Positions 1 to 64,000 of a DNA stretch of 64,000 bases are shown here, piece by piece. Position numbers and translations under genes: made by a program. Location: IMG/VR virus record IMGVR_UViG_3300009509_000003; one strand, written 5' to 3'. Origin of the DNA: an uncultured virus (IMG/VR IMGVR_UViG_3300009509_000003). Its lineage: Duplodnaviria > Heunggongvirae > Uroviricota > Caudoviricetes. The notes below the pieces were generated by a model. That model searched no databases and had not been told where the DNA came from. It saw only the letters and a program-made list of their open reading frames with translations. Every line of letters begins with the position of its first letter. Positions within the stretch are counted from its first letter, which is position 1.

Positions 1-525
1 CACCCCCAGCGGACCAACTTCTCAAGCGCGTCTCGGACTTGGACTCCGCTGTCGTTCAGTCCGAGGCTGACGGAGATTTCAGGCTCGTACACGGACGCGA
101 TAAAGCGCACCCCGTCATCGAGTTGAAGCTCCATGGCTTTGTAAAGCAATATTTCTAGGACGGCTTTCGGGTAGATCCCCGTCGCTACCGTTGCGTCCAA
201 CGCGGAGCGACGAATAAGTACTGAGGTTCCGAAGTCAGTAATCACGAACCACCTCCCATCGCAAGGGGCTCGCGCAAAAGAAAACGCGAACCCACTCAGA
301 GGCCCAACGGAGATCGAGGATCGCTTGATGCTGTGAGACGCGGCGCGTGAAGCGCCTTTGGGCGTGGCTTGCGCCGACGCCTATCCTCGAACCCGATTCT
401 CTGAGTGGGCTCGCGCAGGAAACATCTTATCACATAGAAACATCATCACATCAAGCCTTTTCCACATTCGGCGTTGGGCAGGCACCGAATCAGAAGTCCG
501 ATATTGCCCGGCGGAGGGCCGCCGG

Positions 526-1521
526 TCAAGAATTTTCGTCGGAATTTTTGTATGGTCCCGTAATTTCAGTCGATCTAGTTCGAGAGGCCCGATACCCGAG
601 TTTTTCGCAGATCGGATCGGAGGATGTCGCGCATCCCGGCGAGCCAGGCTGACACCAGAAGGCGTTGTGCGTATCGAGTCCCTTTACCCGAGCGAGCCCT
701 CTTTCGCAGGCGTGGCGGTCATCGCAAGCGCCGCCGTCGTCTTCGCAGCGACCTCCCCAGGTGATTACCCGAGCCGTGGTGATTATCAGAGGCTCTCCGT
801 CGGTCAGCCGCTTGGCTATGTTCGCTGTTCGCTGGCACCTCTTGAGCAGATGGCGATCCCACATATTTCCAGGAAGACGAAAACTCTCTGGACGCTCACA
901 GGACAGCTCCAGTTCCCGTAGCCACATCTGTCGCTTGTTGCGGGCAGGCACAACACCGAGGACAAACCGACTCGCTCTTTTCATCACGGAGAGCATCGTC
1001 TCTCCGCCGTCGTCGCACTCGGTGATCTTGCGAAAAAATCTCCGATTGCAGCTCCGGCTTCGAATGTTGCTCAACACTTGCCATATCCCGATGCAGTCGT
1101 CTTCTGAACCGGCTTGCTCGCTCATACAAATGCGAAATAGCCCAGTCGTAATAGCTTCGTCGGCCTCTTTCTCCGGCACGTTCCACAGTCTCGCGCGCGT
1201 GTCCGCGGGGGCTTCCCAGGTGTAGCGCTCCACACGTCGGGTCTTCCTCTTCGGCGCCGGTGGGGTCCAAACAACCTCCTTGTTGCGCTCCAACTCCGCA
1301 AACATGCGGTCCAGCTCGGCGTTCCTCTTCGCCATCGACTCGGACACAGACACACCGGGAGCCTCCGGAGAAGACAACGTCTGCGGCGACGCCGCTTCGG
1401 CCTCCGTCTCCTCCAGACTCAGGAAAGGGACCACAGACGCTCCGGCTGCGATTGCAATCAACACCGCGCCTGTTACCATCACACCCCTGAGTTTTCTCGA
1501 CACTCCACTCCAAGTAGCCAT
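526..1521 (-). CDS. Membrane-anchored Cys-rich hypothetical protein
   Basis: 331 aa ORF with GGAGG RBS and an N-terminal hydrophobic segment. Confidence 0.7.
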   Translation of the reverse strand: MATWSGVSRKLRGVMVTGAVLIAIAAGASVVPFLSLEETEAEAASPQTLSSPEAPGVSVSESMAKRNAELDRMFAELERNKEVVWTPPAPKRKTRRVERYTWEAPADTRARLWNVPEKEADEAITTGLFRICMSEQAGSEDDCIGIWQVLSNIRSRSCNRRFFRKITECDDGGETMLSVMKRASRFVLGVVPARNKRQMWLRELELSCERPESFRLPGNMWDRHLLKRCQRTANIAKRLTDGEPLIITTARVITWGGRCEDDGGACDDRHACERGLARVKGLDTHNAFWCQPGSPGCATSSDPICEKLGYRASRTRSTEITGPYKNSDENS

Positions 1522-1694
1522 GAGCTACCTCCTCTCCCGCCCGGCACACCGGGATCGAGTTCGCTAGATGTACTGGGATAGGTCGGCGTGCAAGGCGTAA
1601 ATCATGATCGCCCACAATACCACACTCGATGCCGATCTTTCTAGTCGATGAAGTGATTTCATGCGGATCGTACTACCACCTAGCGCGAGAATAG

Positions 1695-2390
1695 TCAACG
1701 CATATACTTGCTCTGTAGAAGATCGATGTCGTAATCGGTAACGTGCGCTTGCGACATGTGGTCGGAGTTCCAATCCTCTCGAGTGATCGGAAACATCACT
1801 GATAGGTTGAAGTCGTCGTGAGCCAGCCCCGCCAAATGGAGGAGTTCGTGCCGGAGTACGAGGTAGAGTGTTCGTTCCACAGATACCACGTCTGACCGCA
1901 AGTAGACGTATCCACGTAGGTTGGTTCCGGTTCTCGTATGAAACACTCTTCCCGGTGGGGGAGAATTCGAGCCGACGAAGGCAGCTCCGAAGTGAACTTC
2001 AGCGTTCGAGGCGTGTACTCCGGAGACCACCCGGTAAAGATCGAAGCCAAGTTGTTGGTTGAGATCTTCAACGGTGTGTTGGAGCGCCCGGACTTCATCT
2101 GAGTTTTCATCCAGTAGCTCCCCTTCAGACGATATGGGCGCGAGGGACAGCGGTATCTGTTTCTGCGGCCATTGAAGTTCTTCAATCCTCTCACATGTGC
2201 CATACCCTACTCCGCCTTCGATTTGCGATGCGCCGTATACTGCTGTCCCTTCTTCGCTCCAACATACTTCGAGCAACCCAGCTTCGGTGTGATGGGTTAT
2301 TCCCCATACGAGCGCTGCAGCGGCCCCGATAGCCAAGATTGCGGCCACTACGGTGATGGCGATATTTACAGGTCTTTTGAACCAAGACAT
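1695..2390 (-). CDS. Matrixin/metzincin-like zinc metalloprotease, membrane-anchored
   Basis: HELLHLAGLAH (HExxHxxGxxH), SVM Met-turn and an N-terminal TM helix. Confidence 0.8.
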   Translation of the reverse strand: MSWFKRPVNIAITVVAAILAIGAAAALVWGITHHTEAGLLEVCWSEEGTAVYGASQIEGGVGYGTCERIEELQWPQKQIPLSLAPISSEGELLDENSDEVRALQHTVEDLNQQLGFDLYRVVSGVHASNAEVHFGAAFVGSNSPPPGRVFHTRTGTNLRGYVYLRSDVVSVERTLYLVLRHELLHLAGLAHDDFNLSVMFPITREDWNSDHMSQAHVTDYDIDLLQSKYMR

Positions 2391-2407
2391 GGCTCCTCCT
2401 TTTTTCG

Positions 2408-2869
2408 CTAGAATAGGTCGGTGGCGGCTTCCAGGTCAAAGGCTTCCTCCCTCGGAGCAGTGAGAGGTGAGCTGCGGATCAGCGCCAAAGACTTGTGCGT
2501 CGTTGAGACGACGTAGACACCGACATTGTCTGAAGAGTCTTTGAATTCAGACCGTAGAAAGACTTTCAACCCGGTCGGTCCGAACGGTCCGGCCACAGAA
2601 TCCCCACCGTCGTCAACGAAAAACAACTTCGTCCGATGAGTAGGATCGTAGCCGCTCGGATCGACGACGTAGAGCCTCCCTCCCTTCTCTTTGATGCGCG
2701 GCGCTATTGCACTGTAAATCGTCTCGAGAAGGGGTAGTGGGACCACCCACGGTGTGCTTGGAGCCCCGAGAGTGCCGGCGGAACGTATTTCTGTAGCTCG
2801 TTGACAGCAAGGACATTTGCCCGGAGGTCCTTCATAGACTGTCCGGGCCTTCGGAGCTTTCCTTCTCAT
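2408..2869 (-). CDS. Hypothetical protein with CxxC
   Basis: ATG overlaps the stop of the upstream VWA gene. Confidence 0.55.
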   Translation of the reverse strand: MRRKAPKARTVYEGPPGKCPCCQRATEIRSAGTLGAPSTPWVVPLPLLETIYSAIAPRIKEKGGRLYVVDPSGYDPTHRTKLFFVDDGGDSVAGPFGPTGLKVFLRSEFKDSSDNVGVYVVSTTHKSLALIRSSPLTAPREEAFDLEAATDLF

Positions 2870-4857
2870 CGGGATCGAAGATACTCGACGAACGCTCCCG
2901 TTACCAGCTCGATGAGACCAGAACCGAAAGCCGCATCGTTCATGACTCTCCAATGCCGGCTGTGTCCGAACATCTTTTCCATGTCCACGGCCTCGACATC
3001 ATTGCCAATCATGACGCCTGTCACGCCTATGCCGTTGGATCTCGCTTCCAGAATGTTCTTCTTGACGAAGCTCATCAGCATTTTCGTCCCGAACTGAGCC
3101 CCATCGCGCCTAGAGAACATCGGAAACCCGTCACTGATAACGAAGAGGTGCTTCTTATCCGTTCCGTCTTCCAGCTCGTTGATGCCAACTCGAATTGCAG
3201 TGTGGAGCGGCGTTGTTCCTCCAACACGAGCCGAATTGGAATCGAACATCTCCTGCCCGGCCTGAAATCTCGTAATATTGACCTCGCCGTTCTTCCACGA
3301 CTGGAACCCCCACACCGATCTGGTGACGAAGGGGAAGTCCAGGGCTCGGGAGATGATGCGGCACGCGCGCTCGGCTTGATACGTGCGGTGTCCGTGCATC
3401 GAAGATGATCGATCCACAAGAATGAGGGTCTTGAAACCGCGGCCGTGACGACTGACACGAAACACCGGAATGGGGTCGTTCGTGAGGCGGCGCTGTATGT
3501 AGGCCGGAATATCGATTTGCGACCCGGCTTCCTCCAGCATGTTCACTCTGCGCCCCATCACTCGGTGGAATATGGCTCTCAGCCGGTTGATGGTGTCTTC
3601 GTCGTCATCCCCCATTTTCAGGTGAGGATTCATATGCTCGGAAGTCAAAACGTCGGAGAACACAACTTTGGCGTAGGAGTCCTTTCGGATGAGGTCGTCG
3701 TGCACCATGGCGTTCCTCACCACATGCCTGGCCTTGTTCACGATGTTCATCATGGCCGCAGTGGACGCGCCCAGCGCATCTTCAAGCTTCCCAGTGTCCT
3801 TCACCGCGGCGTTCATGGCCGTCCGAGCCGTCCGCTTGGCTCGTTGCTCCTCGCCACGGCGTTTGTATTTGCTCTCTTGAAGCTCTTGTGGATTATTTCT
3901 CGAGTATTTTTGACCATCTAGCTTGTCTATCGCGTCTTTGAGGGCTTCGGCTCGCTCGTGGGCGTCAGAACTGGCTGACGGGGGCGGCTCCCACGCCTCC
4001 TGTCCATGTCCCCCAGACTGGCTCTCATTGGCCCCCTGAGCGTCGTCTTGCTCCCAGGGCATGAGGGGAGGACCTTGGTCGCTATCGTCCGATGGGAGCC
4101 CCCCAGAGCCTGCTTGAGAGCCCTTCGGGTCGTCGGCGTCGCCTTTGTCCGGCCCCTTTCCAGGTTTAGGCATAGGTGGAGGGGGCAGCTGTCGACTCTC
4201 TCGTATGATCTCGGAAACGAGCTGCACTACCAACCACTTCGTCGTGACAAGGCAGCCGCAGTAGTCTCGAAGGTGGACTTTCCGAAGCGCCTCGACCATG
4301 TAAGGTCGGAACCTATCAAGTTTTCCTGGCGGTACATCGTTCCCGCTCGCGAGCGCGGAAAAGAAATCGAGCAGGCTCTCGTGGGCCCGCTGGATGTGAG
4401 GCGCGGCCTCGTCTCTCTTCATGGTTCGCATGATCGCTTCCGACCCGCGGTAGAGCAGACCCCACAGCGATATCACCCTCTCGTCGTCGAGAACGTCGAT
4501 TACGCCGGAGAGAGCCAACCGAAGCTCTCGCACGTTGATCGTCACACCCGAGTTCGCGGCAACCTGCCCGATCTTATCAGCGTATTCCTCGATGAATTGC
4601 ACCTTAGCTAACAGGTCGCTCTGAAAAAGAATGTGGCTTATCTCGTGCTCGGTGTACTGATACGCGCGCGCGTGGACGAAGGGCACCTCGATCATATGCC
4701 CGTCCGTCTTAGGCTGACCGTCCGTAGCGTCTCGGAGCCAGAGCTTTCGCTCGCATATCCCAGAGAAAACGTCCACGGTTTTGTAGCACATGGATTTTCT
4801 GGATGACTCGATCGCGTTCTCGGCTTTTACGAGAGCGTTGACATCGATAGCGGTCAT
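2866..4857 (-). CDS. VWA-domain protein (CobT/NorD-like), partner of the AAA+ ATPase
   Basis: C-terminal MIDAS LVDRSSSM...GGTTPL...VISDG and N-terminal HEISH. Confidence 0.8.
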   Translation of the reverse strand: MTAIDVNALVKAENAIESSRKSMCYKTVDVFSGICERKLWLRDATDGQPKTDGHMIEVPFVHARAYQYTEHEISHILFQSDLLAKVQFIEEYADKIGQVAANSGVTINVRELRLALSGVIDVLDDERVISLWGLLYRGSEAIMRTMKRDEAAPHIQRAHESLLDFFSALASGNDVPPGKLDRFRPYMVEALRKVHLRDYCGCLVTTKWLVVQLVSEIIRESRQLPPPPMPKPGKGPDKGDADDPKGSQAGSGGLPSDDSDQGPPLMPWEQDDAQGANESQSGGHGQEAWEPPPSASSDAHERAEALKDAIDKLDGQKYSRNNPQELQESKYKRRGEEQRAKRTARTAMNAAVKDTGKLEDALGASTAAMMNIVNKARHVVRNAMVHDDLIRKDSYAKVVFSDVLTSEHMNPHLKMGDDDEDTINRLRAIFHRVMGRRVNMLEEAGSQIDIPAYIQRRLTNDPIPVFRVSRHGRGFKTLILVDRSSSMHGHRTYQAERACRIISRALDFPFVTRSVWGFQSWKNGEVNITRFQAGQEMFDSNSARVGGTTPLHTAIRVGINELEDGTDKKHLFVISDGFPMFSRRDGAQFGTKMLMSFVKKNILEARSNGIGVTGVMIGNDVEAVDMEKMFGHSRHWRVMNDAAFGSGLIELVTGAFVEYLRSR

Positions 4858-4865
4858 GGCTCCTC

Positions 4866-5690
4866 CTAGATGTCGGCGCCGAAAATGGACATCACTCGGA
4901 TCTTGAAATAGTCGCGATCCTGTCCCTCGAATTTCCCACTAGCGAGTCTCAAAGCGCTCTCCATACCGCACCGACCGGCGTCCTCGAGAATTTGGACCAC
5001 GTCTCGTGTCGATAGCGAGTAGGCCAGCGATTGTTGTCGTGTCTCGTGTGCGAGCGTGAGAACGTCTTTGAGCTGCTTATTGTCAGCGTCGGCGATAACG
5101 GCTTTCATGATCCGCGTCTCTTCGCCCTTCGACGGATATCCAACGGGCAGCATACGGAAGCGGCTCTTCAGGTCTTCATTCAGAGCGTAGACGCCTCCGT
5201 ATACCGCAGTGTTCATGGTGCCGCAAAGCCAGAGCTTCGCGCCGTCCTTCAGCTCGAAGACCTGTTTGCACTCAGGCACCTCGACGCGCCTCCGGTAATC
5301 TCCGATGGCGTTGAGCATCTTCTGAACCGCGGGGGTCAAAGCGTTGATCTCTTCGAGGCACAGAATGCACCGACCGACCTCGTTGGCGACCTCGATGGCT
5401 GTCGGAATGGGCCCGAGAACGAAGGGGCTCTCGTTACCTTTCAGCGTAAACATGCCAAGCAAGTGACTTCTCCGAACGTCCTCCGAGCAGTCGAAGGTCA
5501 CTATCGGGTGCTCCTCCTTTCCCGCCCACGAGGCGACGGAGAGCGTCTTTGCCACGCCCTTCGGTCCCACTAAAATCATGTTCGCGTGAAACGCTATCTT
5601 GTCGAAAAGCGGATGCAGGTTGAACACGTCCTCGTAAACGAGATCGGCGTTGGGGGCGAACGCTTCGTTGGGTAGTCTCTCTATCGTCAT
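4866..5690 (-). CDS. MoxR/CbbQ/NirQ-family AAA+ ATPase
   Basis: Walker A GPKGVAKT, Walker B LCLEEIN, TMN sensor, LKSRF, LSTRD. Confidence 0.85.
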   Translation of the reverse strand: MTIERLPNEAFAPNADLVYEDVFNLHPLFDKIAFHANMILVGPKGVAKTLSVASWAGKEEHPIVTFDCSEDVRRSHLLGMFTLKGNESPFVLGPIPTAIEVANEVGRCILCLEEINALTPAVQKMLNAIGDYRRRVEVPECKQVFELKDGAKLWLCGTMNTAVYGGVYALNEDLKSRFRMLPVGYPSKGEETRIMKAVIADADNKQLKDVLTLAHETRQQSLAYSLSTRDVVQILEDAGRCGMESALRLASGKFEGQDRDYFKIRVMSIFGADI

Positions 5691-5691
5691 G

Positions 5692-6261
5692 TCACTTGCC
5701 CTTTCTGGACCCGATGGCCTTCGGCCTCTTCTTCGATGTCGGGCCTGACGGCTCTTCGGACTTGGGTGTGTCCATGGAGTCCAAAATGTCCTTCACCTCA
5801 TATGATTCACGCAGGCGTAGTGCCCATGTGACCTTCCTTGCCTCTTCCACCTTGTCCTTTGGAAGCTTTCCGAGATCGACCATCTCTTGCAGCTTCGACG
5901 GATCGAGAACCACGACCGTCGTCTTTGAGAAGACATCGCTGACTTTCAACCCGCGCTCTTCCATCAGCGTGCGAATGGCGTCCTCTTCCGGCATGGGCGA
6001 TTGTCTGCGCTCTCGGAACACTTTGGTGTTGCTCACGGTGAGCATCTTGCCCCCGTGCTCGGTGTCGGTTCCGAAGCTCTCTGCTTTCTTCAGCAGAATT
6101 TTCCGAATCGCCTTCATCCGATTTTCAGAGCGTTCTTTCAGGTATTTCACGGCGAGATAGACGTGGGCCAGCTCGTCCACATCCATATCGGCCGGGTCTC
6201 GGACCATGAGTCCGCTTGTCATGATCGGTCGAATGTATTTTTCTGCGATGGCTCTAAACAT
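5692..6261 (-). CDS. Hypothetical protein
   Basis: 189 aa ORF tightly packed in the operon. Confidence 0.7.
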   Translation of the reverse strand: MFRAIAEKYIRPIMTSGLMVRDPADMDVDELAHVYLAVKYLKERSENRMKAIRKILLKKAESFGTDTEHGGKMLTVSNTKVFRERRQSPMPEEDAIRTLMEERGLKVSDVFSKTTVVVLDPSKLQEMVDLGKLPKDKVEEARKVTWALRLRESYEVKDILDSMDTPKSEEPSGPTSKKRPKAIGSRKGK

Positions 6262-6262
6262 T

Positions 6263-6532
6263 TCAGTCCTCTTCTAGCTCGATCAAAAGATGGCGACCGT
6301 CTTTCATACCGATCGCGGAAAATAGTTGTCTCAGCGCTGTGATAGTTCGACCGCGGCGTCCTATGATCGAACCTCGATCTTCCGGCCGAACATATAGCCG
6401 CAGCACCGCCCTCGAGTCGCCCCGAGGTTCCTCTTCTACTCTCACGTGCACGGGAGAAGTAACGAGGGAGCGAGCAATCTCCGCCAATAGCGCCCTGTCC
6501 TCCAATGCCGAGAGCGGTCTAGCGTCCGCCAT
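6263..6532 (-). CDS. KhpA-like KH-domain RNA-binding protein
   Basis: EDRGSIIGRRGRTITALR (GxxG KH loop), about 89 aa. Confidence 0.85.
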   Translation of the reverse strand: MADARPLSALEDRALLAEIARSLVTSPVHVRVEEEPRGDSRAVLRLYVRPEDRGSIIGRRGRTITALRQLFSAIGMKDGRHLLIELEED

Positions 6533-6752
6533 CGGGGTCCTCCTTTGGGTTGGCTTTATAAAGGTCTCGCAGATGAGACTTGATCAGCTCGCAGGGGTCG
6601 AAGTACGCGCAGTCCCAACATGAAGACACGCGCTTCGACCCCTTGCACAGCTGTACTTTTCGGAATCGAAATTCCTTTTCGTAGAGGGGAGTGCCAGGTT
6701 TGAGGCCGGCGGCCTCAAGCTCGACCTTCAGTTCCTCCAGCACGCGACTCAT
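6519..6752 (-). CDS. Hypothetical Cys-rich protein
   Basis: Overlapping gene packing. Confidence 0.5.
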   Translation of the reverse strand: MSRVLEELKVELEAAGLKPGTPLYEKEFRFRKVQLCKGSKRVSSCWDCAYFDPCELIKSHLRDLYKANPKEDPDGGR

Positions 6753-6988
6753 GAGCCGTGCTCCGCAGCTCTTCGATCACCATGCCGGGCGAATCGACGG
6801 CGATTGCGAAGCACTTCTTGTGGGCCGTTCCCCACAGCCTCCAGCCTATCGACTGGGAGCCCTTCGTTATTCGCACCGCCTGTTGCTTCGGAGTCACCTC
6901 TTTGCCGCACACCACGCAGCGTATTTTCTTCGGTGCACTCACGACGCTGACTATACAAAGTTTTAGTGGTAACCACAACTGCTCCCAT

Positions 6989-7234
6989 CTAGTGGGTCTT
7001 CACCAATTCCACGCTCAACGTGCTTGTTTCGGACGAGTACCAGAATCGAACTGGACCGTCGTATTCGTCGGCACGCTTCAACGCGTCGGCTGCCGCCGAG
7101 TGGGGCCCTATGATTCTAGCCGCAGTCTCGACTTGCTCTCGAGTCAGCTCCTTAGCGTCACCCGCCAAAGGGATGAGGCATTCGGTGCGAGAGAAAGTCA
7201 CTTTCGGCTGCTCGTCGCCCATCTCAGTCCCCAA
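6989..7234 (-). CDS. Hypothetical protein
   Basis: Packed ORF downstream of UDG. Confidence 0.5.
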   Translation of the reverse strand: MGTEMGDEQPKVTFSRTECLIPLAGDAKELTREQVETAARIIGPHSAAADALKRADEYDGPVRFWYSSETSTLSVELVKTH

Positions 7235-7919
7235 ACAGCGGGCCGTGCTCTTGCGCTGCTCGCTTCATATCCTCCACGTGCGCCATGGCCAGGTGTAAAT
7301 CTTCCCATGCCGGCTTCTTGTAGCCCGAATTTCGGAGCATAGCCGCCGGGTGATACGTCACCTGGACGGGGATTTTCTGCCAGGTGTGGATCTTCTTCCG
7401 CAGCTCAGCCAGTGTCTTGTCCCCGGTTCCGAGGATTGTGTTCCCAGCGATCTTTCCCAGCGCGATAATCATGCGCGGTCGAACGGCCATGATCTGCGAG
7501 GTCCAGACAGGTCGACACGCGTCGATTTCGTCCGCTTCCGGGTCTCGGTTTCCGGGCGGGCGACACGCGACGATGTTGCAAATATACAGCTCCGCTCTAT
7601 CGAGCTTCGCTGCCTCGAGCATCTTGTTGAACAGTTTTCCCGCCTTGCCTATGAAAGGAATACCGACGCGGTCCTCCAGCTCTCCTGGGCCTTCCCCGAT
7701 GAAGAGAAGGTCTGGTCGCTCCGTGTTTCCAGCTCCGTACACGATGTGCTTCCGCGTCTCGTGGAGGCGGCAGCGGGTGCAGTCGTGAACCTTCTGCTCC
7801 CACACCGTTTGAAGCGTAACTTTGCCTATCTGGTCTTCCATCCAGACTCTCCACCCTTCCTCATCGTAAGGACAGTCCCAAATCCATCCCCATCTCATTT
7901 CTCGACCAGCCTCTTCCAT
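7224..7919 (-). CDS. udg: Uracil-DNA glycosylase family 4 (Fe-S)
   Basis: CTRCRL, FIGEGPG, PFIGKAG, CRPPGNRDP, TYHPAA. Confidence 0.92.
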   Translation of the reverse strand: MEEAGREMRWGWIWDCPYDEEGWRVWMEDQIGKVTLQTVWEQKVHDCTRCRLHETRKHIVYGAGNTERPDLLFIGEGPGELEDRVGIPFIGKAGKLFNKMLEAAKLDRAELYICNIVACRPPGNRDPEADEIDACRPVWTSQIMAVRPRMIIALGKIAGNTILGTGDKTLAELRKKIHTWQKIPVQVTYHPAAMLRNSGYKKPAWEDLHLAMAHVEDMKRAAQEHGPLFGD

Positions 7920-8221
7920 AGCTCGAAGCGTCGACCCTGTTCGACTCCGAGTTGCACGGCGATTCCGATGATCACTTGGTAGATGTTCCGCCCCTGGTCG
8001 TCGCGGTCGTAGGCCCGTTGCTCCGGAGAGAGCTTCGACACCGGATCGAATGAGGTAGCGAGTTCGCTCAGACCTATGGTGTACCCGTCATAGGGAATGA
8101 CCACATCGTCTGAAATCTCCTCTCCCCCGTTCTCCACGACGAATTTGAGAGTCTCAGCGAGCGGGTCTACGAGATGGTCAAAAAATACAGTCTCGGTTGG
8201 AACCACAGGCCAGCTCTTCAT
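7895..8221 (-). CDS. Hypothetical protein
   Basis: AGGAGG RBS with a promoter motif upstream. Confidence 0.6.
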   Translation of the reverse strand: MKSWPVVPTETVFFDHLVDPLAETLKFVVENGGEEISDDVVIPYDGYTIGLSELATSFDPVSKLSPEQRAYDRDDQGRNIYQVIIGIAVQLGVEQGRRFELWKRLVEK

Positions 8222-8258
8222 CGTTCCTCCTTGCGAGACACGTCTCGCACCCAACAAA

Positions 8259-8290
8259 ATGCTACCAAATGCGGCCTAAATTGTCAATAG
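8259..8290 (-). promoter_or_regulatory. Sigma70-like phage promoter
   Basis: Minus strand TTGACA-17nt-TAGCAT; member of the repeated promoter family. Confidence 0.6.
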
Positions 8291-8297
8291 CAAAGAA

Positions 8298-9185
8298 TCA
8301 CGCGCGAAGGCTCTTCAGAAACGCCTCCGCGTATGGAAGATGCTTCCAGCTCGGCGGATAGACGTACTTCGCTGACCACCAGCTGTGAGTGGTTGGATGG
8401 TATTTCAGCGCGGCCTCGAAAGACACCCTCATGGCTTGCTTTGGCACCGATGCCATCATCTTCAGCTCGCCGGTCACCGTGTCTTTCACCGGCACCGTGA
8501 ACCCCTCTTGAGCCCACGCCGCGTGTCCTACTCCCAGCTCGACCTTCCCCTCTTTCACCCCCGGCACCTGCAACGCCCGGTCGAGGGTGAGCTTCTGCAT
8601 CCGTCCCGGACCGTACCGATGACCGAAGTTTACCGGCTTGCCCTCGCGCTCGTCGACGGCATAGGCCTGGACCATGAGTCTGTCAGCGTGCGGTGCCACG
8701 TCGGCTTTCGCGCTATTCTCAACATGGTATGTGAACGTCGTTACGGTATCGCGGCACTCATGTTTCGTGCATAGACGCTGTTTGATATCGACGAGAGCGT
8801 CTCCGGCCTTATCCAGATCGGGGAAGTCGACAACATCATCCTCGCCCCAGTTGAACTCTTGGTCCGTCTCCCACTCGCTGATGTAGCCGACGCTGAGCAG
8901 CTCATCCATCTTCTGCTCCATCTTGAGGAGCTGATTCAGGTCCGGGTAGGGCCACGTGGTGAGGCCGATCTCGATGGCTCGCTTGTCTGCCAGCTCGACG
9001 AGCTTCTCCACGTCCTTCGCGTTCCACGAGAAGTCAACGGCCTTGTCCGAGTCGTCGATCATCACGGACATCTGGTCGAAAAGCAGCTCCTCGTGAAACC
9101 ACTCGAAAAACTCCCCCTGCAGAACCATCGATTTCGGAAGATCGACCCACAGCCCTAAGCTGGTCTCGCTCAGGTTGTAGCTCAC
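8298..9185 (-). CDS. Hypothetical protein
   Basis: About 295 aa ORF; GTG overlaps the upstream stop. Confidence 0.65.
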   Translation of the reverse strand: MSYNLSETSLGLWVDLPKSMVLQGEFFEWFHEELLFDQMSVMIDDSDKAVDFSWNAKDVEKLVELADKRAIEIGLTTWPYPDLNQLLKMEQKMDELLSVGYISEWETDQEFNWGEDDVVDFPDLDKAGDALVDIKQRLCTKHECRDTVTTFTYHVENSAKADVAPHADRLMVQAYAVDEREGKPVNFGHRYGPGRMQKLTLDRALQVPGVKEGKVELGVGHAAWAQEGFTVPVKDTVTGELKMMASVPKQAMRVSFEAALKYHPTTHSWWSAKYVYPPSWKHLPYAEAFLKSLRA

Positions 9186-9400
9186 TGCTCCAACTCCTCG
9201 CGCGTGACCCACTGCCCTTCCGGAACTTCGTCACAGGTCTGGCACTTCTTCGCTTCGACCGGGGATACGAGCACGCGCTCGCAGCACCTCGCCACGTAGA
9301 CCTTGCCATGCCCTTGCTCGAAGAACTTCGGAGCCACCACCTTCGCAATCGCCTTCGTCTTATCGTCCATCATTTCATGGCCTCCTTTACTTTTTCCCAT
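9182..9400 (-). CDS. Small Cys-containing hypothetical protein
   Basis: Packed ORF. Confidence 0.5.
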   Translation of the reverse strand: MGKSKGGHEMMDDKTKAIAKVVAPKFFEQGHGKVYVARCCERVLVSPVEAKKCQTCDEVPEGQWVTREELEQ

Positions 9401-9427
9401 GGCACTCTTTCATCGTCCATGGGGGCA

Positions 9428-9625
9428 TCATCTACACTCCCGGCGCATGCGCGCCATCTCGCTGGCAATCTTCTCCAGCGCCCGCACCTGCCGTTCTTCG
9501 AGCGTCTGCACTGGAGCCTCTTGCGCGTGGGCGCGACTCATGAGGTTCGACCCGAACCCTACACCCACGAGGAACAGTATCAAAATTAGCCAAAACGCCA
9601 TGACTTTGGAATCGAAGCTCATCAC
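9428..9625 (-). CDS. Small membrane protein
   Basis: Hydrophobic N-terminus. Confidence 0.55.
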   Translation of the reverse strand: MMSFDSKVMAFWLILILFLVGVGFGSNLMSRAHAQEAPVQTLEERQVRALEKIASEMARMRRECR

Positions 9626-9837
9626 ATCACCAGCTTCCCAGAAGGATCAACGATGGGCGCCATCTGTTTCAGGGTTGCGTGCTCAGCAACTTCGATGACG
9701 GTGAGCAGCGCTCCGAGCGGGCCCTCGCCCTCGATGACCAGCGGCACGTTCTGCTGCAACGCGGTCACGATATCACCCTTCATCAGACGAATAAGCTTCA
9801 ACGCCTCTTTCGGCTTGGTCTTCTTTTCATCCGTCAT
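9622..9837 (-). CDS. Hypothetical protein
   Basis: Packed ORF. Confidence 0.55.
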   Translation of the reverse strand: MTDEKKTKPKEALKLIRLMKGDIVTALQQNVPLVIEGEGPLGALLTVIEVAEHATLKQMAPIVDPSGKLVM

Positions 9838-11173
9838 TAGGCTCCTCGAATTCCAATCCAGCTACTAGCTGGGACAGGGCTTGTAGGGTCCTAGCGTAGA
9901 GCAGGAACCCGTGGTTGCGAAGGTTGATCACGTCCGCCATGATCCTTCCTCCTCCTGCCCGTTCCAGTTGCATGGCAATCATGTTTTGAATCTCGAAAGC
10001 TTCCCTCATATCACCGCAGGGAAAGTATTTCTTCGTTGTCGGGGCGTCCTTCACACGCGCGTGCCCGTGGATGAAATAGTTGATCTCGGGAAACGTCTCG
10101 AATAGCCACAGCTGTACCGGGGTATCGACGCTAGGCTTCCGAGGGCCGTAGTACCTCACTCCTCCGGAAGAGGCGATGTCCACAAGGACCATGTCATCGG
10201 CGCTCAGGCGTTTCTTATCGGTATTTCGTGGACTTATGAGAACTTGATCTTCACTGTGCCTCACACCGGGAAACATACCTTGACATCGCGTGGAGACGTT
10301 TCCGAAGTAGCGCTCGCCGATTGAGTTCTCCACCGTGTCGGCAACCTCGTGTGTCAGCTCCATGAGCTTCTGGAGATCCTCTCCGCGCTCATCTATGCGG
10401 CTCGAACCCGTCCGAATGGAGCCTTTCGTCCACCAATACAGCTCCATGATGCTGCTCACCAAAGAAGCGAGATCGATTCCAGGCTCGGCCCACCAGTTCG
10501 CCATGGCGTCCCGCAAGCCGAACGCAAACTTCCCGTCTTCTCGTGGACGTACTTCGATCACGGCGTTAGCGTGCATCGTGAAAATACGAGATACGCTGTC
10601 CGCTCTCGTATAGCCTTCACGCATCACCTTCGAGCACACCAACACTGCGCCTCTGTTTTTGGTTGGATAGTACGCGTCCCACTCATTTGCGATATTCGGC
10701 ATCCAGATAACGAGCGGCCATCTAGTCATGTCGGTGAGCAGCGTTGAGATAGTCCCGCCGTTGAAGGTGCGGACCGCCTGAAACTCAAGAGCCAGCTTAC
10801 TCACGACTCCCGATGGCTTCCCTTCCGTCCCCCACGTTCCTCCAACAATCGCTATTTCAGGAGGGATATGGACGTTCAATATGTTCCGCATTTCTCGGAA
10901 GTAGGTCACGCCTTTGGCGATGTCGTCGCGGAACCCATCGGTGAACGGAGCCTGACAGCTTTTCTGAATGTAACACTCGTCGCACTTCTGATTCTCCAAC
11001 GTCGAACCCACGTCTTTGCAAACAGGACAGACATCGTAAGCATACGACAGTGCTCCCGTCTTCTCGTAATGTCGGAGCTTTCGTGTCAGCCCCTCCATGA
11101 CGATGGTGTGTTGGCGAGGCGTAAGCCGTATCAGTTCTTTCTCGTACTCGGGTTTCATCAGTGCTTCAGTCAT
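9827..11173 (-). CDS. Class II aldolase/adducin-domain protein with N-terminal extensions
   Basis: GNVSTR, KPSVDTPVQ, FIHGHA, LRNHGFLLY. Confidence 0.8.
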   Translation of the reverse strand: MTEALMKPEYEKELIRLTPRQHTIVMEGLTRKLRHYEKTGALSYAYDVCPVCKDVGSTLENQKCDECYIQKSCQAPFTDGFRDDIAKGVTYFREMRNILNVHIPPEIAIVGGTWGTEGKPSGVVSKLALEFQAVRTFNGGTISTLLTDMTRWPLVIWMPNIANEWDAYYPTKNRGAVLVCSKVMREGYTRADSVSRIFTMHANAVIEVRPREDGKFAFGLRDAMANWWAEPGIDLASLVSSIMELYWWTKGSIRTGSSRIDERGEDLQKLMELTHEVADTVENSIGERYFGNVSTRCQGMFPGVRHSEDQVLISPRNTDKKRLSADDMVLVDIASSGGVRYYGPRKPSVDTPVQLWLFETFPEINYFIHGHARVKDAPTTKKYFPCGDMREAFEIQNMIAMQLERAGGGRIMADVINLRNHGFLLYARTLQALSQLVAGLEFEEPNDG

Positions 11174-11271
11174 TGCGCGCTCCTTGATCCTAGCGAGAGA
11201 GCGTCTCGCTTCCGATTTGAATGGTATGCTATTGACGAGAGAAGGTCAAGAAAAATGTGGTACGATGAGGC

Positions 11272-11721
11272 ATGCCCGCGAAGAAGAAAAAGAAGCTTCC
11301 GCTGGTCGAACGCACCGACTCTCGAGGGCTCGTAGAGCTGAAGTTTCCCGGAATTGAAGCAACGTTTCCTGGAACGAATCGCTCGGTGATGGTCGTTCTT
11401 TGCTTCGGCATATGCGCGCTCGTGATCATCATCCCCGTGTGTTTCTATCAGGTGTTCTCTGCAGAGCCCGAATCGCTGGAAAGAGTAGGTCAAATTCTCC
11501 GCGGGGACGGTAAACCACGAGAGCCTGTAAAAATGCCGGTGCAGACGAACAACGGTATCGAGATGATCGAGGTTTGCCCGCCGTGCCCTAATTGCGACGA
11601 AATGGGGTGCATGGATATGTGCCCGATCTCGGAATGTCAGTGTCCTGTCTGCCAGCCTATTCCGCCTCCGCCGCTGCCGACCCCGTCGGTTATTCCAGAC
11701 AAGGAAGCGCCGGCATTTTAG
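11272..11721 (+). CDS. Membrane protein with Cys/Pro-rich tail
   Basis: TM segment, CPPCPNC repeats and a promoter-like sequence upstream. Confidence 0.6.
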   Translation: MPAKKKKKLPLVERTDSRGLVELKFPGIEATFPGTNRSVMVVLCFGICALVIIIPVCFYQVFSAEPESLERVGQILRGDGKPREPVKMPVQTNNGIEMIEVCPPCPNCDEMGCMDMCPISECQCPVCQPIPPPPLPTPSVIPDKEAPAF

Positions 11722-12377
11722 AATCGCCGAGTAGGTCGTTTGCGCTTGGACCCGAGAACTAGCTTTTTGCGTACTTCTCGAGCGGTCTTCTTGCTCATGT
11801 GGTCGATGATGAGGCGCCCTTCGAGGTGGTCAAACTCATGCTGGATGGCGCGAGAAAGGTCCGAGCTGCAGGCTAAGGCGTAGGGCTCGCCGTGGTGATC
11901 GTAGGCCTTCATGATGACCTGTACCGGCCTTTCGATGATCTCCACGACATCGGGAAACGAGAGACATCGCTCGGCGTCTTGCCTGGTCTTCTCGTTGAGA
12001 GGCCATATCTTCGGGTTCACTGCGATGAGCAACTGATTGCGCGGTTTTCCGGGCTCTGGGGCTTCGTTGTTACGAAGGTCCACTAGAAACACGCGCGCGG
12101 GCACGCCTATCTGAGGAGCCGCTAGGCCGACGCCTTCTATCGAGTACAGCGTGATGGCCATGTTGGCGATGAGCTGTCGCAGCTCTTCGTCAAACTCCAC
12201 TTCTCCAGCTTCGTCTCGAAGTCTAGGGTTCGGATAGGTCAGCACTGGCTGCACGGAACCGTCCCCGCAGTCGTAGAGCATCTCCGGTTTCGGGGGGCCT
12301 AGTCCTCGAGTCTCCCTGGCCATCTCCGCGAGGTCTTCGCCAACGTCATCAAGGTTTATTCTGGTCGGTATTTTCAT
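11718..12377 (-). CDS. def: Peptide deformylase
   Basis: GVGLAAPQIG, ERCLS, QHEFDHLEG. Confidence 0.95.
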   Translation of the reverse strand: MKIPTRINLDDVGEDLAEMARETRGLGPPKPEMLYDCGDGSVQPVLTYPNPRLRDEAGEVEFDEELRQLIANMAITLYSIEGVGLAAPQIGVPARVFLVDLRNNEAPEPGKPRNQLLIAVNPKIWPLNEKTRQDAERCLSFPDVVEIIERPVQVIMKAYDHHGEPYALACSSDLSRAIQHEFDHLEGRLIIDHMSKKTAREVRKKLVLGSKRKRPTRRF

Positions 12378-12446
12378 GACCCCCTCGATTCTTCATCCAG
12401 TCCGCCACATCATCAAGCACGAGCGCTACGATGATCCCTACCACCA

Positions 12447-12794
12447 TCACTGCTGCCACCTGTCCTTCACCTCATCCACTCTAAGCTGGGATTCTTTCGA
12501 CACGACCTTGTAGGCTGACCGCGCTCTCAGCTGAAGCTTCAACAAGTCCCCCTCTTTGAGTTGAATCGTGTTGAAGTACTTCGTCGGCGGGAGCATGATG
12601 ACTGCCTTGTCCTTACCGGCCCGCTGCAGCAACAGGCGGCCTTCGGATTTGGCGTAGTCGTAGTCATGCTCCACGGTCACGTTGTAGATCAGAGACCCGT
12701 TATCGATCGCAATCTCCACGTCGTCGATCCATGTCACGCTCGTAGTCTCGATCTTTTCTTTTCGGATGGCTACGTAACTACTCATGAAAGCCAT
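12447..12794 (-). CDS. Hypothetical protein
   Basis: 115 aa ORF. Confidence 0.5.
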   Translation of the reverse strand: MAFMSSYVAIRKEKIETTSVTWIDDVEIAIDNGSLIYNVTVEHDYDYAKSEGRLLLQRAGKDKAVIMLPPTKYFNTIQLKEGDLLKLQLRARSAYKVVSKESQLRVDEVKDRWQQ

Positions 12795-12832
12795 CTTACA
12801 CCCCTATTCCATTTATCCAAGAATTTTCTGCT

Positions 12833-13276
12833 CTACTTGATTCTGCGCACGAGTGTTAGGGGCAAAGGCCCGGTCTCGGTTCCATCCCTGTCTAGCCGAA
12901 CATTCGCGTACTTATAGTCGGTCTCGCCGACTTCGATGACTGTTCCGGTCTCTCCCGCCGCCTCTTTGAAAGTCAGCTCCACCCTGTCCCCAGCCACGAG
13001 CGTTGTTCCCACGACCACGGGCTTGGGGACGGGCGCGGACGCGGGCGACGCGTTCGTGTGCCTGTTCAGCCACTCAGTTACCCGATCCATCCAGTCTCGC
13101 AAGTCCTCGGTGTCGAGGGCGGCGTACAAGAAGAACCGGCTCAGGGCTTCGGCAGGGATCGATAGTTGAGTGCCGTCTCCTTCGGCCTCGGGAGGTCGAA
13201 CGATGTCTATCCAACCGCTCAGGTCCGAGTTGTAGTGGAACAGAATCCCCGTCTCTTTGTCCTTGTAGGTGTGCAT
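12833..13276 (-). CDS. Hypothetical protein
   Basis: GAGG RBS, 147 aa. Confidence 0.6.
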   Translation of the reverse strand: MHTYKDKETGILFHYNSDLSGWIDIVRPPEAEGDGTQLSIPAEALSRFFLYAALDTEDLRDWMDRVTEWLNRHTNASPASAPVPKPVVVGTTLVAGDRVELTFKEAAGETGTVIEVGETDYKYANVRLDRDGTETGPLPLTLVRRIK

Positions 13277-13278
13277 GG

Positions 13279-14850
13279 CTACCTCGTTGCTTTATTTGAG
13301 AGGGCAAACTTCGGATCGGCGAAGGCAGACTCTTCCTCGTATGCGAAGTCCGCACACGCGGGATCAGGCTGACAGTGACGGGCATCGGGGTCGTGCTGGC
13401 ACTCGTCGCAGATGATCTTTCCAGTGTTATCTGCTCCGCACGTGGGGCAGAACTGGGCTGCTATTGGAAGTGTCTTACCACAGCACTCCCAGACATTTGA
13501 TGTCGCTTTCTCCACCTCTTTTCTCCATTGCTCCACCTTTTTCATGTCGCGCCGTAACATCTCCTCGGTTGTGGAGGGCCCGAGCTGGGATTCGATCGCC
13601 AACACCCGTTGCTGGAGATTGTTCAAGGGAGCGTAGTACTTCCCGACGAACCCAGACACTTCGGCCACGTTCGGATCCTCTGAGCCGCCAACGATAGGTC
13701 GAGGGATATCAAAGTGTCGGCACAGATCGTAGTAGTGCCCCTTCCACGTTCCGGCCTCGGTCTCGTCCTGGTCTTTGAGGACTTTGATCTGCTCCTTCAT
13801 GTCCTCGATGTGGTCGTGTTGGGTGAGAACCTTTTGCTGCTCTTTCTCATAGGCTGCCTGCAGGGTATGGAGCATTGCGGTCTTGTCGTCTATTTCTTCG
13901 GTGGCCTTGTCATGGGCACTCTTCCAATAGTCGATCTCTTCCACTCGCTTTGTGGCGAGCGCCGTGATGGCTCCCCACGATGTCTTGGTGTCCGCCTCTT
14001 CGGCCTTCAGGACGGTCGCGAGCTTCTCCTGAACTTCAGTTGTGGCCGCGCGCATGGTTGCGAGGGTAGTGCGCGACTCGTCGGTATCCCGCCGCATGCG
14101 CGCCATCTCCCACGCCATGGCTGCATTGTCCAGCTCGGTGTCTCCGTAACCCCGCTCCTTCACCCACTTCGGGAGTGTGTGATTACGCCATTTGCCGTGG
14201 ACTTTACGATAAATGAGGTCTCGGTAGTCGGGAGGGTGCTTGTAGTTGGACTGCTGCGCAACGATGTCGTAGTAAAACTCACCGCTCAGAATTCTGTTCT
14301 CGATCGCATCGTTGTCTTCGGAGTCCTCATCGTTCCACGGTTTTGGAAGATGAGGCTCTATTGCTTTTTTGATAACATCGAGGTTCCGGTCGAGTGCCCC
14401 TTTGTGTTTCTCGTAAAACTCCCTCATATCGCCAGCTCGCAGCTTCGCCCGCTCCTCTCTCGACACACCGAGATGCTCCAAAGCCGTCTCGAGAAAGCCC
14501 TGAATCCCGGAGCGATGGCGCGCCAGCTCTTCTCCCATTTCGAGCACAGTCGGGTGATACGCTACCGCGCTCGGATACCAATACCCGGCATTGCGGAACC
14601 AGCGATAGGCTTCGTCGTAGAGATCGGCTTTCACGCGATACTTATCCCGCTCTTGCATAATGCTGATGACTTCATCGACTATCCCAGCTCGCATTTCATC
14701 GAGTCCCAGGGTGGCGGTGTGGAGTGTCTCTTGGAGTTTTTCCGACTCCTCCCTGGCCTTCTTCCTGGCCAGCTCTCGCTCAACCGCGTCCTTTGCTCGC
14801 CGTGCTTCGTCGTGCAGAAATTGGATTCTAGGTGTCTTATCTTCGGACAT
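13279..14850 (-). CDS. Coiled-coil protein with C-terminal zinc ribbons
   Basis: Charged heptads; CC..CPTCG..CDEC at the C-terminus. Confidence 0.7.
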   Translation of the reverse strand: MSEDKTPRIQFLHDEARRAKDAVERELARKKAREESEKLQETLHTATLGLDEMRAGIVDEVISIMQERDKYRVKADLYDEAYRWFRNAGYWYPSAVAYHPTVLEMGEELARHRSGIQGFLETALEHLGVSREERAKLRAGDMREFYEKHKGALDRNLDVIKKAIEPHLPKPWNDEDSEDNDAIENRILSGEFYYDIVAQQSNYKHPPDYRDLIYRKVHGKWRNHTLPKWVKERGYGDTELDNAAMAWEMARMRRDTDESRTTLATMRAATTEVQEKLATVLKAEEADTKTSWGAITALATKRVEEIDYWKSAHDKATEEIDDKTAMLHTLQAAYEKEQQKVLTQHDHIEDMKEQIKVLKDQDETEAGTWKGHYYDLCRHFDIPRPIVGGSEDPNVAEVSGFVGKYYAPLNNLQQRVLAIESQLGPSTTEEMLRRDMKKVEQWRKEVEKATSNVWECCGKTLPIAAQFCPTCGADNTGKIICDECQHDPDARHCQPDPACADFAYEEESAFADPKFALSNKATR

Positions 14851-15412
14851 CTTTTGCCTCCTTGGCGACGAGCTGAATCGTCACTCCGTCAACGTCCAGA
14901 AGGGCGCAGTCGACCAGCTCGATGGTGTTTGTGGCCTCCACAAGCGTTACCAGCGGACCCGCTAGCTTCACTCCACAGAGGCGAACAAACCCTTTATCGA
15001 ATTTGTTCTTACTGAGCGTGCAGACACTGTCGAACGCCCACGTCCCGCCCTTCACGTTCGGCTCTCCAACAACGTACAGATCGCACGGATCGAGCAGTCC
15101 CATACCCAGTCGCTCCGAGCCGTTGATCCAGTCGAAGACGCGGTCATACGCTTCTTTGTCCGAAGCCGACTCGCCTTCTGGAAGGGTGATGTTGAACGTA
15201 GGCAAACTCAGGGTTGAGGCCGGTCGTGCAATGCCCCGAGAGGTTCTCGTGATAACAGGCGGCTGGTAGCTCGGATCGACTCCAGTCTTCTGCTTTCCCA
15301 GCTCATTCTGCAAACGCTCGATGCGGTTCGCTGCTCGAAGAAGTCCTTCGGCTAGATCCTCGTGCTCTTTGGCTGTCTCGCGCAGCCATTGCGCTGTTCC
15401 TGGAGTAGTCAT
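14837..15412 (-). CDS. Hypothetical protein
   Basis: 191 aa; first gene of the leftward operon. Confidence 0.6.
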   Translation of the reverse strand: MTTPGTAQWLRETAKEHEDLAEGLLRAANRIERLQNELGKQKTGVDPSYQPPVITRTSRGIARPASTLSLPTFNITLPEGESASDKEAYDRVFDWINGSERLGMGLLDPCDLYVVGEPNVKGGTWAFDSVCTLSKNKFDKGFVRLCGVKLAGPLVTLVEATNTIELVDCALLDVDGVTIQLVAKEAKDVRR

Positions 15413-15490
15413 TCTTCGTCCTCATCGTCCTCCAGCGCGCAGAAAGTACAAATGCGGTGATGTTTACCCATTGATTCCTCCAGATCGCAT

Positions 15491-15552
15491 TACCACATAG
15501 CACGCGATGGTCAGCGAAGTCAATAGCAATCGTAGGAGCGACCGCCGGTCGC
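15491..15552 (-). promoter_or_regulatory. Phage promoter motif with palindromic operator
   Basis: TACCACATAG...GTCAATAGCA followed by GCGACCGCCGGTCGC. Confidence 0.55.
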
Positions 15553-15909
15553 TCGGGGGATCTCTTCGCGCATAGAAGGAATACAAGAATAGTACGTTCC
15601 AAAGAGCGGGAAAAATCGACATTTCGAGCGATTTTTTCGCTTGACAGTTCTGTTTGCCCTTGACAGGATAAAAGTGTGACGCGGGAGGACCGCAGAAGAT
15701 TTCGGTAGGCAGATGGTACACCAAGCAACACATAGACTGAAGCGCAAAGGAGGCGAACAACCGTCCTTGTGGACGATGTGTTCACCCTCCAATAGCGTGA
15801 GCTATGATTTTGCCGCCATCGCGCTTCAGGAGGGAACCCCGGGGTAGGCTGAAGCGCATACAAAGACGCGAAGCCGCCCCGGGACACCGAGGCGGCTTTT
15901 GACGTTTTA

Positions 15910-15982
15910 GGGTCTATGAGCGTAATCGGAAGCGCTCCTGACTTTTAATCAGGCGGTCCGGGTTCGAGTCCCGGTGGACCCA
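15910..15982 (+). tRNA. tRNA-Lys(TTT)
   Basis: cctga ctTTTaa tcagg; GTTCGAGTCC T-arm. Confidence 0.9.
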
Positions 15983-16086
15983 CTGATAGAAGGAAGTTCC
16001 ACGGTGAGGAGCTTCGCAGCGACGGCTGAAACGATCTGTGACAATTGAGCATCTTTACCCCGGGGCTACCCAGGCCTCGGGGTCTT

Positions 16087-16163
16087 GGGCCTGTAGCTGA
16101 GCCAGGTTTTAGCATCCGGCTGTTAACCGGAGGACGGGGGTTCAAATCCCTCCAGGCCCGCCA
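16087..16163 (+). tRNA. tRNA-Asn(GTT)
   Basis: tccgg ctGTTaa ccgga; encoded CCA. Confidence 0.9.
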
Positions 16164-16188
16164 GCTAGGGCGCTGAAACGCGCCGAAC

Positions 16189-16261
16189 GGGTCGGTAGCA
16201 CAAATGGTTGTGCAGGGCACTCTTAATGCCAAGGTTGGGGGTTCGAGTCCCCCTCGACCCT
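16189..16261 (+). tRNA. tRNA-Lys(CTT)
   Basis: ggca ctCTTaa tgcc. Confidence 0.9.
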
Positions 16262-16266
16262 CTATT

Positions 16267-16337
16267 TGGGGTGTAGCCAAATGGTAAGGCAACGGGTTCT
16301 GGCCCCGTGACCGGGGGTTCGACTCCCTCCACCCCAG
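16267..16337 (+). tRNA. tRNA-Gln(CTG)
   Basis: acggg ttCTGgc cccgt. Confidence 0.9.
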
Positions 16338-16339
16338 CC

Positions 16340-16468
16340 GATCCGAATGCTCGATGGGGAGTACATCGTCTGGTAAACGATCGATGCGGGTTCGATTCCC
16401 GTCCGTCGCCCGAAAGGGTGGCGGCCATTGGATGGGGATAAAAACTCTCTGTCATCCCTTGTCGGATC
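16340..16468 (+). ncRNA. Y RNA-like 1 (permuted tRNA-like domain)
   Basis: GATCCGA-ATGC...TACAT...CTTG-TCGGATC terminal stem; anticodon-like arm, T-arm, closed acceptor hairpin. Confidence 0.75.
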
Positions 16469-16472
16469 ACTT

Positions 16473-16546
16473 TCCGGGATCGTCCAAAGGGTTTAGGATG
16501 TCTGGCTTTGACCCAGAAGATGGGGGTTCAAATCCCTCTCCCGGAG
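16473..16546 (+). tRNA. tRNA-Gln(TTG)
   Basis: tctgg ctTTGac ccaga. Confidence 0.9.
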
Positions 16547-16550
16547 CTAA

Positions 16551-16599
16551 CCCGATACCTCAACCGTCAGACCCGGAAGGGAGCAGCGGAGAGGTCGGG
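16551..16599 (+). ncRNA. SRP (4.5S) RNA helix-8-like hairpin
   Basis: CCGTCAGACCC-GGAA-GGGAGCAGCGG resembles GUCAGGUCCGGAAGGAAGCAGC. Confidence 0.7.
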
Positions 16600-16699
16600 G
16601 GCCGCTCTCTGCTGAATTTCGCAATCAGGGAGAGGGGCTGCGCCTCCGAGAGACCAGGAGAGGTCTCGTGGCACGATACGCCCTGCCCGGAGACGCTCT

Positions 16700-16744
16700 G
16701 GGTGCGTAGTGTTAGCGGCTAACACGTCGGTCTCCAAAACCGCG
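16700..16744 (+). pseudogene. 5' half of a tRNA-Trp(CCA) upstream of an HNH gene
   Basis: Acceptor 5' strand, D-arm and cggt ctCCAaa accg; no T-arm. Confidence 0.65.
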
Positions 16745-16778
16745 TTGATTTTCGAGTCCATAATGTTACCATTGACAC

Positions 16779-17225
16779 ATGACTATAAAGTGCACGGAGT
16801 GCGGAGAAGAGAAGCCTCCGGAGGCGTTTTCTTGGAGGAAGAAGAATGTCCGAAGGCATCGACGGTGCAAAGAGTGCCATCGGCGCTACAACCGAGAGCA
16901 CTATCAGACTAATAAAGAGGACTACCGTCCTCGATACGCGAAACGCAAAAAGCGGCATCAGGAGGTATTGAAAGAGTTTATAGGAGGGTGGCTTACCTCT
17001 CACGAGTGCGTAGACTGCGGAGAGACGGACATCCGTGTTCTAGAATTCGATCACAGAGAGAAGAAGAACTTCAACATCGCGCAGGCTGTTCATAAGTGTA
17101 TTGCGTTACGTACCCTCAAAAATGAGATCAGCAAGTGCGAAGTTCGATGCGCGAATTGCCATCGCCGAAAAACGTCTATAGAGCAAGGATGGTGGAAAAG
17201 TAGATACGGGACACGCTCCGGGTAA
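16779..17225 (+). CDS. HNH endonuclease
   Basis: CVDCGE..LEFDH..CANCHRRKT. Confidence 0.85.
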   Translation: MTIKCTECGEEKPPEAFSWRKKNVRRHRRCKECHRRYNREHYQTNKEDYRPRYAKRKKRHQEVLKEFIGGWLTSHECVDCGETDIRVLEFDHREKKNFNIAQAVHKCIALRTLKNEISKCEVRCANCHRRKTSIEQGWWKSRYGTRSG

Positions 17226-17279
17226 GCGGGCTGGTCTCCAAAACCGGCCGTCTGCGAGGTTCAACTCCTCGGTGTCCTG
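17208..17279 (+). tRNA. tRNA-Trp(CCA)
   Basis: ctggt ctCCAaa accgg; overlaps the HNH stop. Confidence 0.8.
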
Positions 17280-17281
17280 CC

Positions 17282-17391
17282 GAGCCGAATGCCACGAGGG
17301 ATTACATAGACTAATTGGTAAAGTCATTTCGCTATCAACGAAACATTCCGGGTTCAAGTCCCGGTGCAATCTCTCAAATATTTGTCGGCTC
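17282..17391 (+). ncRNA. Y RNA-like 2 with an embedded unpermuted cloverleaf (ATC anticodon loop)
   Basis: GAGCCGA-ATGC...TTTG-TCGGCTC stem enclosing D-arm, tttcg ctATCaa cgaaa and T-arm. Confidence 0.75.
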
Positions 17392-17395
17392 TTTC

Positions 17396-17473
17396 CCGGG
17401 CGCGGTCCAGTCTGGAGTGGACGCCTGCCTGTCACGCAGGAGATCGAGGGTTCAAATCCCTTCGCTCGGGCCA
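17396..17473 (+). tRNA. tRNA-Asp(GTC)
   Basis: cctgc ctGTCac gcagg; CCA. Confidence 0.9.
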
Positions 17474-17581
17474 AGAAGCCTACCTTAGCGATGGCCGAAG
17501 ACATCGTGTAGGTGGATTGGTTGCCTCGAAGCTAAGCGCACGGACCTTGAGCAAGTCCGGGTGGCAGAGGCAGCGCTCAAC

Positions 17582-17653
17582 GGGGCGTTAGTTCAATCGG
17601 TAGAACCGAGGACTGAAAATCCTCAAATCTCAGTTCGATTCTGAGGCGTCCCA
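17582..17653 (+). tRNA. tRNA-Phe(GAA)
   Basis: gagga ctGAAaa tcctc. Confidence 0.9.
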
Positions 17654-17655
17654 CC

Positions 17656-17721
17656 GACCGAATGCCGAAGAGATTACATCACCGCTACCCCAGGTAATAT
17701 CTCTTCAACATCTTGTCGGTC
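17656..17721 (+). ncRNA. Y RNA-like 3 (minimal)
   Basis: GACCGA-ATGC...GATTACAT...CTTG-TCGGTC. Confidence 0.7.
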
Positions 17722-17724
17722 TCT

Positions 17725-17799
17725 CGGGCTGAGGGCTTGATGGTAAGCCGCCTGGTTTGGGACCAGGAGTTTGTGTGGGTTCGACTCCCACCAGCCCGA
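17725..17799 (+). tRNA. tRNA-Pro(TGG)
   Basis: cctgg ttTGGga ccagg. Confidence 0.9.
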
Positions 17800-17903
17800 C
17801 TCTCGGTGAGCTGATACACCGGTGTAGCACAATCGGGAGTGCCTCTGTTGGTGCACCAACATACCACCGAAAAACAGTGACAGCCCGGAAAGACGGGCAA
17901 CCT

Positions 17904-17988
17904 GGCCCCCTTTCCACCTCGCCGGCTGTAACCCGGTGGCGCTATTATGGGTGGTGGCGCGCAAGCGGTTCGATTCCGTGGGGGGCCA
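17904..17988 (+). tRNA. tRNA-Tyr(GTA), atypical (no D-arm)
   Basis: ggccccc/gggggcc acceptor, gccgg ctGTAac ccggt, long variable arm. Confidence 0.65.
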
Positions 17989-17992
17989 ATCC

Positions 17993-18064
17993 GCCGACGA
18001 AGTCCTACGGTGGGACGCATGACTGTGGATCATGTCTTACTGGGTTCGACTCCCAGCGTCGGTA
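17993..18064 (+). tRNA. tRNA-His(GTG)
   Basis: catga ctGTGga tcatg; no genomic G-1/C73. Confidence 0.8.
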
Positions 18065-18068
18065 CTAC

Positions 18069-18141
18069 GATCTCGTAGTCCAAACGGAAAGGGCATCAGC
18101 CTCCTAAGCTGAGAATCTGGGTTCGAGTCCCAGCGGGATCG
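18069..18141 (+). tRNA. tRNA-Arg(CCT)
   Basis: tcagc ctCCTaa gctga. Confidence 0.9.
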
Positions 18142-18143
18142 CC

Positions 18144-18582
18144 GAAGTGTATGCGGAAGGTTGGCTTAGAAGCAGCCATCCTCTAAGGAGTGACGAGAGG
18201 TAGCCTATTACGGTTGGCGCGACCCAGGCATAGAACAGCCGCCTTCCGCTATTACCACGGGCCAGTATCCTGTGGGAGGATGGATCGGGGAACGGCGGTG
18301 TCACCTCAGGGAGTGGGACAAGCGAGACGACGTGAACAGATCAGTCGGATTTCTTCAAGCTCTCGAAAGAGGGAGGAGTTCCTACCGGCACGGTCTGTAG
18401 CGTTCGATTCGGGCTGGGTACCTAGACGTCATGGTTTGCCCGCATATTACGAGAGGAACTGCGGGTCTGATCCGGGGAGGCCCGAGAACCGGTAGGGTTG
18501 CAACTCTGGATTCGTCCAGTGAACCGGAGATGCCATGACTGGCCCTTGGAGTCTTTGGCGTAACAGCACACCCATACACTTC
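18144..18582 (+). ncRNA. Large ncRNA containing a 23S rRNA L11-binding (H43/H44) mimic
   Basis: GAAGTGTATG/CATACACTTC closing stem; GGTTGGCTTAGAAGCAGCCATCC...GCGTAACAGCACAC. Confidence 0.7.
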
Positions 18583-18584
18583 AT

Positions 18585-18658
18585 GCAGGAGTGGTCTAGT
18601 TGGCAAGGACGTCCGGCTGATAACCGGGAGGTCGCGGGTTCGAATCCCGCCTTCTGCA
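18585..18658 (+). tRNA. tRNA-Ile(GAT)
   Basis: tccgg ctGATaa ccggg. Confidence 0.9.
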
Positions 18659-18729
18659 CTAGTCTGGTAGCCTGGATATAACGACCCAGCACAGGGGATG
18701 GGGTCGGGGATACCAGGCTACTAGACTCT

Positions 18730-18802
18730 ACCTCGCTAGCATAATGGTGAATGCACCGGTCTTATAAATCGGCGATTCCCGGTTCAAGTCCGGGGCGAGG
18801 TA
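18730..18802 (+). tRNA. tRNA-Ile(TAT)
   Basis: ccggt ctTATaa atcgg. Confidence 0.85.
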
Positions 18803-18804
18803 CC

Positions 18805-18952
18805 GAAGTCTTAGTTGTTGGCTGACGGTGAGGCACGTTGGAGATGTCGGCTAGTGCCCGATACTGTCGTAAACAGCCTGCGGATTAGGGTGGCCTAGCA
18901 TCCGCATAAGCGGGTATTACGATGGCGTAGCAGACCTCACTACTAAGACTTC
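18805..18952 (+). ncRNA. Unclassified structured RNA
   Basis: 11-bp closing stem GAAGTCTTAGT/ACTAAGACTTC between two tRNAs. Confidence 0.5.
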
Positions 18953-18954
18953 CT

Positions 18955-19025
18955 GGGCGATTGGTGAAGCGGGATCACGTCAGCTCGACGCGCTGAAGTT
19001 GGGGGTTCAACTCCCTCATCGCCCA
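18955..19025 (+). tRNA. tRNA-Val(GAC)
   Basis: tcagc tcGACgc gctga. Confidence 0.85.
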
Positions 19026-19180
19026 CCGGCTTCGCACATCGGGATCGCTACCCGGCAGTGTGGAGTGATCGCTAAAACGCTGCATAGCCCCGGCAGCACA
19101 TGGAAGGGCCTCTAACCTGTCTGGCTCCTGTATCTCACCATGGAGTTAGGACCGAGATGGGCGAGGAAGGGGCGATAGTT

Positions 19181-19226
19181 GGGTCGTTAGCTCAGTTGGG
19201 AGAGCGTCGGTAGCTCAGTTGGGAGA
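19181..19226 (+). pseudogene. Duplicated 5' fragment of tRNA-Ala(GGC)
   Basis: 19181-19210 is identical to 19707-19736, followed by an extra TAGCTCAGTTGGGAGA. Confidence 0.8.
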
Positions 19227-19245
19227 TTTGTGGCATAGTTCACCT

Positions 19246-19716
19246 ATGAAGGTTATCGCACGCTACGATACAGAGGGTGAAACGTACATTCGTGTGAAGC
19301 TGGAAGACGGAAGAGTCATTCGCGAGCACCGTCATGTTATGGAGGAGCATCTTGGACGGAAATTACAACCGGAAGAGGTAGTCCACCATCTTGACGAGAA
19401 CCCGAGGAACAACAAGATCGAGAATCTTGTACTACGCAGTCGGGCTCAGCACGTGAAGGACCACAAGAATCTGGCCGAGACGGTGGAGATGGTGTGCCCT
19501 ATTTGCGGTGAGCGGTTTGAACGGACCCTTCGGTACGTTCGATCCAAACAGCGGACAGGGCAGAAGAGTTTTCTGTGCGGGAGAAGTTGCCGACTCCCAA
19601 GAGGCTCGAAACCCACCCAACACGGAACGAGAAGTGGATACCTGAAAGGGTGCCGCTGCGATGAGTGCCGCAAAGCGAACACAGAGGCTCATAGAGCCTA
19701 TAGAAGGGGTCGTTAG
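19246..19716 (+). CDS. HNH endonuclease
   Basis: EHRHVME..VVHHLDENPRNNKIENL; C-terminal GCRCDEC. Confidence 0.85.
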   Translation: MKVIARYDTEGETYIRVKLEDGRVIREHRHVMEEHLGRKLQPEEVVHHLDENPRNNKIENLVLRSRAQHVKDHKNLAETVEMVCPICGERFERTLRYVRSKQRTGQKSFLCGRSCRLPRGSKPTQHGTRSGYLKGCRCDECRKANTEAHRAYRRGR

Positions 19717-19779
19717 CTCAGTTGGGAGAGCGTCGGCATGGCTAGCCGAAGGCCGCGAGTTCGACTCTCGCACGATCCA
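19707..19779 (+). tRNA. tRNA-Ala(GGC)
   Basis: tcggc atGGCta gccga; G3:U70. Confidence 0.9.
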
Positions 19780-19781
19780 CC

Positions 19782-19850
19782 GGCCGAATGCTTGACGGGA
19801 CTACATTTTTCGTTGGAGAAAAACTCACGTCTCGTCGATCCTTGTCGGCC
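19782..19850 (+). ncRNA. Y RNA-like 4 (minimal)
   Basis: GGCCGA-ATGC...GGGACTACAT...CTTG-TCGGCC. Confidence 0.7.
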
Positions 19851-19854
19851 ATTT

Positions 19855-19927
19855 GGGGCTATAGCTCAGTTGGGAGAGCGCTACACTCGCACTGTAGAGG
19901 CCGCCAGTTCGACTCTGGCTAGCTCCA
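19855..19927 (+). tRNA. tRNA-Ala(CGC)
   Basis: ctaca ctCGCac tgtag; G3:U70. Confidence 0.9.
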
Positions 19928-20074
19928 CTGCGACGAATGCTTGTGGGGAATACATCGTTACGTGCACCAAGCCGGGAAGCGGGTGACTCCGCAACCTAGC
20001 GCGTATAGCTCAATAAGAGCACCGGGAGAAACAATCCCGGAGGTACGACTCTCCGCGCCACCTTGTCGTCGCAG
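19928..20074 (+). ncRNA. Y RNA-like 5
   Basis: CTGCGACGA-ATGC...GGAATACAT...CTTG-TCGTCGCAG; internal D-arm TAGCTCAATAAGAGC. Confidence 0.75.
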
Positions 20075-20079
20075 TTTTC

Positions 20080-20237
20080 GATCTCGTCAGGAGGTTGGCC
20101 TAGAAGCAGCCATCCTTCAAAGAGTGGCGGTCTAGCAGTACAGACCTCTGAGCTATCCCATTGCGCAAGGGACGGCGATGAAGTCCCCATAACTGTGGAA
20201 TAGGGGGCCTTTGGCGTAATAGCACACTGACGAGATC
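20080..20237 (+). ncRNA. Second 23S rRNA L11-binding-domain mimic
   Basis: GATCTCGTCAG/CTGACGAGATC stem; GGAGGTTGGCCTAGAAGCAGCCATCCTTCAAAGAGT...GCGTAATAGCACAC. Confidence 0.75.
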
Positions 20238-20240
20238 ATC

Positions 20241-20306
20241 GAGGCGAATGCTGATGGGATTACATCGCGAGAGCGTTCCACAAGGTCTCATCGATATTGT
20301 CGCCTC
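20241..20306 (+). ncRNA. Y RNA-like 6 (minimal)
   Basis: GAGGCGA-ATGC...GGGATTACAT...TTG-TCGCCTC. Confidence 0.7.
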
Positions 20307-20311
20307 ACCTT

Positions 20312-20382
20312 GGGCGCGTCGTCAAACGGGAAGACGCTGGCCTTGCAAGCCAGAGATGGGGGTTCGATTCCCCCCGTGTCCA
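20312..20382 (+). tRNA. tRNA-Ala(TGC)
   Basis: ctggc ctTGCaa gccag. Confidence 0.9.
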
Positions 20383-20384
20383 CC

Positions 20385-20492
20385 GGATCGAATGCTTGTG
20401 GGACTACATTGAAAGTTCAACTCTTTCTCGGGCCACTATTACGGCCCGATAGCCTAACTGGTAAAGGCGGGTCTCGCTCCCCTTGTCGATCC
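20385..20492 (+). ncRNA. Y RNA-like 7 (classic YrlA layout)
   Basis: GGATCGA-ATGC stem; T-arm GAAAG-TTCAACT-CTTTC, closed acceptor TCGGGCC/GGCCCGA, D-arm. Confidence 0.85.
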
Positions 20493-20495
20493 TCT

Positions 20496-20569
20496 GCCCC
20501 GAAAGAATCAATGGCGATTCGCCTCCTTGGTATGGAGGAGATTGGCGGGTTCGATTCCCGCTCGGGGCT
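20496..20569 (+). tRNA. tRNA-Thr(GGT)
   Basis: cctcc ttGGTat ggagg. Confidence 0.85.
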
Positions 20570-20571
20570 CT

Positions 20572-20696
20572 AGACCGAATGCTTGGTGGGATTACATTGG
20601 TTCAAATCCTTTACCCGCCGCCACGGGCTCTTCGGAGCCCATCTTATGGCGGGTGCCCTACGGGGGCATTTTGATCTCGCCGCTCCTTGTCGGTCT
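20572..20696 (+). ncRNA. Y RNA-like 8
   Basis: AGACCGA-ATGC...GGGATTACAT-TGGTTCAAATCC...CTTG-TCGGTCT. Confidence 0.75.
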
Positions 20697-20698
20697 TT

Positions 20699-20769
20699 GC
20701 TGGTGTCGTTCAAAGGTAGGACCCGTGGCTTCCAACCACGCGATGCCCGTTCGATTCGGGTCACCAGCA
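20699..20769 (+). tRNA. tRNA-Gly(TCC)
   Basis: cgtgg ctTCCaa ccacg. Confidence 0.9.
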
Positions 20770-20771
20770 CC

Positions 20772-20920
20772 GCCCTGAATGCTAGGATGGGAGTACATCG
20801 GCATTCAACATTTAATTGAAAGATAGTTGGTTCAACTCCAACCCGCCCCGCCGCTCGAAAGAGCTACTCATTGGGGCGGAAGCCAAACGGTAAAACGCTC
20901 TCTCCGCTTCTTGTCAGGGC
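20772..20920 (+). ncRNA. Y RNA-like 9 (immediately upstream of Ro60)
   Basis: GCCCTGA-ATGC...CTTG-TCAGGGC; T-arm GTTGG-TTCAACT-CCAAC, closed acceptor. Confidence 0.8.
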
Positions 20921-20971
20921 ACTTTCCAGAGTTTGACAGCCATGCCGCACTGTTGGCGGAAGGAGGTAGCC

Positions 20972-22573
20972 ATGGCTAACAAAGGACTATTCCAAAGCAC
21001 GCGGGGCCGGACGGTCCCGAAGACGGACGCAGTAAACGCAGCTGGAGGAGTGGCTTACTCTCTCAGCTCCAAAGCAGCGCTGGCGCGATACGCGGCTACG
21101 GGCTGTCTCTCCAACACGTACTACGTGAAGGCGGAAGACCACCTGAAGCGCGTCATCGATCTCGCAAAGGAGTGCGACTCCGAGTTCATCGCGAAACTGG
21201 CGATCTTTGCCCGCAAAGAGGGCTACATGAAGGACATGCCCGCCGTGCTCATGGCGATCCTCGCATCGCGTGGAGACGACGGCGGAGCAGCTCTGAAAGC
21301 AGCCTTCCCGCAGGTCATCGATAACGGGCGCATGCTCCGGAACTTCGTTCAGGTCATGAGGTCCGGTCAGCTCGGACGGAAGTCAATGGGCACGGGCCCT
21401 CGTAACCTCGTTCGTGGGTTCTTCGAGCGAAACGCGCCTAACTGGCTGTTCAGGCAGCTTTCCGTCGGGCAGGAGCCGTCGGGCTCGGACATCATCAAGA
21501 TGGTCCACCCGAAACCAAAAACCCCAGAACACGACGCGCTGTTCGGCTACATGATCGGGAAGACCAAGCCCGTGAGCGAGAAGTGGGGGCACATCCCGCC
21601 GCTCGTCGATCAGTTCGAGGCGTGGAAGGCGGACAAGAGCCTGCCAGCTCCCCAAGTGGACTTCCGACTGCTCACCGCTCAGCCGCTTGACGGTAAGCAG
21701 TGGGCCTCGATCTTCCGCGCGGGGCAGTGGCACTTCATCCGGATGAACCTCAACACAGCCATCCGACATGGAGCGCTCAAGGCCGATCCTGGTTTGGAGC
21801 AGTTCATCGCAGACACGCTCCGAAACAAGGAGACGATCCAGAAGGCGCGGGTCATGCCGTACCAGCTCTTCGCGGCGTACAAGCACATCACCACGGACGT
21901 TCCTCGGGAGATCGTGGAAGCCCTCCACGATGCCGTCGAAATCTCCGTGGACAACGCGCCTGTCGCCGAAGGAAGGACCCTGGTCATCGTCGACGTGTCG
22001 GGCTCCATGAGTTCGCCAGTCACGGGAGGCGGAGGTCGTACCGCGACGAAGGTTCGGTGTGTGGATGTCGCGGCGCTCTTCTCGGCTGCCATCGTGCGGA
22101 AGAACAAGAGCGCAGCAGTGCTCCCGGTGGACACCTCGGTTCACCTGGACTACAGGCCGGAGCCGCGGAACTCGGTTCTCACGGAGGCCGAGCGTCTCGG
22201 GAAATACTGCGGCGGTGGAACGGCGCTCTCGGCAGCTTTCCGGCACGCCAACCAGCGTCGGCTGAAGGTCGATCACGTGGTCATCATCTCGGACCAGGAG
22301 TCCTGGGCCGATCGGCACTACTCCTTCTACGGTGGAGACGGTACTGCGATGATGCACGAGTGGGAGGAGCTGCGCAGTCGTAACCCGAAGGCGAAGCTCG
22401 TCTGCATCGACGTTCAACCCGGCGTGACACATCAGGCCTTGGAGGGTCGTTCCGAGATCCTCCACGTGTCCGGATGGAATGACTCGGTCTTCAAGGTAAC
22501 GGCGGCCTTCCTCGGTGGCGACACCGGGTCATGGCTTGATGTCATCGAGAACATCGACCTAGCTCTCAACTGA
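20972..22573 (+). CDS. rsr: Ro60/Rsr TROVE-domain RNA-binding protein with C-terminal VWA
   Basis: VNAAGGVAY, TGCLSNTYY, RMNLNT, VDVSGSMS MIDAS; AGGAGG RBS. Confidence 0.93.
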   Translation: MANKGLFQSTRGRTVPKTDAVNAAGGVAYSLSSKAALARYAATGCLSNTYYVKAEDHLKRVIDLAKECDSEFIAKLAIFARKEGYMKDMPAVLMAILASRGDDGGAALKAAFPQVIDNGRMLRNFVQVMRSGQLGRKSMGTGPRNLVRGFFERNAPNWLFRQLSVGQEPSGSDIIKMVHPKPKTPEHDALFGYMIGKTKPVSEKWGHIPPLVDQFEAWKADKSLPAPQVDFRLLTAQPLDGKQWASIFRAGQWHFIRMNLNTAIRHGALKADPGLEQFIADTLRNKETIQKARVMPYQLFAAYKHITTDVPREIVEALHDAVEISVDNAPVAEGRTLVIVDVSGSMSSPVTGGGGRTATKVRCVDVAALFSAAIVRKNKSAAVLPVDTSVHLDYRPEPRNSVLTEAERLGKYCGGGTALSAAFRHANQRRLKVDHVVIISDQESWADRHYSFYGGDGTAMMHEWEELRSRNPKAKLVCIDVQPGVTHQALEGRSEILHVSGWNDSVFKVTAAFLGGDTGSWLDVIENIDLALN

Positions 22574-22580
22574 AACATGG

Positions 22581-22643
22581 GGCCGAATGCTGACGGGTCT
22601 ACATTATCATTATATGTGCGACTCGTTGAATCACTTGTCGGCC
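22581..22643 (+). ncRNA. Y RNA-like 10 (minimal, downstream of Ro60)
   Basis: GGCCGA-ATGC...CTACAT...CTTG-TCGGCC. Confidence 0.7.
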
Positions 22644-22697
22644 TTTCAATCTTACCCCTCATGGGGTCTCTGTCGTCCCATCGCCAGGGGCCCCTTT

Positions 22698-22769
22698 GCC
22701 GGTGAAGCCAAAGTGGTGAGGCGTCACGTTGCCAACGTGAAGAAACGGGTTCGACTCCCGTCATCGGCT
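22698..22769 (+). tRNA. tRNA-Gly(GCC)
   Basis: tcacg ttGCCaa cgtga. Confidence 0.9.
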
Positions 22770-22771
22770 CC

Positions 22772-22905
22772 GGGCTGAATGCTTAGTGGGAATACATCGC
22801 ATTCCAAGCGCGTGGTTGTTGGTTCAAGTCCAGCTCTCCCTGTATGGGGAGATAGCTCAACTGGTAGAGCACGTAAACGTCTTCTCACGCCCTTCTTGTC
22901 AGCCC
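22772..22905 (+). ncRNA. Y RNA-like 11 (complete circularly permuted cloverleaf)
   Basis: GGGCTGA-ATGC...CTTG-TCAGCCC; anticodon-like loop, T-arm, TCTCCC/GGGAGA acceptor, D-arm GCTCAACTGGTAGAGC. Confidence 0.85.
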
Positions 22906-22908
22906 TCT

Positions 22909-22932
22909 GGCCCGGTAGCCAAATGGTAAGCG
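22909..22932 (+). pseudogene. 5' fragment of a tRNA-Cys-like gene upstream of an HNH gene
   Basis: GGCCCGGTAGCCAAATGGTAAG resembles GGCCCAGTCGCCAAGTGGCAAAG at 23464. Confidence 0.55.
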
Positions 22933-22978
22933 CCTTCGGGAGCTTGCCGCTTGGCTATCAGCGCTGTACCCTGGGAAG

Positions 22979-23509
22979 ATGATTTGCGAGAAGTGTGGAG
23001 AGACGTTCCCGATCAAGGTCACGATAGATGGCAAACGTAGGAACCTGAAGAGCCGGAAATACTGTCTGGAGTGCTCCCCCTTCGGGGCGAACAACAGGCT
23101 GAAGCTGAAGCACCCTCAGACCCCGGTCGAGGATCGCGTGTGCCTTACCTGCGGTGGGGCGGTCTACAGGAAACGGAACTACTGCAACACCTGTACGTCA
23201 AGACGACGGCGTGCCCGGCTCCGGGATCGTCTGTTCGAGCTAGCTGGTGATCGGTGCGTTGTGTGCGGGTACGGCGGGAAAGACAAGTGGTGCGCTCTCG
23301 ACTTCCACCACCGCGACCCCTCCACAAAGAAGTTTGAAGTGAACGTGACGATCTCCGCCTCGATTGCCTGGGAGAAGGTGGTCGAGGAAGTCGAGAAGTG
23401 CGCGGTCTTGTGCGCCCGGTGCCACCGTGAATACCACGGAGGGCTGATACCGGACGAGCTACTGGCCCAGTCGCCAAGTGGCAAAGGCGTCGGCCTGCAA
23501 AGCCGATAA
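22979..23509 (+). CDS. HNH endonuclease with zinc fingers
   Basis: CVVCGY..ALDFHHRDP..LCARCHREYH. Confidence 0.85.
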   Translation: MICEKCGETFPIKVTIDGKRRNLKSRKYCLECSPFGANNRLKLKHPQTPVEDRVCLTCGGAVYRKRNYCNTCTSRRRRARLRDRLFELAGDRCVVCGYGGKDKWCALDFHHRDPSTKKFEVNVTISASIAWEKVVEEVEKCAVLCARCHREYHGGLIPDELLAQSPSGKGVGLQSR

Positions 23510-23536
23510 TCGCGGGTTCGAGTCCCGCCTGGGTCT
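23464..23536 (+). tRNA. tRNA-Cys(GCA)
   Basis: tcggc ctGCAaa gccga; U73; overlaps the HNH stop. Confidence 0.9.
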
Positions 23537-23592
23537 CCGAAGCGGGCGCGTCGTTTCGCGCGATAGAATCTGATAACGAGGTCCGCTTCTCC

Positions 23593-23664
23593 GCCCCCAT
23601 CGTTCAATGGATAGGACATCGGCCTTCTAAGCCGAGTATCGAGGTTCGAGTCCTCGTGGGGGCG
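23593..23664 (+). tRNA. tRNA-Arg(TCT)
   Basis: tcggc ctTCTaa gccga. Confidence 0.9.
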
Positions 23665-23667
23665 CTT

Positions 23668-23742
23668 CTCCCCGTCGTTCAATGGATAGGACCTTGGTCT
23701 TCGGAACCAATGATAGGCGTTCGAGTCGTCTCGGGGAGGCCA
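23668..23742 (+). tRNA. tRNA-Arg(TCG)
   Basis: ttggt ctTCGga accaa; CCA. Confidence 0.9.
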
Positions 23743-23783
23743 TGAGCGACAAACTCTCTTGTTGCTCATACGTGAGTGACAAC

Positions 23784-23855
23784 GCGCTCGTCGTCCAAAG
23801 GAAAGGGCACGGCCCTGCGGAGGCCGGAATCAGGGTTCGAGTCCCTGCGAGCGCT
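23784..23855 (+). tRNA. tRNA-Arg(GCG)
   Basis: cggcc ctGCGga ggccg. Confidence 0.85.
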
Positions 23856-23856
23856 T

Positions 23857-23929
23857 TGCGGGGTAGAGCAGTGGTAGCTCACTTGGCTCATAACCAAGAA
23901 GTCGAGGCGTTCAAATCCCTCCCCCGCTT
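23857..23929 (+). tRNA. tRNA-Met(CAT), initiator-like
   Basis: cttgg ctCATaa ccaag; 1:72 mismatch and fMet-like 5' end. Confidence 0.75.
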
Positions 23930-23930
23930 C

Positions 23931-23999
23931 GGCAGCGACCTATGGAAGGACCGCGCCCTCATAAGGCGTCGGGCGAGGTTTCGAGCACCTCCGTTGCCA
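23931..23999 (+). tRNA. tRNA-Met(CAT)
   Basis: cgcc ctCATaa ggcg; short D-arm. Confidence 0.7.
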
Positions 24000-24055
24000 C
24001 CTGGCCAAGACGCCTCTTCGGTAAGAGTCAGAAGGATCGTCTGACCGCCACCTCA

Positions 24056-24133
24056 CGGGCACAGGGCTTGATGGTAAGCCGCCGCGTTCGGGACGCGGAG
24101 TTTGTCGGGGTTCGACTCCCCGGTGCCCGACCA
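24056..24133 (+). tRNA. tRNA-Pro(CGG)
   Basis: ccgcg ttCGGga cgcgg; CCA. Confidence 0.9.
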
Positions 24134-24251
24134 ACGCTATAGCGGGGATTGCCACCTCCGGGGTGTTTACTCTGCGGTGCAGGCTGTGAGGACCTATTCT
24201 GCGGTGCTAGCGCGGCACAATCGTGGTCTAGGAAAGTCAGCCCGATCCTAT

Positions 24252-24322
24252 GGGATATTCGTCCAACGGAAGGGCCTCGGTCTTACACGCCGATGATGGG
24301 GGTTCGATTCCCTCATATCCCA
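24252..24322 (+). tRNA. tRNA-Val(TAC)
   Basis: tcggt ctTACac gccga. Confidence 0.9.
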
Positions 24323-24323
24323 C

Positions 24324-24460
24324 TGCCACTGTACGCTAATCGGGGCCCTTCAGTGGGCCTGGCCGCCATATCGGATCGGTGCGGCGTCCCCGACACCCGG
24401 TACGGAGGAAAAACGAGCCCCCTGAAGGGAAGATTATGGGTTAGAACCCCATCAGTGGCA
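24324..24460 (+). ncRNA. tRNA-like RNA with a large insert replacing the anticodon loop
   Basis: TGCCACTG/CAGTGGCA acceptor, CCTTCAG/CTGAAGG stem, ATGGG-TTAGAAC-CCCAT T-like arm. Confidence 0.5.
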
Positions 24461-24464
24461 CGAT

Positions 24465-24538
24465 GCCAGCGTACCCCAATCGGAAGAGGGAGCCGGCTTA
24501 GACCCGGTACAGTGTCGGTTCGAGTCCGACCGTTGGCA
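24465..24538 (+). tRNA. tRNA-Leu(TAG), short variable loop
   Basis: gccgg ctTAGac ccggt. Confidence 0.85.
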
Positions 24539-24543
24539 CTCAA

Positions 24544-24618
24544 GGCGCAGTGGGCAAATTGGTAAAGTCGTCCGGCCCAGGACCGGAAGTTTTGAGGGTT
24601 CGAGTCCCTCCTGCGCTA
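24544..24618 (+). tRNA. tRNA-Leu(CAG), short variable loop
   Basis: tccgg ccCAGga ccgga. Confidence 0.8.
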
Positions 24619-24620
24619 TT

Positions 24621-24696
24621 GGCAACGTAGCCCAATCAAGGCAGAGGCGTGTGGTCGAGGGCCACGAGGTTAGGGGTTCGAGTCCCCTCGTTGCCA
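24621..24696 (+). tRNA. tRNA-Leu(GAG), short variable loop
   Basis: tgtgg tcGAGgg ccacg. Confidence 0.8.
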
Positions 24697-24700
24697 CCGT

Positions 24701-24772
24701 GCCCGTCTAGCCCAACGCAGAGGCAATCGGCCTAAACCCGATCCAGTGCGGGTTCAAATCCCGCGACGGGTA
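24701..24772 (+). tRNA. tRNA-Leu(TAA), short variable loop
   Basis: atcgg ccTAAac ccgat. Confidence 0.8.
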
Positions 24773-24777
24773 TTTGA

Positions 24778-24850
24778 GCCACCGTAGGCCAATGGAAGAG
24801 TCACCTGGTTCAAACCCAGGGTGTTGTCGGTTCGAGTCCGACCGGTGGTA
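24778..24850 (+). tRNA. tRNA-Leu(CAA), short variable loop
   Basis: cctgg ttCAAac ccagg. Confidence 0.85.
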
Positions 24851-24884
24851 TTGTGTTTCAATGGAAGTATGATAAATTCGAGGC

Positions 24885-25490
24885 ATGAGTAAAAAAATCG
24901 AACTTGTATGCCCTGTCTGCGGAAGTGTTTTCGCGAGATATCCTTCCCAGCTAAATACCATTGGAAAGATCCGGGTGTGCAGCCGAAAATGCAGAAATGT
25001 TCTTGGAAGAGAAGCGCGTAGAGAGAGCTATGCGAGATCGTTCGAGGATCGGTTCTGGAAAAGAGTGAAAAAGTCTTCTGGATGTTGGGAGTGGCAGGGA
25101 AGCACGACCAGCGCAGGGTATGGCAGTGTAGCTCACGGTGGACGGGACTACCAAACTCATCGTGTGGCTTACGAGCTGCACTTCAACACTAAAATTCCAG
25201 ATAATCTGTATGTATTACACGAGTGCGATAACAGACGGTGCGTGCGCCCCGATCACCTACGAGTCGGAACCCACATCGATAACATGGCGGATATGCGATC
25301 TAAAGGACGATCCTCGAAAAATCGTGGCGAGCGAAACGCTAACGCGCGGCTCAGCGACATTGAGGTTGAGCAGATACGAGATCTGTACGAATCGGGCGAT
25401 TACACTCAAACAGAGCTTGCCGAGAAATTTGGTGTCGGTCAGACCCATATCAGTAGGCTCGTAAACAGGAGGATGCGATGCGAACCCTAG
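24885..25490 (+). CDS. HNH endonuclease with C-terminal HTH
   Basis: CWEWQG..HRVAYEL..VLHECDNRRCVRPDHL..NMADM; TQTELAEKFGV. Confidence 0.9.
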   Translation: MSKKIELVCPVCGSVFARYPSQLNTIGKIRVCSRKCRNVLGREARRESYARSFEDRFWKRVKKSSGCWEWQGSTTSAGYGSVAHGGRDYQTHRVAYELHFNTKIPDNLYVLHECDNRRCVRPDHLRVGTHIDNMADMRSKGRSSKNRGERNANARLSDIEVEQIRDLYESGDYTQTELAEKFGVGQTHISRLVNRRMRCEP

Positions 25491-26035
25491 TCTTAGACAT
25501 GGGGTATCAGCCCCATCGCATTGTGACCTGGCAGCGAGCCATCACAATGCTTTTCCAGAATAAATGCGAGATCATCGAGGAGTACGACGAGCCTCTGATG
25601 ACAGCCGATCAGGTCGAAAGGGCCAAGGCCTCTGGCTGGACGATCATCTTCGAGAAGATGCCCGCCGTAGTCAGGTTGCTGACCAAGGTCCAGCGCAAGA
25701 AGGCGGTTCGGTTCTCTCGGATGAATGTTCTTACCCGAGACAACTGGACCTGCCAGTACTGCGGCGTGAAGCTGACGACGCGAAAGCTGAACTACGACCA
25801 CGTAGTTCCCCGGTCGATGGGCGGCAAGACGGTGTGGGAGAACATCGTCACCTCTTGCTACGCCTGCAACGACAAGAAACGCGACCGGACGCCACAGCAA
25901 GCAGGGATGCGACTTCGGAAGCAACCCTACAAGCCGAACTCGCTTCCGGTGGTAGCTTTCCACCTCGAACCAGGGGACTCGTTGCCGGACGTGTGGCGCA
26001 GTTTTCTGTACTGGAACACCGAATTAGAAGAATAA
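25478..26035 (+). CDS. HNH endonuclease (McrA/HNH_5-like)
   Basis: RDNWTCQYCG..DHVVPRSMGG..WENIVTSCYACNDKK. Confidence 0.9.
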   Translation: MRTLVLDMGYQPHRIVTWQRAITMLFQNKCEIIEEYDEPLMTADQVERAKASGWTIIFEKMPAVVRLLTKVQRKKAVRFSRMNVLTRDNWTCQYCGVKLTTRKLNYDHVVPRSMGGKTVWENIVTSCYACNDKKRDRTPQQAGMRLRKQPYKPNSLPVVAFHLEPGDSLPDVWRSFLYWNTELEE

Positions 26036-26072
26036 GGTTCCCTTTCAAGAACTTCCTAGCTATACTGGATTT

Positions 26073-26735
26073 ATGAACCTCGTCGGTGAGAAATTCGGAA
26101 GCTGGGAAGTTCTTGAGAAAGGGCCCTCTGATAAATATTGGAACAGACGCTGGTTATGCCGGTGTCGGTGCGGGAAGCAGCAGCATGTTCTTCAAAATTC
26201 CTTAGTGTATGGTCATTCGCTAAGTTGCTGCTCGTGCGCAAACAAAAAGACGGCGAAAGAGCGCGGAAAAGCGAATACCACTCACGGGCGATCCTCTGAG
26301 CAAGTCTACAAGGTGTGGACGCAAATGATTCAACGGTGCACCAACCCGAACGACACTGCCTACCCGGAGTATGGTGGGCGCGGAATAACAGTCCATGAAG
26401 ACTGGATCGGTCGTGGAGGATTCGAGCGGTTCATCGAGCACATTGGAAAACGCCCTTCTGATCAGCACACAGTTGATCGCATCGACAACAACGGTAACTA
26501 TGAGCCCGGAAACGTTAGGTGGGCGACATCCTCTGAGCAGGCTCGAAACACACGGAGGAGCCGAGTGATAGAGTTTGACGGAGAGCGACTCACACTAGCA
26601 GAGTGGGCAGAGAGAACTGGCATGAAGCGAGAAACTATTGCGCGTCGGCTCAACTTAGCGTGGTCATCGGAAAGGGCTCTCACCGAACCCGTACACCGAT
26701 CCATCTACTGGCACGGTGAGCTAGAGCATGATTGA
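26073..26735 (+). CDS. Phage HNH-type endonuclease
   Basis: MIQRCTNP..YGGRGITV..DRIDNNGNYEPGNVRWAT; paralog of 55188-55844. Confidence 0.85.
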   Translation: MNLVGEKFGSWEVLEKGPSDKYWNRRWLCRCRCGKQQHVLQNSLVYGHSLSCCSCANKKTAKERGKANTTHGRSSEQVYKVWTQMIQRCTNPNDTAYPEYGGRGITVHEDWIGRGGFERFIEHIGKRPSDQHTVDRIDNNGNYEPGNVRWATSSEQARNTRRSRVIEFDGERLTLAEWAERTGMKRETIARRLNLAWSSERALTEPVHRSIYWHGELEHD

Positions 26736-26898
26736 TTCCGCTCACTATCGCTGCTGCAAATGCGGCCACGAGTGGGAGCAGCCGCCGGCTCAGGTTACTT
26801 GCCCCAAATGCAGCCACGAATACGTCAAGTGGGTCAACTACGAGGCGTGGCGTGAGCGCAATCCGCTAGAAGAGGAGGTCCCCATGGTGACCAAATGA
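26728..26898 (+). CDS. Small zinc-ribbon protein
   Basis: Hand translation YRCCKCGHEW..TCPKCSH; overlaps the upstream gene end. Confidence 0.6.
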   Translation: MIDSAHYRCCKCGHEWEQPPAQVTCPKCSHEYVKWVNYEAWRERNPLEEEVPMVTK

Positions 26899-26910
26899 AA
26901 GGAGGTCTTC

Positions 26911-27117
26911 GTGGGAAAGCCTCAGAAGTGGAAGCGCGGTCGTCCAAAATCTGGTCGAGCCGGGTGCCTCATGTGAAAGCCTCACAAGCGTCAAGGCGTT
27001 GACGCTCCGAAGCAAGCCGAAAAGGCGGCCCGGATCGATGAGAAGGAACAGCTCGAAGACCTGCCCTCAGACGCTCACGGGCGACTGAAGAGGGCAGATC
27101 CTAGACGCTGGACATGA
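26911..27117 (+). CDS. Small basic protein with in-frame TGA (candidate CxxU selenoprotein)
   Basis: AAGGAGGT RBS; GCLM-TGA-KPHK followed by a perfect 8-bp hairpin. Confidence 0.5.
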
Positions 27118-27196
27118 AAGCTCCCCCGGAAGCCTCGGCGACCGGGTGCTCCCCCTCCCGGGGAAGCGTTTTCGCGGGGGTAGCTCCCCCGCACTT

Positions 27197-27273
27197 CGGG
27201 CGGAGGGCTTGATGGTAAGCCGCCTGACTGGGGGTCAGGAGTTGTGCGGGTTCGACTCCCGCTCGCCCGACCA
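27197..27273 (+). tRNA. tRNA-Pro(GGG)
   Basis: cctga ctGGGgg tcagg; CCA. Confidence 0.9.
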
Positions 27274-27354
27274 GCGGATAGTGGTGAACCGACGGTGGTC
27301 CGTCGGCCACTAAAGTGAAGGCGCGCAGGGTTTGATTCCCCACTGCTATCCGCG
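27274..27354 (+). ncRNA. tRNA-like RNA with extended acceptor and D stems, no proper anticodon arm
   Basis: GCGGATAGTGG/CTGCTATCCGC; CCGACGG-TGGT-CCGTCGG; GGG-TTTGATT-CCC. Confidence 0.45.
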
Positions 27355-27356
27355 AT

Positions 27357-27437
27357 GGAGAGAGAACTCGGTGGGACCGGGACCTGGTTTGAAACCAGAG
27401 GGAGCGAAAGCTTGGGGATCGTGCCCTCCTCTCTCCG
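27357..27437 (+). tRNA. tRNA-Ser(TGA), 8/4 fold
   Basis: GGAGAGAG/CTCTCTCC 8-bp acceptor, 4-bp T-stem, variable arm, G73. Confidence 0.8.
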
Positions 27438-27455
27438 CCGTGTTATAGAGCACAC

Positions 27456-27598
27456 GAGTATCCGATCGAGGTGCCGGGACTGAGCAATGACATGGCGTCT
27501 GAGCGTTCATGGCAGTGCCATGTGTAGGTTGCCGGTGGGAGAGTGGGTGGCGAAAGCCGTATCCTAGGCACGCGGCGAGTAGGGTAGATCGGATACTC
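27456..27598 (+). ncRNA. Unclassified structured RNA
   Basis: 12-bp closing stem GAGTATCCGATC/GATCGGATACTC. Confidence 0.5.
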
Positions 27599-27601
27599 AC
27601 T

Positions 27602-27682
27602 GGAAGGTGAACTGGTCAGGGACCAGGCTCGGTTGGAAGCCGATGCGCTCGCAAGGGTGGTGTTCGAGTCGCCCGCCTTCCG
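27602..27682 (+). tRNA. tRNA-Ser(GGA), 8/4 fold
   Basis: tcgg ttGGAag ccga; 8-bp acceptor. Confidence 0.8.
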
Positions 27683-27690
27683 CGAAGTTT

Positions 27691-27779
27691 GGCAGAGGAA
27701 CCGTACAGGGGTACGGGCTCGCCTCGAAAGCGATGCGCTCGGTGATGAGCTGGGTGGGGATCATGCCCTCCCTCTGCCG
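27691..27779 (+). tRNA. tRNA-Ser(CGA), 8/4 fold
   Basis: tcgc ctCGAaa gcga; GGCAGAGG/CCTCTGCC. Confidence 0.8.
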
Positions 27780-27923
27780 CCGAAGGAGAGTCAACACGAT
27801 CCGGAGTGGTGAGGAAACTGGGTAATCGGGGAGATGGCCACCTCGTACATCCCGCTCGGCCCATACCGGCGATGAGACATAAAGGGTTGACTCAGGAGCG
27901 GGTGACGAGGGAACCGCTCCAAT

Positions 27924-28011
27924 GGCGAGTGAACCAGACAGGGGTCTGGGCCTGCCTGCTAAGCAGTGCGCTCGGGGCAACCTGGGTGTGGATCAAGACC
28001 ACCGCTCGCCG
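27924..28011 (+). tRNA. tRNA-Ser(GCT), 8/4 fold
   Basis: ctgc ctGCTaa gcag; 8-bp acceptor, GTGG/CCAC T-stem. Confidence 0.8.
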
Positions 28012-28027
28012 CCGAAAGGAGATTGCT

Positions 28028-28252
28028 ATGAAACCGACGTGGAAGCACGACTGCGATGCTTGCGAGTTCCTCGGAATGTTCGATAAGCACGATCTGTATT
28101 ACTGCAGCTCGACTATGCTGCCTACGATCATCGCTAGGTTCGGTTCCGACGGACCTGAATACAAGAGTGGCATGGCGTTCAAGGACGCCGACAAGCACCT
28201 TCGAGAAGCCTATAGACGCGCAGCAGCAAAAGGCCTAGTCAACGCAGCGTAG
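28028..28252 (+). CDS. Small hypothetical protein
   Basis: AAAGGAG RBS; HDCDAC..DLYYC. Confidence 0.65.
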   Translation: MKPTWKHDCDACEFLGMFDKHDLYYCSSTMLPTIIARFGSDGPEYKSGMAFKDADKHLREAYRRAAAKGLVNAA

Positions 28253-28346
28253 TCTCGGCCCCATCTTCTAGAGTCCTATCTCTACGCGTATATGGAAAAG
28301 ACGGTGTATGGAAAGTTCGCGGTCTCACAGAGGAGGCTCATAAAAT

Positions 28347-28418
28347 GGCGCTGTCGTCTATCGGTAGGACACCTCGCTCTCACCGAGGAAAGGGAGGGTT
28401 CGATTCCCCTCAGCGTCA
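28347..28418 (+). tRNA. tRNA-Glu(CTC)
   Basis: cctcg ctCTCac cgagg. Confidence 0.88.
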
Positions 28419-28499
28419 CTGACTCGTGATGGCGGGTTCAAGTCCCCCTGGGGTCATTGGGGTAGCACCACAAACAAAGATGCTCAGTTGTCGCAGTTT

Positions 28500-28575
28500 G
28501 CCCCCGAGGTCCCAATGGAGGGACGCCTGTTTCGTAATCAGGAAGTGGCCGGTTCGATCCCGGCCGGGGGCTCCA
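28500..28575 (+). tRNA. tRNA-Thr(CGT)
   Basis: cctgt ttCGTaa tcagg; CCA. Confidence 0.85.
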
Positions 28576-28775
28576 TGGCTCGATCGAGGAAGAACTACGC
28601 TTCGATGAAGGGAGGGGATCTTCCAAAGGTTCGCTACCCGCTGATCACGTTCGACATGGAACGGGGAAAAGTGGGGTGGGCTCATTGGCGCCGCTCGAAG
28701 AAGAGAGCCACGTCTCGCTATGAGCGACATGTAGTGGCGAAACAGATCGTGCGGGAGCAGTTGGATGAACTGTGA
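28575..28775 (+). CDS. Small basic hypothetical protein
   Basis: ATG overlaps the tRNA CCA end; coupled to the next ORF. Confidence 0.45.
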   Translation: MARSRKNYASMKGGDLPKVRYPLITFDMERGKVGWAHWRRSKKRATSRYERHVVAKQIVREQLDEL

Positions 28776-29034
28776 GACTTGCGACGTTCTTCGAGACTTC
28801 CCCAACGACCCTCCTTGCTGGAAGGGGATGACGTGGGATGTGTACTGGGACGAAGAGAGCTACAGCTCAACGACGATCGGCCACAGCGACGATCGACCGT
28901 CCGTGATAGAAGAGAGCGCGGTCCTGCTCGGCACCTTCGAGGCTGAGTGCTGGGCCGACATGAAGGTGAAATCGGAGGAATTTGTAGACAAGGTTCGCCT
29001 GCGAAGCGTAAATGGTGACGCGCCGGTTTTGTAA
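28765..29034 (+). CDS. Hypothetical protein
   Basis: 89 aa; 3' end overlaps tRNA-Thr. Confidence 0.5.
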   Translation: MNCETCDVLRDFPNDPPCWKGMTWDVYWDEESYSSTTIGHSDDRPSVIEESAVLLGTFEAECWADMKVKSEEFVDKVRLRSVNGDAPVL

Positions 29035-29068
29035 TCCGGAGAACTCGGTTCGATTCCGAGCGTGGGCT
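28997..29068 (+). tRNA. tRNA-Thr(TGT)
   Basis: ccggt ttTGTaa tccgg. Confidence 0.85.
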
Positions 29069-29071
29069 TAT

Positions 29072-29144
29072 GGCTCCGTCATCTAAAGGTTAGGAGATCG
29101 GCCTTTCAAGCCGATGATGCTGGGTTCGAGTCCCGCCGGAGTCA
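29072..29144 (+). tRNA. tRNA-Glu(TTC)
   Basis: tcggc ctTTCaa gccga. Confidence 0.88.
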
Positions 29145-29570
29145 CTAGGGTTGAGGCCAGCCGGCCTTGCGGTATTCCTCGAACTCTTCGTCCGAGATGA
29201 TCGAGGTGATGGTGGAGCGGTGGATGTCGCCGTACTCACCTTCAGAGCAGAGCGTCGAGTAGAATCGGCCGAAGCAGAAGCTTTCCGACCACTCCCCCGC
29301 GTAGCGCTGGCAGACGTAGTTGAACTCGGCCTGCTCCTCGGGCTGGGTCAGGTCGTAATGCGGCCTCTCGGCCTCGATGGGGTCGATGATCTCGCCGTAG
29401 ATGAGTAGGAGTCTGCGCAGGGGCCCTGCGTTCATCTCGGCCAGCCGGATGACCTTGTCCCCGGGCTTGACCTCCCGCTGCCAGTCCTCGATGCGAGCGT
29501 CGGCTCGCCGCTGGTTCTCGCGGAGTGTCTCCTGCAGCTCCTCCATGGAGTCGAAGAATTGCACTGTCAT
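29145..29570 (-). CDS. Hypothetical protein
   Basis: Coupled to the upstream kinase. Confidence 0.65.
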   Translation of the reverse strand: MTVQFFDSMEELQETLRENQRRADARIEDWQREVKPGDKVIRLAEMNAGPLRRLLLIYGEIIDPIEAERPHYDLTQPEEQAEFNYVCQRYAGEWSESFCFGRFYSTLCSEGEYGDIHRSTITSIISDEEFEEYRKAGWPQP

Positions 29571-29992
29571 GTCGTCACCACCTCTTCCTCGCCCCAGAAT
29601 GGCAGGGGCTCTTCCATGCGCTCGTGCATGGCCTGGACAGCCGCATCAGGCACGCTGTGGGTGTTCCGAGCAGCCGCCTTCTCGGGATCGCACTCGAACC
29701 GGATGATCCGCACCGGCACACCATGCTTGTTCGCGAGCATGATGTACGGGGACATCTCCCAGCGCTGCGTGTTGGTGTTGTCCACCACCACGAGCTTTCC
29801 GGCACCGAGGGCCCCGTCGACCTTGCAGAAGCAGGCAACGTGGGCCTCGGTGAGACGGGTGAAGTCGAAATTGTACTCTCCGGTCGGAGTCGTGAATGTG
29901 TCGTCGGCGCTGGCGATGATCGCGGTTGGGAATTCCCTCTTTGCGAAAGTGGTCTTACCAGCCCCACTTACGCCTCTCAGTATTACTAGCAT
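29567..29992 (-). CDS. P-loop polynucleotide-kinase-like protein (AAA_33)
   Basis: LRGVSGAGKTT, SADD, VVVDNTN, RNTHSVP. Confidence 0.85.
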   Translation of the reverse strand: MLVILRGVSGAGKTTFAKREFPTAIIASADDTFTTPTGEYNFDFTRLTEAHVACFCKVDGALGAGKLVVVDNTNTQRWEMSPYIMLANKHGVPVRIIRFECDPEKAAARNTHSVPDAAVQAMHERMEEPLPFWGEEEVVTT

Positions 29993-30022
29993 CTCTACCC
30001 TCCATTCTCCAAGACGCTTGTC

Positions 30023-30328
30023 CTAGGGGCGCTCTGACACCTCTCGGAGCACTTTGCACGCCACGATCTCGTCGGGCGCGATCTTGCAGATGCGCTGGCT
30101 CGGAGGCAGGTGATCGCCGAGCCGCTCACGCACGCATCCGTATACGCGCATTTCCCACCTAGCTAGGCGAAGATTTCGCTCTCGCACCTCCCGAACCTTC
30201 TCCGCGGTCCAGTCCTGGATGTGGAGGCACCCGTCGCCGAGAAGGCCCCCAGAGCCCTGCAGGCGAACCCGCCGGGTCTCGGAGCCCTCTCGGATGACGA
30301 ACTCGAATCCGCTGATGCGTCGGGGCAT
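30023..30328 (-). CDS. Hypothetical protein
   Basis: Coupled ORF. Confidence 0.45.
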   Translation of the reverse strand: MPRRISGFEFVIREGSETRRVRLQGSGGLLGDGCLHIQDWTAEKVREVRERNLRLARWEMRVYGCVRERLGDHLPPSQRICKIAPDEIVACKVLREVSERP

Positions 30329-30957
30329 TAGGCCGCCTTGCCCTTCTGAGCCGCCTCAGCCGCCTTCTGAGCAGCCGTTTTCAGCGGCTTGATGGTGAAG
30401 GGTCCGAGCGGCCCGCGGGCCATCACACCCTCGAAATGGGCCACCAAGGCGTGGAAGATGCGCTCCCGGGCTTCCTCGGTGTGCGGGAAGACCCAGTGGA
30501 AGACCTTCTTCTTGGATGTGGAGACGGCCTCGACCTTCGTCCCGTAGCGGCCCTTCACCCAACTCGAGGCGTTGAACTCTGGGGAGTAGGGCGTGCGCAC
30601 GAAGTACCGCAGGTCGTCGTTGTGCTCGCGAACGTCGATGGTCACGGGCGCGCAGTTGTAAAGGAAGATGTCGCGGATCAGCGGGAACCCCAGCTCGCCC
30701 AGCTCGGTCGTGAGCTGCAGGGTCTCGAGGGTGACGGCGCCGGTCGATACGGCCAAGGCGAGCTGGTAGATGATGGCGTTCGCGCGCACGCGAGCGTCCT
30801 CGCTCACCTCGATGTTGAATCCGTATTTTTTGCGGCAGATCGGGCCCATGCCGGTCTCGACGCTCTTCGCGTCGACGAGGGGCTTGCCGCACGCGCAGCA
30901 GTGAGTAGCCATTTGTTTGCAAGCAGCTGAATTCTCGTATCCCATGGTTGCCTCCAT
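30328..30957 (-). CDS. DUF6011-like zinc-binding phage protein
   Basis: CCACGKPLVDAKSVETGMGPIC. Confidence 0.7.
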   Translation of the reverse strand: MEATMGYENSAACKQMATHCCACGKPLVDAKSVETGMGPICRKKYGFNIEVSEDARVRANAIIYQLALAVSTGAVTLETLQLTTELGELGFPLIRDIFLYNCAPVTIDVREHNDDLRYFVRTPYSPEFNASSWVKGRYGTKVEAVSTSKKKVFHWVFPHTEEARERIFHALVAHFEGVMARGPLGPFTIKPLKTAAQKAAEAAQKGKAA

Positions 30958-30987
30958 CCTTCGGGGACGCTTCCCCGATTCAATTCA

Positions 30988-31024
30988 AGGATACTGCGAC
31001 CGGCGGTCGCTTGTCAAGAGCAAA
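30988..31024 (-). promoter_or_regulatory. Promoter with a palindromic operator between -35 and -10
   Basis: Minus strand TTGACA-AGCGACCGCCGGTCGCAG-TATCCT. Confidence 0.6.
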
Positions 31025-31064
31025 CGTTATTTATTTCTCAACTGCTCGGAATTGCTAAGGATGC

Positions 31065-31268
31065 TCAGTCATGTCGTATCTCGAGGTAGTAGTCCCGCCC
31101 CTCATACCCCTCATCACGGTAGGGCCTATCGTTGGCGTGGATGATGTGGGCCCCGCATCCCGGGCACTCGAAGGCGTCTCCGGCATAGACGTGGCCGAAG
31201 CCGTAATGAGTGCGGGCCCCCGTCTTCACGCAGCGCATCTCCCGCTTGCACTTCACGCAGATGATCAT
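31065..31268 (-). CDS. Small zinc-ribbon protein
   Basis: CVKC..CPGCG. Confidence 0.6.
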   Translation of the reverse strand: MIICVKCKREMRCVKTGARTHYGFGHVYAGDAFECPGCGAHIIHANDRPYRDEGYEGRDYYLEIRHD

Positions 31269-31492
31269 CAGTCGTCCTCGTCCGAGCCGTCGTCAGCGTA
31301 GTAAAAACTCTCTTCTCCCTCGGGGCACGTCTCCCGCATCTCGGCTAGGGCTCTCCGGACCGACTTCGGGGACGTTCCGTATGCCTCGGTGATGGAATCG
31401 CAACACGTGCACGTGGCTCGCACGCCCGCAACCATCCGGCCGTCCTCGGTCTCGATGTCCACGTAGTCGATGATGCACTCAACTCTCTCCAT
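31268..31492 (-). CDS. Hypothetical protein
   Basis: Coupled ORF. Confidence 0.6.
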   Translation of the reverse strand: MERVECIIDYVDIETEDGRMVAGVRATCTCCDSITEAYGTSPKSVRRALAEMRETCPEGEESFYYADDGSDEDD

Positions 31493-31760
31493 CGTCCTTC
31501 TCCTCCAACCCTTTCAGCATTTCGGATCGGTCGTACTGAAGAGCGAAAATAGCCCCAACCGGAGCTTTCAGAGGCTTCGGCACGACCTTGCTCAGATGAT
31601 ATACTTGCTGCGAGGCTCGTCGGCCTCGCTCTCGAGCTTCTTCGACGGTAGTGCCGTAGATCTTCGCCAACCACTCGAGTATCGCATCGCCTTCCGGCCC
31701 GGCTGGTATCCGTATGGGCTCGAACGGGTTGCACGGGAACTCTGTCATATGGTCGGACAT
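31479..31760 (-). CDS. Hypothetical protein
   Basis: Coupled ORF. Confidence 0.55.
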   Translation of the reverse strand: MSDHMTEFPCNPFEPIRIPAGPEGDAILEWLAKIYGTTVEEARERGRRASQQVYHLSKVVPKPLKAPVGAIFALQYDRSEMLKGLEEKDDGES

Positions 31761-32077
31761 CAGTAGCTCTCATCCAGCCACACCTTCAGGTGCGTGATGT
31801 TATCCGGCAACTGCGCGATGTCGATGAGGTAGTAATTGCCCTTCGGACCGTTGCGAATACCGATGGCTTTGAACTCGTCCCCGTTGTCCACGACATCCAT
31901 CGGAACGTCGATCTCGATGCCCTCCGGGGAGGGGTCTTTGTAGTCGAAAAACTTCTCGACCTCACCAGGCACATCAACATCGGCGGCCTGGCAAGAATCC
32001 CAGATAGCCTTCATCCTCTTCCAGTGTCCGTCAGGGGGGCGAACGCCCTTCACTTTCAACGTTGCATCGTAGCCCAT
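31760..32077 (-). CDS. Hypothetical protein
   Basis: Coupled ORF. Confidence 0.6.
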   Translation of the reverse strand: MGYDATLKVKGVRPPDGHWKRMKAIWDSCQAADVDVPGEVEKFFDYKDPSPEGIEIDVPMDVVDNGDEFKAIGIRNGPKGNYYLIDIAQLPDNITHLKVWLDESY

Positions 32078-32078
32078 T

Positions 32079-32396
32079 TCAACCCTCCAATACTTTGCGG
32101 GCTCGCTTGCCCGGCATCAGCCTGTCGTAGTCTGGATGCCCGTGCTCTTCGTCGAAGTCTGTATCGAACCCTCCACAGGGAGCATCGAAGTAGAAGGCCA
32201 CTCCGTGGTAGGTCTCGGGGTCGGCGTAGAAGTCCAACACGTCGAGGGCGTCATGCGCCCACGTCGAGAGGGCCAGGCTCAGGTTGGCCAGGCGCTCGAA
32301 GTCCGGAGGTCCACCGCTCGCGTGCAGCTCGGCAATCTCTTTCAACGCTCGGTCAATGTCCAGCTTCTCGCCGGGTTCTGGATTGTAGTCTGTCAT
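32079..32396 (-). CDS. Hypothetical protein
   Basis: Coupled ORF. Confidence 0.6.
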   Translation of the reverse strand: MTDYNPEPGEKLDIDRALKEIAELHASGGPPDFERLANLSLALSTWAHDALDVLDFYADPETYHGVAFYFDAPCGGFDTDFDEEHGHPDYDRLMPGKRARKVLEG

Positions 32397-32596
32397 GGTT
32401 TATCCGGTTTCACGTAGTAGTTCTCCGAGATCGGCCATCCGCAGTGAACGCAAGGGTCTCTCGGCGTCCGCTCCCCGCAGTATGGGCAGGCGCGGCTTGA
32501 CCCGCTTTCAAACGGTCCGCCGTAGAGCGTTCGCATGATCTGCACGTCTGCCACGGTGGCGATCCGAAGTTTGCGCTTCTCGGCTGGCGTCGTCAT
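32393..32596 (-). CDS. Small zinc-ribbon protein
   Basis: CPYCG..CVHCG. Confidence 0.55.
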   Translation of the reverse strand: MTTPAEKRKLRIATVADVQIMRTLYGGPFESGSSRACPYCGERTPRDPCVHCGWPISENYYVKPDKP

Positions 32597-32937
32597 CGAG
32601 CCTCCTCCATTCGCACTGTAAGTTCCCCTTCGGAGTCACGGTACATGCACGAAATGATGTCTCCGCGTTGAAGGGGCACCTCGAACACGAGCGCCCCATC
32701 GCCCCTGCCGATGGTGTAGTCATAGCCCTCTTGCAGCATCAGTCCGTTGAGGTAGATGCCCGATATCTCCAAGTCGGGGACTTCCTGCAGCATGGGTTGG
32801 GTTGCTACGATCTCGTCGGCGCTGATCCCGCAACACGAGAAGCGCTTCGGAGGGGTCTCTTCAACCTTCAAGCCGAGCCCAACCGCAGCCGCAGCCGCAG
32901 CCATACCGCCTAGGAAGCCTCTTCTCGTCAGCGTCAT
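32593..32937 (-). CDS. Twin-arginine (Tat) signal protein
   Basis: LTRRGFLGGMAAAAAAVGL; YLNGL..EGYDYT domain. Confidence 0.7.
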   Translation of the reverse strand: MTLTRRGFLGGMAAAAAAVGLGLKVEETPPKRFSCCGISADEIVATQPMLQEVPDLEISGIYLNGLMLQEGYDYTIGRGDGALVFEVPLQRGDIISCMYRDSEGELTVRMEEAR

Positions 32938-32979
32938 GAATCCTCCAATAGCTGGGTCAGATGCCCTCTTCCTCGTCGA

Positions 32980-33390
32980 TTATGAAGTTTCCCACTGCTT
33001 GCAGGCTTCAGCCGCGCTCATCGGACCATAATCGCGAATAGTGCAGAGCACGCTGTGAATGAGTGTACCCTCCCTCACCCTCGAAGCGCGCTCTCGCTTG
33101 AGCGGCTTGGCTTTGGGAGCTTTCTTCTCCTCTTCCTTTTTAGGAAGAGTCCACCCCGACGTGTCGACGGTCGGGAGAGGTTCCGGAGCAGCAGGCGCCG
33201 AGCACTGATCCAGCTTCGAGTCGATGATCAGCTTCAGCTTGTCCCGAGCGTCCGCCTCTCGAGCCATATCCTGTTCGAGATGGTAAAGTTCTCTGTCCAG
33301 CTCGTCTCGTTTTTGCTGCAGATCGTTGAGCTTCGAGCGGCAGCTCTCCACGCGAGCGACAGCAGCCTGAAAATTGTCCAGTAGACTCAT
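32980..33390 (-). CDS. Coiled-coil hypothetical protein
   Basis: GGAGG RBS. Confidence 0.55.
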   Translation of the reverse strand: MSLLDNFQAAVARVESCRSKLNDLQQKRDELDRELYHLEQDMAREADARDKLKLIIDSKLDQCSAPAAPEPLPTVDTSGWTLPKKEEEKKAPKAKPLKRERASRVREGTLIHSVLCTIRDYGPMSAAEACKQWETS

Positions 33391-33404
33391 CACACCCCTC
33401 CGAC

Positions 33405-33821
33405 CTAGTTGACCGCCTTCCACGTTTTCAAAGGAGGGCTGCCCGGAGACGCCTCCGGTTCCCCCTCTTTCACGAAGCCTTTCCTCTGGAGAGATTTCAC
33501 GATCTGCTGCACGCGGTTCTTCGTCACGTCGTGCCCGGTATTATTGGCAAGCAAGTCGCGCAGCTTCTCGTAGGTGAGAGGTTCTCGTGGAACCATCAGA
33601 CCCCAAAGCTCGTTCTCCATCTCCGTCAGCTCAGCGGGGTCGCCTGCCTTCCCAACCTCATCTTCCTCGACCTCGCGATCGTACATCGCAACGAGGATGA
33701 ACTCGTCCCCCATCGACTCGACCTCGAACTCGGCGTCGTAGGGGAGATTGAGCGCTGCTCTCAGATCATCGAGCGCGTAGCTCTGAATGACCCGCTTGTA
33801 GTGTTCTACTCTGGTTTCCAT
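33405..33821 (-). CDS. Putative winged-helix DNA-binding protein
   Basis: LTYEKLRDLL..RVQQIVKSLQRKGFV. Confidence 0.55.
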   Translation of the reverse strand: METRVEHYKRVIQSYALDDLRAALNLPYDAEFEVESMGDEFILVAMYDREVEEDEVGKAGDPAELTEMENELWGLMVPREPLTYEKLRDLLANNTGHDVTKNRVQQIVKSLQRKGFVKEGEPEASPGSPPLKTWKAVN

Positions 33822-33910
33822 GGTTCCTCCACGCTTGCAGAAATATCGCAGTCCTTTAGGTTCCCATCGTCCTTCGAGGGGCAAGCGACCCTCGATCCAT
33901 TTCCCAGGCT

Positions 33911-33940
33911 TACCACATAGCCTAGCGACTGTCAATAGCA
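33911..33940 (-). promoter_or_regulatory. Repeated phage promoter
   Basis: TGCTATTGAC-N10-CTATGTGGTA. Confidence 0.65.
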
Positions 33941-34698
33941 AAGCGTCGCGATTGAGCGTTGAGGTTCTCGGTCGACTTCACGTCGAGTTCCAACTCGTCC
34001 TCGGTCCACGGCGCATTGAAATTCTGGTCACACAGAGATTTCACGATGTCCTTCAAGCGTGTCTTCGGTCCAACTGGGATGTCGAAAGATCGACGCCGGT
34101 AGCGATACACTTCCGTCCGGTCTCCGACCTTCTTGTGAACTGTGTCTTTCCAGATATGCGGACCTACCTTGATCGTGAGCACGCCATCGTGAAGCTCATC
34201 ACCTCGAAAACGATGGTCGAAGGCGTCTACGTGCTTGTTCCAGCGCGGTGACAGGGCCTTGATCGCCCAACCGTGCATCCGATACTCCCAGCCTTCAGCC
34301 ACAACATGCCAGGGCACGCCGATGAGAACATCCAACCTCTCGTTGAACATGTTCAGAATGCGCTTCGAGCCGATCTCTTGCAGAACGTAGTGATCGCCCT
34401 CGTGAGAGATGAATCGAGAAACACCCCAGTCGTGCTCGGGATTGGTCATGCACTTTACGATGGAGCCTGTAGGAGGATTCTTATCGTCCGCGTCATACAG
34501 GGTGGTGTAGGTAAACTGCGGTCGGATAGTTCCGTCCCAGTTGACCTTGACTATCCTCTCTCCGACGATGGTTTCGCGCTTCTCTTCGCGGTAGTTGAGG
34601 CCGCTGCCCATCTCCAGCCAGACGATGATGTTCTTGAGGATGCGAGCCTTGTCGTTCAGCTCGCGGAACGTCGTTCTGATTCTCATTGTCCCATCCAC
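33922..34698 (-). CDS. Hypothetical protein
   Basis: 258 aa ORF. Confidence 0.6.
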   Translation of the reverse strand: MDGTMRIRTTFRELNDKARILKNIIVWLEMGSGLNYREEKRETIVGERIVKVNWDGTIRPQFTYTTLYDADDKNPPTGSIVKCMTNPEHDWGVSRFISHEGDHYVLQEIGSKRILNMFNERLDVLIGVPWHVVAEGWEYRMHGWAIKALSPRWNKHVDAFDHRFRGDELHDGVLTIKVGPHIWKDTVHKKVGDRTEVYRYRRRSFDIPVGPKTRLKDIVKSLCDQNFNAPWTEDELELDVKSTENLNAQSRRFAIDSR

Positions 34699-34721
34699 CT
34701 TCCGTGCTTCGGGCAGGGGAA

Positions 34722-35714
34722 TTACGCGGCTTCGCGCATCGGGAGATGCTTGGAGAGGTCGATCACCTCGCCTCGATTCCCGAGATCGGCGTGCATGTTG
34801 GCCAGCTCAATCAGCGACGTGTCGTCGTTCTCGAGATGGAGCTTCTGTGCGGCCAAATCATCGAAGTTCGGCAGATGCGTTCCAGGGTGCACGCAGTACT
34901 TGCGAAGCACTTTCCCGTCAGGTCCTACGAGGTCGACGTTGCCTACGCGACCTCGACGAAGCCTGTAGATGCTGCCGGATTTACCCATGACCAGGAACCA
35001 ATCTTCCTGCTCCAACGAAGCACGTTGCGCTGGGGATAGGAGCGATTCGAGGAGAGCCCGCGCTTCGAGCCGAGCTACTTCGAGCTTCTTCTCTTCTTCC
35101 TGGCGCTGTCGTGCCCACCGCTGTTGACGCTCTTCCCACTCGCGCTGCTCGCGCTCCATGGCTGCGCGCCGTTCATCTAGAAGCTCTCGCGCCCGCGCCT
35201 GTTGCTCGGGAGTCATGCGGAGCTGTTCGTCGGTCACCTGGAAGTGCGGATTGAACGATACCGTCACGCTACCATTCCAGTTGCCCCAGACGCGCGTCGT
35301 GGAGTCGGTAATGATCCCGCTTCCGACGTTCCAATAGTTCCACGCCCCGTCATTACTCGCGGTCGCAGTCACCGTGTCGCCGCTCGTCCATATCGACCAC
35401 GTGGTGGCTGCACTTTCGGCGGTGTTGACTGTGAGTCCTCCAGGGGTAGTGTTCCACCATGTCCATGTGTCTCGCATAGCTGCCTCTCGTATGTAGTTGT
35501 CCGTGATGCGGCCGATCTCGGCCAGGACCTCCGGAGTTTGTGGCCGACCCACGAAGCCGTCGAGGGAGGCCTGCAGTTGTGTCCTGCTCACGGAAAACCT
35601 GTGCCCGTATCGGTCCATGAGGACGACCGTGTCATCCACGATCTCCCCATTCGCATCGATGGAAGGGGAGCGGGACTCAACAGCCAGTTCAACTCCGGGA
35701 AGGGGCAGCTTCAC
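34722..35714 (-). CDS. Hypothetical protein with Trp/Thr-rich repeats, coiled coil and CxH motif
   Basis: GTG overlaps the upstream stop; YCVHP..DDLAAQKL. Confidence 0.65.
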   Translation of the reverse strand: MKLPLPGVELAVESRSPSIDANGEIVDDTVVLMDRYGHRFSVSRTQLQASLDGFVGRPQTPEVLAEIGRITDNYIREAAMRDTWTWWNTTPGGLTVNTAESAATTWSIWTSGDTVTATASNDGAWNYWNVGSGIITDSTTRVWGNWNGSVTVSFNPHFQVTDEQLRMTPEQQARARELLDERRAAMEREQREWEERQQRWARQRQEEEKKLEVARLEARALLESLLSPAQRASLEQEDWFLVMGKSGSIYRLRRGRVGNVDLVGPDGKVLRKYCVHPGTHLPNFDDLAAQKLHLENDDTSLIELANMHADLGNRGEVIDLSKHLPMREAA

Positions 35715-35992
35715 CCGGCCTTCATTGGAGGGACGAGGATTACCTTGCCCGCCTTGGGATCGAAGGTTGTCATCCGAGTAGACTTCTCGCCGTCCTCCCC
35801 GACCCGGAACGCGGAGTAGCGTCCGTTTGTCACGAGCTTGTCGAAGGTCGCTTGTGCAGCCTCGACCTCTTCCGGCTTTGCTGGATCCCAGATGGTCTTG
35901 GTGTCGCCTGTGGCGTCCATTAGGAAGAAAGCTCCCCCGCCGTTGCGAATGTGGGCCTCTGCGGCGGACCTGTCCACGCTTTGCAGTTCCAT
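35711..35992 (-). CDS. Small ubiquitin-like-sized protein ending PPMKAG
   Basis: AGGAG RBS; VILVPPMKAG C-terminus. Confidence 0.65.
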   Translation of the reverse strand: MELQSVDRSAAEAHIRNGGGAFFLMDATGDTKTIWDPAKPEEVEAAQATFDKLVTNGRYSAFRVGEDGEKSTRMTTFDPKAGKVILVPPMKAG

Positions 35993-36054
35993 CTCTCATC
36001 TCCTTGTCCTCACTGTCGTCCGTTATGACGGCTTCTCGCCGTACTCTTTTTCGT

Positions 36055-36084
36055 TACCACATAGCCTGCAACGTGTCAATGGCA
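36055..36084 (-). promoter_or_regulatory. Repeated phage promoter
   Basis: TGCCATTGAC-N10-CTATGTGGTA. Confidence 0.65.
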
Positions 36085-36324
36085 AAGGCGCTGGCGGTAG
36101 TAGTGCTTCCGTTTGCAGCTCTCAGAGCAGTAGAGCTGGAGGGGATGGCACACTTCAAAGGGGCGCTCGCAGTGCCTACAGAGGCGTGGATGGTAGGGGA
36201 ACCCGTAGTTCTCGATAGAGATGCCCAATTTACGCGCCCGATACGCCTTGAATCGGCAATTTGCCGAGCAATAGGTCTTCCGGGCGCCGTCAAACGGCGT
36301 TCCGCAGACAGGGCACGATCTCAT
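36076..36324 (-). CDS. Zinc-finger protein
   Basis: CPVCG..YCSANC; CRHC..YCSESC. Confidence 0.6.
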   Translation of the reverse strand: MRSCPVCGTPFDGARKTYCSANCRFKAYRARKLGISIENYGFPYHPRLCRHCERPFEVCHPLQLYCSESCKRKHYYRQRLCH

Positions 36325-36515
36325 TCCGGCTCCTCGACAAACTCCCTCACCGGCCCAACGCCGACTTCAGCGAGCCACTTGCAGTCCCAGCAAATGTAGA
36401 ACATGGGATCGTGGGTGAGTGCGTAGTTCACAGTCGAGAGCAGCACAACGGGCTTGCCACATTTCGGACAGAACGAGTCCTCGGTCTGAATGGTCGTGTA
36501 CGGTTCTCTAGGCAT
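36321..36515 (-). CDS. Small zinc-ribbon protein
   Basis: CPKCG..CWDC. Confidence 0.55.
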   Translation of the reverse strand: MPREPYTTIQTEDSFCPKCGKPVVLLSTVNYALTHDPMFYICWDCKWLAEVGVGPVREFVEEPE

Positions 36516-36518
36516 GGT

Positions 36519-36884
36519 CTACTCCAGGTCGGATGGGTGCTTCTCGAATAGTTCGGCGATGCCCTCGCGTATCTGGTCCTTCACCGAGTCAAGTCTCTCT
36601 TGGATCTGCTCCAATCGCGCGTGAAGCTCGTCTTGCTGGTCTTCGACCATCCTCTGTGCAGACCCATAAGTCTCGTCGTCCACATACGACAACTCGCCAA
36701 ACCCACCCAGGGAGTAGCCGATAAGCTGCGCGAACTGGATGCGATCGTCTCGGGAGACATCCCACCTCGCGATAGCGTTCATATCGAATGGGCCCTCTTC
36801 AAGGAGTTTGCAGACGATCTCGTTTCGCTTGAATCGGAGCCGATCGTGTTTGTCCTTCTCCAGGGGTTGTATTGGGTGCTTCAT
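36519..36884 (-). CDS. Hypothetical phage protein
   Basis: GGAGG RBS; HPIQP..QFAQLIGYS. Confidence 0.65.
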   Translation of the reverse strand: MKHPIQPLEKDKHDRLRFKRNEIVCKLLEEGPFDMNAIARWDVSRDDRIQFAQLIGYSLGGFGELSYVDDETYGSAQRMVEDQQDELHARLEQIQERLDSVKDQIREGIAELFEKHPSDLE

Positions 36885-36894
36885 CTCTCCTCCT

Positions 36895-37146
36895 TCACGG
36901 TCCCACGCCAGTCTCGGAGGCGTCTTCGCCTCTCCATTGTCCCTCAGTCTTGGCGCGCTCAAACACTTCCTCGAACTCTCGAAGTTCTTTCTCGGCTTCG
37001 GCGAGGTCGCGCTTGAGGCAGGCGCTGTCGTAACTCTCTTCTGAGCACTCTTTTATCTCGTGTTGATGCCACTCAACGGCGTTTTTCAATTTGGCGTGCT
37101 CGCGTCGCGCCAACACCATGAGAAGTCGCTTCTCTCCCGGGCTCAT
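36895..37146 (-). CDS. Hypothetical protein
   Basis: Packed ORF. Confidence 0.5.
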   Translation of the reverse strand: MSPGEKRLLMVLARREHAKLKNAVEWHQHEIKECSEESYDSACLKRDLAEAEKELREFEEVFERAKTEGQWRGEDASETGVGP

Positions 37147-37154
37147 GCTTCACC

Positions 37155-37529
37155 TCAGTTCAGGTAGCTGAAATCGGCCGGCGGAAGGATGCCCTTGTGC
37201 GCCATGGCCATGATCAGCTGAACCTTGTTTTTCACGACATACGAGTTCTCGTAGATGCGATCGAGAATAGCCCTATCAAAGACCTTGTCGTTGTGAGCAT
37301 CGGTAAACTCTGTCCACAAGGTCAGAGTGAGCTGAAGCTGGTTCTTGTTTTTGTACCTACCGATGGTGTAGACGAACTCTTTTCCGTTCGTTCGCAGCAC
37401 GACACCGAGCTGGTTCAGGTTGTCGCTGTAGACGTAGATGTTTTCAGCGTCGAAACCCATGGCCATGAAGACTTGGTGCGCGGCCCACATCTCCAATACT
37501 TCTCTGGGGAATTTTCTCGGGTCGATCAT
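37155..37529 (-). CDS. Hypothetical protein
   Basis: Coupled ORF. Confidence 0.6.
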   Translation of the reverse strand: MIDPRKFPREVLEMWAAHQVFMAMGFDAENIYVYSDNLNQLGVVLRTNGKEFVYTIGRYKNKNQLQLTLTLWTEFTDAHNDKVFDRAILDRIYENSYVVKNKVQLIMAMAHKGILPPADFSYLN

Positions 37530-37744
37530 CTCCGCCCTTGCTCCTTGCGCCAACACGGGTGGCAGATGTTGCTAGTACCGTGAGCAAGTTTTCCCCCGCA
37601 CACGCGGCAACGAGAGTAGGGGGCGTCCCATTTACGCTCTCCAGTCTCGACCAGTTGCCGTCGACAATTGGCGCATACTGAGCTGCCCCAAGACGTGACC
37701 GTTGTTTCTCGGCCACAGTGCGGACAATAGGCCCTCTGAGTCAT
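37526..37744 (-). CDS. Zinc-finger protein
   Basis: Four CxxC pairs. Confidence 0.55.
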   Translation of the reverse strand: MTQRAYCPHCGRETTVTSWGSSVCANCRRQLVETGERKWDAPYSRCRVCGGKLAHGTSNICHPCWRKEQGRR

Positions 37745-37974
37745 GATTCCCTCCTGGTTTCGGCAACGGCCTTCACGAAGCTCTTGAGGGGATCGTGCCC
37801 CTCGTTGATGAGGTGGGCGATTGGAATCCAGTAGTCCTTCTTGCCGTTCTTTCCCCGGCGAACTCGGACCTTATCCCCGTCGATCTCCTGGATCGGGCCG
37901 CCCGTGCGCGTCATGCCGTGGCGCATACAGTGAATCCACTCCACCCACTGCCCTACTTCGTATCTCGTAGCCAT
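37741..37974 (-). CDS. Small hypothetical protein
   Basis: Coupled ORF. Confidence 0.55.
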   Translation of the reverse strand: MATRYEVGQWVEWIHCMRHGMTRTGGPIQEIDGDKVRVRRGKNGKKDYWIPIAHLINEGHDPLKSFVKAVAETRRES

Positions 37975-39608
37975 TAGAACCTCCCCATCCCACCTACGGG
38001 AGCTTTCAGCCAGTTGCCCAGTGAGTCAGGCGAGCCCACTCGACGGTCCTTTGTCGCCTTTTCGAGCTTCGCTTGCAGCTCGTCGATGCGCTCTTGTATG
38101 CCTTCCGGCGTCCTAAAGTAGGCGTGGCGCTCATCAACGAGCTGCTGCCCCTTCGCTACGAGTCCCGCTTTGTCTGACTCGCACTCCGCCAGCCTCTCAT
38201 CGAGTGTGAGCTGCTTCGTGTAGACCGGCTTCGGCGGCGGAGGCGGCTCGGGCACGCCCACGTGCACGGGATAGCCCCGGCACTTCGTGTGATACATCGA
38301 GTCCCAGTCCCCATTCAGCGGCAGTCCCCTTCGCTTCTGGATGGAAGTGATGTGAAATACGAGGCGCTCGGTCTTGTCTGCCGGGTTCCAGAACGGGTTC
38401 TTGCTCTTCTTGTTCTTGTCCTTGTTGTAGAACTGGATATTCGGGAGGGGGCGCTTGTGTAGGAAGCGGCAGTTCACAAACTCCAATCCCTCGGGTCCTG
38501 GCTCGTCGACTCGGATGATCATCGGGGCCCATTCGCAGTCCGACTCCTGGACCTGGGGGATGAAGGTGTCATCGTATATGTCGCAGTTCCGGCAGATCGT
38601 TCTGCTGTAGCCCGCGCGCTTATTGGCATACCGCTCGCTGAATATCTTGGAATAGTCGAGCTTCGCGTCCTGTATCGTCGCGCACCCCTGCCCATACGTA
38701 GCCTCGTTGCTCTTTCCGATGTTGATAGGGCCTTTGTGGAACTTCACGTTCATCTCCCGGCTCAGCTTATCGATCTTCTCGACGTGCAGATAGTCTTTGT
38801 CGACCTTCTGGAAGGTGCAGTCGATGAAGAACATGTTCTTGGGGCCAAACTCCCAGCTATTGCGATCGACCTCGCACATATCGCAGTTCTCGAAGGAACC
38901 GCTGTGTCCGCTGGGTATTTCGACCGAGGCTAGGATGTTGCAGTCGAAGTAGTAGTAGTTCTTGTCCGGGTGCTTCTCCGCCGCTGCTCTCTCAGCTCGG
39001 TAGGAGGCGTCGCACTTGCGCAAGACCTTGGCCTTGTGGAACTCGCACTCCTCGAACAGGAGATTGTCTGGCAGCTCTTTGTCTATATATTCAAGCGCTC
39101 TCAAACACCCGCCGCTGCAATTCAGGTAGTGTTTTGAGTTTATCTGCCGCCTGATTGGCTCGTCCACGTCGATGCGGCACTTTCTGTAGGCGAACTTGGT
39201 GTGGGGCGCGAGGAGCGCTTGCCTGATCGCACCGGAGTATAAATACCGCGTGTGCTCGATCTCGGTCTCAACGGGATACTTTTTGTCCTTGATCTCGACC
39301 GTTCCTCTAGGCGGTTCCACGGGCTCAGTAGCGATGCCCGACTTCGTGGAGATGAACCTGCAGTCGATGAAGAAGAGATTGCGAAGTACATCGGTCGTTC
39401 GCCGCATGTGCACGTCATGCTCGATCACAATCCGACTGTGAGGTCTGAACGCGCTTTCATAGGGAACTATTTCGACCTCTTCGTCTTCCTCTACGAGGAT
39501 GCGGCAGAACTCGAAGATGTGTTCTCGGTCTGGAAATCGCTTCGCGTGCGCGATCACGTCCGAGTAGCGGTAGTGCCCGTTCACGTGGCGTCCGTCATAA
39601 GGCATCAT
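37974..39608 (-). CDS. Hypothetical protein with recurring N(L/M)xFxxCxF motifs
   Basis: NLFFIDCRF, NLLFEECEF, NMFFIDCTF, GLEFVNCRF. Confidence 0.7.
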   Translation of the reverse strand: MMPYDGRHVNGHYRYSDVIAHAKRFPDREHIFEFCRILVEEDEEVEIVPYESAFRPHSRIVIEHDVHMRRTTDVLRNLFFIDCRFISTKSGIATEPVEPPRGTVEIKDKKYPVETEIEHTRYLYSGAIRQALLAPHTKFAYRKCRIDVDEPIRRQINSKHYLNCSGGCLRALEYIDKELPDNLLFEECEFHKAKVLRKCDASYRAERAAAEKHPDKNYYYFDCNILASVEIPSGHSGSFENCDMCEVDRNSWEFGPKNMFFIDCTFQKVDKDYLHVEKIDKLSREMNVKFHKGPINIGKSNEATYGQGCATIQDAKLDYSKIFSERYANKRAGYSRTICRNCDIYDDTFIPQVQESDCEWAPMIIRVDEPGPEGLEFVNCRFLHKRPLPNIQFYNKDKNKKSKNPFWNPADKTERLVFHITSIQKRRGLPLNGDWDSMYHTKCRGYPVHVGVPEPPPPPKPVYTKQLTLDERLAECESDKAGLVAKGQQLVDERHAYFRTPEGIQERIDELQAKLEKATKDRRVGSPDSLGNWLKAPVGGMGRF

Positions 39609-39854
39609 GTTTCCTCCCCACTCACGCTCTTGGTCAGAATTCGTTTTGACATTTCACTTCCTCTATCGGCTCTACAGCGCACTTTGGGCACTCGATCCAT
39701 TCGCCGTTGTAGAGTATTTCTTTCCTGTCGCGGCACCGAGCGCATTTATGCTCAGGGTTTGGCTTGATATCGCCTCCGAGGTCCACGTCCATGAGCTTCG
39801 ACAGGGCTTCCAAAGCGTCCTCCCGCTCCCGACGTTTTCTTTTTTCCCGGCTCA

Positions 39855-40631
39855 TCACTTGTCCGCGCATTCTATGTCAGAGTAGACGACGCCGTCACAC
39901 ACCATCCCCGACGGAACCCAACCCGCGCCTTTGACGAAAGCTTCGGCGGCTTCCCTGGAGTAGGGGGATTCGCCCGACTTCTGCTTCCAAAGATCGCCGA
40001 CGGTACAGAGATGCTCGATCAGCTCTTCGGCCGTCGCAAACACTGGGGTGATCGGCGACCCCTCGGAGACGGTCTCCCAGACCTGCCAGCCCTCGCCCTT
40101 CGGAGGTTCGATATTCTCCCAGTCCTCGTGCGCCTGTTTGATTTCAGGGGAAGCCCACAGGACGCCCTCGCCCCCGCATATGGAGCACTCCACTTGGATG
40201 CCCCGCTTCTCCGCGCGATGCCGGCAGACGGTCCAGCAGTTACACGAGTCGTGGAGCAGCACATTGCGCTTCGCTACCTCGTTCACTTCGGCCGCGGTGG
40301 GGTAGTACTTGGAGCCGTCCTCGTTCAGCTTGGCAACCCACCCGTGCTCCGAGTCGTAGGTGTGGGTGATATCGCGCAGACGGTTTTTGTCCACGAGGAG
40401 ATTGACCTCTTCCTGGGTGAGTTCGTATTGACTGCCGACGTAGCGTCCGAGAGAATAGCCTTTCGCGTCGAACCCGTACCAGTCCCTCTCGAGGGCTCGG
40501 TACTCGGGCGTATAGCCTCGCCCATCGCAGGAGTCACACTTCACCCCGCGATAGGGGTTCACGTAGCCTGCCCACGTTTGGTCCAGCGGCCAGTTGAAAT
40601 CGAGCGGCACCCTCTTTATCTCTCGTCCCAT
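39855..40631 (-). CDS. Hypothetical phage protein with DnaJ-like CxxCxGxG motifs
   Basis: CDSCDGRG, CSICGGEG, WETVSEGSPITPVF. Confidence 0.7.
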   Translation of the reverse strand: MGREIKRVPLDFNWPLDQTWAGYVNPYRGVKCDSCDGRGYTPEYRALERDWYGFDAKGYSLGRYVGSQYELTQEEVNLLVDKNRLRDITHTYDSEHGWVAKLNEDGSKYYPTAAEVNEVAKRNVLLHDSCNCWTVCRHRAEKRGIQVECSICGGEGVLWASPEIKQAHEDWENIEPPKGEGWQVWETVSEGSPITPVFATAEELIEHLCTVGDLWKQKSGESPYSREAAEAFVKGAGWVPSGMVCDGVVYSDIECADK

Positions 40632-41428
40632 TAGTGTTCTCCCCGATCGAGCCCGCTTCTCAGGTTCCATCTCTTGGCAGCCATTTTCCTCGACTCCCCT
40701 TCTGGTCCAGTGGCGGAGCAGCTCGAACACTCGGCCCACCAGTTATTCCCATTGTCGAAGAAGCTGCTACACAGATGGACATCCACATCCCCACAGAAGG
40801 GGCAGGCTCGGAGCTTTCCCTTCGAGCGGATCGCCTCCAGCTCTTCCTCGGCCTTGCGAAGCTCGGAGCTGAGCCATTGGTTGTGCTTTAGCTGCTCTTG
40901 AAGGGCTCGTTCCAGCTCATATTTCGGAGCGTTCGGAACCTCGATCTTCTCGGCGGCGTTGATGTTCCCGACGGCGATGCCCGGACCCTCCACAAATTCG
41001 GTGATGGGTCCTACATCGAGGGGCGGACCCTTCTTCTCTTCCCGCTCCCGCTTGTTCCAAGGCTTGAAGTTCAGGAGGGTCCGCACGCTGGGAAACATGC
41101 CCTCGAAGAGGAAGCACCGATCATCGATCGTGAGATAGGCCGCCGGTTTCTGCGTCGGGAACCGGAGATTGTTGAGCACCCTCTCGGGCAGACCCTGTTT
41201 GGTGAACCACTTCTTCATGGCCTCTATCCCTATGTCGTGTCGGGACCGGCTCGAATAGATGCACAGCTCGAACGATGGTCTACCGTTCTCCTCCCTGTGC
41301 CCATCCAGCTCGATGAGCCATCCGAAGGCGTGGGGAACGGGGGGATCGGGTATCGTCATCGCGTCCACCCAGGGGCTCGTATAGGAATGAATTACTCCGT
41401 CAAAGTCGATACACAACGTCCGGGTCAT
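40631..41428 (-). CDS. HAD-family phosphatase fused to a Lar-like zinc ribbon
   Basis: IDFDGVIH..KP..IDDR; CPFCG..CSSC..KRWN. Confidence 0.75.
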   Translation of the reverse strand: MTRTLCIDFDGVIHSYTSPWVDAMTIPDPPVPHAFGWLIELDGHREENGRPSFELCIYSSRSRHDIGIEAMKKWFTKQGLPERVLNNLRFPTQKPAAYLTIDDRCFLFEGMFPSVRTLLNFKPWNKREREEKKGPPLDVGPITEFVEGPGIAVGNINAAEKIEVPNAPKYELERALQEQLKHNQWLSSELRKAEEELEAIRSKGKLRACPFCGDVDVHLCSSFFDNGNNWWAECSSCSATGPEGESRKMAAKRWNLRSGLDRGEH

Positions 41429-41451
41429 CGCCACCTCCGTCATTCGAGGCG

Positions 41452-41481
41452 TACCATATAGCGAACGCCTCGTCAAGGGCA
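41452..41481 (-). promoter_or_regulatory. Repeated phage promoter
   Basis: TGCCCTTGAC-N10-CTATATGGTA. Confidence 0.6.
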
Positions 41482-41491
41482 AACATTTATG

Positions 41492-42544
41492 CTACAGGTC
41501 GATGATCGACTTCTTCGTCTTGGCCGGAGCTTGAACTGTGGAGCCCGTTCCGCTCTGCGCCACCGTCATCGATTTCTTGATCGACCGGATGTTGATGTCG
41601 GCGAAAGCAGTGTCCTTCTGGCGCGCGATGAAGTCGGCCATGAACGTGTCGCCCTGTCCGACGGAGTTCGCGACGAGAAGCAGCGCGGTGTCGACGATCC
41701 GCTCTTTGAACTCGATCGGTATGACTCGCTCCGCGCCCACAAGGGCTTGCCACATCTCCTTGAACTTCGGCCGGTCCTGGTAGTTCATCAGACCAGAGCC
41801 CTCGCAGAAGATGCAGTAAACTTCGGCGCGGTCCCGGAGCATCTTGATCGCGGACTCCGTGTCCGTGGGATACTCACCCGTGTTCGGGAAGTAACGATCG
41901 ACCTCGTGCACCTCGGTCTTCATATAGGGCCGCTCGTCGGTCGCGACCATGACCCAGACGTTGGTCGCCTTGGACGTGTCGACCATGCGCAAGACGTGCT
42001 GCAGGACGAGCTGAGACGATTCGATGCCGTTGCCCGCCCCGCCTTGCGCTTCCAAGGCCCCGAGGTAGTCGGCCAGCACGCTGTCAGAGCCGAAGTCCGG
42101 CGCCACCATCAGAGGGGCGGGGTCGCCCATGGGACCGTCGCCGAAACCGAGGATCAGAATCTCGATGTCGTCGGTCCCTGTGTACTTCTTCATCAGCTCG
42201 ATCATGCCTTCGCCGCGGCTGATGACTTCGTGAGGCCAGTCCGCCATCGAACCAGTCATGTCGAGACCGAAGATGAGCACGTTCTTCGCCTTCGAGACGA
42301 GTTTTCGCCCCGGGCTCAGGTCCACGTTGTGCCGGCTCACACGTCGCGCGCGAGGGGCCTGCATGCTCTGATTGCGGTCCTGGTTTCCCCGTCCTCGGTT
42401 CGGATCGCCGCTCGTGACGCCGGACCACGGCTGAGACGGCCCATTGTAGGCGTCTCGAGACGAGTCGTATGCACTCGATCTGTCGTTGGAGTCGTCCGAA
42501 TACCCCTTGTCGCGGGCACCGGACCATCCGCCCATTCCACTCAT
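41492..42544 (-). CDS. VWA-domain protein
   Basis: GLDMTGSM, GGAGNGIES, ATDE. Confidence 0.75.
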   Translation of the reverse strand: MSGMGGWSGARDKGYSDDSNDRSSAYDSSRDAYNGPSQPWSGVTSGDPNRGRGNQDRNQSMQAPRARRVSRHNVDLSPGRKLVSKAKNVLIFGLDMTGSMADWPHEVISRGEGMIELMKKYTGTDDIEILILGFGDGPMGDPAPLMVAPDFGSDSVLADYLGALEAQGGAGNGIESSQLVLQHVLRMVDTSKATNVWVMVATDERPYMKTEVHEVDRYFPNTGEYPTDTESAIKMLRDRAEVYCIFCEGSGLMNYQDRPKFKEMWQALVGAERVIPIEFKERIVDTALLLVANSVGQGDTFMADFIARQKDTAFADINIRSIKKSMTVAQSGTGSTVQAPAKTKKSIIDL

Positions 42545-43398
42545 TGCTTTCGTCCTTTCTTCAGGAAGCCGTCCACGTCGTCCGGTGTCCTGACAATCGT
42601 TCCTTCTCGTAACTTCAATATCTCTCGGCTCTCACCGCGCCCCAGTTGGTCTCGTCGGAACTCGGCGATCTGTCTCTGCACTTCGTGTGCGCTTCCCGGT
42701 CGCGCCGTCGGGTCACGGCGAATCATGGCTTCTATAATCTCGGCCAGGCGGGGGTGCATATCCTTCGGCGGGATGCCGCTGTCGAGGCAGGGGTCTCCGC
42801 CGGCCAAGTAGAGAGCGCTCTTCCCGAGTGAATAGATGTCGGACTCGGGGATCGGCGGCCTCCCATTGGCAAACTCCGGCGGGATGTAGACGGGCGTCCC
42901 TCCCTTCGCGCGCATCTGACTCCCAGTTCCCCGAACGGCCATGCCGAAGTCGACCAACACGATGTTGTGCTCGGCGAGCTGGATCATCATGTTCTCGGGT
43001 TTGATGTCGCCGTGAACTACTGTGTGGTAGTGCATATAGGCGAACGCCTTCAGGCAGACCTGCAGCATCCAGCAAATGTGCTCGTCGTCGATGAACCCGT
43101 AGCGTTCGACGAAGGTCTGCAGGTTCATGCCGTCGATGAAGTTCATGGCGATGAACTGGTAGGTCTCTCCGTCAATCCTCTCCTCGAAGTAGTCTTTGAC
43201 GGGTACGATGGACTCGTGGTGAAGGTCCCAGAGGATCATCGCCTCCTGTTTGAAGAGTTTTACCGCGTCAGGGTGTCCCGTCGCCTCCTGCTTCAGGCAC
43301 ACCTTCTTCCCCGTCGGAATGTGCTCCGCCAGCATCGTCATTCCAAAAGCCCCTTCCCCGAGCTTCTTCATGAGTCGGTACGCTCCAACGGTTTTCAT
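42541..43398 (-). CDS. Hanks-type Ser/Thr protein kinase
   Basis: LGEGAFG, HGDIKPEN, DFG, GTPVYIPPE, SDIYSLG. Confidence 0.92.
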   Translation of the reverse strand: MKTVGAYRLMKKLGEGAFGMTMLAEHIPTGKKVCLKQEATGHPDAVKLFKQEAMILWDLHHESIVPVKDYFEERIDGETYQFIAMNFIDGMNLQTFVERYGFIDDEHICWMLQVCLKAFAYMHYHTVVHGDIKPENMMIQLAEHNIVLVDFGMAVRGTGSQMRAKGGTPVYIPPEFANGRPPIPESDIYSLGKSALYLAGGDPCLDSGIPPKDMHPRLAEIIEAMIRRDPTARPGSAHEVQRQIAEFRRDQLGRGESREILKLREGTIVRTPDDVDGFLKKGRKQ

Positions 43399-44371
43399 GT
43401 TTCCTCCGATGATCCAGTACGTCTTTCCAGAGCAGGGCGTTGCCGTCAGAATATCGGGCCTCCGCCCATCTTCCGGAGTGTGAATCGATCAGCTCGGACT
43501 CGAGGTCGTGGGTGCCGGGCATGAAGATCACGTTCCAATTCGCCAAGGGGCCTACGATATCGAGTTTGTTGTCCACGAGGTAGATGAACTTGGCATCCGT
43601 CTTCTTGAGGAACTGCCGACGATGCCGATCCATATATGGCTTCGCCAGTCGCATCATTTCTTTCCGGTCGCCTTTGTCGACGATTTTGCGGTGGAGCTTT
43701 CTCGTGCCCGAGAGGTTCGCGCTGAGCGCTTCTATCATCTCGTCAGCGACGAAGTAGGCGGCCGACTTCACCTGCGACGCGGCGAAGTGCTTGGCATATT
43801 TGGTCTTGCCTGATTCGTGCGCCCCCACCACTGCTACGCGATACTGCCCGAGGATGATCTCCTCCATCGCGGCTTTGGTGCCGGAATACACGTACCCGGA
43901 TACATCCATTCCTTCGGCGACGAGGTTCTTGATCATGGTCGACGAGACATGCGCAGTTTCTGGGCGCGCTTCTATGGTCCAGAGGCTGGTCCAGGTTGGA
44001 AGCAGGGGTCGAAGCTCCCGCGTGAAGGCGTCTATTTCTCGTTCCTCCTCCTCCTCGGTTCGGAAGCCACGAATGATGCTATCGACGCCGAAGTCGAGCG
44101 CGATATTGACCAGGGAGTGTGTGCTCGTGATGACTTCGACATCCTTCAGATACCCCGCCTCGCGGATCATGTAGTTTGCGTGTGCCCCAGCCTCTCGAAG
44201 CGGGAAGAGGTAATGCCCCTGCTTCGCCGGGTTACCGCACACGCATACGAGGACCTTATCCACGTGCGCGAGGCTCTTGACTACTACGTCGAGGTGGCCG
44301 ACGTGAAATGGATCGAAAGACCCTGCGTAGAGACCGACTGTCGGATTATCTTCTTTCATGACGTTTCCCAA
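43268..44371 (-). CDS. CoaD-like nucleotidyltransferase fused to a degenerate P-loop (CoaE-like) domain
   Basis: YAGSFDPFHVGH, IIRGFR, VSSTMIK; GAHESGKT. Confidence 0.75.
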   Translation of the reverse strand: MGNVMKEDNPTVGLYAGSFDPFHVGHLDVVVKSLAHVDKVLVCVCGNPAKQGHYLFPLREAGAHANYMIREAGYLKDVEVITSTHSLVNIALDFGVDSIIRGFRTEEEEEREIDAFTRELRPLLPTWTSLWTIEARPETAHVSSTMIKNLVAEGMDVSGYVYSGTKAAMEEIILGQYRVAVVGAHESGKTKYAKHFAASQVKSAAYFVADEMIEALSANLSGTRKLHRKIVDKGDRKEMMRLAKPYMDRHRRQFLKKTDAKFIYLVDNKLDIVGPLANWNVIFMPGTHDLESELIDSHSGRWAEARYSDGNALLWKDVLDHRRKHENRWSVPTHEEARGRGFWNDDAGGAHSDGEEGVPEAGGDGTP

Positions 44372-44981
44372 AATTTCAAAATCCCGTTTCTCCGTTTGAT
44401 CGCCGCTACTTCCGCGCCCACTGCTTCCACGCGTCAGAGCCTGGCTTCGCGCACTCGGAGCACAGGTCCTTGCCTTTGTGATACACCCACCCTTGTTTCT
44501 TCAGCTCGGCACGGACCTTTGCCGCCACAGTTCCCGATCGCTGCTCCCAATGCGAACACTCATCGCACCAGATCGTGATTTGCTTCGTAACGCTCATTTC
44601 TCCAGACCTTCTGTAAGCAGGCTCTTCCCGCACCATGGGCAATGGGACAGGGCTGGTAGGTGGGGGTTGATCCTCCACGCGTCTTTCAACCACCGGATGT
44701 GTGTTTGTGCTGATCGACAGCACTGCGGCCATTCTCCGTCGAGTCTGCCTTCTGCCAGGTCGGGCTGCAGACCGAGGAACGCCCGTAGCTGCGTAATCTC
44801 CGACGGGTCCAGCGCCCTACCGCCGGGAGACCAGCGCCCGCTCTCCAGCCGGGACGTTGCCTGCTCTTTGGACATGGGCGTGTAGTCGTCATCCCCGTGC
44901 CCGGCGAGGCAACCACCGCTAGAAGCTGCACACGTGAGGCAGGGACCGGAGCAATCTGAGAACATCTTCATCGTCTCGTCC

Positions 44982-45482
44982 TCACATATAGTAGGTGACG
45001 ACTCCGAACAGAGGCTCGATCGAGAGAACTCCACGACGCTTGCTCAACGCCATGATCCAGCCGCTGTATCGCTTCTTCATCTCTGCGATCATCTTCTCGG
45101 GAAGCAGGGGATCGCTCAGATTGTAATAAATGCCCTCCCAGTCTCCGTCTCCGGCTCGATGCCGCTCCTCTACCCAGGGACGTATGTCATTCGGAATTGC
45201 TATGATCTCCCCGTCTGCTTTCATCGCCGAAAAGAAGCTTTCATCCAGCGCGGGTTCTTCCGTCATACCGCTCGTCAAGTCGTCGAGGCTGGGATAGTAG
45301 TCTCTTTGGGTTTGGGTGCTTTCGATCTCGGAACCGCAGTGAGGGCAGTGTTTGAAATACGGGGACACGTAGTCCGTGCACCTGCGAGGGCACGCCGCTT
45401 TCGTCTCCTCCCGCGATTCCTTCGCGACCTCGATTCTCAGGTACGGTCCGACGTGGGTGTATCTGCTCGATCCCATGGACAC
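44982..45482 (-). CDS. Zinc-ribbon hypothetical protein
   Basis: GGAGG RBS; promoter upstream. Confidence 0.6.
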   Translation of the reverse strand: MSMGSSRYTHVGPYLRIEVAKESREETKAACPRRCTDYVSPYFKHCPHCGSEIESTQTQRDYYPSLDDLTSGMTEEPALDESFFSAMKADGEIIAIPNDIRPWVEERHRAGDGDWEGIYYNLSDPLLPEKMIAEMKKRYSGWIMALSKRRGVLSIEPLFGVVTYYM

Positions 45483-45498
45483 CTCCGATTCCCAGCCT

Positions 45499-45528
45499 TA
45501 CCACATAGTCTGTGATGTGTCAATGGCA
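45499..45528 (-). promoter_or_regulatory. Repeated phage promoter
   Basis: TGCCATTGAC-N10-CTATGTGGTA. Confidence 0.65.
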
Positions 45529-45564
45529 AAGGTGGGAGGCGGGTGGAGGGGATGAAACCACCCC

Positions 45565-46329
45565 GCTCCAATCCCTGCCATACCCTGCCTTTCCAGTCCT
45601 GAGCAATCTCGTCCCACCATGCCTCGACTCGCCTAACCGATCCTGCCAGCCCTTTCCATTCCGTTACCCTCCGAGCCTCTCCATCCTTGCCTGACCAGTC
45701 CTGCCAATCCGTTGCGTGCCGCTGCGAGCCGACCCTGTACACGCCAGGCGTCTCCATAGCACGCCGCGCCTAGCGCTGCCGATCCTGCTAGTCCCCGCCT
45801 TGCCTCCCACACCTCTCCGACCCAGACGTTGCCCCGCCTTTCCGATCCTGCCATTCCTGCCCAATCCGTGCCTCTCCAATCCAGACGTTGCCCCGCCTTT
45901 CCTGCCGAACCATCCCCCGCCTGTCCCCGCGTAACCTTGGCGAGCCTGACCGTGCCAGTCCTGCCAAGCATTGCCGGTCCATTCCTCGATCGTCCCCGCC
46001 ATGCTTGGCCTCGCCGCGCCTATCCTGCCAAGCCGTTCCTAACCCATCCACTCCTCACACGGCCTTGCCATTCCTGCCACTCCAGTCCTCTCCGCTCCAG
46101 CCCACGCCGGCCCAAACCAGTCTGCTCCGCGCCTCGCCGTGCCTTTCCCCTCCTGCCATTCCGAAGCTTTCCCCGACGATCCCCGCCGTACTCCGCCGTG
46201 CCGTGCCACTCCTGCCATTCCCGGCCAGGCCTAGCCTGTACTCGCCGTCCCAATCCTTGCCATTCCTGCCATTCCTCTCCCCGTCCAGTCTCGGCCAATG
46301 CACGCCGCGCCCCCCGTGCCGGTCCTGCC
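45565..46329 (-). repeat. Array of 12 GGCA-(GGN-NN)n pentamer-periodic units (putative guide-RNA array)
   Basis: GCAGGA delimiters spaced 59,54,59,79,49,64,59,54,63,84,58 nt; 5-nt GG periodicity within units. Confidence 0.85.
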
Positions 46330-46333
46330 ATGT

Positions 46334-46852
46334 CTAATTCTGGGGCAAACTCTGGATAGCGGTCTTTGCGGACTGAACTGATACACTCAGACCCGAAAGC
46401 ACGTTTCGGACAGTGGACGACTTCGATCCCTTCGCCGCTCTGAGCAGACGTTGTATCGATTCCTCCAGAGCCTCGAGTTTCGATAGCAGCTCTCCGAGAG
46501 CCAACTGATATTCCGAGCGCACATGGACCAGTCTCTTGACGAACTCATAGCGCCCTTCGTCTTTGGTTCCGCTGGGCACGTGGTAGAACTGCAGGGGTTC
46601 TTGGGTCTTCGGTTCGATGAACACCACGTCACGAATGAGTGTCCTGGCTTGCATCAGCCGGTGCTCATGGGCCGCCAGCTTATCGTTCCAGTTGAACTCA
46701 TGGTGACACGGCGCCGTCGGACTCTTCGACTCCTCGACGAGCATAGAGGCCGTAAACTCTCCGTTCGCTTGCCTGATACGCTCGAACTCGGTCGCGGCGT
46801 CTTCGGCCGAGACCTTGTGGCCCCGGGCTCCCGGTCTATATGTCCACGTCAT
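46334..46852 (-). CDS. Accessory protein between the Cas7-like gene and the array
   Basis: 172 aa; HHEFNWND..AHEHRLMQARTLIR and a C-terminal coiled coil. Confidence 0.75.
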   Translation of the reverse strand: MTWTYRPGARGHKVSAEDAATEFERIRQANGEFTASMLVEESKSPTAPCHHEFNWNDKLAAHEHRLMQARTLIRDVVFIEPKTQEPLQFYHVPSGTKDEGRYEFVKRLVHVRSEYQLALGELLSKLEALEESIQRLLRAAKGSKSSTVRNVLSGLSVSVQSAKTAIQSLPQN

Positions 46853-46863
46853 CAGATCGCCCC

Positions 46864-47586
46864 CTACGCGGCTTTGATGCGGTCCGCTGTCTTCACGATC
46901 TCGAAGGTTCCCCAGCCCATGCCAGTAGATGACTTGGAGTCGTGCCGACCTTCACCGATGCCGACCTGGAGACCCACGCGCATGAGGAGGTTGTAGACGT
47001 CCTCGGGGGTGAACATGTCGCGGTCATAGGTGACGCGAACCACAGCCTCCCATCCGGGATCAAACATCGGGCGCCTGCGAACATCGACTACGCCAGTCGC
47101 GTTGCGCACGATGGCGTCGAAGGGATGAGGTGTTCCCTTCGTGATCCTGATCAGTGGTGCCCCATCGGTCCCGTAGCCGTCAGCTTCGACGAAGAGAGCA
47201 ATCTTCGCCTTGGTCATGTGGAAGCCCACGGTTTTGCATGCCGAGACCAGCGCATTTCGGAAGGACGACGCCGGCATACCGTGCCAGCCTGCCGTCGAGA
47301 CGTGCATCGCGTCTTTGTAGAGAGCGTCGAAGTCCTTCGGCTCTCGGTTCTTCCCCTTCTTCTTCGTGCTCCCAGCTTCCTGCTCTCTGATCATCTGCTC
47401 CAATCCCTTGGGCCCGAAGCGATGCTGCACGTAGGGAGCGGTTCCTCGAATGACCACTGCGACCATCTCCATCTTCGGAGCTGGAATTGTGAGCGTCACT
47501 CCCTTCGCCGTTTTCGAGGCCGCGGCCATCGCCTTTTCGACTGAGGGGTCCTTCGCGGTCAACGGAGCTTTCTTCTTACCTGCCAT
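46864..47586 (-). CDS. Cas7/RAMP-like RNA-binding protein
   Basis: IRGTAPYVQH, GMPASSFRNALV, C-terminal G-rich loop GIGEGR..GMGWGTFEI. Confidence 0.75.
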   Translation of the reverse strand: MAGKKKAPLTAKDPSVEKAMAAASKTAKGVTLTIPAPKMEMVAVVIRGTAPYVQHRFGPKGLEQMIREQEAGSTKKKGKNREPKDFDALYKDAMHVSTAGWHGMPASSFRNALVSACKTVGFHMTKAKIALFVEADGYGTDGAPLIRITKGTPHPFDAIVRNATGVVDVRRRPMFDPGWEAVVRVTYDRDMFTPEDVYNLLMRVGLQVGIGEGRHDSKSSTGMGWGTFEIVKTADRIKAA

Positions 47587-47634
47587 GCTATCGTCCTTTC
47601 ATCCATTCGGGATAATCCCGATCTTTCTCAGTCG

Positions 47635-47660
47635 TACCATATAGCCTGCGGATTGTCAAT
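47635..47660 (-). promoter_or_regulatory. Promoter driving the Cas7-like operon
   Basis: ATTGAC-N10-CTATATGGTA. Confidence 0.65.
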
Positions 47661-47970
47661 ACCACTCCTCTCGCTTTATGGGTGAAAATTTCTCAGCCCT
47701 CTTCGGCCCTTTGTTAGGGAGAACACTTTGTAATACTATGCTCTTGACCGGGCGCTTCCTAGGATTCTCGCAGGACGGGGAGCTACCAGTTGGGGTGGAT
47801 ATACGGCTGCCGCGCCTTCTGTTTCTCCAGCTCCTGGGTGCAGTCGTAGCAGCAAATTTCTTCGCCGATCGCGGGAGGTTCCTTCGACATCAAATATACG
47901 TGGTGCCCGCACTCGAGCCGGGCGTATACGAAGGAGCCCCACGTCCCACTAGCCTGTACTACTTTCTTCT

Positions 47971-48354
47971 TCATCTGAAATCTCGGAGCAGTTGGAGGAA
48001 CCTATCAGCCTCCTTCCGATCCGACTCCTTCTCTTCTTCTGAGAGATCATCATAATCAGTATCGGCCTGTCGTCTCCAACGCATGCGATACTCTTCTCGG
48101 AAAGTGACTCCAGCTCCCGATACAAAGCACTTCGAGAACAAGCACTCCATCCAACCGCTCCACTGCTCATGACAGAGATCGGCTAGGGCTTCTCGAAGCT
48201 CGTCCGAGTCGAGGTCGATGGTGCCGGTTTCCAGCCTCTCTATCTTCTCCTCCAGCTCCCGTATCTCCGCCTTCAGTCCCTCGACGGTACGCTCCTTCGC
48301 CTTCTGAAAGTCCTTCAGCTTCTCGATCTCACGCTCGAATTCTCGCTCACTCAT
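47971..48354 (-). CDS. Hypothetical protein
   Basis: Coiled coil; LCHEQWSGWM..YDDLSEEEKESDR. Confidence 0.6.
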   Translation of the reverse strand: MSEREFEREIEKLKDFQKAKERTVEGLKAEIRELEEKIERLETGTIDLDSDELREALADLCHEQWSGWMECLFSKCFVSGAGVTFREEYRMRWRRQADTDYDDLSEEEKESDRKEADRFLQLLRDFR

Positions 48355-48694
48355 AGGTTTCCTCGAAGGGCGCACAGTAGCACATCCGTCCGTCATAGCA
48401 ACGTCGCTTGAACGGGTCGCGGCGTGGCGTCTTCAAATCTTCCTCGACCACGAGACTCAGCTCGTCGTCGATCCGTACCCTCTCCCAGTCCACCAAAACT
48501 TCCGCCCAGTATCCCAGTGCCGCACCGCAGGCTTTGCAGCACAGGTGCGGCGTGCTCAGCGCATTCGCTCTTGCCTTTAGCTGGTGCACCTCGACCCGAT
48601 ACCAGCGAAGCTCGGCCGGTCTCCCGCAGTACATACATTCCTTCTTCCCCCGATAGGGTCGAAGAAGCCATCGTCCACTTTCCAGTCCTTCCAT
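48347..48694 (-). CDS. Hypothetical Cys-rich protein
   Basis: Coupled ORF. Confidence 0.5.
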   Translation of the reverse strand: MEGLESGRWLLRPYRGKKECMYCGRPAELRWYRVEVHQLKARANALSTPHLCCKACGAALGYWAEVLVDWERVRIDDELSLVVEEDLKTPRRDPFKRRCYDGRMCYCAPFEETYE

Positions 48695-49933
48695 TCAGTC
48701 CTCCCGATGTCTCCCACGGGCGACATTCCTCTCCGCCCATGCCGCTCTCAGACGCGCACGCGCGATCTCGGCTGATTCTTGCTCCACTTCAATGCCGATG
48801 AAAAATCGACCTTCCATTATGCAGGCCACCCCGGTCGACCCGCTTCCGCAGAACGGATCGAGCACTACGCCGCCGGTCGGTGTCGAGGTCAGTCGGACGA
48901 GCCAGCGCATCAAACTCAGGGGCTTCACCGTCGGATGAGGATTCTCGACGGTGTTGTTCGCGGTGCGTTCTCGACGGGACGCCTTGGCGCAGTAAAAAAA
49001 TCGCGACGCTCCTCCCCTGTCTTTGTACATGGGGGCATTTGGCTGCTTTGTTCCCTTGTCGTGATTCACATCGCCAAAACCGCTCGGACGCCGACCCTCG
49101 CCTGCTCCGCGCATTCCTCCCGATTGAAGCGACCCGCTCTGCTCATCGAGGAGTTTCCCAGTTACTTCGTCCAGCACGACGTTTGCTGGCCACCTTCCTT
49201 TGGCCAACGAGCGGTCGATGCTCGTGGTCTTGTTAGCGTGTTGGTTCCATCCTGACCCCTGCCCCAAAGCCGTGCTGCCGGAAATGCTCCCTCCTTTGGA
49301 AGGGCCTCCCATGATTCGAGCCCCGTCGATGTTCAGGCCAGCTACTCCATGCTTCAGGGCGTTCTCGGCGAAGGTCCCGTCAAGAGGCTTCATCGCCAAC
49401 ACGATCGGCTCTACCGCGGGCTTGAGCGCGGTGCCCCATCCCTCCCACTGCTTGGCTTCATCGGTAGCTGATGCTGTCAGAACAGTCACCGCTTCTCGGT
49501 CGTGTTGCTTGTGCCCTCCAATCAACCGTCCCCCTGTCATGTTCACGGTTCTTCCAATGGTGTTAGGATTGGGCCCGACAACCTTGCGCTCGGCCCCGGC
49601 TGCTTTGTCGATAGCCTTCGAGATGTCGAGTGACTTGGGGAAGCCCTGCCCGTAGAGCCACATGAGGCAATCTCTCAACTCGAACCCCGCGTCTTCGATC
49701 GCGCACATCAGCCGATGGTGCGTTTTGGTTCCTCCGAAGGCCAACAGCGACCCGCCCGGCTTCAGTACCCGCAGCACTTCTCGCCAATAAGGTTCGCCGG
49801 GAACGCCGTGGTCCCACCCCTTCCCCATGAAGCTCAGTCCATAGGGAGGGTCGGTCACGCACGTATCCACAGAACCTTCTTCCATCCTCGAAAGCAGCTC
49901 GCCCGCGTCGCCCGTCTCTATTCTCCAGACCAT
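48695..49933 (-). CDS. DNA N6-adenine/N4-cytosine methyltransferase (beta class)
   Basis: VTDPPYG, HPTVKP, LDPFCGSGSTG. Confidence 0.92.
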   Translation of the reverse strand: MVWRIETGDAGELLSRMEEGSVDTCVTDPPYGLSFMGKGWDHGVPGEPYWREVLRVLKPGGSLLAFGGTKTHHRLMCAIEDAGFELRDCLMWLYGQGFPKSLDISKAIDKAAGAERKVVGPNPNTIGRTVNMTGGRLIGGHKQHDREAVTVLTASATDEAKQWEGWGTALKPAVEPIVLAMKPLDGTFAENALKHGVAGLNIDGARIMGGPSKGGSISGSTALGQGSGWNQHANKTTSIDRSLAKGRWPANVVLDEVTGKLLDEQSGSLQSGGMRGAGEGRRPSGFGDVNHDKGTKQPNAPMYKDRGGASRFFYCAKASRRERTANNTVENPHPTVKPLSLMRWLVRLTSTPTGGVVLDPFCGSGSTGVACIMEGRFFIGIEVEQESAEIARARLRAAWAERNVARGRHRED

Positions 49934-49964
49934 CCGACTCTTCTATCAGGGGGTGCGGGGGAAG

Positions 49965-50156
49965 TCAACTATGCTCTTGACCGGACCTTCTGTGGTTTCT
50001 GGGGTGGGATGCGAGGTACGCCGCCAGTGCCTGACGCACTGTCTCCGCAATCGGCTGGCCGATCTCGAAACTATATGCCCGTAGCTCTTCGTATTGCGCG
50101 CGTTCGATCTTCGCAAACAATGTCACAGCTTCCTTCATCTTCTTCGGTGGTGCCAT
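49965..50156 (-). CDS. Putative ribbon-helix-helix regulator
   Basis: Beta strand followed by IAETVRQALAAYL. Confidence 0.5.
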   Translation of the reverse strand: MAPPKKMKEAVTLFAKIERAQYEELRAYSFEIGQPIAETVRQALAAYLASHPRNHRRSGQEHS

Positions 50157-50756
50157 GCCCGAACCCTACCACAGCAGAGTGATGATAGCAATAGTGCTAT
50201 TGCTATTGATTGACCACCTCAACACGCTCTGACATCGGGCCCCCCGCAAACTCCAGCGAGGTCAACGAAGCGGAGAAGGTGGACCTCGTGATGACCCGCC
50301 CCGGGGGGAAGACCGCCTAGGAGTTTTCCCTTTACGCCGTCAATGAATAGCGGGCTAGATCGAGATCACGATCTATCAATGAATAGCGGGACTTCGTGGC
50401 CTGTCTCCATTCATCAACAAATAGTGGGGTGTTGGGGGCGCTGTGTAGGCGTCCCGTCTGGCGGGCGCGGGGGCGGCCTAGTTTTCGTAGGCCAGGCGCT
50501 CGAGTCGAACGCGCAGCGTCTGCTCCTCATGCACCAACCGACCTAGCTCGGAAGCCATGTCGAGTCGGCGCTTCTTGATCGCGTCGAGTCGGTCGACGAT
50601 CTCGGCGCGCACCTTCGCAATCGTTGGGGAGTGCCCGCATACGCATGGTGTCTGTGCCATCACATCACCTCTACCACATAGTATAAAGGGGACCGTGGAA
50701 GTTTTCCAATTAGATCGTGTAGTGGAGGTGGGTCATCTATAATTTGTACTTCAATT

Positions 50757-51326
50757 CTATAGCTTCGAGTTGGACTTCCATCGTGCCTCGTGCTCCTCTT
50801 GGGTGAGTAGCTGTATGTTGTCGGGGCGGAAATTCCATCTGTTCTTGTCCTTCATGTATACGTAAGTGTTGGACACTCCAGCTATTATCCGGCACCATCG
50901 ATAGTACGTGTCGCCGATCCGAATTGCGATGTCGCCGTTAGACTCGAGCTTCAACGATGGAGTGTACCCTCCGCACTTGGGACAAAGCCCACGCTGAAAC
51001 GATACCCGATCACATATCCCGCAGCGGTAAAGATCGAACCGAGGCCACCTGTTCCTCCAGTCTTCAGCAGCTCTGTCGCCAAGGAGTTTTCCTATGTGTT
51101 CGGCGCCTTCGTTCTCCGTCAGCTTCTTTGATCGCTTTCTAAACCTGGACGCGGCGTATCGAGCTATCCCAGCAATAGTGCTGAACTTGTCTCTGTTGCA
51201 GTAGACAGCGGGCATCCCAATACCCAGCTCTTTCGACGCCTCTTCCAACGTGATCTTCAAGCGCGCCGATCCTCGCTCCCGGTGCCGTGACATCGCGTTC
51301 CTCGGGTCGTTCGGGTGATCGCCCAT
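50757..51326 (-). CDS. Putative DNA-binding protein (HTH, zinc ribbon, degenerate HNH)
   Basis: TLEEASKELGI; CGIC..CPKCG; KDKNRWNFRPDNI. Confidence 0.6.
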   Translation of the reverse strand: MGDHPNDPRNAMSRHRERGSARLKITLEEASKELGIGMPAVYCNRDKFSTIAGIARYAASRFRKRSKKLTENEGAEHIGKLLGDRAAEDWRNRWPRFDLYRCGICDRVSFQRGLCPKCGGYTPSLKLESNGDIAIRIGDTYYRWCRIIAGVSNTYVYMKDKNRWNFRPDNIQLLTQEEHEARWKSNSKL

Positions 51327-51978
51327 TCCGCTACCTCCTTGGTATAGAACTGTACTTCATTTCTAACACTCGTGGCAAGGAGCAGCTCGGGGAAAACTCC
51401 CTATAGACCCAGGGGCTCGATCAAAGGCAAAACCGAAACGCTCTCGAGGCGTTGCGCTGCAACCCGGCCTCCAAATAGACCAAAATCAAAGCCCCTCCCA
51501 GCAGCCCACTAATCCCGATCTATAAGGCTATTCATTGACAGATCGAAACAGCACCCCTGGCATGGGCCTAGAACGGCGCTGAAAACTCCATTGTACGTGG
51601 GGCACACCAAAAGGGGGATTTGCCGTTACTCATAATGGCCGCTCTTTAGGGGGCCTTTTGAGGGAGTTTGATCGCTCTAAGTGATGGAAAACTCCCGGGA
51701 AAGCGGGAAAAACGGGTGCGACCATTCGGTCGCTGTAGAGGGTTCTCGTGAGGATGTTGGAAGGTAAGGCCTGGATGTTGGAAGAAGCGGGTTTAGTGAT
51801 GGACGTAGATCATAGAGAGTGTGTTCTGGATGAGTGTCAGGGGTTGAGAGACGGTTCTCTGTACCTTAGTTGACTTTTGACCTAGGGGGCTAGGGCTTTG
51901 GATCTTCTGAAGAGCGACCATTCGGTCGTAGGGTATCGGGCGCTTTGAGGGCGTCGACGAGAAGGCTGATTGCTGACG
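51327..51978. other. Long non-coding region (candidate origin or genome terminus)
   Basis: No ORFs, purine/pyrimidine-skewed halves, inverted copies of repeated motifs. Confidence 0.45.
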
Positions 51979-52467
51979 CTAGGCGGGGGCTTGTAGGAGT
52001 TTTCTGATGAGGCTCGATGCCTGGGCTATGGGCACGGGACGGCTCTTGGGGACCGGGTAGGGGTCCGGCTTGGGGAAGGCCCAGCGATCTTTGATGGCTT
52101 GCTCCGCTGCTTTGATGCGGCCGAGAACATCGTCAGGAACCCGCTCTGAGGGGTCTAGAAGCGTCTCTTCGTCTTCCAGGGGGTCGATACGGCCTACGGG
52201 CTCTAGTGAGCCTGAGAGAGCGTCCTCGATGAAACAGAGCACCTGTGGGCGAGGGGCGTACCACGTGCCCCGTAGATGCCATGGGCCGAGCGTGTCGTAC
52301 CACCACTTGAGAGGGTAAAGCCTCGAGTCCACCTTGCCCATGAAGGCTAGCTCGTTGGGATTGCCCGCCTGAGCTAGAGCAAGTAGGTGAGAGGGAACAG
52401 GATCTTCGGCGATCAGAATGGGGCTGGTGTTGTCTCCCTTCACCCGTATGAAGCAGACGAAGCTCAT
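51979..52467 (-). CDS. T5orf172/GIY-YIG-like protein
   Basis: LALAQAGNPNEL..HLRGTWY. Confidence 0.45.
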   Translation of the reverse strand: MSFVCFIRVKGDNTSPILIAEDPVPSHLLALAQAGNPNELAFMGKVDSRLYPLKWWYDTLGPWHLRGTWYAPRPQVLCFIEDALSGSLEPVGRIDPLEDEETLLDPSERVPDDVLGRIKAAEQAIKDRWAFPKPDPYPVPKSRPVPIAQASSLIRKLLQAPA

Positions 52468-52515
52468 GCCTTTGTTATAGCATATTTAGAAGGATGGCGG
52501 GAGTTTTCCGGCGAC

Positions 52516-53154
52516 TCAGAGGTTGAGCGCGTCGTAGAGGTCGGCGTGATCGAACTCCAAGTCGTCAACATCAACACCGAGAGCATCAGCGGCGGCTTGA
52601 CGCAGCAAGTCGTTGGCGATGTCTCGCGGCTCGGTGTCTCGTGCTCCGTAATTCTGGTACTTCGTCAATAGCTTGGATACGGCTCTGCGAGCCTTGTTTC
52701 CGGCATCCTCTTCGTCGTGACGTGCTTTCAGCTCTCTTTTCAGCGTCGCGAAGATACGTCTCATCCCAGAAGTGAGAGCCTTTGCTGCTTTGGCCGCCCC
52801 CGGCTCGTCGTATAGCTGCCACTCGTCGGCGTTGTTCGGATAGTCGATCATCTCGCCGAGGAAGTTTTCCTCGACCACTTCTACCGACTCCGCCTTGCCA
52901 GCCTGATCGATCAGCTCTTCGCGAGCCTTCTTCGCTCCGGGGAACTTCATGAGATGGGATGTCGGCTGACCTTGAATCACCGCCCGAAGAAAGGCGCGGT
53001 AGTGCAAGTCCTCTTGTCCTTTGCCGGTGTTCGCTTTGAGCAACTTCGCGGCCACCTGCTTGAAGTCCAGACCCTTGAAGTCCATACCGGCCGCTGCCTC
53101 TGACTGAAGGTCTGCTTCTAGAAGCTCGCCGCTTTGAGTACGATAGATGGTCAT
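52516..53154 (-). CDS. Hypothetical protein
   Basis: GGAGG RBS, 212 aa. Confidence 0.65.
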   Translation of the reverse strand: MTIYRTQSGELLEADLQSEAAAGMDFKGLDFKQVAAKLLKANTGKGQEDLHYRAFLRAVIQGQPTSHLMKFPGAKKAREELIDQAGKAESVEVVEENFLGEMIDYPNNADEWQLYDEPGAAKAAKALTSGMRRIFATLKRELKARHDEEDAGNKARRAVSKLLTKYQNYGARDTEPRDIANDLLRQAAADALGVDVDDLEFDHADLYDALNL

Positions 53155-53267
53155 GTTCGATCCTCCGATGAGAGTGTTGTATCACAAGGGGTAGGGAGTT
53201 TTCCACTCCAGCCGTCCGCGCAGACACATCGACAGCTCCTTCGACTCCCTGATCGCCCGTATCAAGG

Positions 53268-53657
53268 TCATCGACCCAACCTCTTGATCCGCTGCTCGTG
53301 GACTTCGATCTGTTGCTTCTGAACTTCAATATCGTGCTGCAACTCCTCCGCCTCCCCCATAAGGCTGCACGTCGAGATAATGAGCCCTACGATCGCGATC
53401 AATATACCGACCGAGAGCCCGAGCGCGTGCGTCAGATACCGCATCGCCTGCTTTCTCATGGCGTACTCGGCATTGCTCAACGTGAGGCCAACGTCCTCTT
53501 TCAGCCGATACACGTCCTTTCTCAATGACTCGATCTCGGATGAGTGCTCGTCGAGGGTTGTCGCGATAGACAGCTCGGGTTGACGGTACGTCGCCGCTTC
53601 TTTCTTCAACAGGTTCATGGCTTTGGCCGTTGGAAACACTCGTCTATTGTCTGTCAT
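53268..53657 (-). CDS. Membrane protein with coiled coils
   Basis: One TM segment. Confidence 0.6.
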   Translation of the reverse strand: MTDNRRVFPTAKAMNLLKKEAATYRQPELSIATTLDEHSSEIESLRKDVYRLKEDVGLTLSNAEYAMRKQAMRYLTHALGLSVGILIAIVGLIISTCSLMGEAEELQHDIEVQKQQIEVHEQRIKRLGR

Positions 53658-53998
53658 GCTTCGTCACTGCTCCGATGATGGAGTTTTCCAGGTGATAGCG
53701 TGAACGTGTGATCCCGAGTTCGGATGATTGTCGCGTCGACATAGGGGTAGCCCGGCGACTCTCCTTTCACTATCCGGCGATTCACCACCTCCGTTGGAGC
53801 GTCAATGCGATTCAGCGCGTTACAGCATGGGCAGGTGAAAACCACATGATCCCACGCCACGTCGCCGCAAGGCTCGATACCCCGATAACGGGACAGGTCG
53901 CTCTCCTCAACCTCCAACACCGACGTGCAGTCGCCGCAGGTGCATCGCCTGACCCACTTCGGGGGAATGGTCTTCTCTCTCTTCCGAATGACCTTCAT
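53654..53998 (-). CDS. Zinc-ribbon protein
   Basis: CGDC..CPCC. Confidence 0.55.
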   Translation of the reverse strand: MKVIRKREKTIPPKWVRRCTCGDCTSVLEVEESDLSRYRGIEPCGDVAWDHVVFTCPCCNALNRIDAPTEVVNRRIVKGESPGYPYVDATIIRTRDHTFTLSPGKLHHRSSDEA

Positions 53999-54001
53999 CC
54001 T

Positions 54002-54529
54002 TCACTCCGAGTTTTCCTCATCCCACTCATCCATCCAATCAGGATCGACACATCGCCGCGCTTTGTCGATAATGCGCCAACCCAGGTACCCGGAATCGTG
54101 TCGTTCTGATCTCAATATGGATTCCGGGTTTCGCCTCATAGATGCTCGCCGCACCATTCTTACAACATCAAATGAAGGCAACAGATAGCTCTTCAGCTTC
54201 TTGTCCCAAACCCCGTCCGACAACTCCATCAGCTCTTTGTACGGGTAGGTGTTGCCGAACAGAATCAACCCCTCGTCGATGCGTCGCTTTCTCTCTTTCA
54301 GCCACGGGTTGCGTGGAAGTCGTGGTTTACCATGCACAAAATACTCCCAAACCCACGAATCCCATAAACACACCTCTCTCCAAAACATCTTGAGCGATTT
54401 CTGATCTTCCGGGTGGAGGTTATTGAACCCCCGCTCTTCCCAACCGCTCAATCCGAACCGCCCTTCATGGAGTTTTCTCCTCGTGCGCTCCGAGCGCCCA
54501 GAAGATGGCTCTGTCAACAACGCCTCCAT
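54002..54529 (-). CDS. Hypothetical protein
   Basis: GNTYPYKELM..GVWD. Confidence 0.55.
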   Translation of the reverse strand: MEALLTEPSSGRSERTRRKLHEGRFGLSGWEERGFNNLHPEDQKSLKMFWREVCLWDSWVWEYFVHGKPRLPRNPWLKERKRRIDEGLILFGNTYPYKELMELSDGVWDKKLKSYLLPSFDVVRMVRRASMRRNPESILRSERHDSGYLGWRIIDKARRCVDPDWMDEWDEENSE

Positions 54530-54626
54530 CTCCAAGGGCAACTAGAAGGCTCTCGCTGGGAGCGTGGTACGAGACATCGAGAACTGGGCACCCCGCCTTT
54601 CAGCTCAGACAGTCGAAGCACTGCTC

Positions 54627-54848
54627 CTACCTTCGCTCGAAGCCTTCGATCTCGCGCTCGAATTCGAGGTTCGAGTCAACGTGCAGAACGCCATCATGAT
54701 CCTTCACCTTCGCTCGAAGCGCCATGATCGCATTGTCCGCCTCTTCAATCGCGAGCACTACCGCGTTGGGCAGCTCCATCGCCTTGTTCTCTTCAAGGAG
54801 GTTCGCCGCGAACACCGCAGCCCATATACTCTTCTCGAAGTCAACCAT
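54627..54848 (-). CDS. Hypothetical protein
   Basis: 73 aa ORF. Confidence 0.5.
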   Translation of the reverse strand: MVDFEKSIWAAVFAANLLEENKAMELPNAVVLAIEEADNAIMALRAKVKDHDGVLHVDSNLEFEREIEGFERR

Positions 54849-54863
54849 GGAGTTTTCCCACCC

Positions 54864-55100
54864 CTAGATATCGCTATGAGGTCGGGTCCACTTATACTGC
54901 TGACTGTAGCCCTGGACCGTCTCTTCATCGGCGCGACTTCCAACACTTACCACCGTCCACTCTTCCCACGGGTCGCGCTTGCGCTTCTTCAGTCGGACCA
55001 GTTGACCTACCTTGGCCACGCGCTCCGGAATCCAGCTCGTAGTCAACGTGCCATTAGGCTTCTCGAGGTTGCACTGCCTGTAGAACTTAGTTCCCGACAT
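54864..55100 (-). CDS. Hypothetical protein
   Basis: GGAG RBS; promoter at 55171-55200. Confidence 0.55.
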   Translation of the reverse strand: MSGTKFYRQCNLEKPNGTLTTSWIPERVAKVGQLVRLKKRKRDPWEEWTVVSVGSRADEETVQGYSQQYKWTRPHSDI

Positions 55101-55187
55101 GGCGCTCCATCTCCCGCTCAAGTTGGGCAAGCCGCGTGTCGATCACGGCTCACCTCTCGAACTATAGGCGTACCACATAGGCAAGGC

Positions 55188-55844
55188 TTAGTCAATAGCA
55201 AAGGGTATAGGGGAGCTTTCCAATTCCAACGCCGCTCGCAAAGACGCCTCTATCGACCAGCCTTGTTTGTAGATGGATCGGACCAGTTCAACACAAACAC
55301 CAGCTTCTTGGGCTCTACGGGCTAACTCTTGCGCCAGGGAGGGTTTAGGGGATTTGGTTTTTCGGCCTCGAAGTGGCAGTGAACGTCGAGGTCTTTTGCA
55401 CACAGGGCGTGTCAAGGCCTCTTCATCAGACCACCCTTTCCAAACCCGGTCCTTCAAGGTGCTACGATTTATCTCCAGTTCTTCGGCCCATTCGGCAAGC
55501 GTCTGCGTCTTCCCATCGAGTGTCATACAGCGAACAGTCTTTCCTTCAGGTCGACGATTGCGCTGTTGTTCCTTCGGCGTGCTCCATTTCACATTACCAG
55601 GCTCGTAATTCCCATCGTTATCTATTCGATCTATCGAATACCCCGGGCCTGGCTTTCTTCCCACATCCTTGAGGAAGGCAAAGAAGTTTTCTCTCCACTC
55701 CTCGCACATCTCAATACCGCGCTCGCCATAATCAGGGTACTTATGAGCCTTCGGGTTATGACAACGATATTTTGCATCGATCCACGCTCGATACTCGGCC
55801 GGATAGTCTCGGGAAGGCGCTACTTTCCTCTTTCCTCGCGGCAT
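55188..55844 (-). CDS. Phage HNH-type endonuclease
   Basis: YGERGIEMC..SIDRIDNDGNYEPGNVKW. Confidence 0.85.
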   Translation of the reverse strand: MPRGKRKVAPSRDYPAEYRAWIDAKYRCHNPKAHKYPDYGERGIEMCEEWRENFFAFLKDVGRKPGPGYSIDRIDNDGNYEPGNVKWSTPKEQQRNRRPEGKTVRCMTLDGKTQTLAEWAEELEINRSTLKDRVWKGWSDEEALTRPVCKRPRRSLPLRGRKTKSPKPSLAQELARRAQEAGVCVELVRSIYKQGWSIEASLRAALELESSPIPFAID

Positions 55845-55853
55845 GTTGTTGGA

Positions 55854-55910
55854 ATTATAGTAATATGAGTCGTGTGTGTCAATAGCACAGTTAGCGACCG
55901 TCGGTCGCTA
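55854..55910 (-). promoter_or_regulatory. Consensus sigma70 promoter with palindromic operator
   Basis: TTGACA-17nt-TATAAT; TAGCGACCGTCGGTCGCTA. Confidence 0.75.
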
Positions 55911-56288
55911 GCGTGGCGGGCGGTACATCGTGCGAGAGGTTCGGTAGTCCTTGTTGCGGCCCTTGTTCTCAACGAAGCCGTGGGCCTTGTAGAAGCTCTT
56001 CAGACGAGCCACCGATGAAGCGCCGAAGTCCTTCGACGGCGTGCACGTGATGGTGATGGCGTGCTGGTCGGCGATCTTCGTCAGCTTCTTCATGAAAGCC
56101 GAGCCCTCACCCATCCCTCGAGACTCTTTCGGAACGACGATCTCGGACAGCTCCCAGCGGTCTTCCCCTTCAGGGTCGATCCAGATCTTCCATCCCTTGG
56201 CCCGATACTCTGACACGAGAGCAGAGAATGGACCTGCCGCTTCTTTTAGAGACCGGCGCCGCTCCTCGGTGAACAGAGTTTTCCTCAT
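55908..56288 (-). CDS. GNAT-family acetyltransferase with shared leader peptide
   Basis: IVVPKESRGMGEGS, RLKSFYKAHGF. Confidence 0.8.
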   Translation of the reverse strand: MRKTLFTEERRRSLKEAAGPFSALVSEYRAKGWKIWIDPEGEDRWELSEIVVPKESRGMGEGSAFMKKLTKIADQHAITITCTPSKDFGASSVARLKSFYKAHGFVENKGRNKDYRTSRTMYRPPR

Positions 56289-56301
56289 GTCTCAACGCCT
56301 T

Positions 56302-56937
56302 TCACACGTAGAAGGTTCGATGCTTCGTCGGGCAAGTGTCGGCCTTGTTGGACGAAGGTTGGTAGTAGCCAAGGGCCGCGGCGAAGATCGGCCCCTTGTA
56401 ACCGGCTCGTCTCATCGTAAGAGCTGCCGCCTTCATCGTAGCGCCCGTGGTAAAGATGTCGTCGACGATGAGCACTCCCTCTTTCGCCGTCTCTCCAACG
56501 AACCCCATCGAGGCGAGGTGCTGATCGAGCGTCGTACCAGCCTGAACCCCGCCTTTCCGGCGCCTCATCCGGCTCGATTCGATGGATTTGATCCGCTTCA
56601 CCATGTCAACGGCCTTCACCCCAACGCCCTTCCGGACAAGAGATTTCGCGAGCACCATGTTAGACGGGCGATCGGCAGTCGATCTCGGCGTTGCTGCCAC
56701 CCAACCCTTGAACCCTCGAAGCCCGGGATGCTTTGCCAGCTCAGAGGCAGCCTTCTCTATCGACCTCTTATCCCCGTCCTTCACGTCTTGGATGAGGTCT
56801 TGGATGTCGTCGCAGTCGGGGTCTACTCCTCGATGCTTCGAGCGGGACAGGTAGACCAGAGACGAATAGACGGGAACTCGGAACGACCTCTCCTGTAGCT
56901 CTCGGCGCTGGGCCTCCGTGAACAGAGTTTTCCTCAC
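56302..56937 (-). CDS. Phosphoribosyltransferase (ComF-like) with shared leader peptide
   Basis: VLIVDDIFTTGATM. Confidence 0.8.
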   Translation of the reverse strand: MRKTLFTEAQRRELQERSFRVPVYSSLVYLSRSKHRGVDPDCDDIQDLIQDVKDGDKRSIEKAASELAKHPGLRGFKGWVAATPRSTADRPSNMVLAKSLVRKGVGVKAVDMVKRIKSIESSRMRRRKGGVQAGTTLDQHLASMGFVGETAKEGVLIVDDIFTTGATMKAAALTMRRAGYKGPIFAAALGYYQPSSNKADTCPTKHRTFYV

Positions 56938-57194
56938 ACTAGTCTCCGGAAGTGCACAATCCTGCTCTCTCTGAAACGTTTCGTCTGGATGAGGTTCTCA
57001 TCGGCCAGATCGAACAAAGCCTTCTTCACTTCAGCCAAAGACAGCTTCGTTGCCTTGACAACATCGCGAATTACAAACCACTTTCCAACCGTGAGAGCCT
57101 TCAGGATCTTCCGCTCTGTCTTTGAAAGCCTGATCTTCGCGCTCATCTCTCGCAGCGCGCCCCGCTGCTCTTCCGTGAACAAAGTTTTCTTCAT
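56934..57194 (-). CDS. Winged-HTH protein with shared leader peptide
   Basis: LSKTERKILKAL..VKKALFDLADENLI. Confidence 0.65.
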   Translation of the reverse strand: MKKTLFTEEQRGALREMSAKIRLSKTERKILKALTVGKWFVIRDVVKATKLSLAEVKKALFDLADENLIQTKRFRESRIVHFRRLV

Positions 57195-57559
57195 GACTCT
57201 CGACCCTTCCATTTGATCGTGCCAGCAGTGACCGCGGCTTTGAGCTGTCGACGAACCTCCCCTTCAATCGATAGCACGTTCTTGCCTTCGAGGTACATCT
57301 TGACACTGAGATCGCCGAGCGCGATACGCACCTCATCAGGAATATCCCACTCATCTTGGACATCAACCCACAGAGCGTCTCCTTCGATATCGAGCCTAAC
57401 GTCCGGACAGGGCGGTCTTATCTCCTCCAACTCCAGCTCAACGGTAATGTCTTCAGACTCAGAGTGGGCTCGCCGACCCTCGAGAAGGGCAAGCGCCTCT
57501 GTGGTGTGGCCCTGTCTCAGAAGGGCGAGGGCTCGATCACACCGGCTGCAACGAGTCAT
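57191..57559 (-). CDS. Hypothetical protein
   Basis: Coupled ORF. Confidence 0.55.
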   Translation of the reverse strand: MTRCSRCDRALALLRQGHTTEALALLEGRRAHSESEDITVELELEEIRPPCPDVRLDIEGDALWVDVQDEWDIPDEVRIALGDLSVKMYLEGKNVLSIEGEVRRQLKAAVTAGTIKWKGRES

Positions 57560-57569
57560 GGAAGCTTTC

Positions 57570-57827
57570 TCATTCCCCCTCAGCATCGGCGTCGACGACC
57601 TCTTCCGTGGTGTCGGGCTGTACGTCGGAGGCAGCGTCGGCGGCGTCAGAGTGTGCGTCGTCGACCGCGTCTGCGGTGTCAACAACGTCGTTGGCAACGT
57701 CGATGTTGGCGTCCCCGCTGACATCGGGGGCAACGTTGGCGGCAGCATCGGCAGCGTCAGCGTCGTCCTTGTCGCAGGAGACGACCCAAGCCAGCATGGC
57801 GATCATCACATAAGTCAAGAACCTCAT
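57570..57827 (-). CDS. Acidic lipoprotein
   Basis: Signal peptide ending VVSC, then Asp/Ala-rich repeats. Confidence 0.7.
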   Translation of the reverse strand: MRFLTYVMIAMLAWVVSCDKDDADAADAAANVAPDVSGDANIDVANDVVDTADAVDDAHSDAADAASDVQPDTTEEVVDADAEGE

Positions 57828-58166
57828 TCCGATCCTCCTTTATGATGACGTTGTTGTACCACAGAAGGAGAGGAGTTTTCTATCTCGGCTTCTTTTTGCA
57901 GCCTGTCGCAAGTATCGCAGGACCCACGGAACTGCTCCCATGAGAAAATGAGGATCTGGCCGCAGGCGCACTTCTTCGCTTTTGTGATCGTAACGCTTTG
58001 ACCCATACCAGCTCCCTGGTTCTCCAGTCCGAAAACTTCTCAACGAGCTGGTTGACTAGCAGCTCTCGGATCAGCCATTGGGCTTTGTCTGCGTTCATCC
58101 CACCCTCCACGCGACAACCAGAACGACGGTGAGGCACCTCATCGGCACCGCGCGCTCGGGTCGAGC

Positions 58167-58508
58167 CTACCTCTCAGTCGGCTCTACGATGGGGTTCTTT
58201 GGGTCTCCAGGCCATCGCCAATAGATGCCGCCGGCAGGTTGTCCGTGCGCGTGAACGATTGACGTGTGATCCCTCTCGATCTGTCGACCGTAAGGATCCT
58301 GCTTCGCCTCGTCCAGACTCACCCACACCGCGTTGAGGCACGGCATGAAGAGCGCCTTTCCGCTGGGGTAGTGCTCCGACTCACACACTTGCGCATCGCC
58401 GAACACTGCCGTTACCAGCGCGTTGATGTCCCTGCCGTGTTCGTCTGTGAAGACGATGGCATCGCCAACGTGTGGCTGCCTGACCTGATACCCATCGAAC
58501 TGTTCCAT
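58167..58508 (-). CDS. Hypothetical protein
   Basis: AGGAG RBS. Confidence 0.6.
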   Translation of the reverse strand: MEQFDGYQVRQPHVGDAIVFTDEHGRDINALVTAVFGDAQVCESEHYPSGKALFMPCLNAVWVSLDEAKQDPYGRQIERDHTSIVHAHGQPAGGIYWRWPGDPKNPIVEPTER

Positions 58509-58571
58509 CTCGAACTCCTTCCCGCGGCCTTGTTGCCGCGTGGAAGGCGGGATACCTTTGTTGTAGCCGAT

Positions 58572-59090
58572 TCAATCAGAGTTTTCCATTCGCTTCTGCC
58601 GTAGCTGTTCTTTGCGCGCACGCTTCCGCTCTCGATAACGGCGCTGCTTCTCACCCTTGCGTTTCTTTTGCTCTTCGGTCAACGGAGGCTTCTTCTTCGG
58701 GGCGTACTTCTCGACTAGGCCGCACAGCTCCTCGCACTGCTCGATGGTGAACCGGCCGATATGGGCCTCTTCTGTGGTGAGATTCATCATGGCCTGCATC
58801 CACTTGTACGCCCCTCGCCTGTCGATGACCTTCGTTGGCTGCTTCCACAACATATCAAAGGCGTCGTGGGCCTTCATGCGGGCCTGCTTCGTCTCTTTCG
58901 AGGCGGGGATGCCTAGGGGTGTTCCGTCCGGGTGCGCGCCGTGAGCGCCGGGACAGCGCGTCCTAGGCCACTCTGTGCAGCCGTAGAAGAGCCCGTACTT
59001 CGACTCTTTCAGAATGAGTCGGCCATCGCAGCCGGGCTCGGGGCAGAGAAGGTTGTGCACCTCCCCCGGATAATCCCCAGCACGTATCAT
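58572..59090 (-). CDS. Topoisomerase-type zinc ribbon / DUF3268-like protein
   Basis: CPEPGC..FYGCTEWP..GAHPDGTPLG..AHDAFD..HIGRF. Confidence 0.75.
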   Translation of the reverse strand: MIRAGDYPGEVHNLLCPEPGCDGRLILKESKYGLFYGCTEWPRTRCPGAHGAHPDGTPLGIPASKETKQARMKAHDAFDMLWKQPTKVIDRRGAYKWMQAMMNLTTEEAHIGRFTIEQCEELCGLVEKYAPKKKPPLTEEQKKRKGEKQRRYRERKRARKEQLRQKRMENSD

Positions 59091-59351
59091 CAGAGTTTTC
59101 CGTCCTCTATCCCGTCCGGTGGTACGAGATTGGGCTCGGCGATGTCGATGTCGGTTCGTCTGAATCGAAACAAGAGCGTGTCGAGTACGCCGTTGACATT
59201 TCGAGCCTTCACCTCGAAGTAATCCTCCGGTCCGAAGTCCCAAAGTAGGTCCGGCCTTGCTTTGTGAAGCAGTTGTACCAGTTCTAGCGTGTCCAACTCG
59301 ATCTCAAGGTCTTTGTTCATGTCTCTCCCCGGCGTTCTGTATGGCATCGAG

Positions 59352-59687
59352 TCACTCGTTTGTGATGGCTTTCGGATCGAGCACCGCGTATCGCGTGGGC
59401 GAGACATAGCCATGCGTCTTCGTCCAGTCTCGTTGCTCCGATCGCCATGTTCCAGTTCCCGGTGCAGGTCCAAAATAGGTCGCCCGGGGCTTGCCTTCCT
59501 CGTAGTATTTGATCGTCAGGACTTGGTCGCCAGACGGCGTCTTCTTGTCAGGGGCGCCTGCGGACGATTTGACCGCCACCCCGACCTCGTGATGCACTTC
59601 TTCGATCTCCACTGCTCCGGCTTCGATCCAATCGGCCAACGCTCGCAGTTGATTGATGGCGATCTGCTTCTTCTCTTCGTCAGTCAT
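59352..59687 (-). CDS. Hypothetical protein
   Basis: GAGGAG RBS. Confidence 0.5.
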   Translation of the reverse strand: MTDEEKKQIAINQLRALADWIEAGAVEIEEVHHEVGVAVKSSAGAPDKKTPSGDQVLTIKYYEEGKPRATYFGPAPGTGTWRSEQRDWTKTHGYVSPTRYAVLDPKAITNE

Positions 59688-59749
59688 GAGAGTTTTCTCC
59701 TCATCCTCACCACAGCAAAGCCTACCATGCCGATACCAAACACCCATCA

Positions 59750-59968
59750 CTAGCACCGGCCGAAGTCAGGATCGGGCGCCGGCCACTCCCCCTGTGCTTG
59801 CCCGCACTCGAGGCAGATGGCCGGCTCCACATAGTCGCCACCACACACAGCACGCACTCCGGGCGCGTATCCGTCCGTCTCTTTCCCTTTGAACGCAGCA
59901 CAACAAAGATCAGAACACTTTGCGCTGATCTCGATGATTCTGTCACTCCCACATCGTTGGCAATCCAT
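59750..59968 (-). CDS. Small zinc-binding protein
   Basis: CQRCG..CLECGQ; promoter at 59993-60023. Confidence 0.6.
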   Translation of the reverse strand: MDCQRCGSDRIIEISAKCSDLCCAAFKGKETDGYAPGVRAVCGGDYVEPAICLECGQAQGEWPAPDPDFGRC

Positions 59969-60063
59969 ACGACCTCCTACGAGCCCTTGTCATACCACAT
60001 AGCGCTGCAGGAAGTCAAGAGCAAACAGGTGCGACCGGCGGTCGCTGTCAGTAGGTTGGTAGA

Positions 60064-60462
60064 CTACTCTTTGTCGAAGCCTTCGACGTTGCGAGCCTCA
60101 CGATCGCGCTTCCGAGACTCTAGCCAGTGCAGCGCCTCTTCGAGCTTCGTGATGGCGAGGGAGTTTTCCCGGCAGGGGAACTTCTTGTTGAACGTTTGAA
60201 GGGTTCCGAGCACGAACACGATGAGGTCATCGATCTGGCAGCCGTTGACTCCGACTTCTTTGATCGGTCCGCGCTGCCCGATGAACAAGACGGAGCCAGG
60301 ATTCACCACGATGTAGGGAGCCATCAGCTCTTGACCGCCGACACCGCCGAACTCTAGATGCTCCTTCGGCGTGTCCGCGTAAGGATAGGCTCGGTCCCTC
60401 GGATTGACTCCTTCGGGGGCTAAAAGCATAGGGGGATTCTTGACGTTCTCTGACCAACGCAT
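60064..60462 (-). CDS. Tad1/Acb2-family cyclic-nucleotide sponge (anti-defence)
   Basis: QRGPIKE..NG..DDLI..FPCRENSLAITKLEEALHWL..R..DREARNVEG. Confidence 0.75.
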   Translation of the reverse strand: MRWSENVKNPPMLLAPEGVNPRDRAYPYADTPKEHLEFGGVGGQELMAPYIVVNPGSVLFIGQRGPIKEVGVNGCQIDDLIVFVLGTLQTFNKKFPCRENSLAITKLEEALHWLESRKRDREARNVEGFDKE

Positions 60463-60506
60463 GATGCTGTCCTTTCCCGGGTCATTTTGGCCCGCTGAGG
60501 ACGATG

Positions 60507-60848
60507 CTACTGGAGGCTGGGGAAGTTTGCAAGAGCGTCGAAGTAGGGACCGCCCACGACTTGAATGCTCATCTCGGCCCGCGTCTTCACGGGCTCGAAG
60601 TAAATGTCCCGGACTTTGGGAGTCACTGGCGCGATCAGTCCTCCCGTTCGATGCAAATGGCCTCGGGGATGATCTTGCTCCCTCGTGCCGTGATCGTACA
60701 ACCACCGAGGATCGATCTCGAAGTAGTCGGACAGGCGCTGCCAGAACTCGCTCGTCTGCGCCTGGAGGCACCCCCAGTACTCCTCGTGGCCGGTATACAG
60801 CTCTTCCAGCTCTTTGATGATCGCCGCCGGGGCCTTGACTATGAGCAT
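60507..60848 (-). CDS. Hypothetical protein
   Basis: 113 aa ORF. Confidence 0.55.
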   Translation of the reverse strand: MLIVKAPAAIIKELEELYTGHEEYWGCLQAQTSEFWQRLSDYFEIDPRWLYDHGTREQDHPRGHLHRTGGLIAPVTPKVRDIYFEPVKTRAEMSIQVVGGPYFDALANFPSLQ

Positions 60849-60857
60849 CTTCGTCCC

Positions 60858-61295
60858 TTACAGCATGATCTTCGGGTCGGCTGAATCGACCTGATTGAAG
60901 TCCTCGACCGAGGTCACGACGGCGTATCGGAAAACTACCCCCTCCAACGCGATCTCGCTCGACATGGCGTCCGTCCGCCCGACCCGCTGACCTCCCAGCT
61001 CGATGCCTACGCCAAAGGGCAGGTAGTCCGGGTCGCCGATCTGCATACGCGCTCGTCGCCACTTCGTACCCTCCTGGTCGAAGAGGCGCACGTCGACCTC
61101 AGTAGCCTCTCCGATGAGCGAGATGAGCGTTCGCTGCCCGTGCTCGATGGCTCGCCATATCTCAAAGCCTCTCGGTGTCAGCGCCGACACGCAACAGGGG
61201 ACCGTCAGCGGTGTTGATCTGCCGGGCACGTGAAAGTCTACCAAAAAGCGATAGACCCGAAGCCAGTTCTGTTGTCCATCAATTGCCTTTGCCAT
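60858..61295 (-). CDS. Hypothetical protein
   Basis: GGAGGAG RBS. Confidence 0.55.
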   Translation of the reverse strand: MAKAIDGQQNWLRVYRFLVDFHVPGRSTPLTVPCCVSALTPRGFEIWRAIEHGQRTLISLIGEATEVDVRLFDQEGTKWRRARMQIGDPDYLPFGVGIELGGQRVGRTDAMSSEIALEGVVFRYAVVTSVEDFNQVDSADPKIML

Positions 61296-61764
61296 CTTCT
61301 CCTCCAGAGTTTTCCAGTATCTGTACAGCCCTCTCCACGTCGGCGTCGGTGAGCCCCACCTGCACATCGGTCTGGACGAAGTGCCCCTCGATGTTAGCGT
61401 CCGAGTCATCGTCGAGGATGACGTAGGAAGTGACTTCCGGATGTCCCTTGAGCCACACTTCGATTTCTTCCCAGCGCTCTACACCAGCCGAATAGGGCGT
61501 CTGCCCGTAAAGCACGCTGTTGAACCCTCGGATGTCGAGCATCCTCTGAAGCGCGACAGTCGGGAAGCCCATCCGCCATGACGACGAGATCACGACCTTC
61601 GCGCCCGTGCGATCGACCAATGTGTTGAGGCGGGCCACTGCTTTGTCGTCAAGCCCATACGCCCACCACTCGGTGGACATGTTTTTGTACTTCTCATGGT
61701 CCAGCGTCAGTGTGTACGCTGTTGAGTTCAGTACGCCATCGAAATCGAGAAACACGATCTTCAT
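61279..61764 (-). CDS. HAD-domain protein (Swiss-Army-knife RNA-repair type)
   Basis: FLDFDGVLN, VVISSSWR, YVILDD. Confidence 0.85.
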   Translation of the reverse strand: MKIVFLDFDGVLNSTAYTLTLDHEKYKNMSTEWWAYGLDDKAVARLNTLVDRTGAKVVISSSWRMGFPTVALQRMLDIRGFNSVLYGQTPYSAGVERWEEIEVWLKGHPEVTSYVILDDDSDANIEGHFVQTDVQVGLTDADVERAVQILENSGGEDGKGN

Positions 61765-62054
61765 TGAATTTCTCCAAGAATAGTATAGCGGATATCACCA
61801 CGAGCAGGCCCACGAGCACCATGTAGACGATCGCGCTCACCCAGTCGTTCCTCGCCAGCCATCCAGGCCTCATGGAAGTTTTCTCGCCTTGTTCAACGCG
61901 GCTAACCTGGCCCATTCCTTTATCTCCGTGGCGTAGAGAAGTCCGTTCGGGTTCACGCGTATCTGCTTACTCGGTCCGAGCCGTACCGGCAAATGGAGCT
62001 GCGGGTCGCCCTCTTCAGCGATCATCCACACTCCCGGCCCGATGAGCACCTGTC

Positions 62055-62414
62055 TCATCCCGCCCAATGCCGCCAGACCTCCTCCAACTCAGTGCGCGAG
62101 ACCTCGTAGGGTTCCCCGTCTTCGTCCTCTTTCCGCTCCACCACTTCCTTTGCCTGCAGCTCCGTCGTCGGCACCTTCGGCACCTTGCGGATGGTCACGA
62201 CATCGCTAGTACCGTCCCCTCGTGCCTTCAGGTTGAAGTCGAACTCGGGCACGCCGTCCTTCATCACGTAGTCGTTGTCGATGCCCTCGCGCATACGCTG
62301 CCCGTTGAAGTAGACCTCGACCCCGCGCGGGAAGAGGTAGTGGCGCAGTCGGATCGCTAGCCACGCCATGAAAAGCAAGTTGAAGATGATCAGTCCCAGA
62401 AGTAAGTTTTCCAT
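62055..62414 (-). CDS. Membrane-anchored hypothetical protein
   Basis: N-terminal TM; VYFNGQRMREG..DY. Confidence 0.55.
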   Translation of the reverse strand: MENLLLGLIIFNLLFMAWLAIRLRHYLFPRGVEVYFNGQRMREGIDNDYVMKDGVPEFDFNLKARGDGTSDVVTIRKVPKVPTTELQAKEVVERKEDEDGEPYEVSRTELEEVWRHWAG

Positions 62415-62604
62415 CGTCACTTCTTTCTCAGAGCCGAGACAATCCAGTAGCCGGACATACCGTGAAGAACCATCATCAGCGATCCGATGTACCACACCGG
62501 CTTGTCCTCTATAGGCTCCGGCGTTACCATTCCAAATCGCACCATCGTAAGAGATACCCATCCCAACAAAAACAAGGATAGGAACGCCCATCGGTAATAA
62601 ACCT

Positions 62605-62976
62605 TCATGGCCTCACCTCGAATATCAGCTCTAGGATTTCCGCCGCCGCCTTGTTCCGCGTTTCATAGTCCTCGATGCCATAGCGATCGTGGAGCAGCAT
62701 CGCCACGTTGGCCTGATAGGCGATGAACAGGCCCTTATCGCACTTGAGAGTGTTGGCCATGTAACGCCGACACTCCGCGAAAGTAGGCGTGATGGGGATG
62801 TGAGCGCGGGCCTGGAGAAGCTCTCTCAGCCCGTTCACGAGGTCTTCGTCCGTCAGCACCTCTCGGCCCTTCCAGAAGATCTTCCCGTCGTCGTCCAGCC
62901 GAAGAATAGACACCATCGGCTCAACGCTCGTCTGGAAGTCGATGCACCACGACCCGTCAGAAGTTTTCTCGTCCAT
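62605..62976 (-). CDS. Hypothetical protein
   Basis: YQANVAMLLHD. Confidence 0.55.
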   Translation of the reverse strand: MDEKTSDGSWCIDFQTSVEPMVSILRLDDDGKIFWKGREVLTDEDLVNGLRELLQARAHIPITPTFAECRRYMANTLKCDKGLFIAYQANVAMLLHDRYGIEDYETRNKAAAEILELIFEVRP

Positions 62977-63096
62977 CGTCCTCACTCCACCAACAGCTTC
63001 ACGATCATATAAGCTGTGTAACAAACGATCGCCGTTACGATGATCGTCGCGCATCCCCAATTCGTGGGGAAGGGCAACCGCGCACGGATCAGATCG

Positions 63097-63339
63097 TTAG
63101 ACTTTCTCTCTGGCAGGTCGGTCGGCATTGTCCCTCTCTCGTACCAGCTCGCGGATCGCCTTCGCGATGCTCGAATGATATCGCGCCAGCTTCTCCACCT
63201 GCTTCTCCGTGTCGACGGTGATGATCGAGTCGATCTTATCGTCGGTATAAGTAGTCACTCCCAGCGTGCCGCGAAAGTCGCCTATCACGGCGTGCCGGCG
63301 TCCGGAAAACTTCACCGTCTTTTGTCGCCTCTTCGACAT
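63097..63339 (-). CDS. Hypothetical protein
   Basis: Coupled ORF. Confidence 0.5.
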   Translation of the reverse strand: MSKRRQKTVKFSGRRHAVIGDFRGTLGVTTYTDDKIDSIITVDTEKQVEKLARYHSSIAKAIRELVRERDNADRPAREKV

Positions 63340-64000
63340 CAGTCCGTAGACGAATCGGCCGTGGTCGACGAGTCCGACACGTTGACAGAGTCACCCGTGG
63401 TGATGTTGTCCACAGCGTTCATGTCCCCGTCGAGAGCGCTCGTATAGGCGACCTTCTCTTCCGCCGAGAAGTCCAGCGACACCCCGCGAGCAGCCTTGCG
63501 CCGCGTGCCGACTACCGCTGCGCTCGCGGCGTAGTAGGCGTGCTGCATCCCCTGCGGCTGGTCCGATACCTGGCCGACGAACATGTAATGGTGGTTCATG
63601 TCGACCACCTTCTGGCCGCCCAGGAAGGCGTCCAAGCCCTTTCCCAAGAAGACGAAGGTCCACTTGTAGGCGTCGGCCTGATGCTTGATCATCTCTTCGA
63701 GACGACCGTTCTTGTACTCGTCGGAAGAAGAGTTTTCCTCGCCATCGGTGAGGATGACGACGGTGACGCTTCCCGGGCGCTTGTCTTCGGGCGTCTTCGC
63801 CAGTCGCGCGCCCACGGCGTCGATGGTCTTGCCCACGGCGTCGTAGAGTGCCGTCATGCCCATCGGCTGGTAGGTGGTGTGATCGAGCGGTTTCATCTCC
63901 TCGATGGGAATGCCGTTGTGCACGATCTCGTACTCGGTGTTGAACTGGCAGTACGTGAGAAGGCACTTCCCCGCGTCGGCCTCTTGCTGGTCCTTCAGGA
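63339..64000 (-). CDS. VWA-domain protein (5' end outside the window)
   Basis: GMTALYDAVG, VVILTDGEENSS, WTFVFLG; frame open to the window edge. Confidence 0.8.
   Translation of the reverse strand, partial: LKDQQEADAGKCLLTYCQFNTEYEIVHNGIPIEEMKPLDHTTYQPMGMTALYDAVGKTIDAVGARLAKTPEDKRPGSVTVVILTDGEENSSSDEYKNGRLEEMIKHQADAYKWTFVFLGKGLDAFLGGQKVVDMNHHYMFVGQVSDQPQGMQHAYYAASAAVVGTRRKAARGVSLDFSAEEKVAYTSALDGDMNAVDNITTGDSVNVSDSSTTADSSTD

Follow-up and report, generated by a model that had tools for sequence, protein, structure and literature searches.

The DNA analysed here, from now on referred to as the window, is a 64,000-nt stretch from an uncultured virus with a phage-like G+C content of 0.56-0.60. 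It contains 40 tRNA genes as identified by ARAGORN, all of them located on the plus strand between positions 15910 and 29145, with five HNH endonuclease genes found among the array. Directly downstream of a tRNA-Gln(UUG) gene, a short hairpin that is not itself a tRNA is encoded on the tRNA strand (Table 1). The initial annotation had placed a 49-nt hairpin at this point, and both its sequence and its position hold, the gap to tRNA-Gln being 4 nt, which groups it with the tRNA-adjacent stubs described below. Two ORFs extend over the hairpin (16354-16722, plus strand, and 16567-16761, minus strand); they overlap RNA genes and were not taken as genes. Window DNA could be identified in 20 public runs from 6 studies, comprising sediment, estuary, mangrove and soil metagenomes with no RNA run listed. 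Contigs covering the hairpin from four runs are identical to the window and thus offer no variation to use. No close relative of the window was found among GenBank phages.

Further features of the window were noted in passing. Downstream of the conserved leader lies a degenerate tRNA-Trp copy (about 16700-16770), with an HNH gene (16779-17225) coming next and the intact tRNA-Trp (17208-17281) last. A related viral contig, L369, carries only one tRNA-Trp at this place and lacks the HNH gene. As the leader directly adjoins tRNA-Trp in HNH-free L369, the stretch 16700-17281 of the window has the appearance of an insertion by a homing endonuclease that duplicated part of its target. ARAGORN also reports a tRNA-Asp(ATC) at 17300-17373 on the plus strand, beside a tRNA-Asp(GTC) at 17396-17473, of which L369 has only the GTC one here. 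Outside the array, a 332-aa ORF (60064-61062, minus strand) matches phrog_2428 (E 9e-24) and, at 24.1 bits against a cut-off of 27, falls short of a full match to the Acb2/Tad1 hairpin domain. Its product may sequester nucleotides used in host immune signalling.

Table 1 Positions of the hairpin, its neighbours in the tRNA array and related RNAs in other viral contigs
Feature	Record	Position	Strand	Size	Details
tRNA-Gln(UUG), directly upstream of hairpin	window	16473-16546 (Rfam) or 16547 (ARAGORN)	+		
Spacer CTAA, tRNA-Gln to hairpin	window	16547-16550	+	4 nt	CTGG in L369
Mini SRP RNA hairpin	window	16551-16599	+	49 nt	CCCGATACCTCAACCGTCAGACCCGGAAGGGAGCAGCGGAGAGGTCGGG
Apical core (helix, symmetric loop, GNRA apex)	window	16563-16590	+	28 nt	conserved; model R1 and covariation, 14 copies
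Two more spacer hairpins	window	16600-16674	+		first not conserved in sequence with L369, second shares CTCCGAGAGAC
Conserved leader	window	16675-16703	+		GATACGCCCTGCCCGGAGACGCTCTGGGT; in L369 directly before tRNA-Trp
YrlA-like (Y RNA-like, RF02553) RNAs	window, array	16340-16472, 20385-20495, 22772-22908			
Weaker YrlA-like RNAs	window, array	19781-19854, 20241-20309			
23S H43/H44-like element 1	window	18145-18573	+		LSU rRNA cmscan 27.9 bits (23.0 in smaller search)
23S H43/H44-like element 2	window	20081-20234	+		LSU rRNA cmscan 21.3 bits
Ro60/TROVE gene	window	20933-22573	+		vWA domain E 2.6e-10; phrog_850
Hairpin	L369	7459-7505			4 nt past tRNA-Gln(UUG); CCCACCAAGGACCGCCAGGCCCGAAAGGGAGCAACGGTACCAGTGGG
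Full-length Bacteria_small_SRP	L002 (497-kb viral contig)	1465-1557			among or next to tRNAs
Full-length Bacteria_small_SRP	L005 (372-kb viral contig)	1465-1557			among or next to tRNAs
Full-length Bacteria_small_SRP	L006 (290-kb viral contig)	1462-1557			among or next to tRNAs
SRP-like RNA	L073			83 nt	Rfam 42.1 bits
SRP-like RNA	L070			72 nt	Rfam 40.4 bits
SRP-like RNA	L093			44 nt	Rfam 40.7 bits
SRP-like hairpin	L010			44 nt	in 73-nt gap, tRNA-Glu to tRNA-Arg
Stubs	L062, L108, L068, L117, L105, L029, L109			30-52 nt	no gathering-level match
Stub	L029/L037			30 nt	core 8 nt past tRNA-Gly

Similarity of the hairpin to SRP RNA helix 8

Folding of the 49 nt yields, from the outside inwards, a CCCGA/TCGGG stem, a TA bulge, a CCTC/GAGG stem, an AA/A internal loop, a CCGT/GCGG stem, a CAGA/AGCA internal loop and a CCC-GGAA-GGG apex. 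The folding energy is -21.9 kcal/mol compared with -14.2 +/- 2.7 kcal/mol in shuffled sequences (z -2.9), with 1 of 200 shuffles being as stable. When 201 nt around the hairpin are folded, the identical hairpin is retained and the flanks give no extension of the stem.

Two hallmarks of SRP RNA are present, namely a GNRA tetraloop, here GGAA on a G-C-rich CCC/GGG stem, and a symmetric loop of the form CAGR (5') and AGCA (3'), here CAGA/AGCA, in agreement with the GGAA tetraloop and CAG/AGCA loop originally described. The A/C-rich asymmetric loop of the Ffh M-domain site, also claimed by the initial annotation, is present in reduced form only: in place of the 4-nt A/C-rich 5' strand found in E. 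coli and Pseudomonas, the window has AA on the 5' and A on the 3' side. Helix 5 and the distal region for GTPase activation are missing, with the hairpin closing at 49 nt, and the earlier remark that the distal end is absent is borne out by the sequence and by both folds. The hairpin is a truncated derivative and not a full SRP RNA. Alignment with the E. coli ffs gene itself reproduces the reported change of a U-A to a C-G pair, which affects the third pair of the apex, and additionally reveals a change from CAGG to CAGA in the symmetric loop. The 20-mer containing CAGA can be found at at least 120 loci in cellular genomes and at least 120 metagenomic loci, with carriers including several Pseudomonas species, Methylophaga, Desulfuromonadales and Acidobacteria. 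Judging from these carriers, CAGA is a natural variant of the 5' half of the symmetric loop and not a phage oddity.

At Rfam gathering scores, the 64-kb window gave 36 matches, all of them tRNA and none an SRP family, while a permissive cmscan aligned the hairpin with helix 8 of Archaea_SRP (RF01857, model positions 186-226) at 26.1 bits against a cut-off of 96.5 (E 3.2e-4 when searching 471 nt, E 0.0092 when searching 13.6 kb). The match to Bacteria_small_SRP (RF00169, cut-off 40) scored below that of RF01857 and was suppressed within the SRP clan (CL00003). A further covariance model, R1, was derived from 13 other viral copies, leaving the window out. Run over both strands of the whole 64 kb, it identified 16563-16590 at 36.9 bits, with E 3.3e-7 under a rough calibration of E. 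The runner-up had an E of 3.2, leaving the hairpin as the sole significant match. The bare motif CAGNNNNGGAANNNAGCA is uninformative, with one match in the window at up to one mismatch and 1.18 expected.

The apical 18-mer of the window equals that of Pseudomonas fluorescens, and the apical 26-mer is identical in many cellular SRP RNAs. Over the whole hairpin, at most 35 of 49 positions agree with cellular or metagenomic copies among the matches listed. Since only the apical core is common to cellular SRP RNAs, the outer stems are the phage's own. The exact core 21-mer had no match in viral contigs, and the 49-mer had none among GenBank phages. Searching GenBank phages with viral SRP RNAs of 93 and 83 nt gave short matches inside coding genes. 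One SRP RNA-like match in an entry named "Acinetobacter phage" (L409, GenBank CAKLQF020000006.1, 192429-195473) was rejected; lpxA, ybgF and recA surround it, and the entry looks like a bacterial contig and not a phage.

Conservation in a syntenic relative

Relatives were sought via the Ro60 protein encoded in the array, which led to two loci, L369 and L370. L369 is located on an 82-kb contig with a completeness of 48% according to CheckV, its Ro60 is 74% identical, and its tRNA order is that of the window (Lys-Asn-Lys-Gln-Gln-gap-Trp-Asp). A hairpin is found in the equivalent gap and matches RF00169 at 30.4 bits (E 0.0023). Its apical 26 nt are identical to those of the window at 22 positions. 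The tetraloop is GGAA in the window and GAAA in L369, both conforming to GNRA, and the pair below the symmetric loop is U.G in the window and C.A in L369. In the outer stem, CCCGA/TCGGG of the window corresponds to CCCAC/GTGGG in L369, with two pairs altered on both sides. The asymmetric loop of L369 is displaced, its position not being conserved with the window, and the adjacent spacer hairpin is not alignable between the two.

Selection acting on both the loops and the fold of an RNA would produce such a pattern, as seen from one relative; conservation at the level of the locus refers to a single comparison, that of the window with L369. Together with the covariance-model matches and the apical 26-mer shared with cellular SRP RNAs, the compensatory changes in L369 uphold the initial assignment of the hairpin as an SRP helix-8 look-alike. 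No such hairpin was found in the 21.6-kb locus L370, which encodes a Ro60 with 42% identity. A search via the neighbouring 523-aa protein returned no relatives, and the conserved tRNA-Trp leader led to the contig of L369 only.

SRP-like RNAs in other viral contigs

Nineteen loci in viral contigs matched a strict core pattern, and 14 of these are gathering-level SRP RNAs. Full-length SRP RNAs of 93-96 nt, scoring 57.7-58.7 bits and thus above the Rfam threshold, are present in three large viral contigs (L002, L005 and L006), one of which, L006, is classed as a provirus, so its SRP RNA may be host DNA. Shorter copies, including stubs of 30-52 nt that resemble the window hairpin and lie in tRNA clusters of large viral contigs, form a series down to 30 nt, and the asymmetric loop is absent from 4 of 11 distinct stubs. 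The mini SRP-like hairpin of L105 (221-270) is directly followed by TTTTTT and therefore resembles an intrinsic terminator; no tRNA is located within the 554 nt examined.

A looser core pattern identified 109 loci, 91 of which remained after removal of exact duplicates. A hairpin is formed by 30 of these, while the other 61, mostly coding matches, do not form one. Fourteen matches have a same-strand tRNA within 350 nt, all of them hairpin formers, compared with none of the 61 non-hairpins (Fisher p 1.4e-8), although some of the 14 represent ordinary cellular-type SRP genes beside tRNA-Ser (L083, L112, L127). It should be noted that both patterns demanded GGAA and would miss the GAAA of L369, making the survey an undercount.

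Across an alignment of 14 viral copies, the three helix pairs adjoining the symmetric loop can pair in all 14, using 4, 5 and 4 pair types, respectively. Pair 5-24 is U.G in five copies and C.A in nine. Overall, 90.8% of cells are paired compared with 65.1% in shuffles (0 of 500 shuffles as high), these covariation figures being inflated because most of the 14 rows were picked as hairpin formers. The window and L369 were not picked for hairpin formation.

Further host RNA-like elements in the array

The array also contains two elements resembling the H43/H44 region of 23S rRNA, which we take to be the GTPase-associated centre and uL11 site. Both carry an H43-like box (GGTTGGCYTAGAAGCAGCCATCC) just inside the closing stem and an H44-like box (GGCGTAAYAGCACAC) just before its 3' strand, the two boxes being separated by about 370 nt in the first and about 95 nt in the second element. 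The closing stems are GAAGTGTATG/CATACACTTC and TCGTCAG/CTGACGA, respectively. In viral contigs, the H43 box occurs at 34 loci, 33 of which do not continue as 23S rRNA and 13 of which have a same-strand tRNA within 200 nt. No 23S-like box was found in L369. In L407, the contig of L092 and L010, an H43-like box with one mismatch (17752-17774) is located about 0.4 kb downstream of the 44-nt mini SRP hairpin. Besides the window, L407 was the only one among 10 records searched to contain both SRP-like and 23S-like elements, and an obligate pairing of the two was rejected on this count.

Several YrlA-like RNAs and a Ro60 gene complete the set, and their arrangement is conserved in L369. RF02553 scores are 49.7 and 42.4 bits in the window and 57.1 and 37.7 bits in L369. 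The upstream element at 16340-16472 is YrlA-like and no partial tRNA, sharing a 5' CGAATGCT...GGGA.TACAT, a T-arm and a 3' CTTGTCGG with the other YrlA-like RNAs of the array.

Proposed function and alternative explanations

We interpret the hairpin as a real and selected phage mini SRP RNA, corresponding to helix 8, that would be transcribed and processed with the array and have host Ffh as its partner. We assign a probability of roughly 60% to this reading as a whole. Counting against it are the missing gathering-level Rfam match and the shortened asymmetric loop, which is displaced in L369.

Possible protein partners encoded by the phage were considered. Five viral records that carry SRP-like RNAs were searched, four of them being 91-100% complete, and no M domain of SRP54 was found, while 14 of 14 controls were positive. 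The SRP54 GTPase domain was not found above cut-off in any of the five, one sub-threshold match reaching 14.1 bits. A scan of 19 window ORFs likewise gave nothing resembling Ffh, and two of the L002, L005 and L006 records were searched for Ffh with none found. With no phage-encoded Ffh in these records and ORFs, any protein partner would most likely come from the host. The hairpin probably binds host Ffh. Both internal loops of SRP RNA, the asymmetric one included, contribute to M-domain binding, and helix-8-only fragments of about the size of the hairpin were reportedly enough for the M-domain co-crystal structure.

The hairpin is probably transcribed together with the tRNA array and freed when tRNA-processing enzymes mature the adjacent transcripts, in which case 3' processing of tRNA-Gln would set its 5' side. 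Pre-SRP RNA is named next to pre-tRNA as a substrate of RNase P in a passage of PMC10731613. Once released, the hairpin would engage host Ffh via its intact symmetric loop, the element recognised by the M domain; passages of PMC4737761 give the affinity of the M domain for SRP RNA as picomolar. They also describe an early state in which the receptor NG domain sits on the tetraloop and a later one in which the NG dimer is located at the distal end, the site that triggers GTP hydrolysis. The tetraloop contact is stated to accelerate complex formation at least about 100-fold in the relevant part of PMC4091067. With the GNRA tetraloop kept, the hairpin could still tether FtsY, and with the distal end absent, it could not support the GTP-hydrolysis step. 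Particles of hairpin and Ffh would consequently assemble with FtsY but recycle poorly.

Two consequences for the host can be envisaged. The hairpin may compete with host 4.5S RNA for Ffh, so that targeting of membrane proteins is diverted or throttled; we put this forward tentatively, at somewhat less than even odds. Alternatively, it might act as a supportive stand-in for host 4.5S RNA, a proposal to which the full-length copies of huge phages lend weight but which we regard as doubtful.

Among explanations that dispense with a role in SRP function, a decaying relic is the strongest, yet unlikely. A captured full-length SRP RNA gene would have been whittled down to a hairpin that is now functionless, consistent with the size continuum from 96 to 30 nt in viral contigs and the eroded asymmetric loop of the window. 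Against this, the stems vary in a compensatory manner whereas the loops and the GNRA apex persist, both between the window and L369 and across the 14 copies, and 22 of the 26 apical positions are identical to L369 even though the neighbouring spacer hairpin has diverged beyond alignment.

That the hairpin targets the translation GTPase EF-G instead of Ffh seems improbable to us. An EF-G role of 4.5S RNA is an old and disputed proposal. An EF-G target would gain from the two mimics of the 23S 1068 region in the same array (18145-18573 and 20081-20234) and from the L092 contig, where an SRP-like and a 23S-like element both occur, about 0.4 kb apart. It is weakened by the presence of a 23S-like box in only one of 10 viral records with SRP-like RNAs and by L369, which keeps the SRP hairpin without such a box. 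Binding of 4.5S RNA to EF-G in competition with 23S rRNA is mentioned in a section of a secondary source (PMC6337395), the binding having been reported to occur via a sequence shared with the 1068 region.

We consider it very improbable that the hairpin is a generic stable structure that insulates neighbouring tRNAs, ends transcription between them or signals their processing, and whose SRP likeness is incidental. The tight packing against a tRNA and the additional spacer hairpins downstream would fit such an element, but neither the E of 3.3e-7 obtained with R1 nor the distribution of conservation does, as the unpaired loop letters, needless for mere stability, are the best conserved part. 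An intrinsic terminator was rejected specifically: the bases 3' of the hairpin (GGCCGCTC) contain no T-run, and no terminator-like site was reported there. Least probable of all is a decoy for a host defence system or toxin attacking SRP RNA, which could be modelled on phage tRNAs, believed to make good the loss of tRNAs that host nucleases cleave, and would suit an array that also holds other copies of host RNA domains, but to our knowledge no nuclease targets SRP RNA.

Implications and comparison with known systems

Few non-coding RNAs are universal, and SRP RNA is among them, serving in all cells to direct proteins to membranes. Full-text searches, with most subscription journals outside their coverage, returned no report of a phage-encoded SRP RNA, whole or truncated, and a search for work on truncated SRP RNAs of bacteria in vivo gave nothing usable. 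The sole link to phages that was found is an attachment site inside ffs, reported in PMC12540744, and PMC6582537 concerns host ffs only. A phage-borne SRP RNA cut down to its tip suggests that large phages interfere with or support the membrane-targeting pathway of their host. If the helix-8-only form is indeed selected, the phage would target co-translational delivery of membrane proteins. The hairpin would then represent a natural experiment that parts the tip of SRP RNA, responsible for Ffh binding and FtsY tethering, from the distal end, responsible for GTPase activation.

On a broader and more speculative level, tRNA arrays might serve large phages as expression platforms for miniature protein-binding cores of universal host RNAs that capture or redirect Ffh and FtsY, uL11 and EF-G, or Ro60, with the SRP stub being dominant-negative. 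This extension, which builds on the SRP helix 8, two copies of the 23S GTPase centre and several Y-RNA-like RNAs of the window, we regard as unlikely on balance. The co-occurrence of these elements hints that phages employ RNA-domain mimicry as a strategy, and the non-tRNA spacers of phage tRNA arrays merit annotation.

The closest known system is the bacterial small SRP RNA (4.5S RNA, ffs, RF00169), with which the hairpin shares the GNRA tetraloop on a C-G apex, the CAGR/AGCA loop and the U.G pair below it. However, the bacterial RNA is about 97-114 nt long compared with the 49 nt of the hairpin, which is without helix 5 and the distal end, and the asymmetric loop consists of 4+1 nt in E. coli and Pseudomonas fluorescens but of 2+1 nt in the window. 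Unlike cellular SRP RNAs, the hairpin scores below the gathering threshold, is located in a phage tRNA array and has no accompanying Ffh gene that could be found. The viral SRP RNAs of L002, L005 and L006 have the same core and same-strand tRNAs, whereas the window copy comprises the tip only. Phage YrlA-like RNAs are likewise small structured non-tRNA RNAs of the same array that are kept in L369. They differ in having a phage-borne partner, Ro60, whereas none was found for the SRP hairpin.

Follow-up and report, generated by a model that had tools for sequence, protein, structure and literature searches.

The window, by which we mean the whole stretch of 64,000 nucleotides that was analysed (IMG/VR record IMGVR_UViG_3300009509_000003), looks like a large, poorly characterised phage. 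ARAGORN placed 40 tRNAs between 15.9 and 29.1 kb, and HNH endonuclease genes are interspersed in this large tRNA array. The rest of the 64-kb window encodes a peptide deformylase, a UDG, a DNA methylase, and a Ro60-like protein, together with many ORFs that have no family.

Inside the tRNA array, on the + strand, lies the coding sequence of a small basic CxxU protein (26911..27117). It comprises 68 residues, begins with GTG, contains an in-frame UGA as codon 22, and ends in a terminal TGA. The initial annotation had opened the gene at 26911 with a methionine; the reading frame does run from this position, but its first codon is GTG. The strong ribosome binding site that had been proposed is present: the Shine-Dalgarno sequence AAGGAGGT (26899..26906, + strand) is located 4 nt upstream of the GTG. 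An AGGAGGA box is kept in the relatives of this gene, where it precedes ATG, GTG, or TTG starts.

The peptide encoded upstream of the first TGA is VGKPQKWKRGRPKSGRAGCLM. The CxxU motif, TGC CTC ATG TGA (C-L-M-U), is found at 26965..26976 (+ strand) and aligns with the invariant C-L-x-C of the family described below. The last codon of this motif is the in-frame UGA (26974..26976, + strand) that we propose to be a selenocysteine codon; it is present in contigs of three runs, and the same codon is found in 12 further family loci. The peptide that follows, KPHKRQGVDAPKQAEKAARIDEKEQLEDLPSDAHGRLKRADPRRWT, starts with KPHK. Both the TGA at 26974 and the 46 open codons that had been reported after it were found, and the frame closes at a second TGA, the ordinary stop codon of the gene (27115..27117, + strand).

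A 56-aa zinc-ribbon ORF (26728..26898, + strand) is located upstream of the CxxU gene. It is in the same frame as the CxxU gene, ends in TGA, and is a separate gene. A tRNA-Pro(GGG) gene (27197..27273, + strand) is located directly downstream.

A protein family with an invariant CxxC motif

We searched viral contigs for homologues using the product with the TGA read as a residue as query. The first search returned three homologues whose similarity to the query crosses the TGA, and an alignment-based scan of the viral contigs gave 69 family loci. The codon aligned with the TGA is a Cys codon (TGC or TGT), encoding the second Cys of CxxC, in 69 of the 69 loci, and both Cys positions of GCLxCK are occupied by Cys in every one of them. 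The product had been described as the Sec form of a CxxCKPHK small-protein family, and the aligned Cys codons agree with this description; the homology, which might have stopped at the TGA, continues across it. A second scan, conducted with the closest Cys form, added 40 loci, 39 of which have CxxC; in the fortieth the motif was not found. The CxxU gene aligns over its own length with relatives of both the Cys form and the TGA form.

The family consensus is MNHKR(G/K)RPKNxRAGCLMCKPHKxNG. In a 60-sequence alignment (A2), the columns that never vary hold K, R, P, K, R, G, C, L, C, K, and K, corresponding to the pattern KRxxPKxxRxGCLxCKxxK. The family's sole invariant cysteines are C16 and C19 in the numbering of L004, which is listed first in A2. 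In the window, residues K8, R9, P12, K13, R16, G18, C19, L20, U22, K23, and K26 match every invariant column of A2, except for the U in place of the second C. Most family members are 43-76 residues long.

With E limited to 0.001, a HMMER search against 1.84 billion cluster representatives yielded 104 members. The small protein matches no model in Pfam, PHROGs, or NCBIfam, and a protein atlas search with the natural Cys form P0003 returned only clusters labelled "hypothetical protein", most of them viral. Judging from these searches, the family consists of small basic phage proteins without a name and is mainly viral. Known phages have no DNA match to the region beyond an 86-nt stretch in a Vibrio phage.

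Relatives that carry the same TGA

We scanned three collections with the DNA pattern P-K-x4-G-C-x-x-TGA-K-P-x-K. There were 27 matches in metagenome_contigs, of which 12 are family members with an in-frame TGA and 15 are chance matches; none of the four matches in viral_contigs and none of the six in genome_contigs belongs to the family. The frame that follows the TGA is open for a family-typical length in all 12 of the metagenome family loci.

Eight of the 12 loci fall into the clade of the window (L078, L081 (= L103), L082, L086 (= L100), L099, and L101). These represent six distinct sequences, one of them partial; including the window, the same TGA is thus found in seven distinct clade sequences (six full-length and one partial). 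One such clade member reads SKPRKWKRGKPKSGRAGCLM-TGA-KPHKRQGVDAPPISERLARIDEREQLEELPADLHGPL. The other four TGA members (L085, L093, L096, and L097) are distant; they follow the scheme MANHKR...GCLL-TGA-KPHK..., and their frames stay open for 27-52 codons past the TGA. Each of these four was seen on a single contig, and they could be nonsense mutants or errors.

Among the Cys forms close to the clade, P0009 contains CKPHKRQGVDAP, and the Cys form P0011 has the clade's MGKPRKWKRGRPKS head with CLLC. The closest Cys form that shares KPHKRQGVDAP is P0009; its DNA was not found in viral_contigs.

Selection on the reading frame was assessed for the window and its five full-length clade relatives. 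The six distinct close relatives have diverged from the window at the majority of synonymous sites, and all of them keep the TGA. Pooled over the six sequences, pS is 0.80 and pN 0.14 upstream of the TGA, compared with a pS of 0.60 and a pN of 0.20 downstream; synonymous sites are near saturation. Pairwise dN/dS values over the 37 codons after the TGA range from 0.08 to 0.35, and neither indels nor stops are found after the TGA in any of the six sequences. The low pN compared with the nearly saturated pS, together with the lack of indels and stops, argues that the region after the TGA is translated in frame and is contiguous with the part before the TGA. By these substitution patterns, the frame downstream of the TGA is under purifying selection, and a pseudogene is excluded for the clade.

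The stop codon of the CxxU gene is TGA in three of the six clade genes and TAA in the other three. Because three of the six end in TGA, UGA appears to be read in two ways within one gene. A database gene call (P0079, 35 aa) corresponds only to the part after the TGA in another clade member, which illustrates how annotation loses these genes.

Presence of the TGA in assembled contigs

The stretch is contained in 20 public runs from seven studies, which sampled marine sediment, estuary, mangrove, and soil metagenomes; no RNA run is listed among the public runs that contain it. To check the TGA, the assembled contigs of four runs (X1, X14, X16, and X20) were compared over positions 26400-27700. 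Runs X1 and X14 each have one contig, identical across 26400-27700, and both runs are possible sources of the window DNA. Run X20, which belongs to another study and is not flagged as a source, has an 80-nt contig (26910-26989, depth 2) without any difference. Run X16 has no contig across 26789-27195, and the CxxU gene is uncovered in this run. A sequencing error, with TGC in the reads, had been named as a point to check; the contigs show TGA, not TGC. On the evidence of these contigs the TGA is not an assembly slip, and the relatives with the same TGA provide the stronger argument.

Run X20 also contains a variant strain. After position 26939, its sequence encodes RPKSGRAGCL with synonymous changes; the sequence seen ends 6 nt before the critical codon.

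Stop codon usage, tRNAs, and selenocysteine machinery

Of 100 non-overlapping candidate ORFs in the window, TGA closes 43, TAG 37, and TAA 20. The longest ORFs (663, 546, and 448 residues) all end in TGA. A tRNA with a UCA anticodon was found neither among the 40 tRNAs reported by ARAGORN with default settings nor in a relaxed scan of positions 15001-30000; the absence of a tRNA-Sec from the window, noted earlier from the letters alone, holds at both settings. Because TGA is the commonest ordinary stop and no UCA tRNA was detected, a changed genetic code does not explain the in-frame TGA. Reading UGA in two ways depending on the local context is what a SECIS does.

The 100 ORFs of the window include no selA, selB, or selD. 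With no Sec machinery in the window, the phage would rely on a host that uses Sec. A search for Sec machinery in two Cys-form phage records gave only sub-threshold tRNA cross-matches.

A candidate tRNA-Sec at 27277-27350 was rejected: it scored 24.4 bits against a cut-off of 47, and it has no anticodon arm and no UCA. The element is tRNA-like, with a 9-bp acceptor stem and a Sec-like D stem of 6-7 bp with a UGGU loop; with relaxed settings ARAGORN reports it, by a forced fit, as a poor "CUA" tRNA. The matches to the tRNA-Sec model in the relatives were also rejected, as inspection by eye revealed them to be tRNA-Ser genes. The window contains 11 other CxxU/UxxC candidates, most of which appear on the non-coding strand of long ORFs.

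A hairpin downstream of the TGA

A hairpin, AGCGTCAA-GGCG-TTGACGCT, begins ten nt after the TGA and has a perfect stem; the initial annotation had reported it with this spacing and loop, and it is present at 26987-27006. As an RNA element, this SECIS-like hairpin (26987..27006, + strand) has an 8-bp stem, AGCGUCAA/UUGACGCU, and a GGCG loop that starts 21 nt from the U of the UGA (+21). The distance from the UGA to the end of the stem is 33 nt.

The sequence AAG CGT CAA GGY NTT GAC GCY is kept in six of six clade sequences. The stem is identical in five of the six, and one pair shorter (7 bp) in L086. Within the hairpin, clade members differ only in the third and fourth bases of the loop (GGCG, GGTC, GGTG) and in the outermost pair. 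As the stem itself never varies, the clade shows no compensatory covariation. Among the codons of conserved residues, four of the five in the stem are invariant, compared to two of the 27 outside it (Fisher p = 0.002). The Arg in the stem is always encoded by CGT, whereas another conserved Arg is encoded by five different codons. By this synonymous-site constraint, the hairpin is selected as RNA, with the reservation that the six clade sequences are relatives and not independent trials.

We also compared the hairpin to synonymous recodings that retain the peptide and follow the codon usage of the window. An 8-bp stem at the hairpin site was reached by 11 of 20000 recodings; a stem of this length is more than chance. 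The MFE of the region from +8 to +50 is not extreme, with 362 of 2000 synonymous recodings folding as well.

For the comparison between TGA and Cys forms we used our own criteria, a contiguous stem of at least 6 bp and a loop 16-30 nt from the codon. Such a hairpin is present in seven of ten TGA forms and in two of 63 Cys forms, and the median MFE of +8 to +50 is -11.0 kcal/mol in the TGA forms and -6.9 kcal/mol in the Cys forms (Mann-Whitney p = 0.002); in this comparison six of the TGA forms are clade members that are not independent of one another, and the TGA set is somewhat richer in G+C (0.58 vs. 0.52). A strong hairpin at +21 occurs in two of the five TGA lineages, the clade and L096. 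The 7-bp stem of L096 (GGCTAAC-GGG-GTTGGCC) is unrelated in sequence to that of the clade, yet it likewise opens into a loop at +21. L085 and L097 fold differently: both form two-part hairpins near -11 kcal/mol whose apical loops lie farther from the codon (in L097 at roughly +34, by eye). The hairpin in L093 reaches only -3.8 kcal/mol. In L001, the closest Cys form for which DNA was available, KRQGVD is encoded by other codons, and by eye there is no hairpin.

No Rfam SECIS family matched over 26000-29500 (E up to 1) or over 26940-27060 (E up to 10). The available text of PMC12013277 portrays bacterial SECIS elements as heterogeneous stem-loops directly 3' of the UGA; because of this heterogeneity, the missing Rfam match carries little weight. 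The possibility that the hairpin is a terminator was rejected, as no terminator-like or promoter-like site was found in 26500-27400.

Proposed decoding of the UGA

Selenocysteine insertion is well understood in bacteria. In fdhF of E. coli K-12 (UGA140), the TGA is followed, after 11 nt, by GGTTGCA-GGTC-TGCACC, and the GGUC loop starts at +21. The loops in the window and in the clade likewise start at +21 and begin with GG; in L081 and L101 the loop is GGUC itself. The G and U of a GGUC-type loop are presumably the contacts for SelB. The phage stem is a perfect 8-bp helix, whereas the fdhF stem has a bulged U, and the phage gene encodes an unrelated 68-residue protein with the proposed Sec in a CxxU motif, in contrast to the molybdenum site of fdhF. 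The fdhF SECIS, too, is read as codons (residues 141-153, according to the accessible part of PMC4513850).

The UGA at 26974-26976 is probably recoded as selenocysteine in a SelB- and SECIS-dependent manner, giving a CxxU protein with the help of the host machinery. In the window phage and its close relatives, UGA takes the place of the second Cys codon of CxxC, and the hairpin 10 nt downstream would act as a SECIS of the bacterial type. When a ribosome reaches the UGA, host SelB carrying Sec-tRNASec would bind the GGNN loop and deliver selenocysteine, which would lead to the CxxU protein; ribosomes that miss the signal would terminate and release a 21-residue peptide. The phage, with no Sec machinery of its own in the window, would depend on a host that uses Sec. 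We infer the binding of SelB, the identity of the inserted residue, and the competence of the host. On these comparisons of sequences, the CxxU gene very probably encodes a phage selenoprotein.

A UGA at a Cys codon and a hairpin at +21 fit SECIS-dependent insertion of cysteine equally well. In that case, a host tRNAReC (selC*) and a SelB-type factor would read the UGA as Cys, and the product would be an ordinary CxxC protein; tRNAReC decodes UGA as Cys when a SECIS is located downstream (PMC13582414, in the part of the text available, citing Vargas-Rodriguez et al. 2018). However, the same text puts the share of Sec- and Cys-type genomes with tRNAReC at about 13-17%, only a minority of those surveyed. 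Canonical tRNASec is the common SECIS partner, and a tRNA of the tRNAReC type was not found in the window. It is hard to see what the phage would gain from a detour that only recreates Cys, and still the TGA has persisted while synonymous sites diverged to saturation; we consider this route very improbable. It is quite unlikely that the UGA is instead read through at a low rate by a normal tRNA (Trp or Cys) with the aid of the hairpin, a process that would yield mostly the 21-residue peptide and little full-length protein, at a set ratio and without selenium. The phage does carry tRNA-Trp(CCA) and tRNA-Cys(GCA), no Sec machinery was found in the window, and the canonical hairpin is missing in three of the five TGA lineages, all of which would suit readthrough. 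Against it, the UGA falls exactly on the invariant Cys of CxxC in every case found, insertion of Trp would remove one of the family's two invariant cysteines, and the spacing of the hairpin and the GG at the start of its loop reproduce the SelB site of fdhF, a resemblance that readthrough would not need.

The TGA might also have arisen from TGC by a nonsense mutation, or be a sequencing mistake, and the hairpin might be a by-product of the RQGVD codons. A change from TGC to TGA takes a single step, and RQGVD favours a partial hairpin (the stem score is at least 4.5 in 45% of recodings); moreover, the region is nearly unchanged in many runs, so that the runs are not independent. However, six distinct relatives with pS values of 0.5-0.8 keep the TGA, an open frame free of indels (pN 0.20), and the stem, and the contigs of three runs agree. 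A pseudogene or error is therefore contradicted for the close clade and possible only for the four distant TGA members known from single contigs; as an account of the window gene it is extremely improbable. We assign an almost negligible probability to a code of type 4 or 25, in which the phage or its host would use TGA as a sense codon everywhere, or to the decoding of TGA by a general UGA suppressor tRNA. Reassignment of stop codons is known in phages, with TAG read as Gln (available text of PMC9523058), and the window has 40 or more tRNAs; but TGA ends 43 of the 100 candidate ORFs including the longest, and the CxxU gene itself in three of the six clade members, a tRNA with a UCA anticodon is missing even at relaxed thresholds, and Trp or Gly is implausible at the position of an invariant Cys.

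Comparison with known selenoproteins and recoded viruses

The selenoprotein that we propose resembles the catalogued bacterial CxxU/UxxC selenoproteins (as described in the accessible parts of PMC9312934 and PMC12013277) in that its TGA is aligned to a Cys of CxxC, the flanking sequence is conserved, and a stem-loop lies directly downstream. Unlike the catalogued proteins, it belongs to a mainly viral phage family that has no Pfam, NCBIfam, or PHROG model, and the structural model of the closest Cys form has a tail and one long helix instead of a thioredoxin fold.

With the poxvirus selenoproteins, the glutathione peroxidases of molluscum contagiosum and fowlpox, the gene would share the dependence of a virus gene on the Sec machinery of the host; the fowlpox SECIS is likewise located in the coding region (PMC8310308, in the part available). 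However, the poxviruses are viruses of eukaryotes; their GPx genes were captured from cells and use SECIS elements of the eukaryotic kind, whereas the phage gene belongs to a phage-native family and its proposed SECIS is of the bacterial type. In its available text, this 2021 review, which deals with viral recoding, mentions no viruses other than these two poxviruses that acquired a selenoprotein gene. As in stop-codon-recoded phages, in which TAG or TGA is reassigned throughout the genome and suppressor tRNAs are present, an in-frame stop must be read as sense. In the window phage, in contrast, this concerns a single codon in a single gene with a local RNA signal; TGA is the commonest stop, and there is no suppressor tRNA.

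We found no published phage selenoprotein in full-text searches of the literature outside subscription journals. A term count in a 2022 review of prokaryotic selenoproteins (PMC9312934) gave neither "phage" nor "virus", and "phage" does not occur in the available part of a 2026 review of the prokaryotic selenoproteome. Mechanistically, we propose nothing beyond ordinary bacterial Sec insertion; the novelty lies in the phage carrier and the protein family.

If confirmed, the finding would mean that phages can hijack the UGA-recoding machinery of their hosts for a protein family of their own. Gene callers miss the CxxU genes, and the database holds only the 35-aa tail fragment of one clade member. 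The gene would also provide a sequence marker for the use of Sec by the hosts of these sediment, estuary, mangrove, and soil phages, and a very compact natural SECIS context for study, with the Cys forms as a control family.

Protein model, possible role, and genomic neighbourhood

An AlphaFold model was calculated for the closest Cys form (60-sequence alignment; mean pLDDT 73.7). The N-terminal 30 residues, which carry the basic KRGRPK and the CxxC, are without regular structure in the model; residues 32-67 form one long helix, and the pLDDT exceeds 90 for residues 31-50. We take KRGRPK to resemble an AT-hook. The His that follows the motif is not conserved: this position holds H, N, or W in the Cys forms and H, Y, or F in the clade. 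With only two invariant cysteines and a variable His, one chain alone cannot build a metal site with four ligands. From the model we suggest, tentatively and with considerable doubt, that the protein is a peptide that binds nucleic acids and that the CxxC/U pairs of two chains jointly hold a metal; a redox link between two chains would be the alternative to a shared metal site.

A more far-reaching and rather unlikely possibility is that a native phage selenoprotein family uses its UGA and SECIS as a switch that senses the state of the host from inside the tRNA gene array, a region that would reshape host translation. If the host were short of selenium or of SelB capacity, translation would yield nothing but the basic N-terminal peptide of 21 residues; if supply or capacity were high, the full CxxU protein would be made. 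A switch of this kind would place a sensor inside the array; it would be the first use of the 21st amino acid by a bacteriophage, and host range would be tied to Sec-competent bacteria.

In the relatives, a similar small CxxC...CxxC ORF and an HNH gene are found upstream of the gene. A tRNA-Pro(GGG) gene also follows it in L082, L086, and L101, and tRNA-Leu genes precede it in L082, L086, L099, and L100; the gene order conserved in the clade is tRNA-Leu ... zinc-ribbon ORF, HNH gene, CxxU gene, tRNA-Pro(GGG). Genes for tRNAs or tmRNA are located at most 1.5 kb away in 16 of 60 Cys-form loci and in six of 12 TGA-form loci, as well as in the window. This recurrent proximity to tRNA or tmRNA genes may bear on the function of the protein.

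Association of the small CxxC family with tRNA and tmRNA genes

Genes of the small CxxC family, to which the candidate selenoprotein gene belongs, are often found inside arrays of phage tRNA or tmRNA genes with which they share a strand (loci L004-L063, from viral contigs, and L077-L103). Counting only tRNA or tmRNA genes located at most 1.5 kb away, 16 of the 60 Cys-form loci have such a neighbor; at three of these (L028, L034, and L059), a phage tmRNA adjoins the small CxxC gene. This genomic setting hints at a role of the family that is tied to tRNA genes or translation.

The tRNA array and a tRNA-like element

Downstream of the candidate selenoprotein gene, a 74-nt tRNA-like element (27277-27351, plus strand) lies between tRNA-Pro(GGG) and tRNA-Ser(UGA). 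The element has an acceptor stem of 9-10 bp, a D stem of 6-7 bp with a UGGU loop, and a T arm; a proper anticodon arm is absent from it. The D stem and its UGGU loop resemble those of tRNA-Sec. The Rfam tRNA-Sec model scored the element at 24.4 bits, which is below the cut-off of 47, and ARAGORN with a relaxed threshold rated it as a tRNA of poor quality, with CUA as the anticodon. In L101, a metagenome contig carrying a close TGA-form relative, tRNA-Pro is followed directly by tRNA-Ser(UGA), without the intervening element. The element could have arisen by decay of a suppressor tRNA, or it could mimic a tRNA.

The relaxed threshold also recovered three plus-strand tRNA-Ser genes that are overlooked by ARAGORN's default settings: UGA (27357-27439), CGA (27691-27781), and GCU (27929-28010). 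Their arrangement agrees with that in L101, where the order is Pro, Ser, Ser, Ser, Ser. With these three genes, the array in the window exceeds the 40 tRNAs listed.

Within the array, a plus-strand gene (20933-22573) encodes a 546-aa Ro60-like protein (Pfam vWA_Ro60; PHROG 850, "RNA-binding protein"). The Ro60 proteins of bacteria and phages usually have Y-RNA-like partners. The window also has two minus-strand genes of interest here: one (61279-61764) codes for a HAD domain belonging to the "Swiss Army Knife" RNA-repair proteins (E 9e-32 to Pfam HAD_SAK_2), the other (11718-12377) for a peptide deformylase (E 3e-44). Taken together with the tRNA array, these genes point to a large investment of this phage in RNA and translation functions.

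HNH endonuclease genes

Three consecutive plus-strand genes for HNH-type endonucleases of 201, 185, and 220 aa (24885-26735) are located between tRNA-Leu(CAA) and the candidate selenoprotein gene. In contrast, the TGA-form relatives L082, L086, L099, and L101 have a single HNH gene, homologous to 25478-26035; two of the three therefore appear to be insertions in the window phage.

Pattern matches outside the family and strain variation

Eight chance matches to the DNA pattern P-K-x4-G-C-x-x-TGA-K-P-x-K (L073-L076, L080, L084, L092, and L098) represent one conserved element, about 90% alike, from freshwater-type viral and metagenome contigs. This element has no kinship to the small CxxC family.

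Contigs assembled from the public sequencing run X20 contain a second strain. Positions 26909-26939 are common to both strains, whereas the flanks on either side differ: the upstream gene ends in TAG in the second strain and in TGA in the window, and the codons for RPKSGRAGCL are changed synonymously. This shows micro-diversity of the window phage inside one sample.

Follow-up and report, generated by a model that had tools for sequence, protein, structure and literature searches.

Two guide units of a predicted phage VIPR system match motif I codons of BREX- and Druantia-type helicase genes

VIPR systems have been described as consisting of a stand-alone RAMP homologue (Vipr), an accessory gene (vap) and vrRNAs of 9–16 YNNGG repeats, variant repeats such as NNNGG also being known, and have been divided into seven types, I–VII (10.64898/2026.04.26.720920). 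According to the experiments reported in that preprint, these systems follow a 1-nt skip rule, in which the NN of each repeat pairs with double-stranded DNA and every repeat passes over a single base of the target, these skipped bases being overwhelmingly codon wobble positions; either strand can be targeted, leading to silencing of transcription (10.64898/2026.04.26.720920). The same source describes staggered arrays, in which successive vrRNAs overlap by 1 nt (its fig. S18), guides that converge on one element and, for the systems that it presents, an absence of self-targeting (10.64898/2026.04.26.720920). In the accompanying structural account, one Vipr protomer binds per repeat, sequestering GGY and presenting NN, and the complex with target is a gapped R-loop triplex (10.64898/2026.04.26.720927). 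A further preprint describes a guide of the type II SUSP1 system that lies on catalytic-core codons of a satellite recombinase, from which escape would need a damaging change, and also reports the existence of decoy and orphan vrRNAs (10.64898/2026.10.15.759431).

The locus considered here lies in a stretch of 64,000 nucleotides from an uncultured virus, hereafter the window, which accounts for less than half of the phage genome, whose length is at least 134.5 kb (longest contig 134,537). The window is phage-like in content, with 36 tRNA genes detected by Rfam and PHROG or Pfam matches to a DNA methyltransferase, a Ser/Thr kinase, a Lar-like protein and an HNH endonuclease. Its minus strand carries an array of GGxNN pentamers about 780 nt in length (45555..46331), which a phase-tracking parse split into approximately 14 units. 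Within an 806-nt stretch, GG dinucleotides co-occur 91 times at lag 5 compared with 10–41 times at lags 1–4 and 6–8, and this lag-5 score is unmatched anywhere else in the 64 kb. A weak period-5 GG signal at 51.9–52.1 kb was tried as a second array and rejected, being proline-rich coding sequence. Amongst 150 pentamers, G occupies the first position in 122 and the second in 112, and positions 4 and 5 are variable across the array. The terminal pentamer of most clean units is GGCAG, and the next unit begins on its last G, giving a 1-nt overlap and a pentamer phase shift of −1 at GGCA|GG between clean units. GGCAGG junctions occur at 14 positions (46329, 46270, 46216, 46157, 46078, 46029, 45965, 45906, 45861, 45852, 45705, 45647, 45589 and 45579), the phase shift being absent at two of these, both near the 3′ end of the array, and some shifts coincide with the degenerate junctions GGGA|GG, AGCA|GG, GGAT|GG and GGTG|GG. 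We infer that the GGCAG|G junctions are putative sites of vrRNA processing.

The genes surrounding the array are all on the minus strand, and two of them, directly upstream, adjoin it. The first of these, the vipr gene (46864..47586), encodes a 240-residue protein with a predicted RAMP fold, and the second, a vap candidate (46334..46852), is a 172-residue accessory gene located between vipr and the array. Neither protein was assigned to a family by Pfam, and a sequence search of both against PDB chains gave nothing useful. The AlphaFold2 model of the 240-residue protein (pLDDT 83.7) yielded 73 Foldseek matches in the PDB at E ≤ 1e-3, the best being 8wfx_I (2e-6), and the top rows are nearly all backbone subunits of type III (Csm/Cmr) and type VII CRISPR effectors, which we take to be Cas7-type RAMPs. 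One row corresponds to Cas7-11. A large protein collection contains 1379 homologues of this protein, none of which has a Pfam family, and its glycine-rich C-terminal loop is marked by the invariant residues G209, G213, R214, D216, G222, G224 and G226 and by a near-invariant W225. In 74 of 80 viral relatives, a same-strand GG array of period 5 is found beside the vipr homologue, and phmmer (E < 1e-3) places a homologue of the vap candidate next to vipr, on the same strand, at 71 of these 80 loci. The 172-residue protein matches phrog_15946, a family without assigned function; its model (AlphaFold2, pLDDT 90.1) gave no PDB match in Foldseek at E ≤ 1e-3, only weak PadR/MarR-like winged-helix rows, and a wide structural alignment (VIA) recovered just the helical hairpin at the C-terminus, an arrangement that many proteins share.

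By analogy with the described systems, the locus is a VIPR system of the staggered form, with expression, processing and binding by Vipr as predictions. It contains the RAMP-fold gene, the same-strand pentamer array, an accessory gene and, for two units, matches that obey the 1-nt skip. In common with staggered VIPR loci, it is phage-borne, combines a stand-alone RAMP gene and one accessory gene with same-strand pentamers of fixed GG and variable NN, overlaps its units by 1 nt and has NN read as NNx on codon positions 1 and 2. Two differences are apparent. Position 3 of the pentamers (A49/C63/G16/T22, n = 150) is A or C in 112 of 150 and a pyrimidine in 85 of 150 (57%), whereas the canonical base is a pyrimidine; and the genes targeted here would be those of defence helicases, whereas the natural targets in the published accounts cited above are satellites, prophages, viruses and other VIPR loci. 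Moreover, the 1-nt skip rule was demonstrated in type II VIPR rather than in the clade examined here, to which we apply it by analogy. Position 3 was also considered as a reader of the skipped base and dropped, since agreement between U4 and its perfect target, compared by eye, was inconsistent.

The resemblance to Class 1 CRISPR-Cas backbones (Cas7/Csm3/Cmr4) extends from the modelled fold of the 240-residue protein to the placing of one protomer per guide repeat and the periodic breaking of pairing by a thumb, the VIPR side of this comparison being as given in 10.64898/2026.04.26.720927. In VIPR, however, pairing is broken after every 2 bases, as against every 5 in Class 1 systems, three guide bases are hidden per target base skipped, and CRISPR repeats, spacers and other cas genes are lacking. 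Neither cas genes nor CRISPR repeats were found in the neighbourhood of our locus. We predict, again from the analogy, that Vipr coats the guide RNA with one protomer per pentamer.

Two units of the array have an identified target. The original prediction had taken the last two bases of each pentamer as codon positions 1 and 2 of a wobble-skipping code and had read motif I of superfamily 2 defence helicases in both; the pentamers and NN strings that it quoted prove to be an exact reading of the minus strand, and the units themselves are correctly located, except that its spans also take in the four bases GGCA of the junction before each unit. Unit U3 (46158..46212, minus strand) has the NN string GT AC AC GG AC GG TC GG AA TC AT, which corresponds to V-T-T-G-T-G-S-G-K-S(-I/M), and unit U4 (46079..46153, minus strand) has GG AA AC GA GC GC CT TT CC GT CT GC GA CT GT, corresponding to G-K-T-E-A-A-L-F-P-V-L-A-D/E-L-V. 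The code itself is the published 1-nt skip rule, and since it appeared in April 2026 (10.64898/2026.04.26.720920), its deduction from this array is an independent confirmation rather than a discovery.

Gapped patterns comprising 10 NN of U3 (20 fixed bases) and the first 11 NN of U4 (22 fixed bases) were searched in contig collections. Exact matches to the U3 pattern number at least 120 in genome_contigs and one in viral_contigs, compared with 3 matches in genome_contigs for an order-reversed U3 control, while the U4 pattern has 72 exact matches in genome_contigs and none in viral_contigs. Chance would provide about 1 match for U3 and about 0.07 for U4, assuming uniform base composition over 596 Gb and two strands. 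The NN fall on codon positions 1 and 2, in frame 0 of the longest ORF, in 118 of the 121 U3 matches listed and in 71 of the 72 U4 matches. The U3 matches listed all lie in very long ORFs and encode VTTGTGSGKS as part of ...VVTTGTGSGKSLCFF..., and all the U4 matches encode GKTEAAL(F/L)PVL inside ...APT(A/G)(G/S)GKTEAALFPVL.... The match of both units to helicase genes is real and far beyond chance, as had been anticipated from the occurrence of motif I in two adjacent units, and the expected enrichment of in-frame matches is borne out. When the full U4 string of 15 NN (30 fixed bases) is considered, only one of the 72 matched loci (L157) agrees at every position; it is located in G001, a metagenome-assembled genome (MAG) labelled Thermoanaerobaculia. 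Three further loci (L148, L162 and L174), in the MAGs G002–G004 labelled Holophagales, agree at 14 of the 15 NN. The last four NN of U4, which encode A-D-L-V, lie past the conserved motif. The full 15-NN pattern has no match in metagenome_contigs.

PADLOC profiles were used to classify a subset of the matched ORFs. DruE is the best profile in all six U3-matched ORFs tested (E-values from 2e-41 to 1e-88), and amongst the seven U4-matched ORFs tested, BrxHI ranks first in six and SngC in one, with E-values down to 5e-300; thus both units do correspond to motif I of defence helicases of superfamily 2. Pfam detects DEAD and Helicase_C in four of five DruE-like ORFs tested, with DEAD alone in the fifth (L001), and both domains are also present in BrxHI, together with WH_Lhr (2.2e-8). 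The predicted target of U3 is motif I of DruE-like (Druantia-type) helicase genes and that of U4, also judged from profile matches, is motif I plus the helix that comes after it in Lhr-like BrxHI/SngC helicase genes. The suggestion that the two helicases would be of Lhr-like and MrfA/DUF1998 type therefore stands for the first of these, while Pfam did not detect DUF1998 in any of the five DruE-like ORFs tested, the majority being truncated C-terminally. Likewise, of the defence systems that had been proposed, Druantia is retained in the form of the DruE-like genes, and the Lhr-like target belongs to BREX or Shango, not to DISARM or Dpd.

The genomic context of the perfect U4 match is that of a defence operon. 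In G001, a row of genes on one strand encodes PglX (E 0), PglZ (E 0), BrxD (7e-159) and BrxHI (1.5e-265, over residues 1–698), with the target as the last gene, and the U4 site begins at approximately codon 50 of the 705 in brxHI. The predicted U4 target in this genome is BrxHI, which closes a BREX operon as seen on the contig. We take the PglX-PglZ-BrxD-BrxHI gene set to be BREX type 2 (in the sense of Goldfarb et al. 2015), PglW and PglY of which would fall outside the contig. The BrxHI-like gene in G002 differs in its surroundings, which are island-like: neither PglX nor PglZ accompanies it, and its neighbours are PDC-M28C and HEC-01A/AriA-like genes. In G004, the DruE-like gene (PADLOC DruE, 4e-126), with the motif at approximately codon 117, comes after a DrmMI-like methyltransferase and a DrmD-like fragment, and DruA–D and DruH are not among its neighbours. 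We use the name DruE-like because of these DrmMI/DrmD-like neighbours in place of DruA–D and DruH in G004, and because DUF1998 was undetected in the ORFs tested.

The targets of the two guides tend to occur together. U4 matches G001 with 0 mismatches and G002, G003 and G004 with 1 mismatch each, and U3, which has no match in G001, matches G002 with 2 mismatches, G003 with 0 and G004 with 1, whereas backward-read controls of both units have no match in these four genomes. Across 101 genomes of the order to which G003 belongs, U4 (≤3 mismatches) is found in three, U3 (≤1 mismatch) in five and both in two, an overlap with P ~0.006 (hypergeometric) that may be inflated by kinship between G003 and G004. 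The Acidobacteriota order carrying both targets is probably the host lineage of the phage. This assignment draws solely on the guide matches, since 20 kb of the window showed no meaningful DNA match to G001–G004.

Only two of the approximately 14 units, U3 and U4, have an identified target. No match was obtained for S6 in the 101 genomes of the G003 order (≤3 mismatches), in viral_contigs or in metagenome_contigs, for S7 in viral_contigs, genome_contigs or G001–G004, or for S10b in G001–G004, nor for its last 11 NN in genome_contigs. U2 and S8 gave none in viral_contigs or in G001–G004, where backward controls gave 1–4 matches, and the one match of S5, with 2 mismatches and an in-frame stop, is at chance level. 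In 1.09 Mb around target helicase genes, U3 and U4 are the only units to reach an 80% NN match, and no other guide matches within 4 kb of any target gene. Ten-pentamer windows (2513) from the arrays of 74 of the 80 related loci were compared with the DruE and BrxHI loci, and none matched at 9 or more of 10 NN. Targeting of these helicases therefore does not extend to the clade in general. A self-target was not found within the 64-kb window.

Taking these observations together, we consider it likely that this phage carries, in U3 and U4, VIPR guides on two defence-helicase motifs I, and that their most likely function is RNA-guided repression of these genes. The evidence presented here comprises the anatomy of the locus, the protein folds, the association of genes and array in relatives, and the in-frame matches with their context, while the pairing rule and silencing are taken from the preprints. 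In the mechanism that we envisage, a minus-strand transcript of the array would be cleaved at the GGCAG|G junctions to give vrRNAs, along each of which Vipr protomers would polymerise, hiding GGx and presenting NN. In double-stranded DNA, two out of each three bases (NNx) would then be paired with the NN, the wobble base being flipped out, and the resulting gapped R-loop would block transcription. Because the guides have mRNA (sense) polarity, as had been recognised in the original prediction, U3 and U4 could pair only with the template DNA strand and not with mRNA, and both would do so early in the brxHI and druE-like genes, leading to repression. As the wobble base is skipped and a change in the motif kills the enzyme, one guide could cover many alleles without silent escape. 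The phage would benefit because repression weakens the immunity of its host or that of mobile elements in which these systems reside. We infer that this array is expressed and processed and that defence is lowered. It is not evident what a lytic phage would gain, since silencing leaves existing defence proteins in the cell.

Other explanations of the matches need to be weighed against repression of defence genes by U3 and U4. U3 and U4 may be genuine VIPR guides aimed at the defence helicases of competing mobile elements (prophages, satellites or islands) in the same cells and serve in warfare between elements rather than in suppressing the immunity of the host itself. The natural VIPR targets that two of the preprints describe are all mobile elements or other VIPR systems (10.64898/2026.04.26.720920; 10.64898/2026.10.15.759431), the sole U3 match in viral_contigs is a DruE-like gene on a contig classed as viral by IMG/VR, and the BrxHI-like gene of G002 sits in the island-like setting noted above. 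Nevertheless, the perfect U4 match is at the end of a complete-looking PglX-PglZ-BrxD-BrxHI operon, and the lack of any further guide within 4 kb of the target genes differs from the convergence on one element that is described for published guides. We regard this explanation as unlikely, although it overlaps with repression of defence genes in the host because defence islands are often mobile themselves. Still less probable, in our judgement, is that the matches have no function on these genes, the guides either regulating a helicase gene with the same motif I that is carried by this phage or a close rival of it, or being relics or decoys. The scan for self-targets covered 64 kb of a genome of at least 134.5 kb, and decoy and orphan vrRNAs do exist (10.64898/2026.10.15.759431), but the four additional, non-conserved codons of U4 (A-D-L-V) are found only in the BrxHI gene of one MAG amongst the 72 matches. 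In addition, self-targeting is absent from the window, as it is from the systems described in print, and viral_contigs provided no U4 match and only one for U3.

The remaining possibility is that the stretch is a G-rich structural or protein-binding repeat, forming two-tetrad G-quadruplexes or acting as a sponge for an RNA-binding protein, and that the helicase reading is coincidental. A GG every 5 nt could form G-quadruplexes, and any dinucleotide string can be translated. Coincidence is, however, difficult to reconcile with at least 120 U3 matches compared with 3 for the reversed control, with more than 97% of the U3 and U4 matches listed being in frame, with an exact match of 30 bases between U4 and G001 and with 74 of 80 relatives having a RAMP-fold gene tied to such an array. 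Two candidates, an array of G-quadruplexes and a protein sponge of the TRAP or CsrA type, were dropped in view of the fold and target results; we give the G-rich structural repeat a very faint chance and consider it close to refuted.

The VIPR kind of system, its staggered form, the skip code and the principle of aiming at a catalytic core are already in print, as far as the published accounts cited above extend. As in the SUSP1 system (type II), the footprint of U3 and U4 is on codons of a catalytic-core motif with the wobble base skipped, but the SUSP1 guide is directed, with an experimentally shown effect, at the excision recombinase of an element that parasitises the phage, whereas the footprints here are predicted from sequence matches, and the motif is the Walker A of BREX and Druantia-type helicases, conserved in at least 120 species of many phyla. 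In the full text of the papers that use the word vrRNA, there is no mention of Druantia, BREX or anti-defense, and neither Druantia nor BREX occurs in the supplement PDF of 10.64898/2026.04.26.720920. The use of guides against BREX and Druantia-type helicases is apparently undescribed so far.

A bolder interpretation is that VIPR serves here as an RNA-guided anti-defence weapon, in which guides on the invariant Walker A codons of brxHI and druE-like genes shut down host immunity; we put this at slightly under an even chance. If true, canonical host defence systems would for the first time be seen as targets of VIPR, and a protein motif, not one particular element, would for the first time be the basis of a guide; each guide would serve against many alleles and species (for one of them, at least 120 species), leaving the host no silent escape. 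Provided that the guides work, phages would possess RNA-programmed silencing of host immunity as a new anti-defence class, the known roles of VIPR would be widened, and ready-made natural guides would be available for testing the reach of motif-directed guides. There is a partial parallel elsewhere: Vibrio phage ICP1 is said, in work by Seed et al. of 2013, to encode a CRISPR-Cas system against the PLE island. Both are phage-borne RNA-guided systems directed at a host-borne anti-phage element, but that of ICP1 cuts and destroys a specific island using contiguous spacers, whereas binding and silencing of conserved enzyme motifs are predicted here.

Rfam detected nothing in the array within the window, and a blastn search of 45300–46600 against a phage collection gave no match. 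A promoter scan did not find a sigma-70 site, and a terminator scan returned 3 terminator-like sites, all on the strand opposite the array. A 34-nt stretch at 45496–45529 has no second copy within the 64-kb window. The array is closed by a hairpin (45526..45595, minus strand), in which the last G-rich pentamers pair with a C-rich stretch behind them; the RNA fold of 45600–45515 has an energy of −39 kcal/mol (z = −2.3), with 3 of 200 shuffles folding at least equally well, and the hairpin may be a 3′ cap or terminator of the transcript. DNA of the window recurs in metagenome runs of 8 studies, which sampled sediment, estuary, mangrove and soil, and the array sequence is identical, with 0 differences, in contigs of three runs from three other studies over the parts that each covers (X16, 45398–46472; X18, 46062–46462; X20, 46155–46408).

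In the Holophagales-labelled MAG G002, array unit U4 matches, at 14 of its 15 guide dinucleotides (NN), a BrxHI-like gene in locus L281 (C104; 4351-12640). Neither PglX nor PglZ is encoded near this gene, which is flanked by a PDC-M28C-like gene on one side and a gene for a HEC-01A/AriA-like ATPase on the other; it therefore encodes an Lhr-like helicase that stands alone, within a different kind of defence island. The DruE-like helicase matched by unit U3 is located in L282 (C162; 1-11194) of a second such MAG, G004, where the genes preceding it encode a fragmentary DrmD-like SNF2 protein, a DrmMI-like methyltransferase of 1329 aa and a further protein with weak pAgo/SIR2-like matches. This locus looks like a mixed DISARM/Druantia-like island rather than a textbook Druantia operon.

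Two further units in the array parse, S8 (45902-45853, minus strand) and S9 (45848-45809, minus strand), share the NN run AA GG AA CT (K-G-K-L) and differ in its flanks, a pattern that reads as if two variants of one motif were aimed at. At a threshold of at least 80% NN match, neither unit found a target in 1.09 Mb of fetched target loci, and S8 had no matches in viral_contigs or in G001-G004.

Directly behind the array, a stretch of 35 nt (45496-45532, minus strand) contains TTGACA followed 17 nt on by TATGTG. It has no second copy within the 64-kb window; a copy with four differences and unrelated flanks occurs on other contigs in all four sequencing runs compared. The stretch may be a shared phage promoter that drives the downstream 166-aa gene.

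A weak period-5 GG signal at 51900-52100 (plus strand) was rejected as a second array: it lies antisense to a proline-rich part of a 162-aa ORF on the opposite strand (51979-52467, minus strand).

PHROG and Pfam matches reveal a row of host-takeover-type genes (40631-44371, minus strand). The product of 40631-41482 joins a phosphatase-like N-terminus to a Lar-like restriction-alleviation domain; 42541-43398 encodes a Ser/Thr protein kinase, and 43268-44371 a protein resembling cytidylyltransferases/NMN-adenylyltransferases. An N6/N4 DNA methyltransferase is encoded at 48695-49933. The window also carries 36 tRNA genes within ~13 kb (15910-29144, plus strand), a set that is unusually large, even among big phages.
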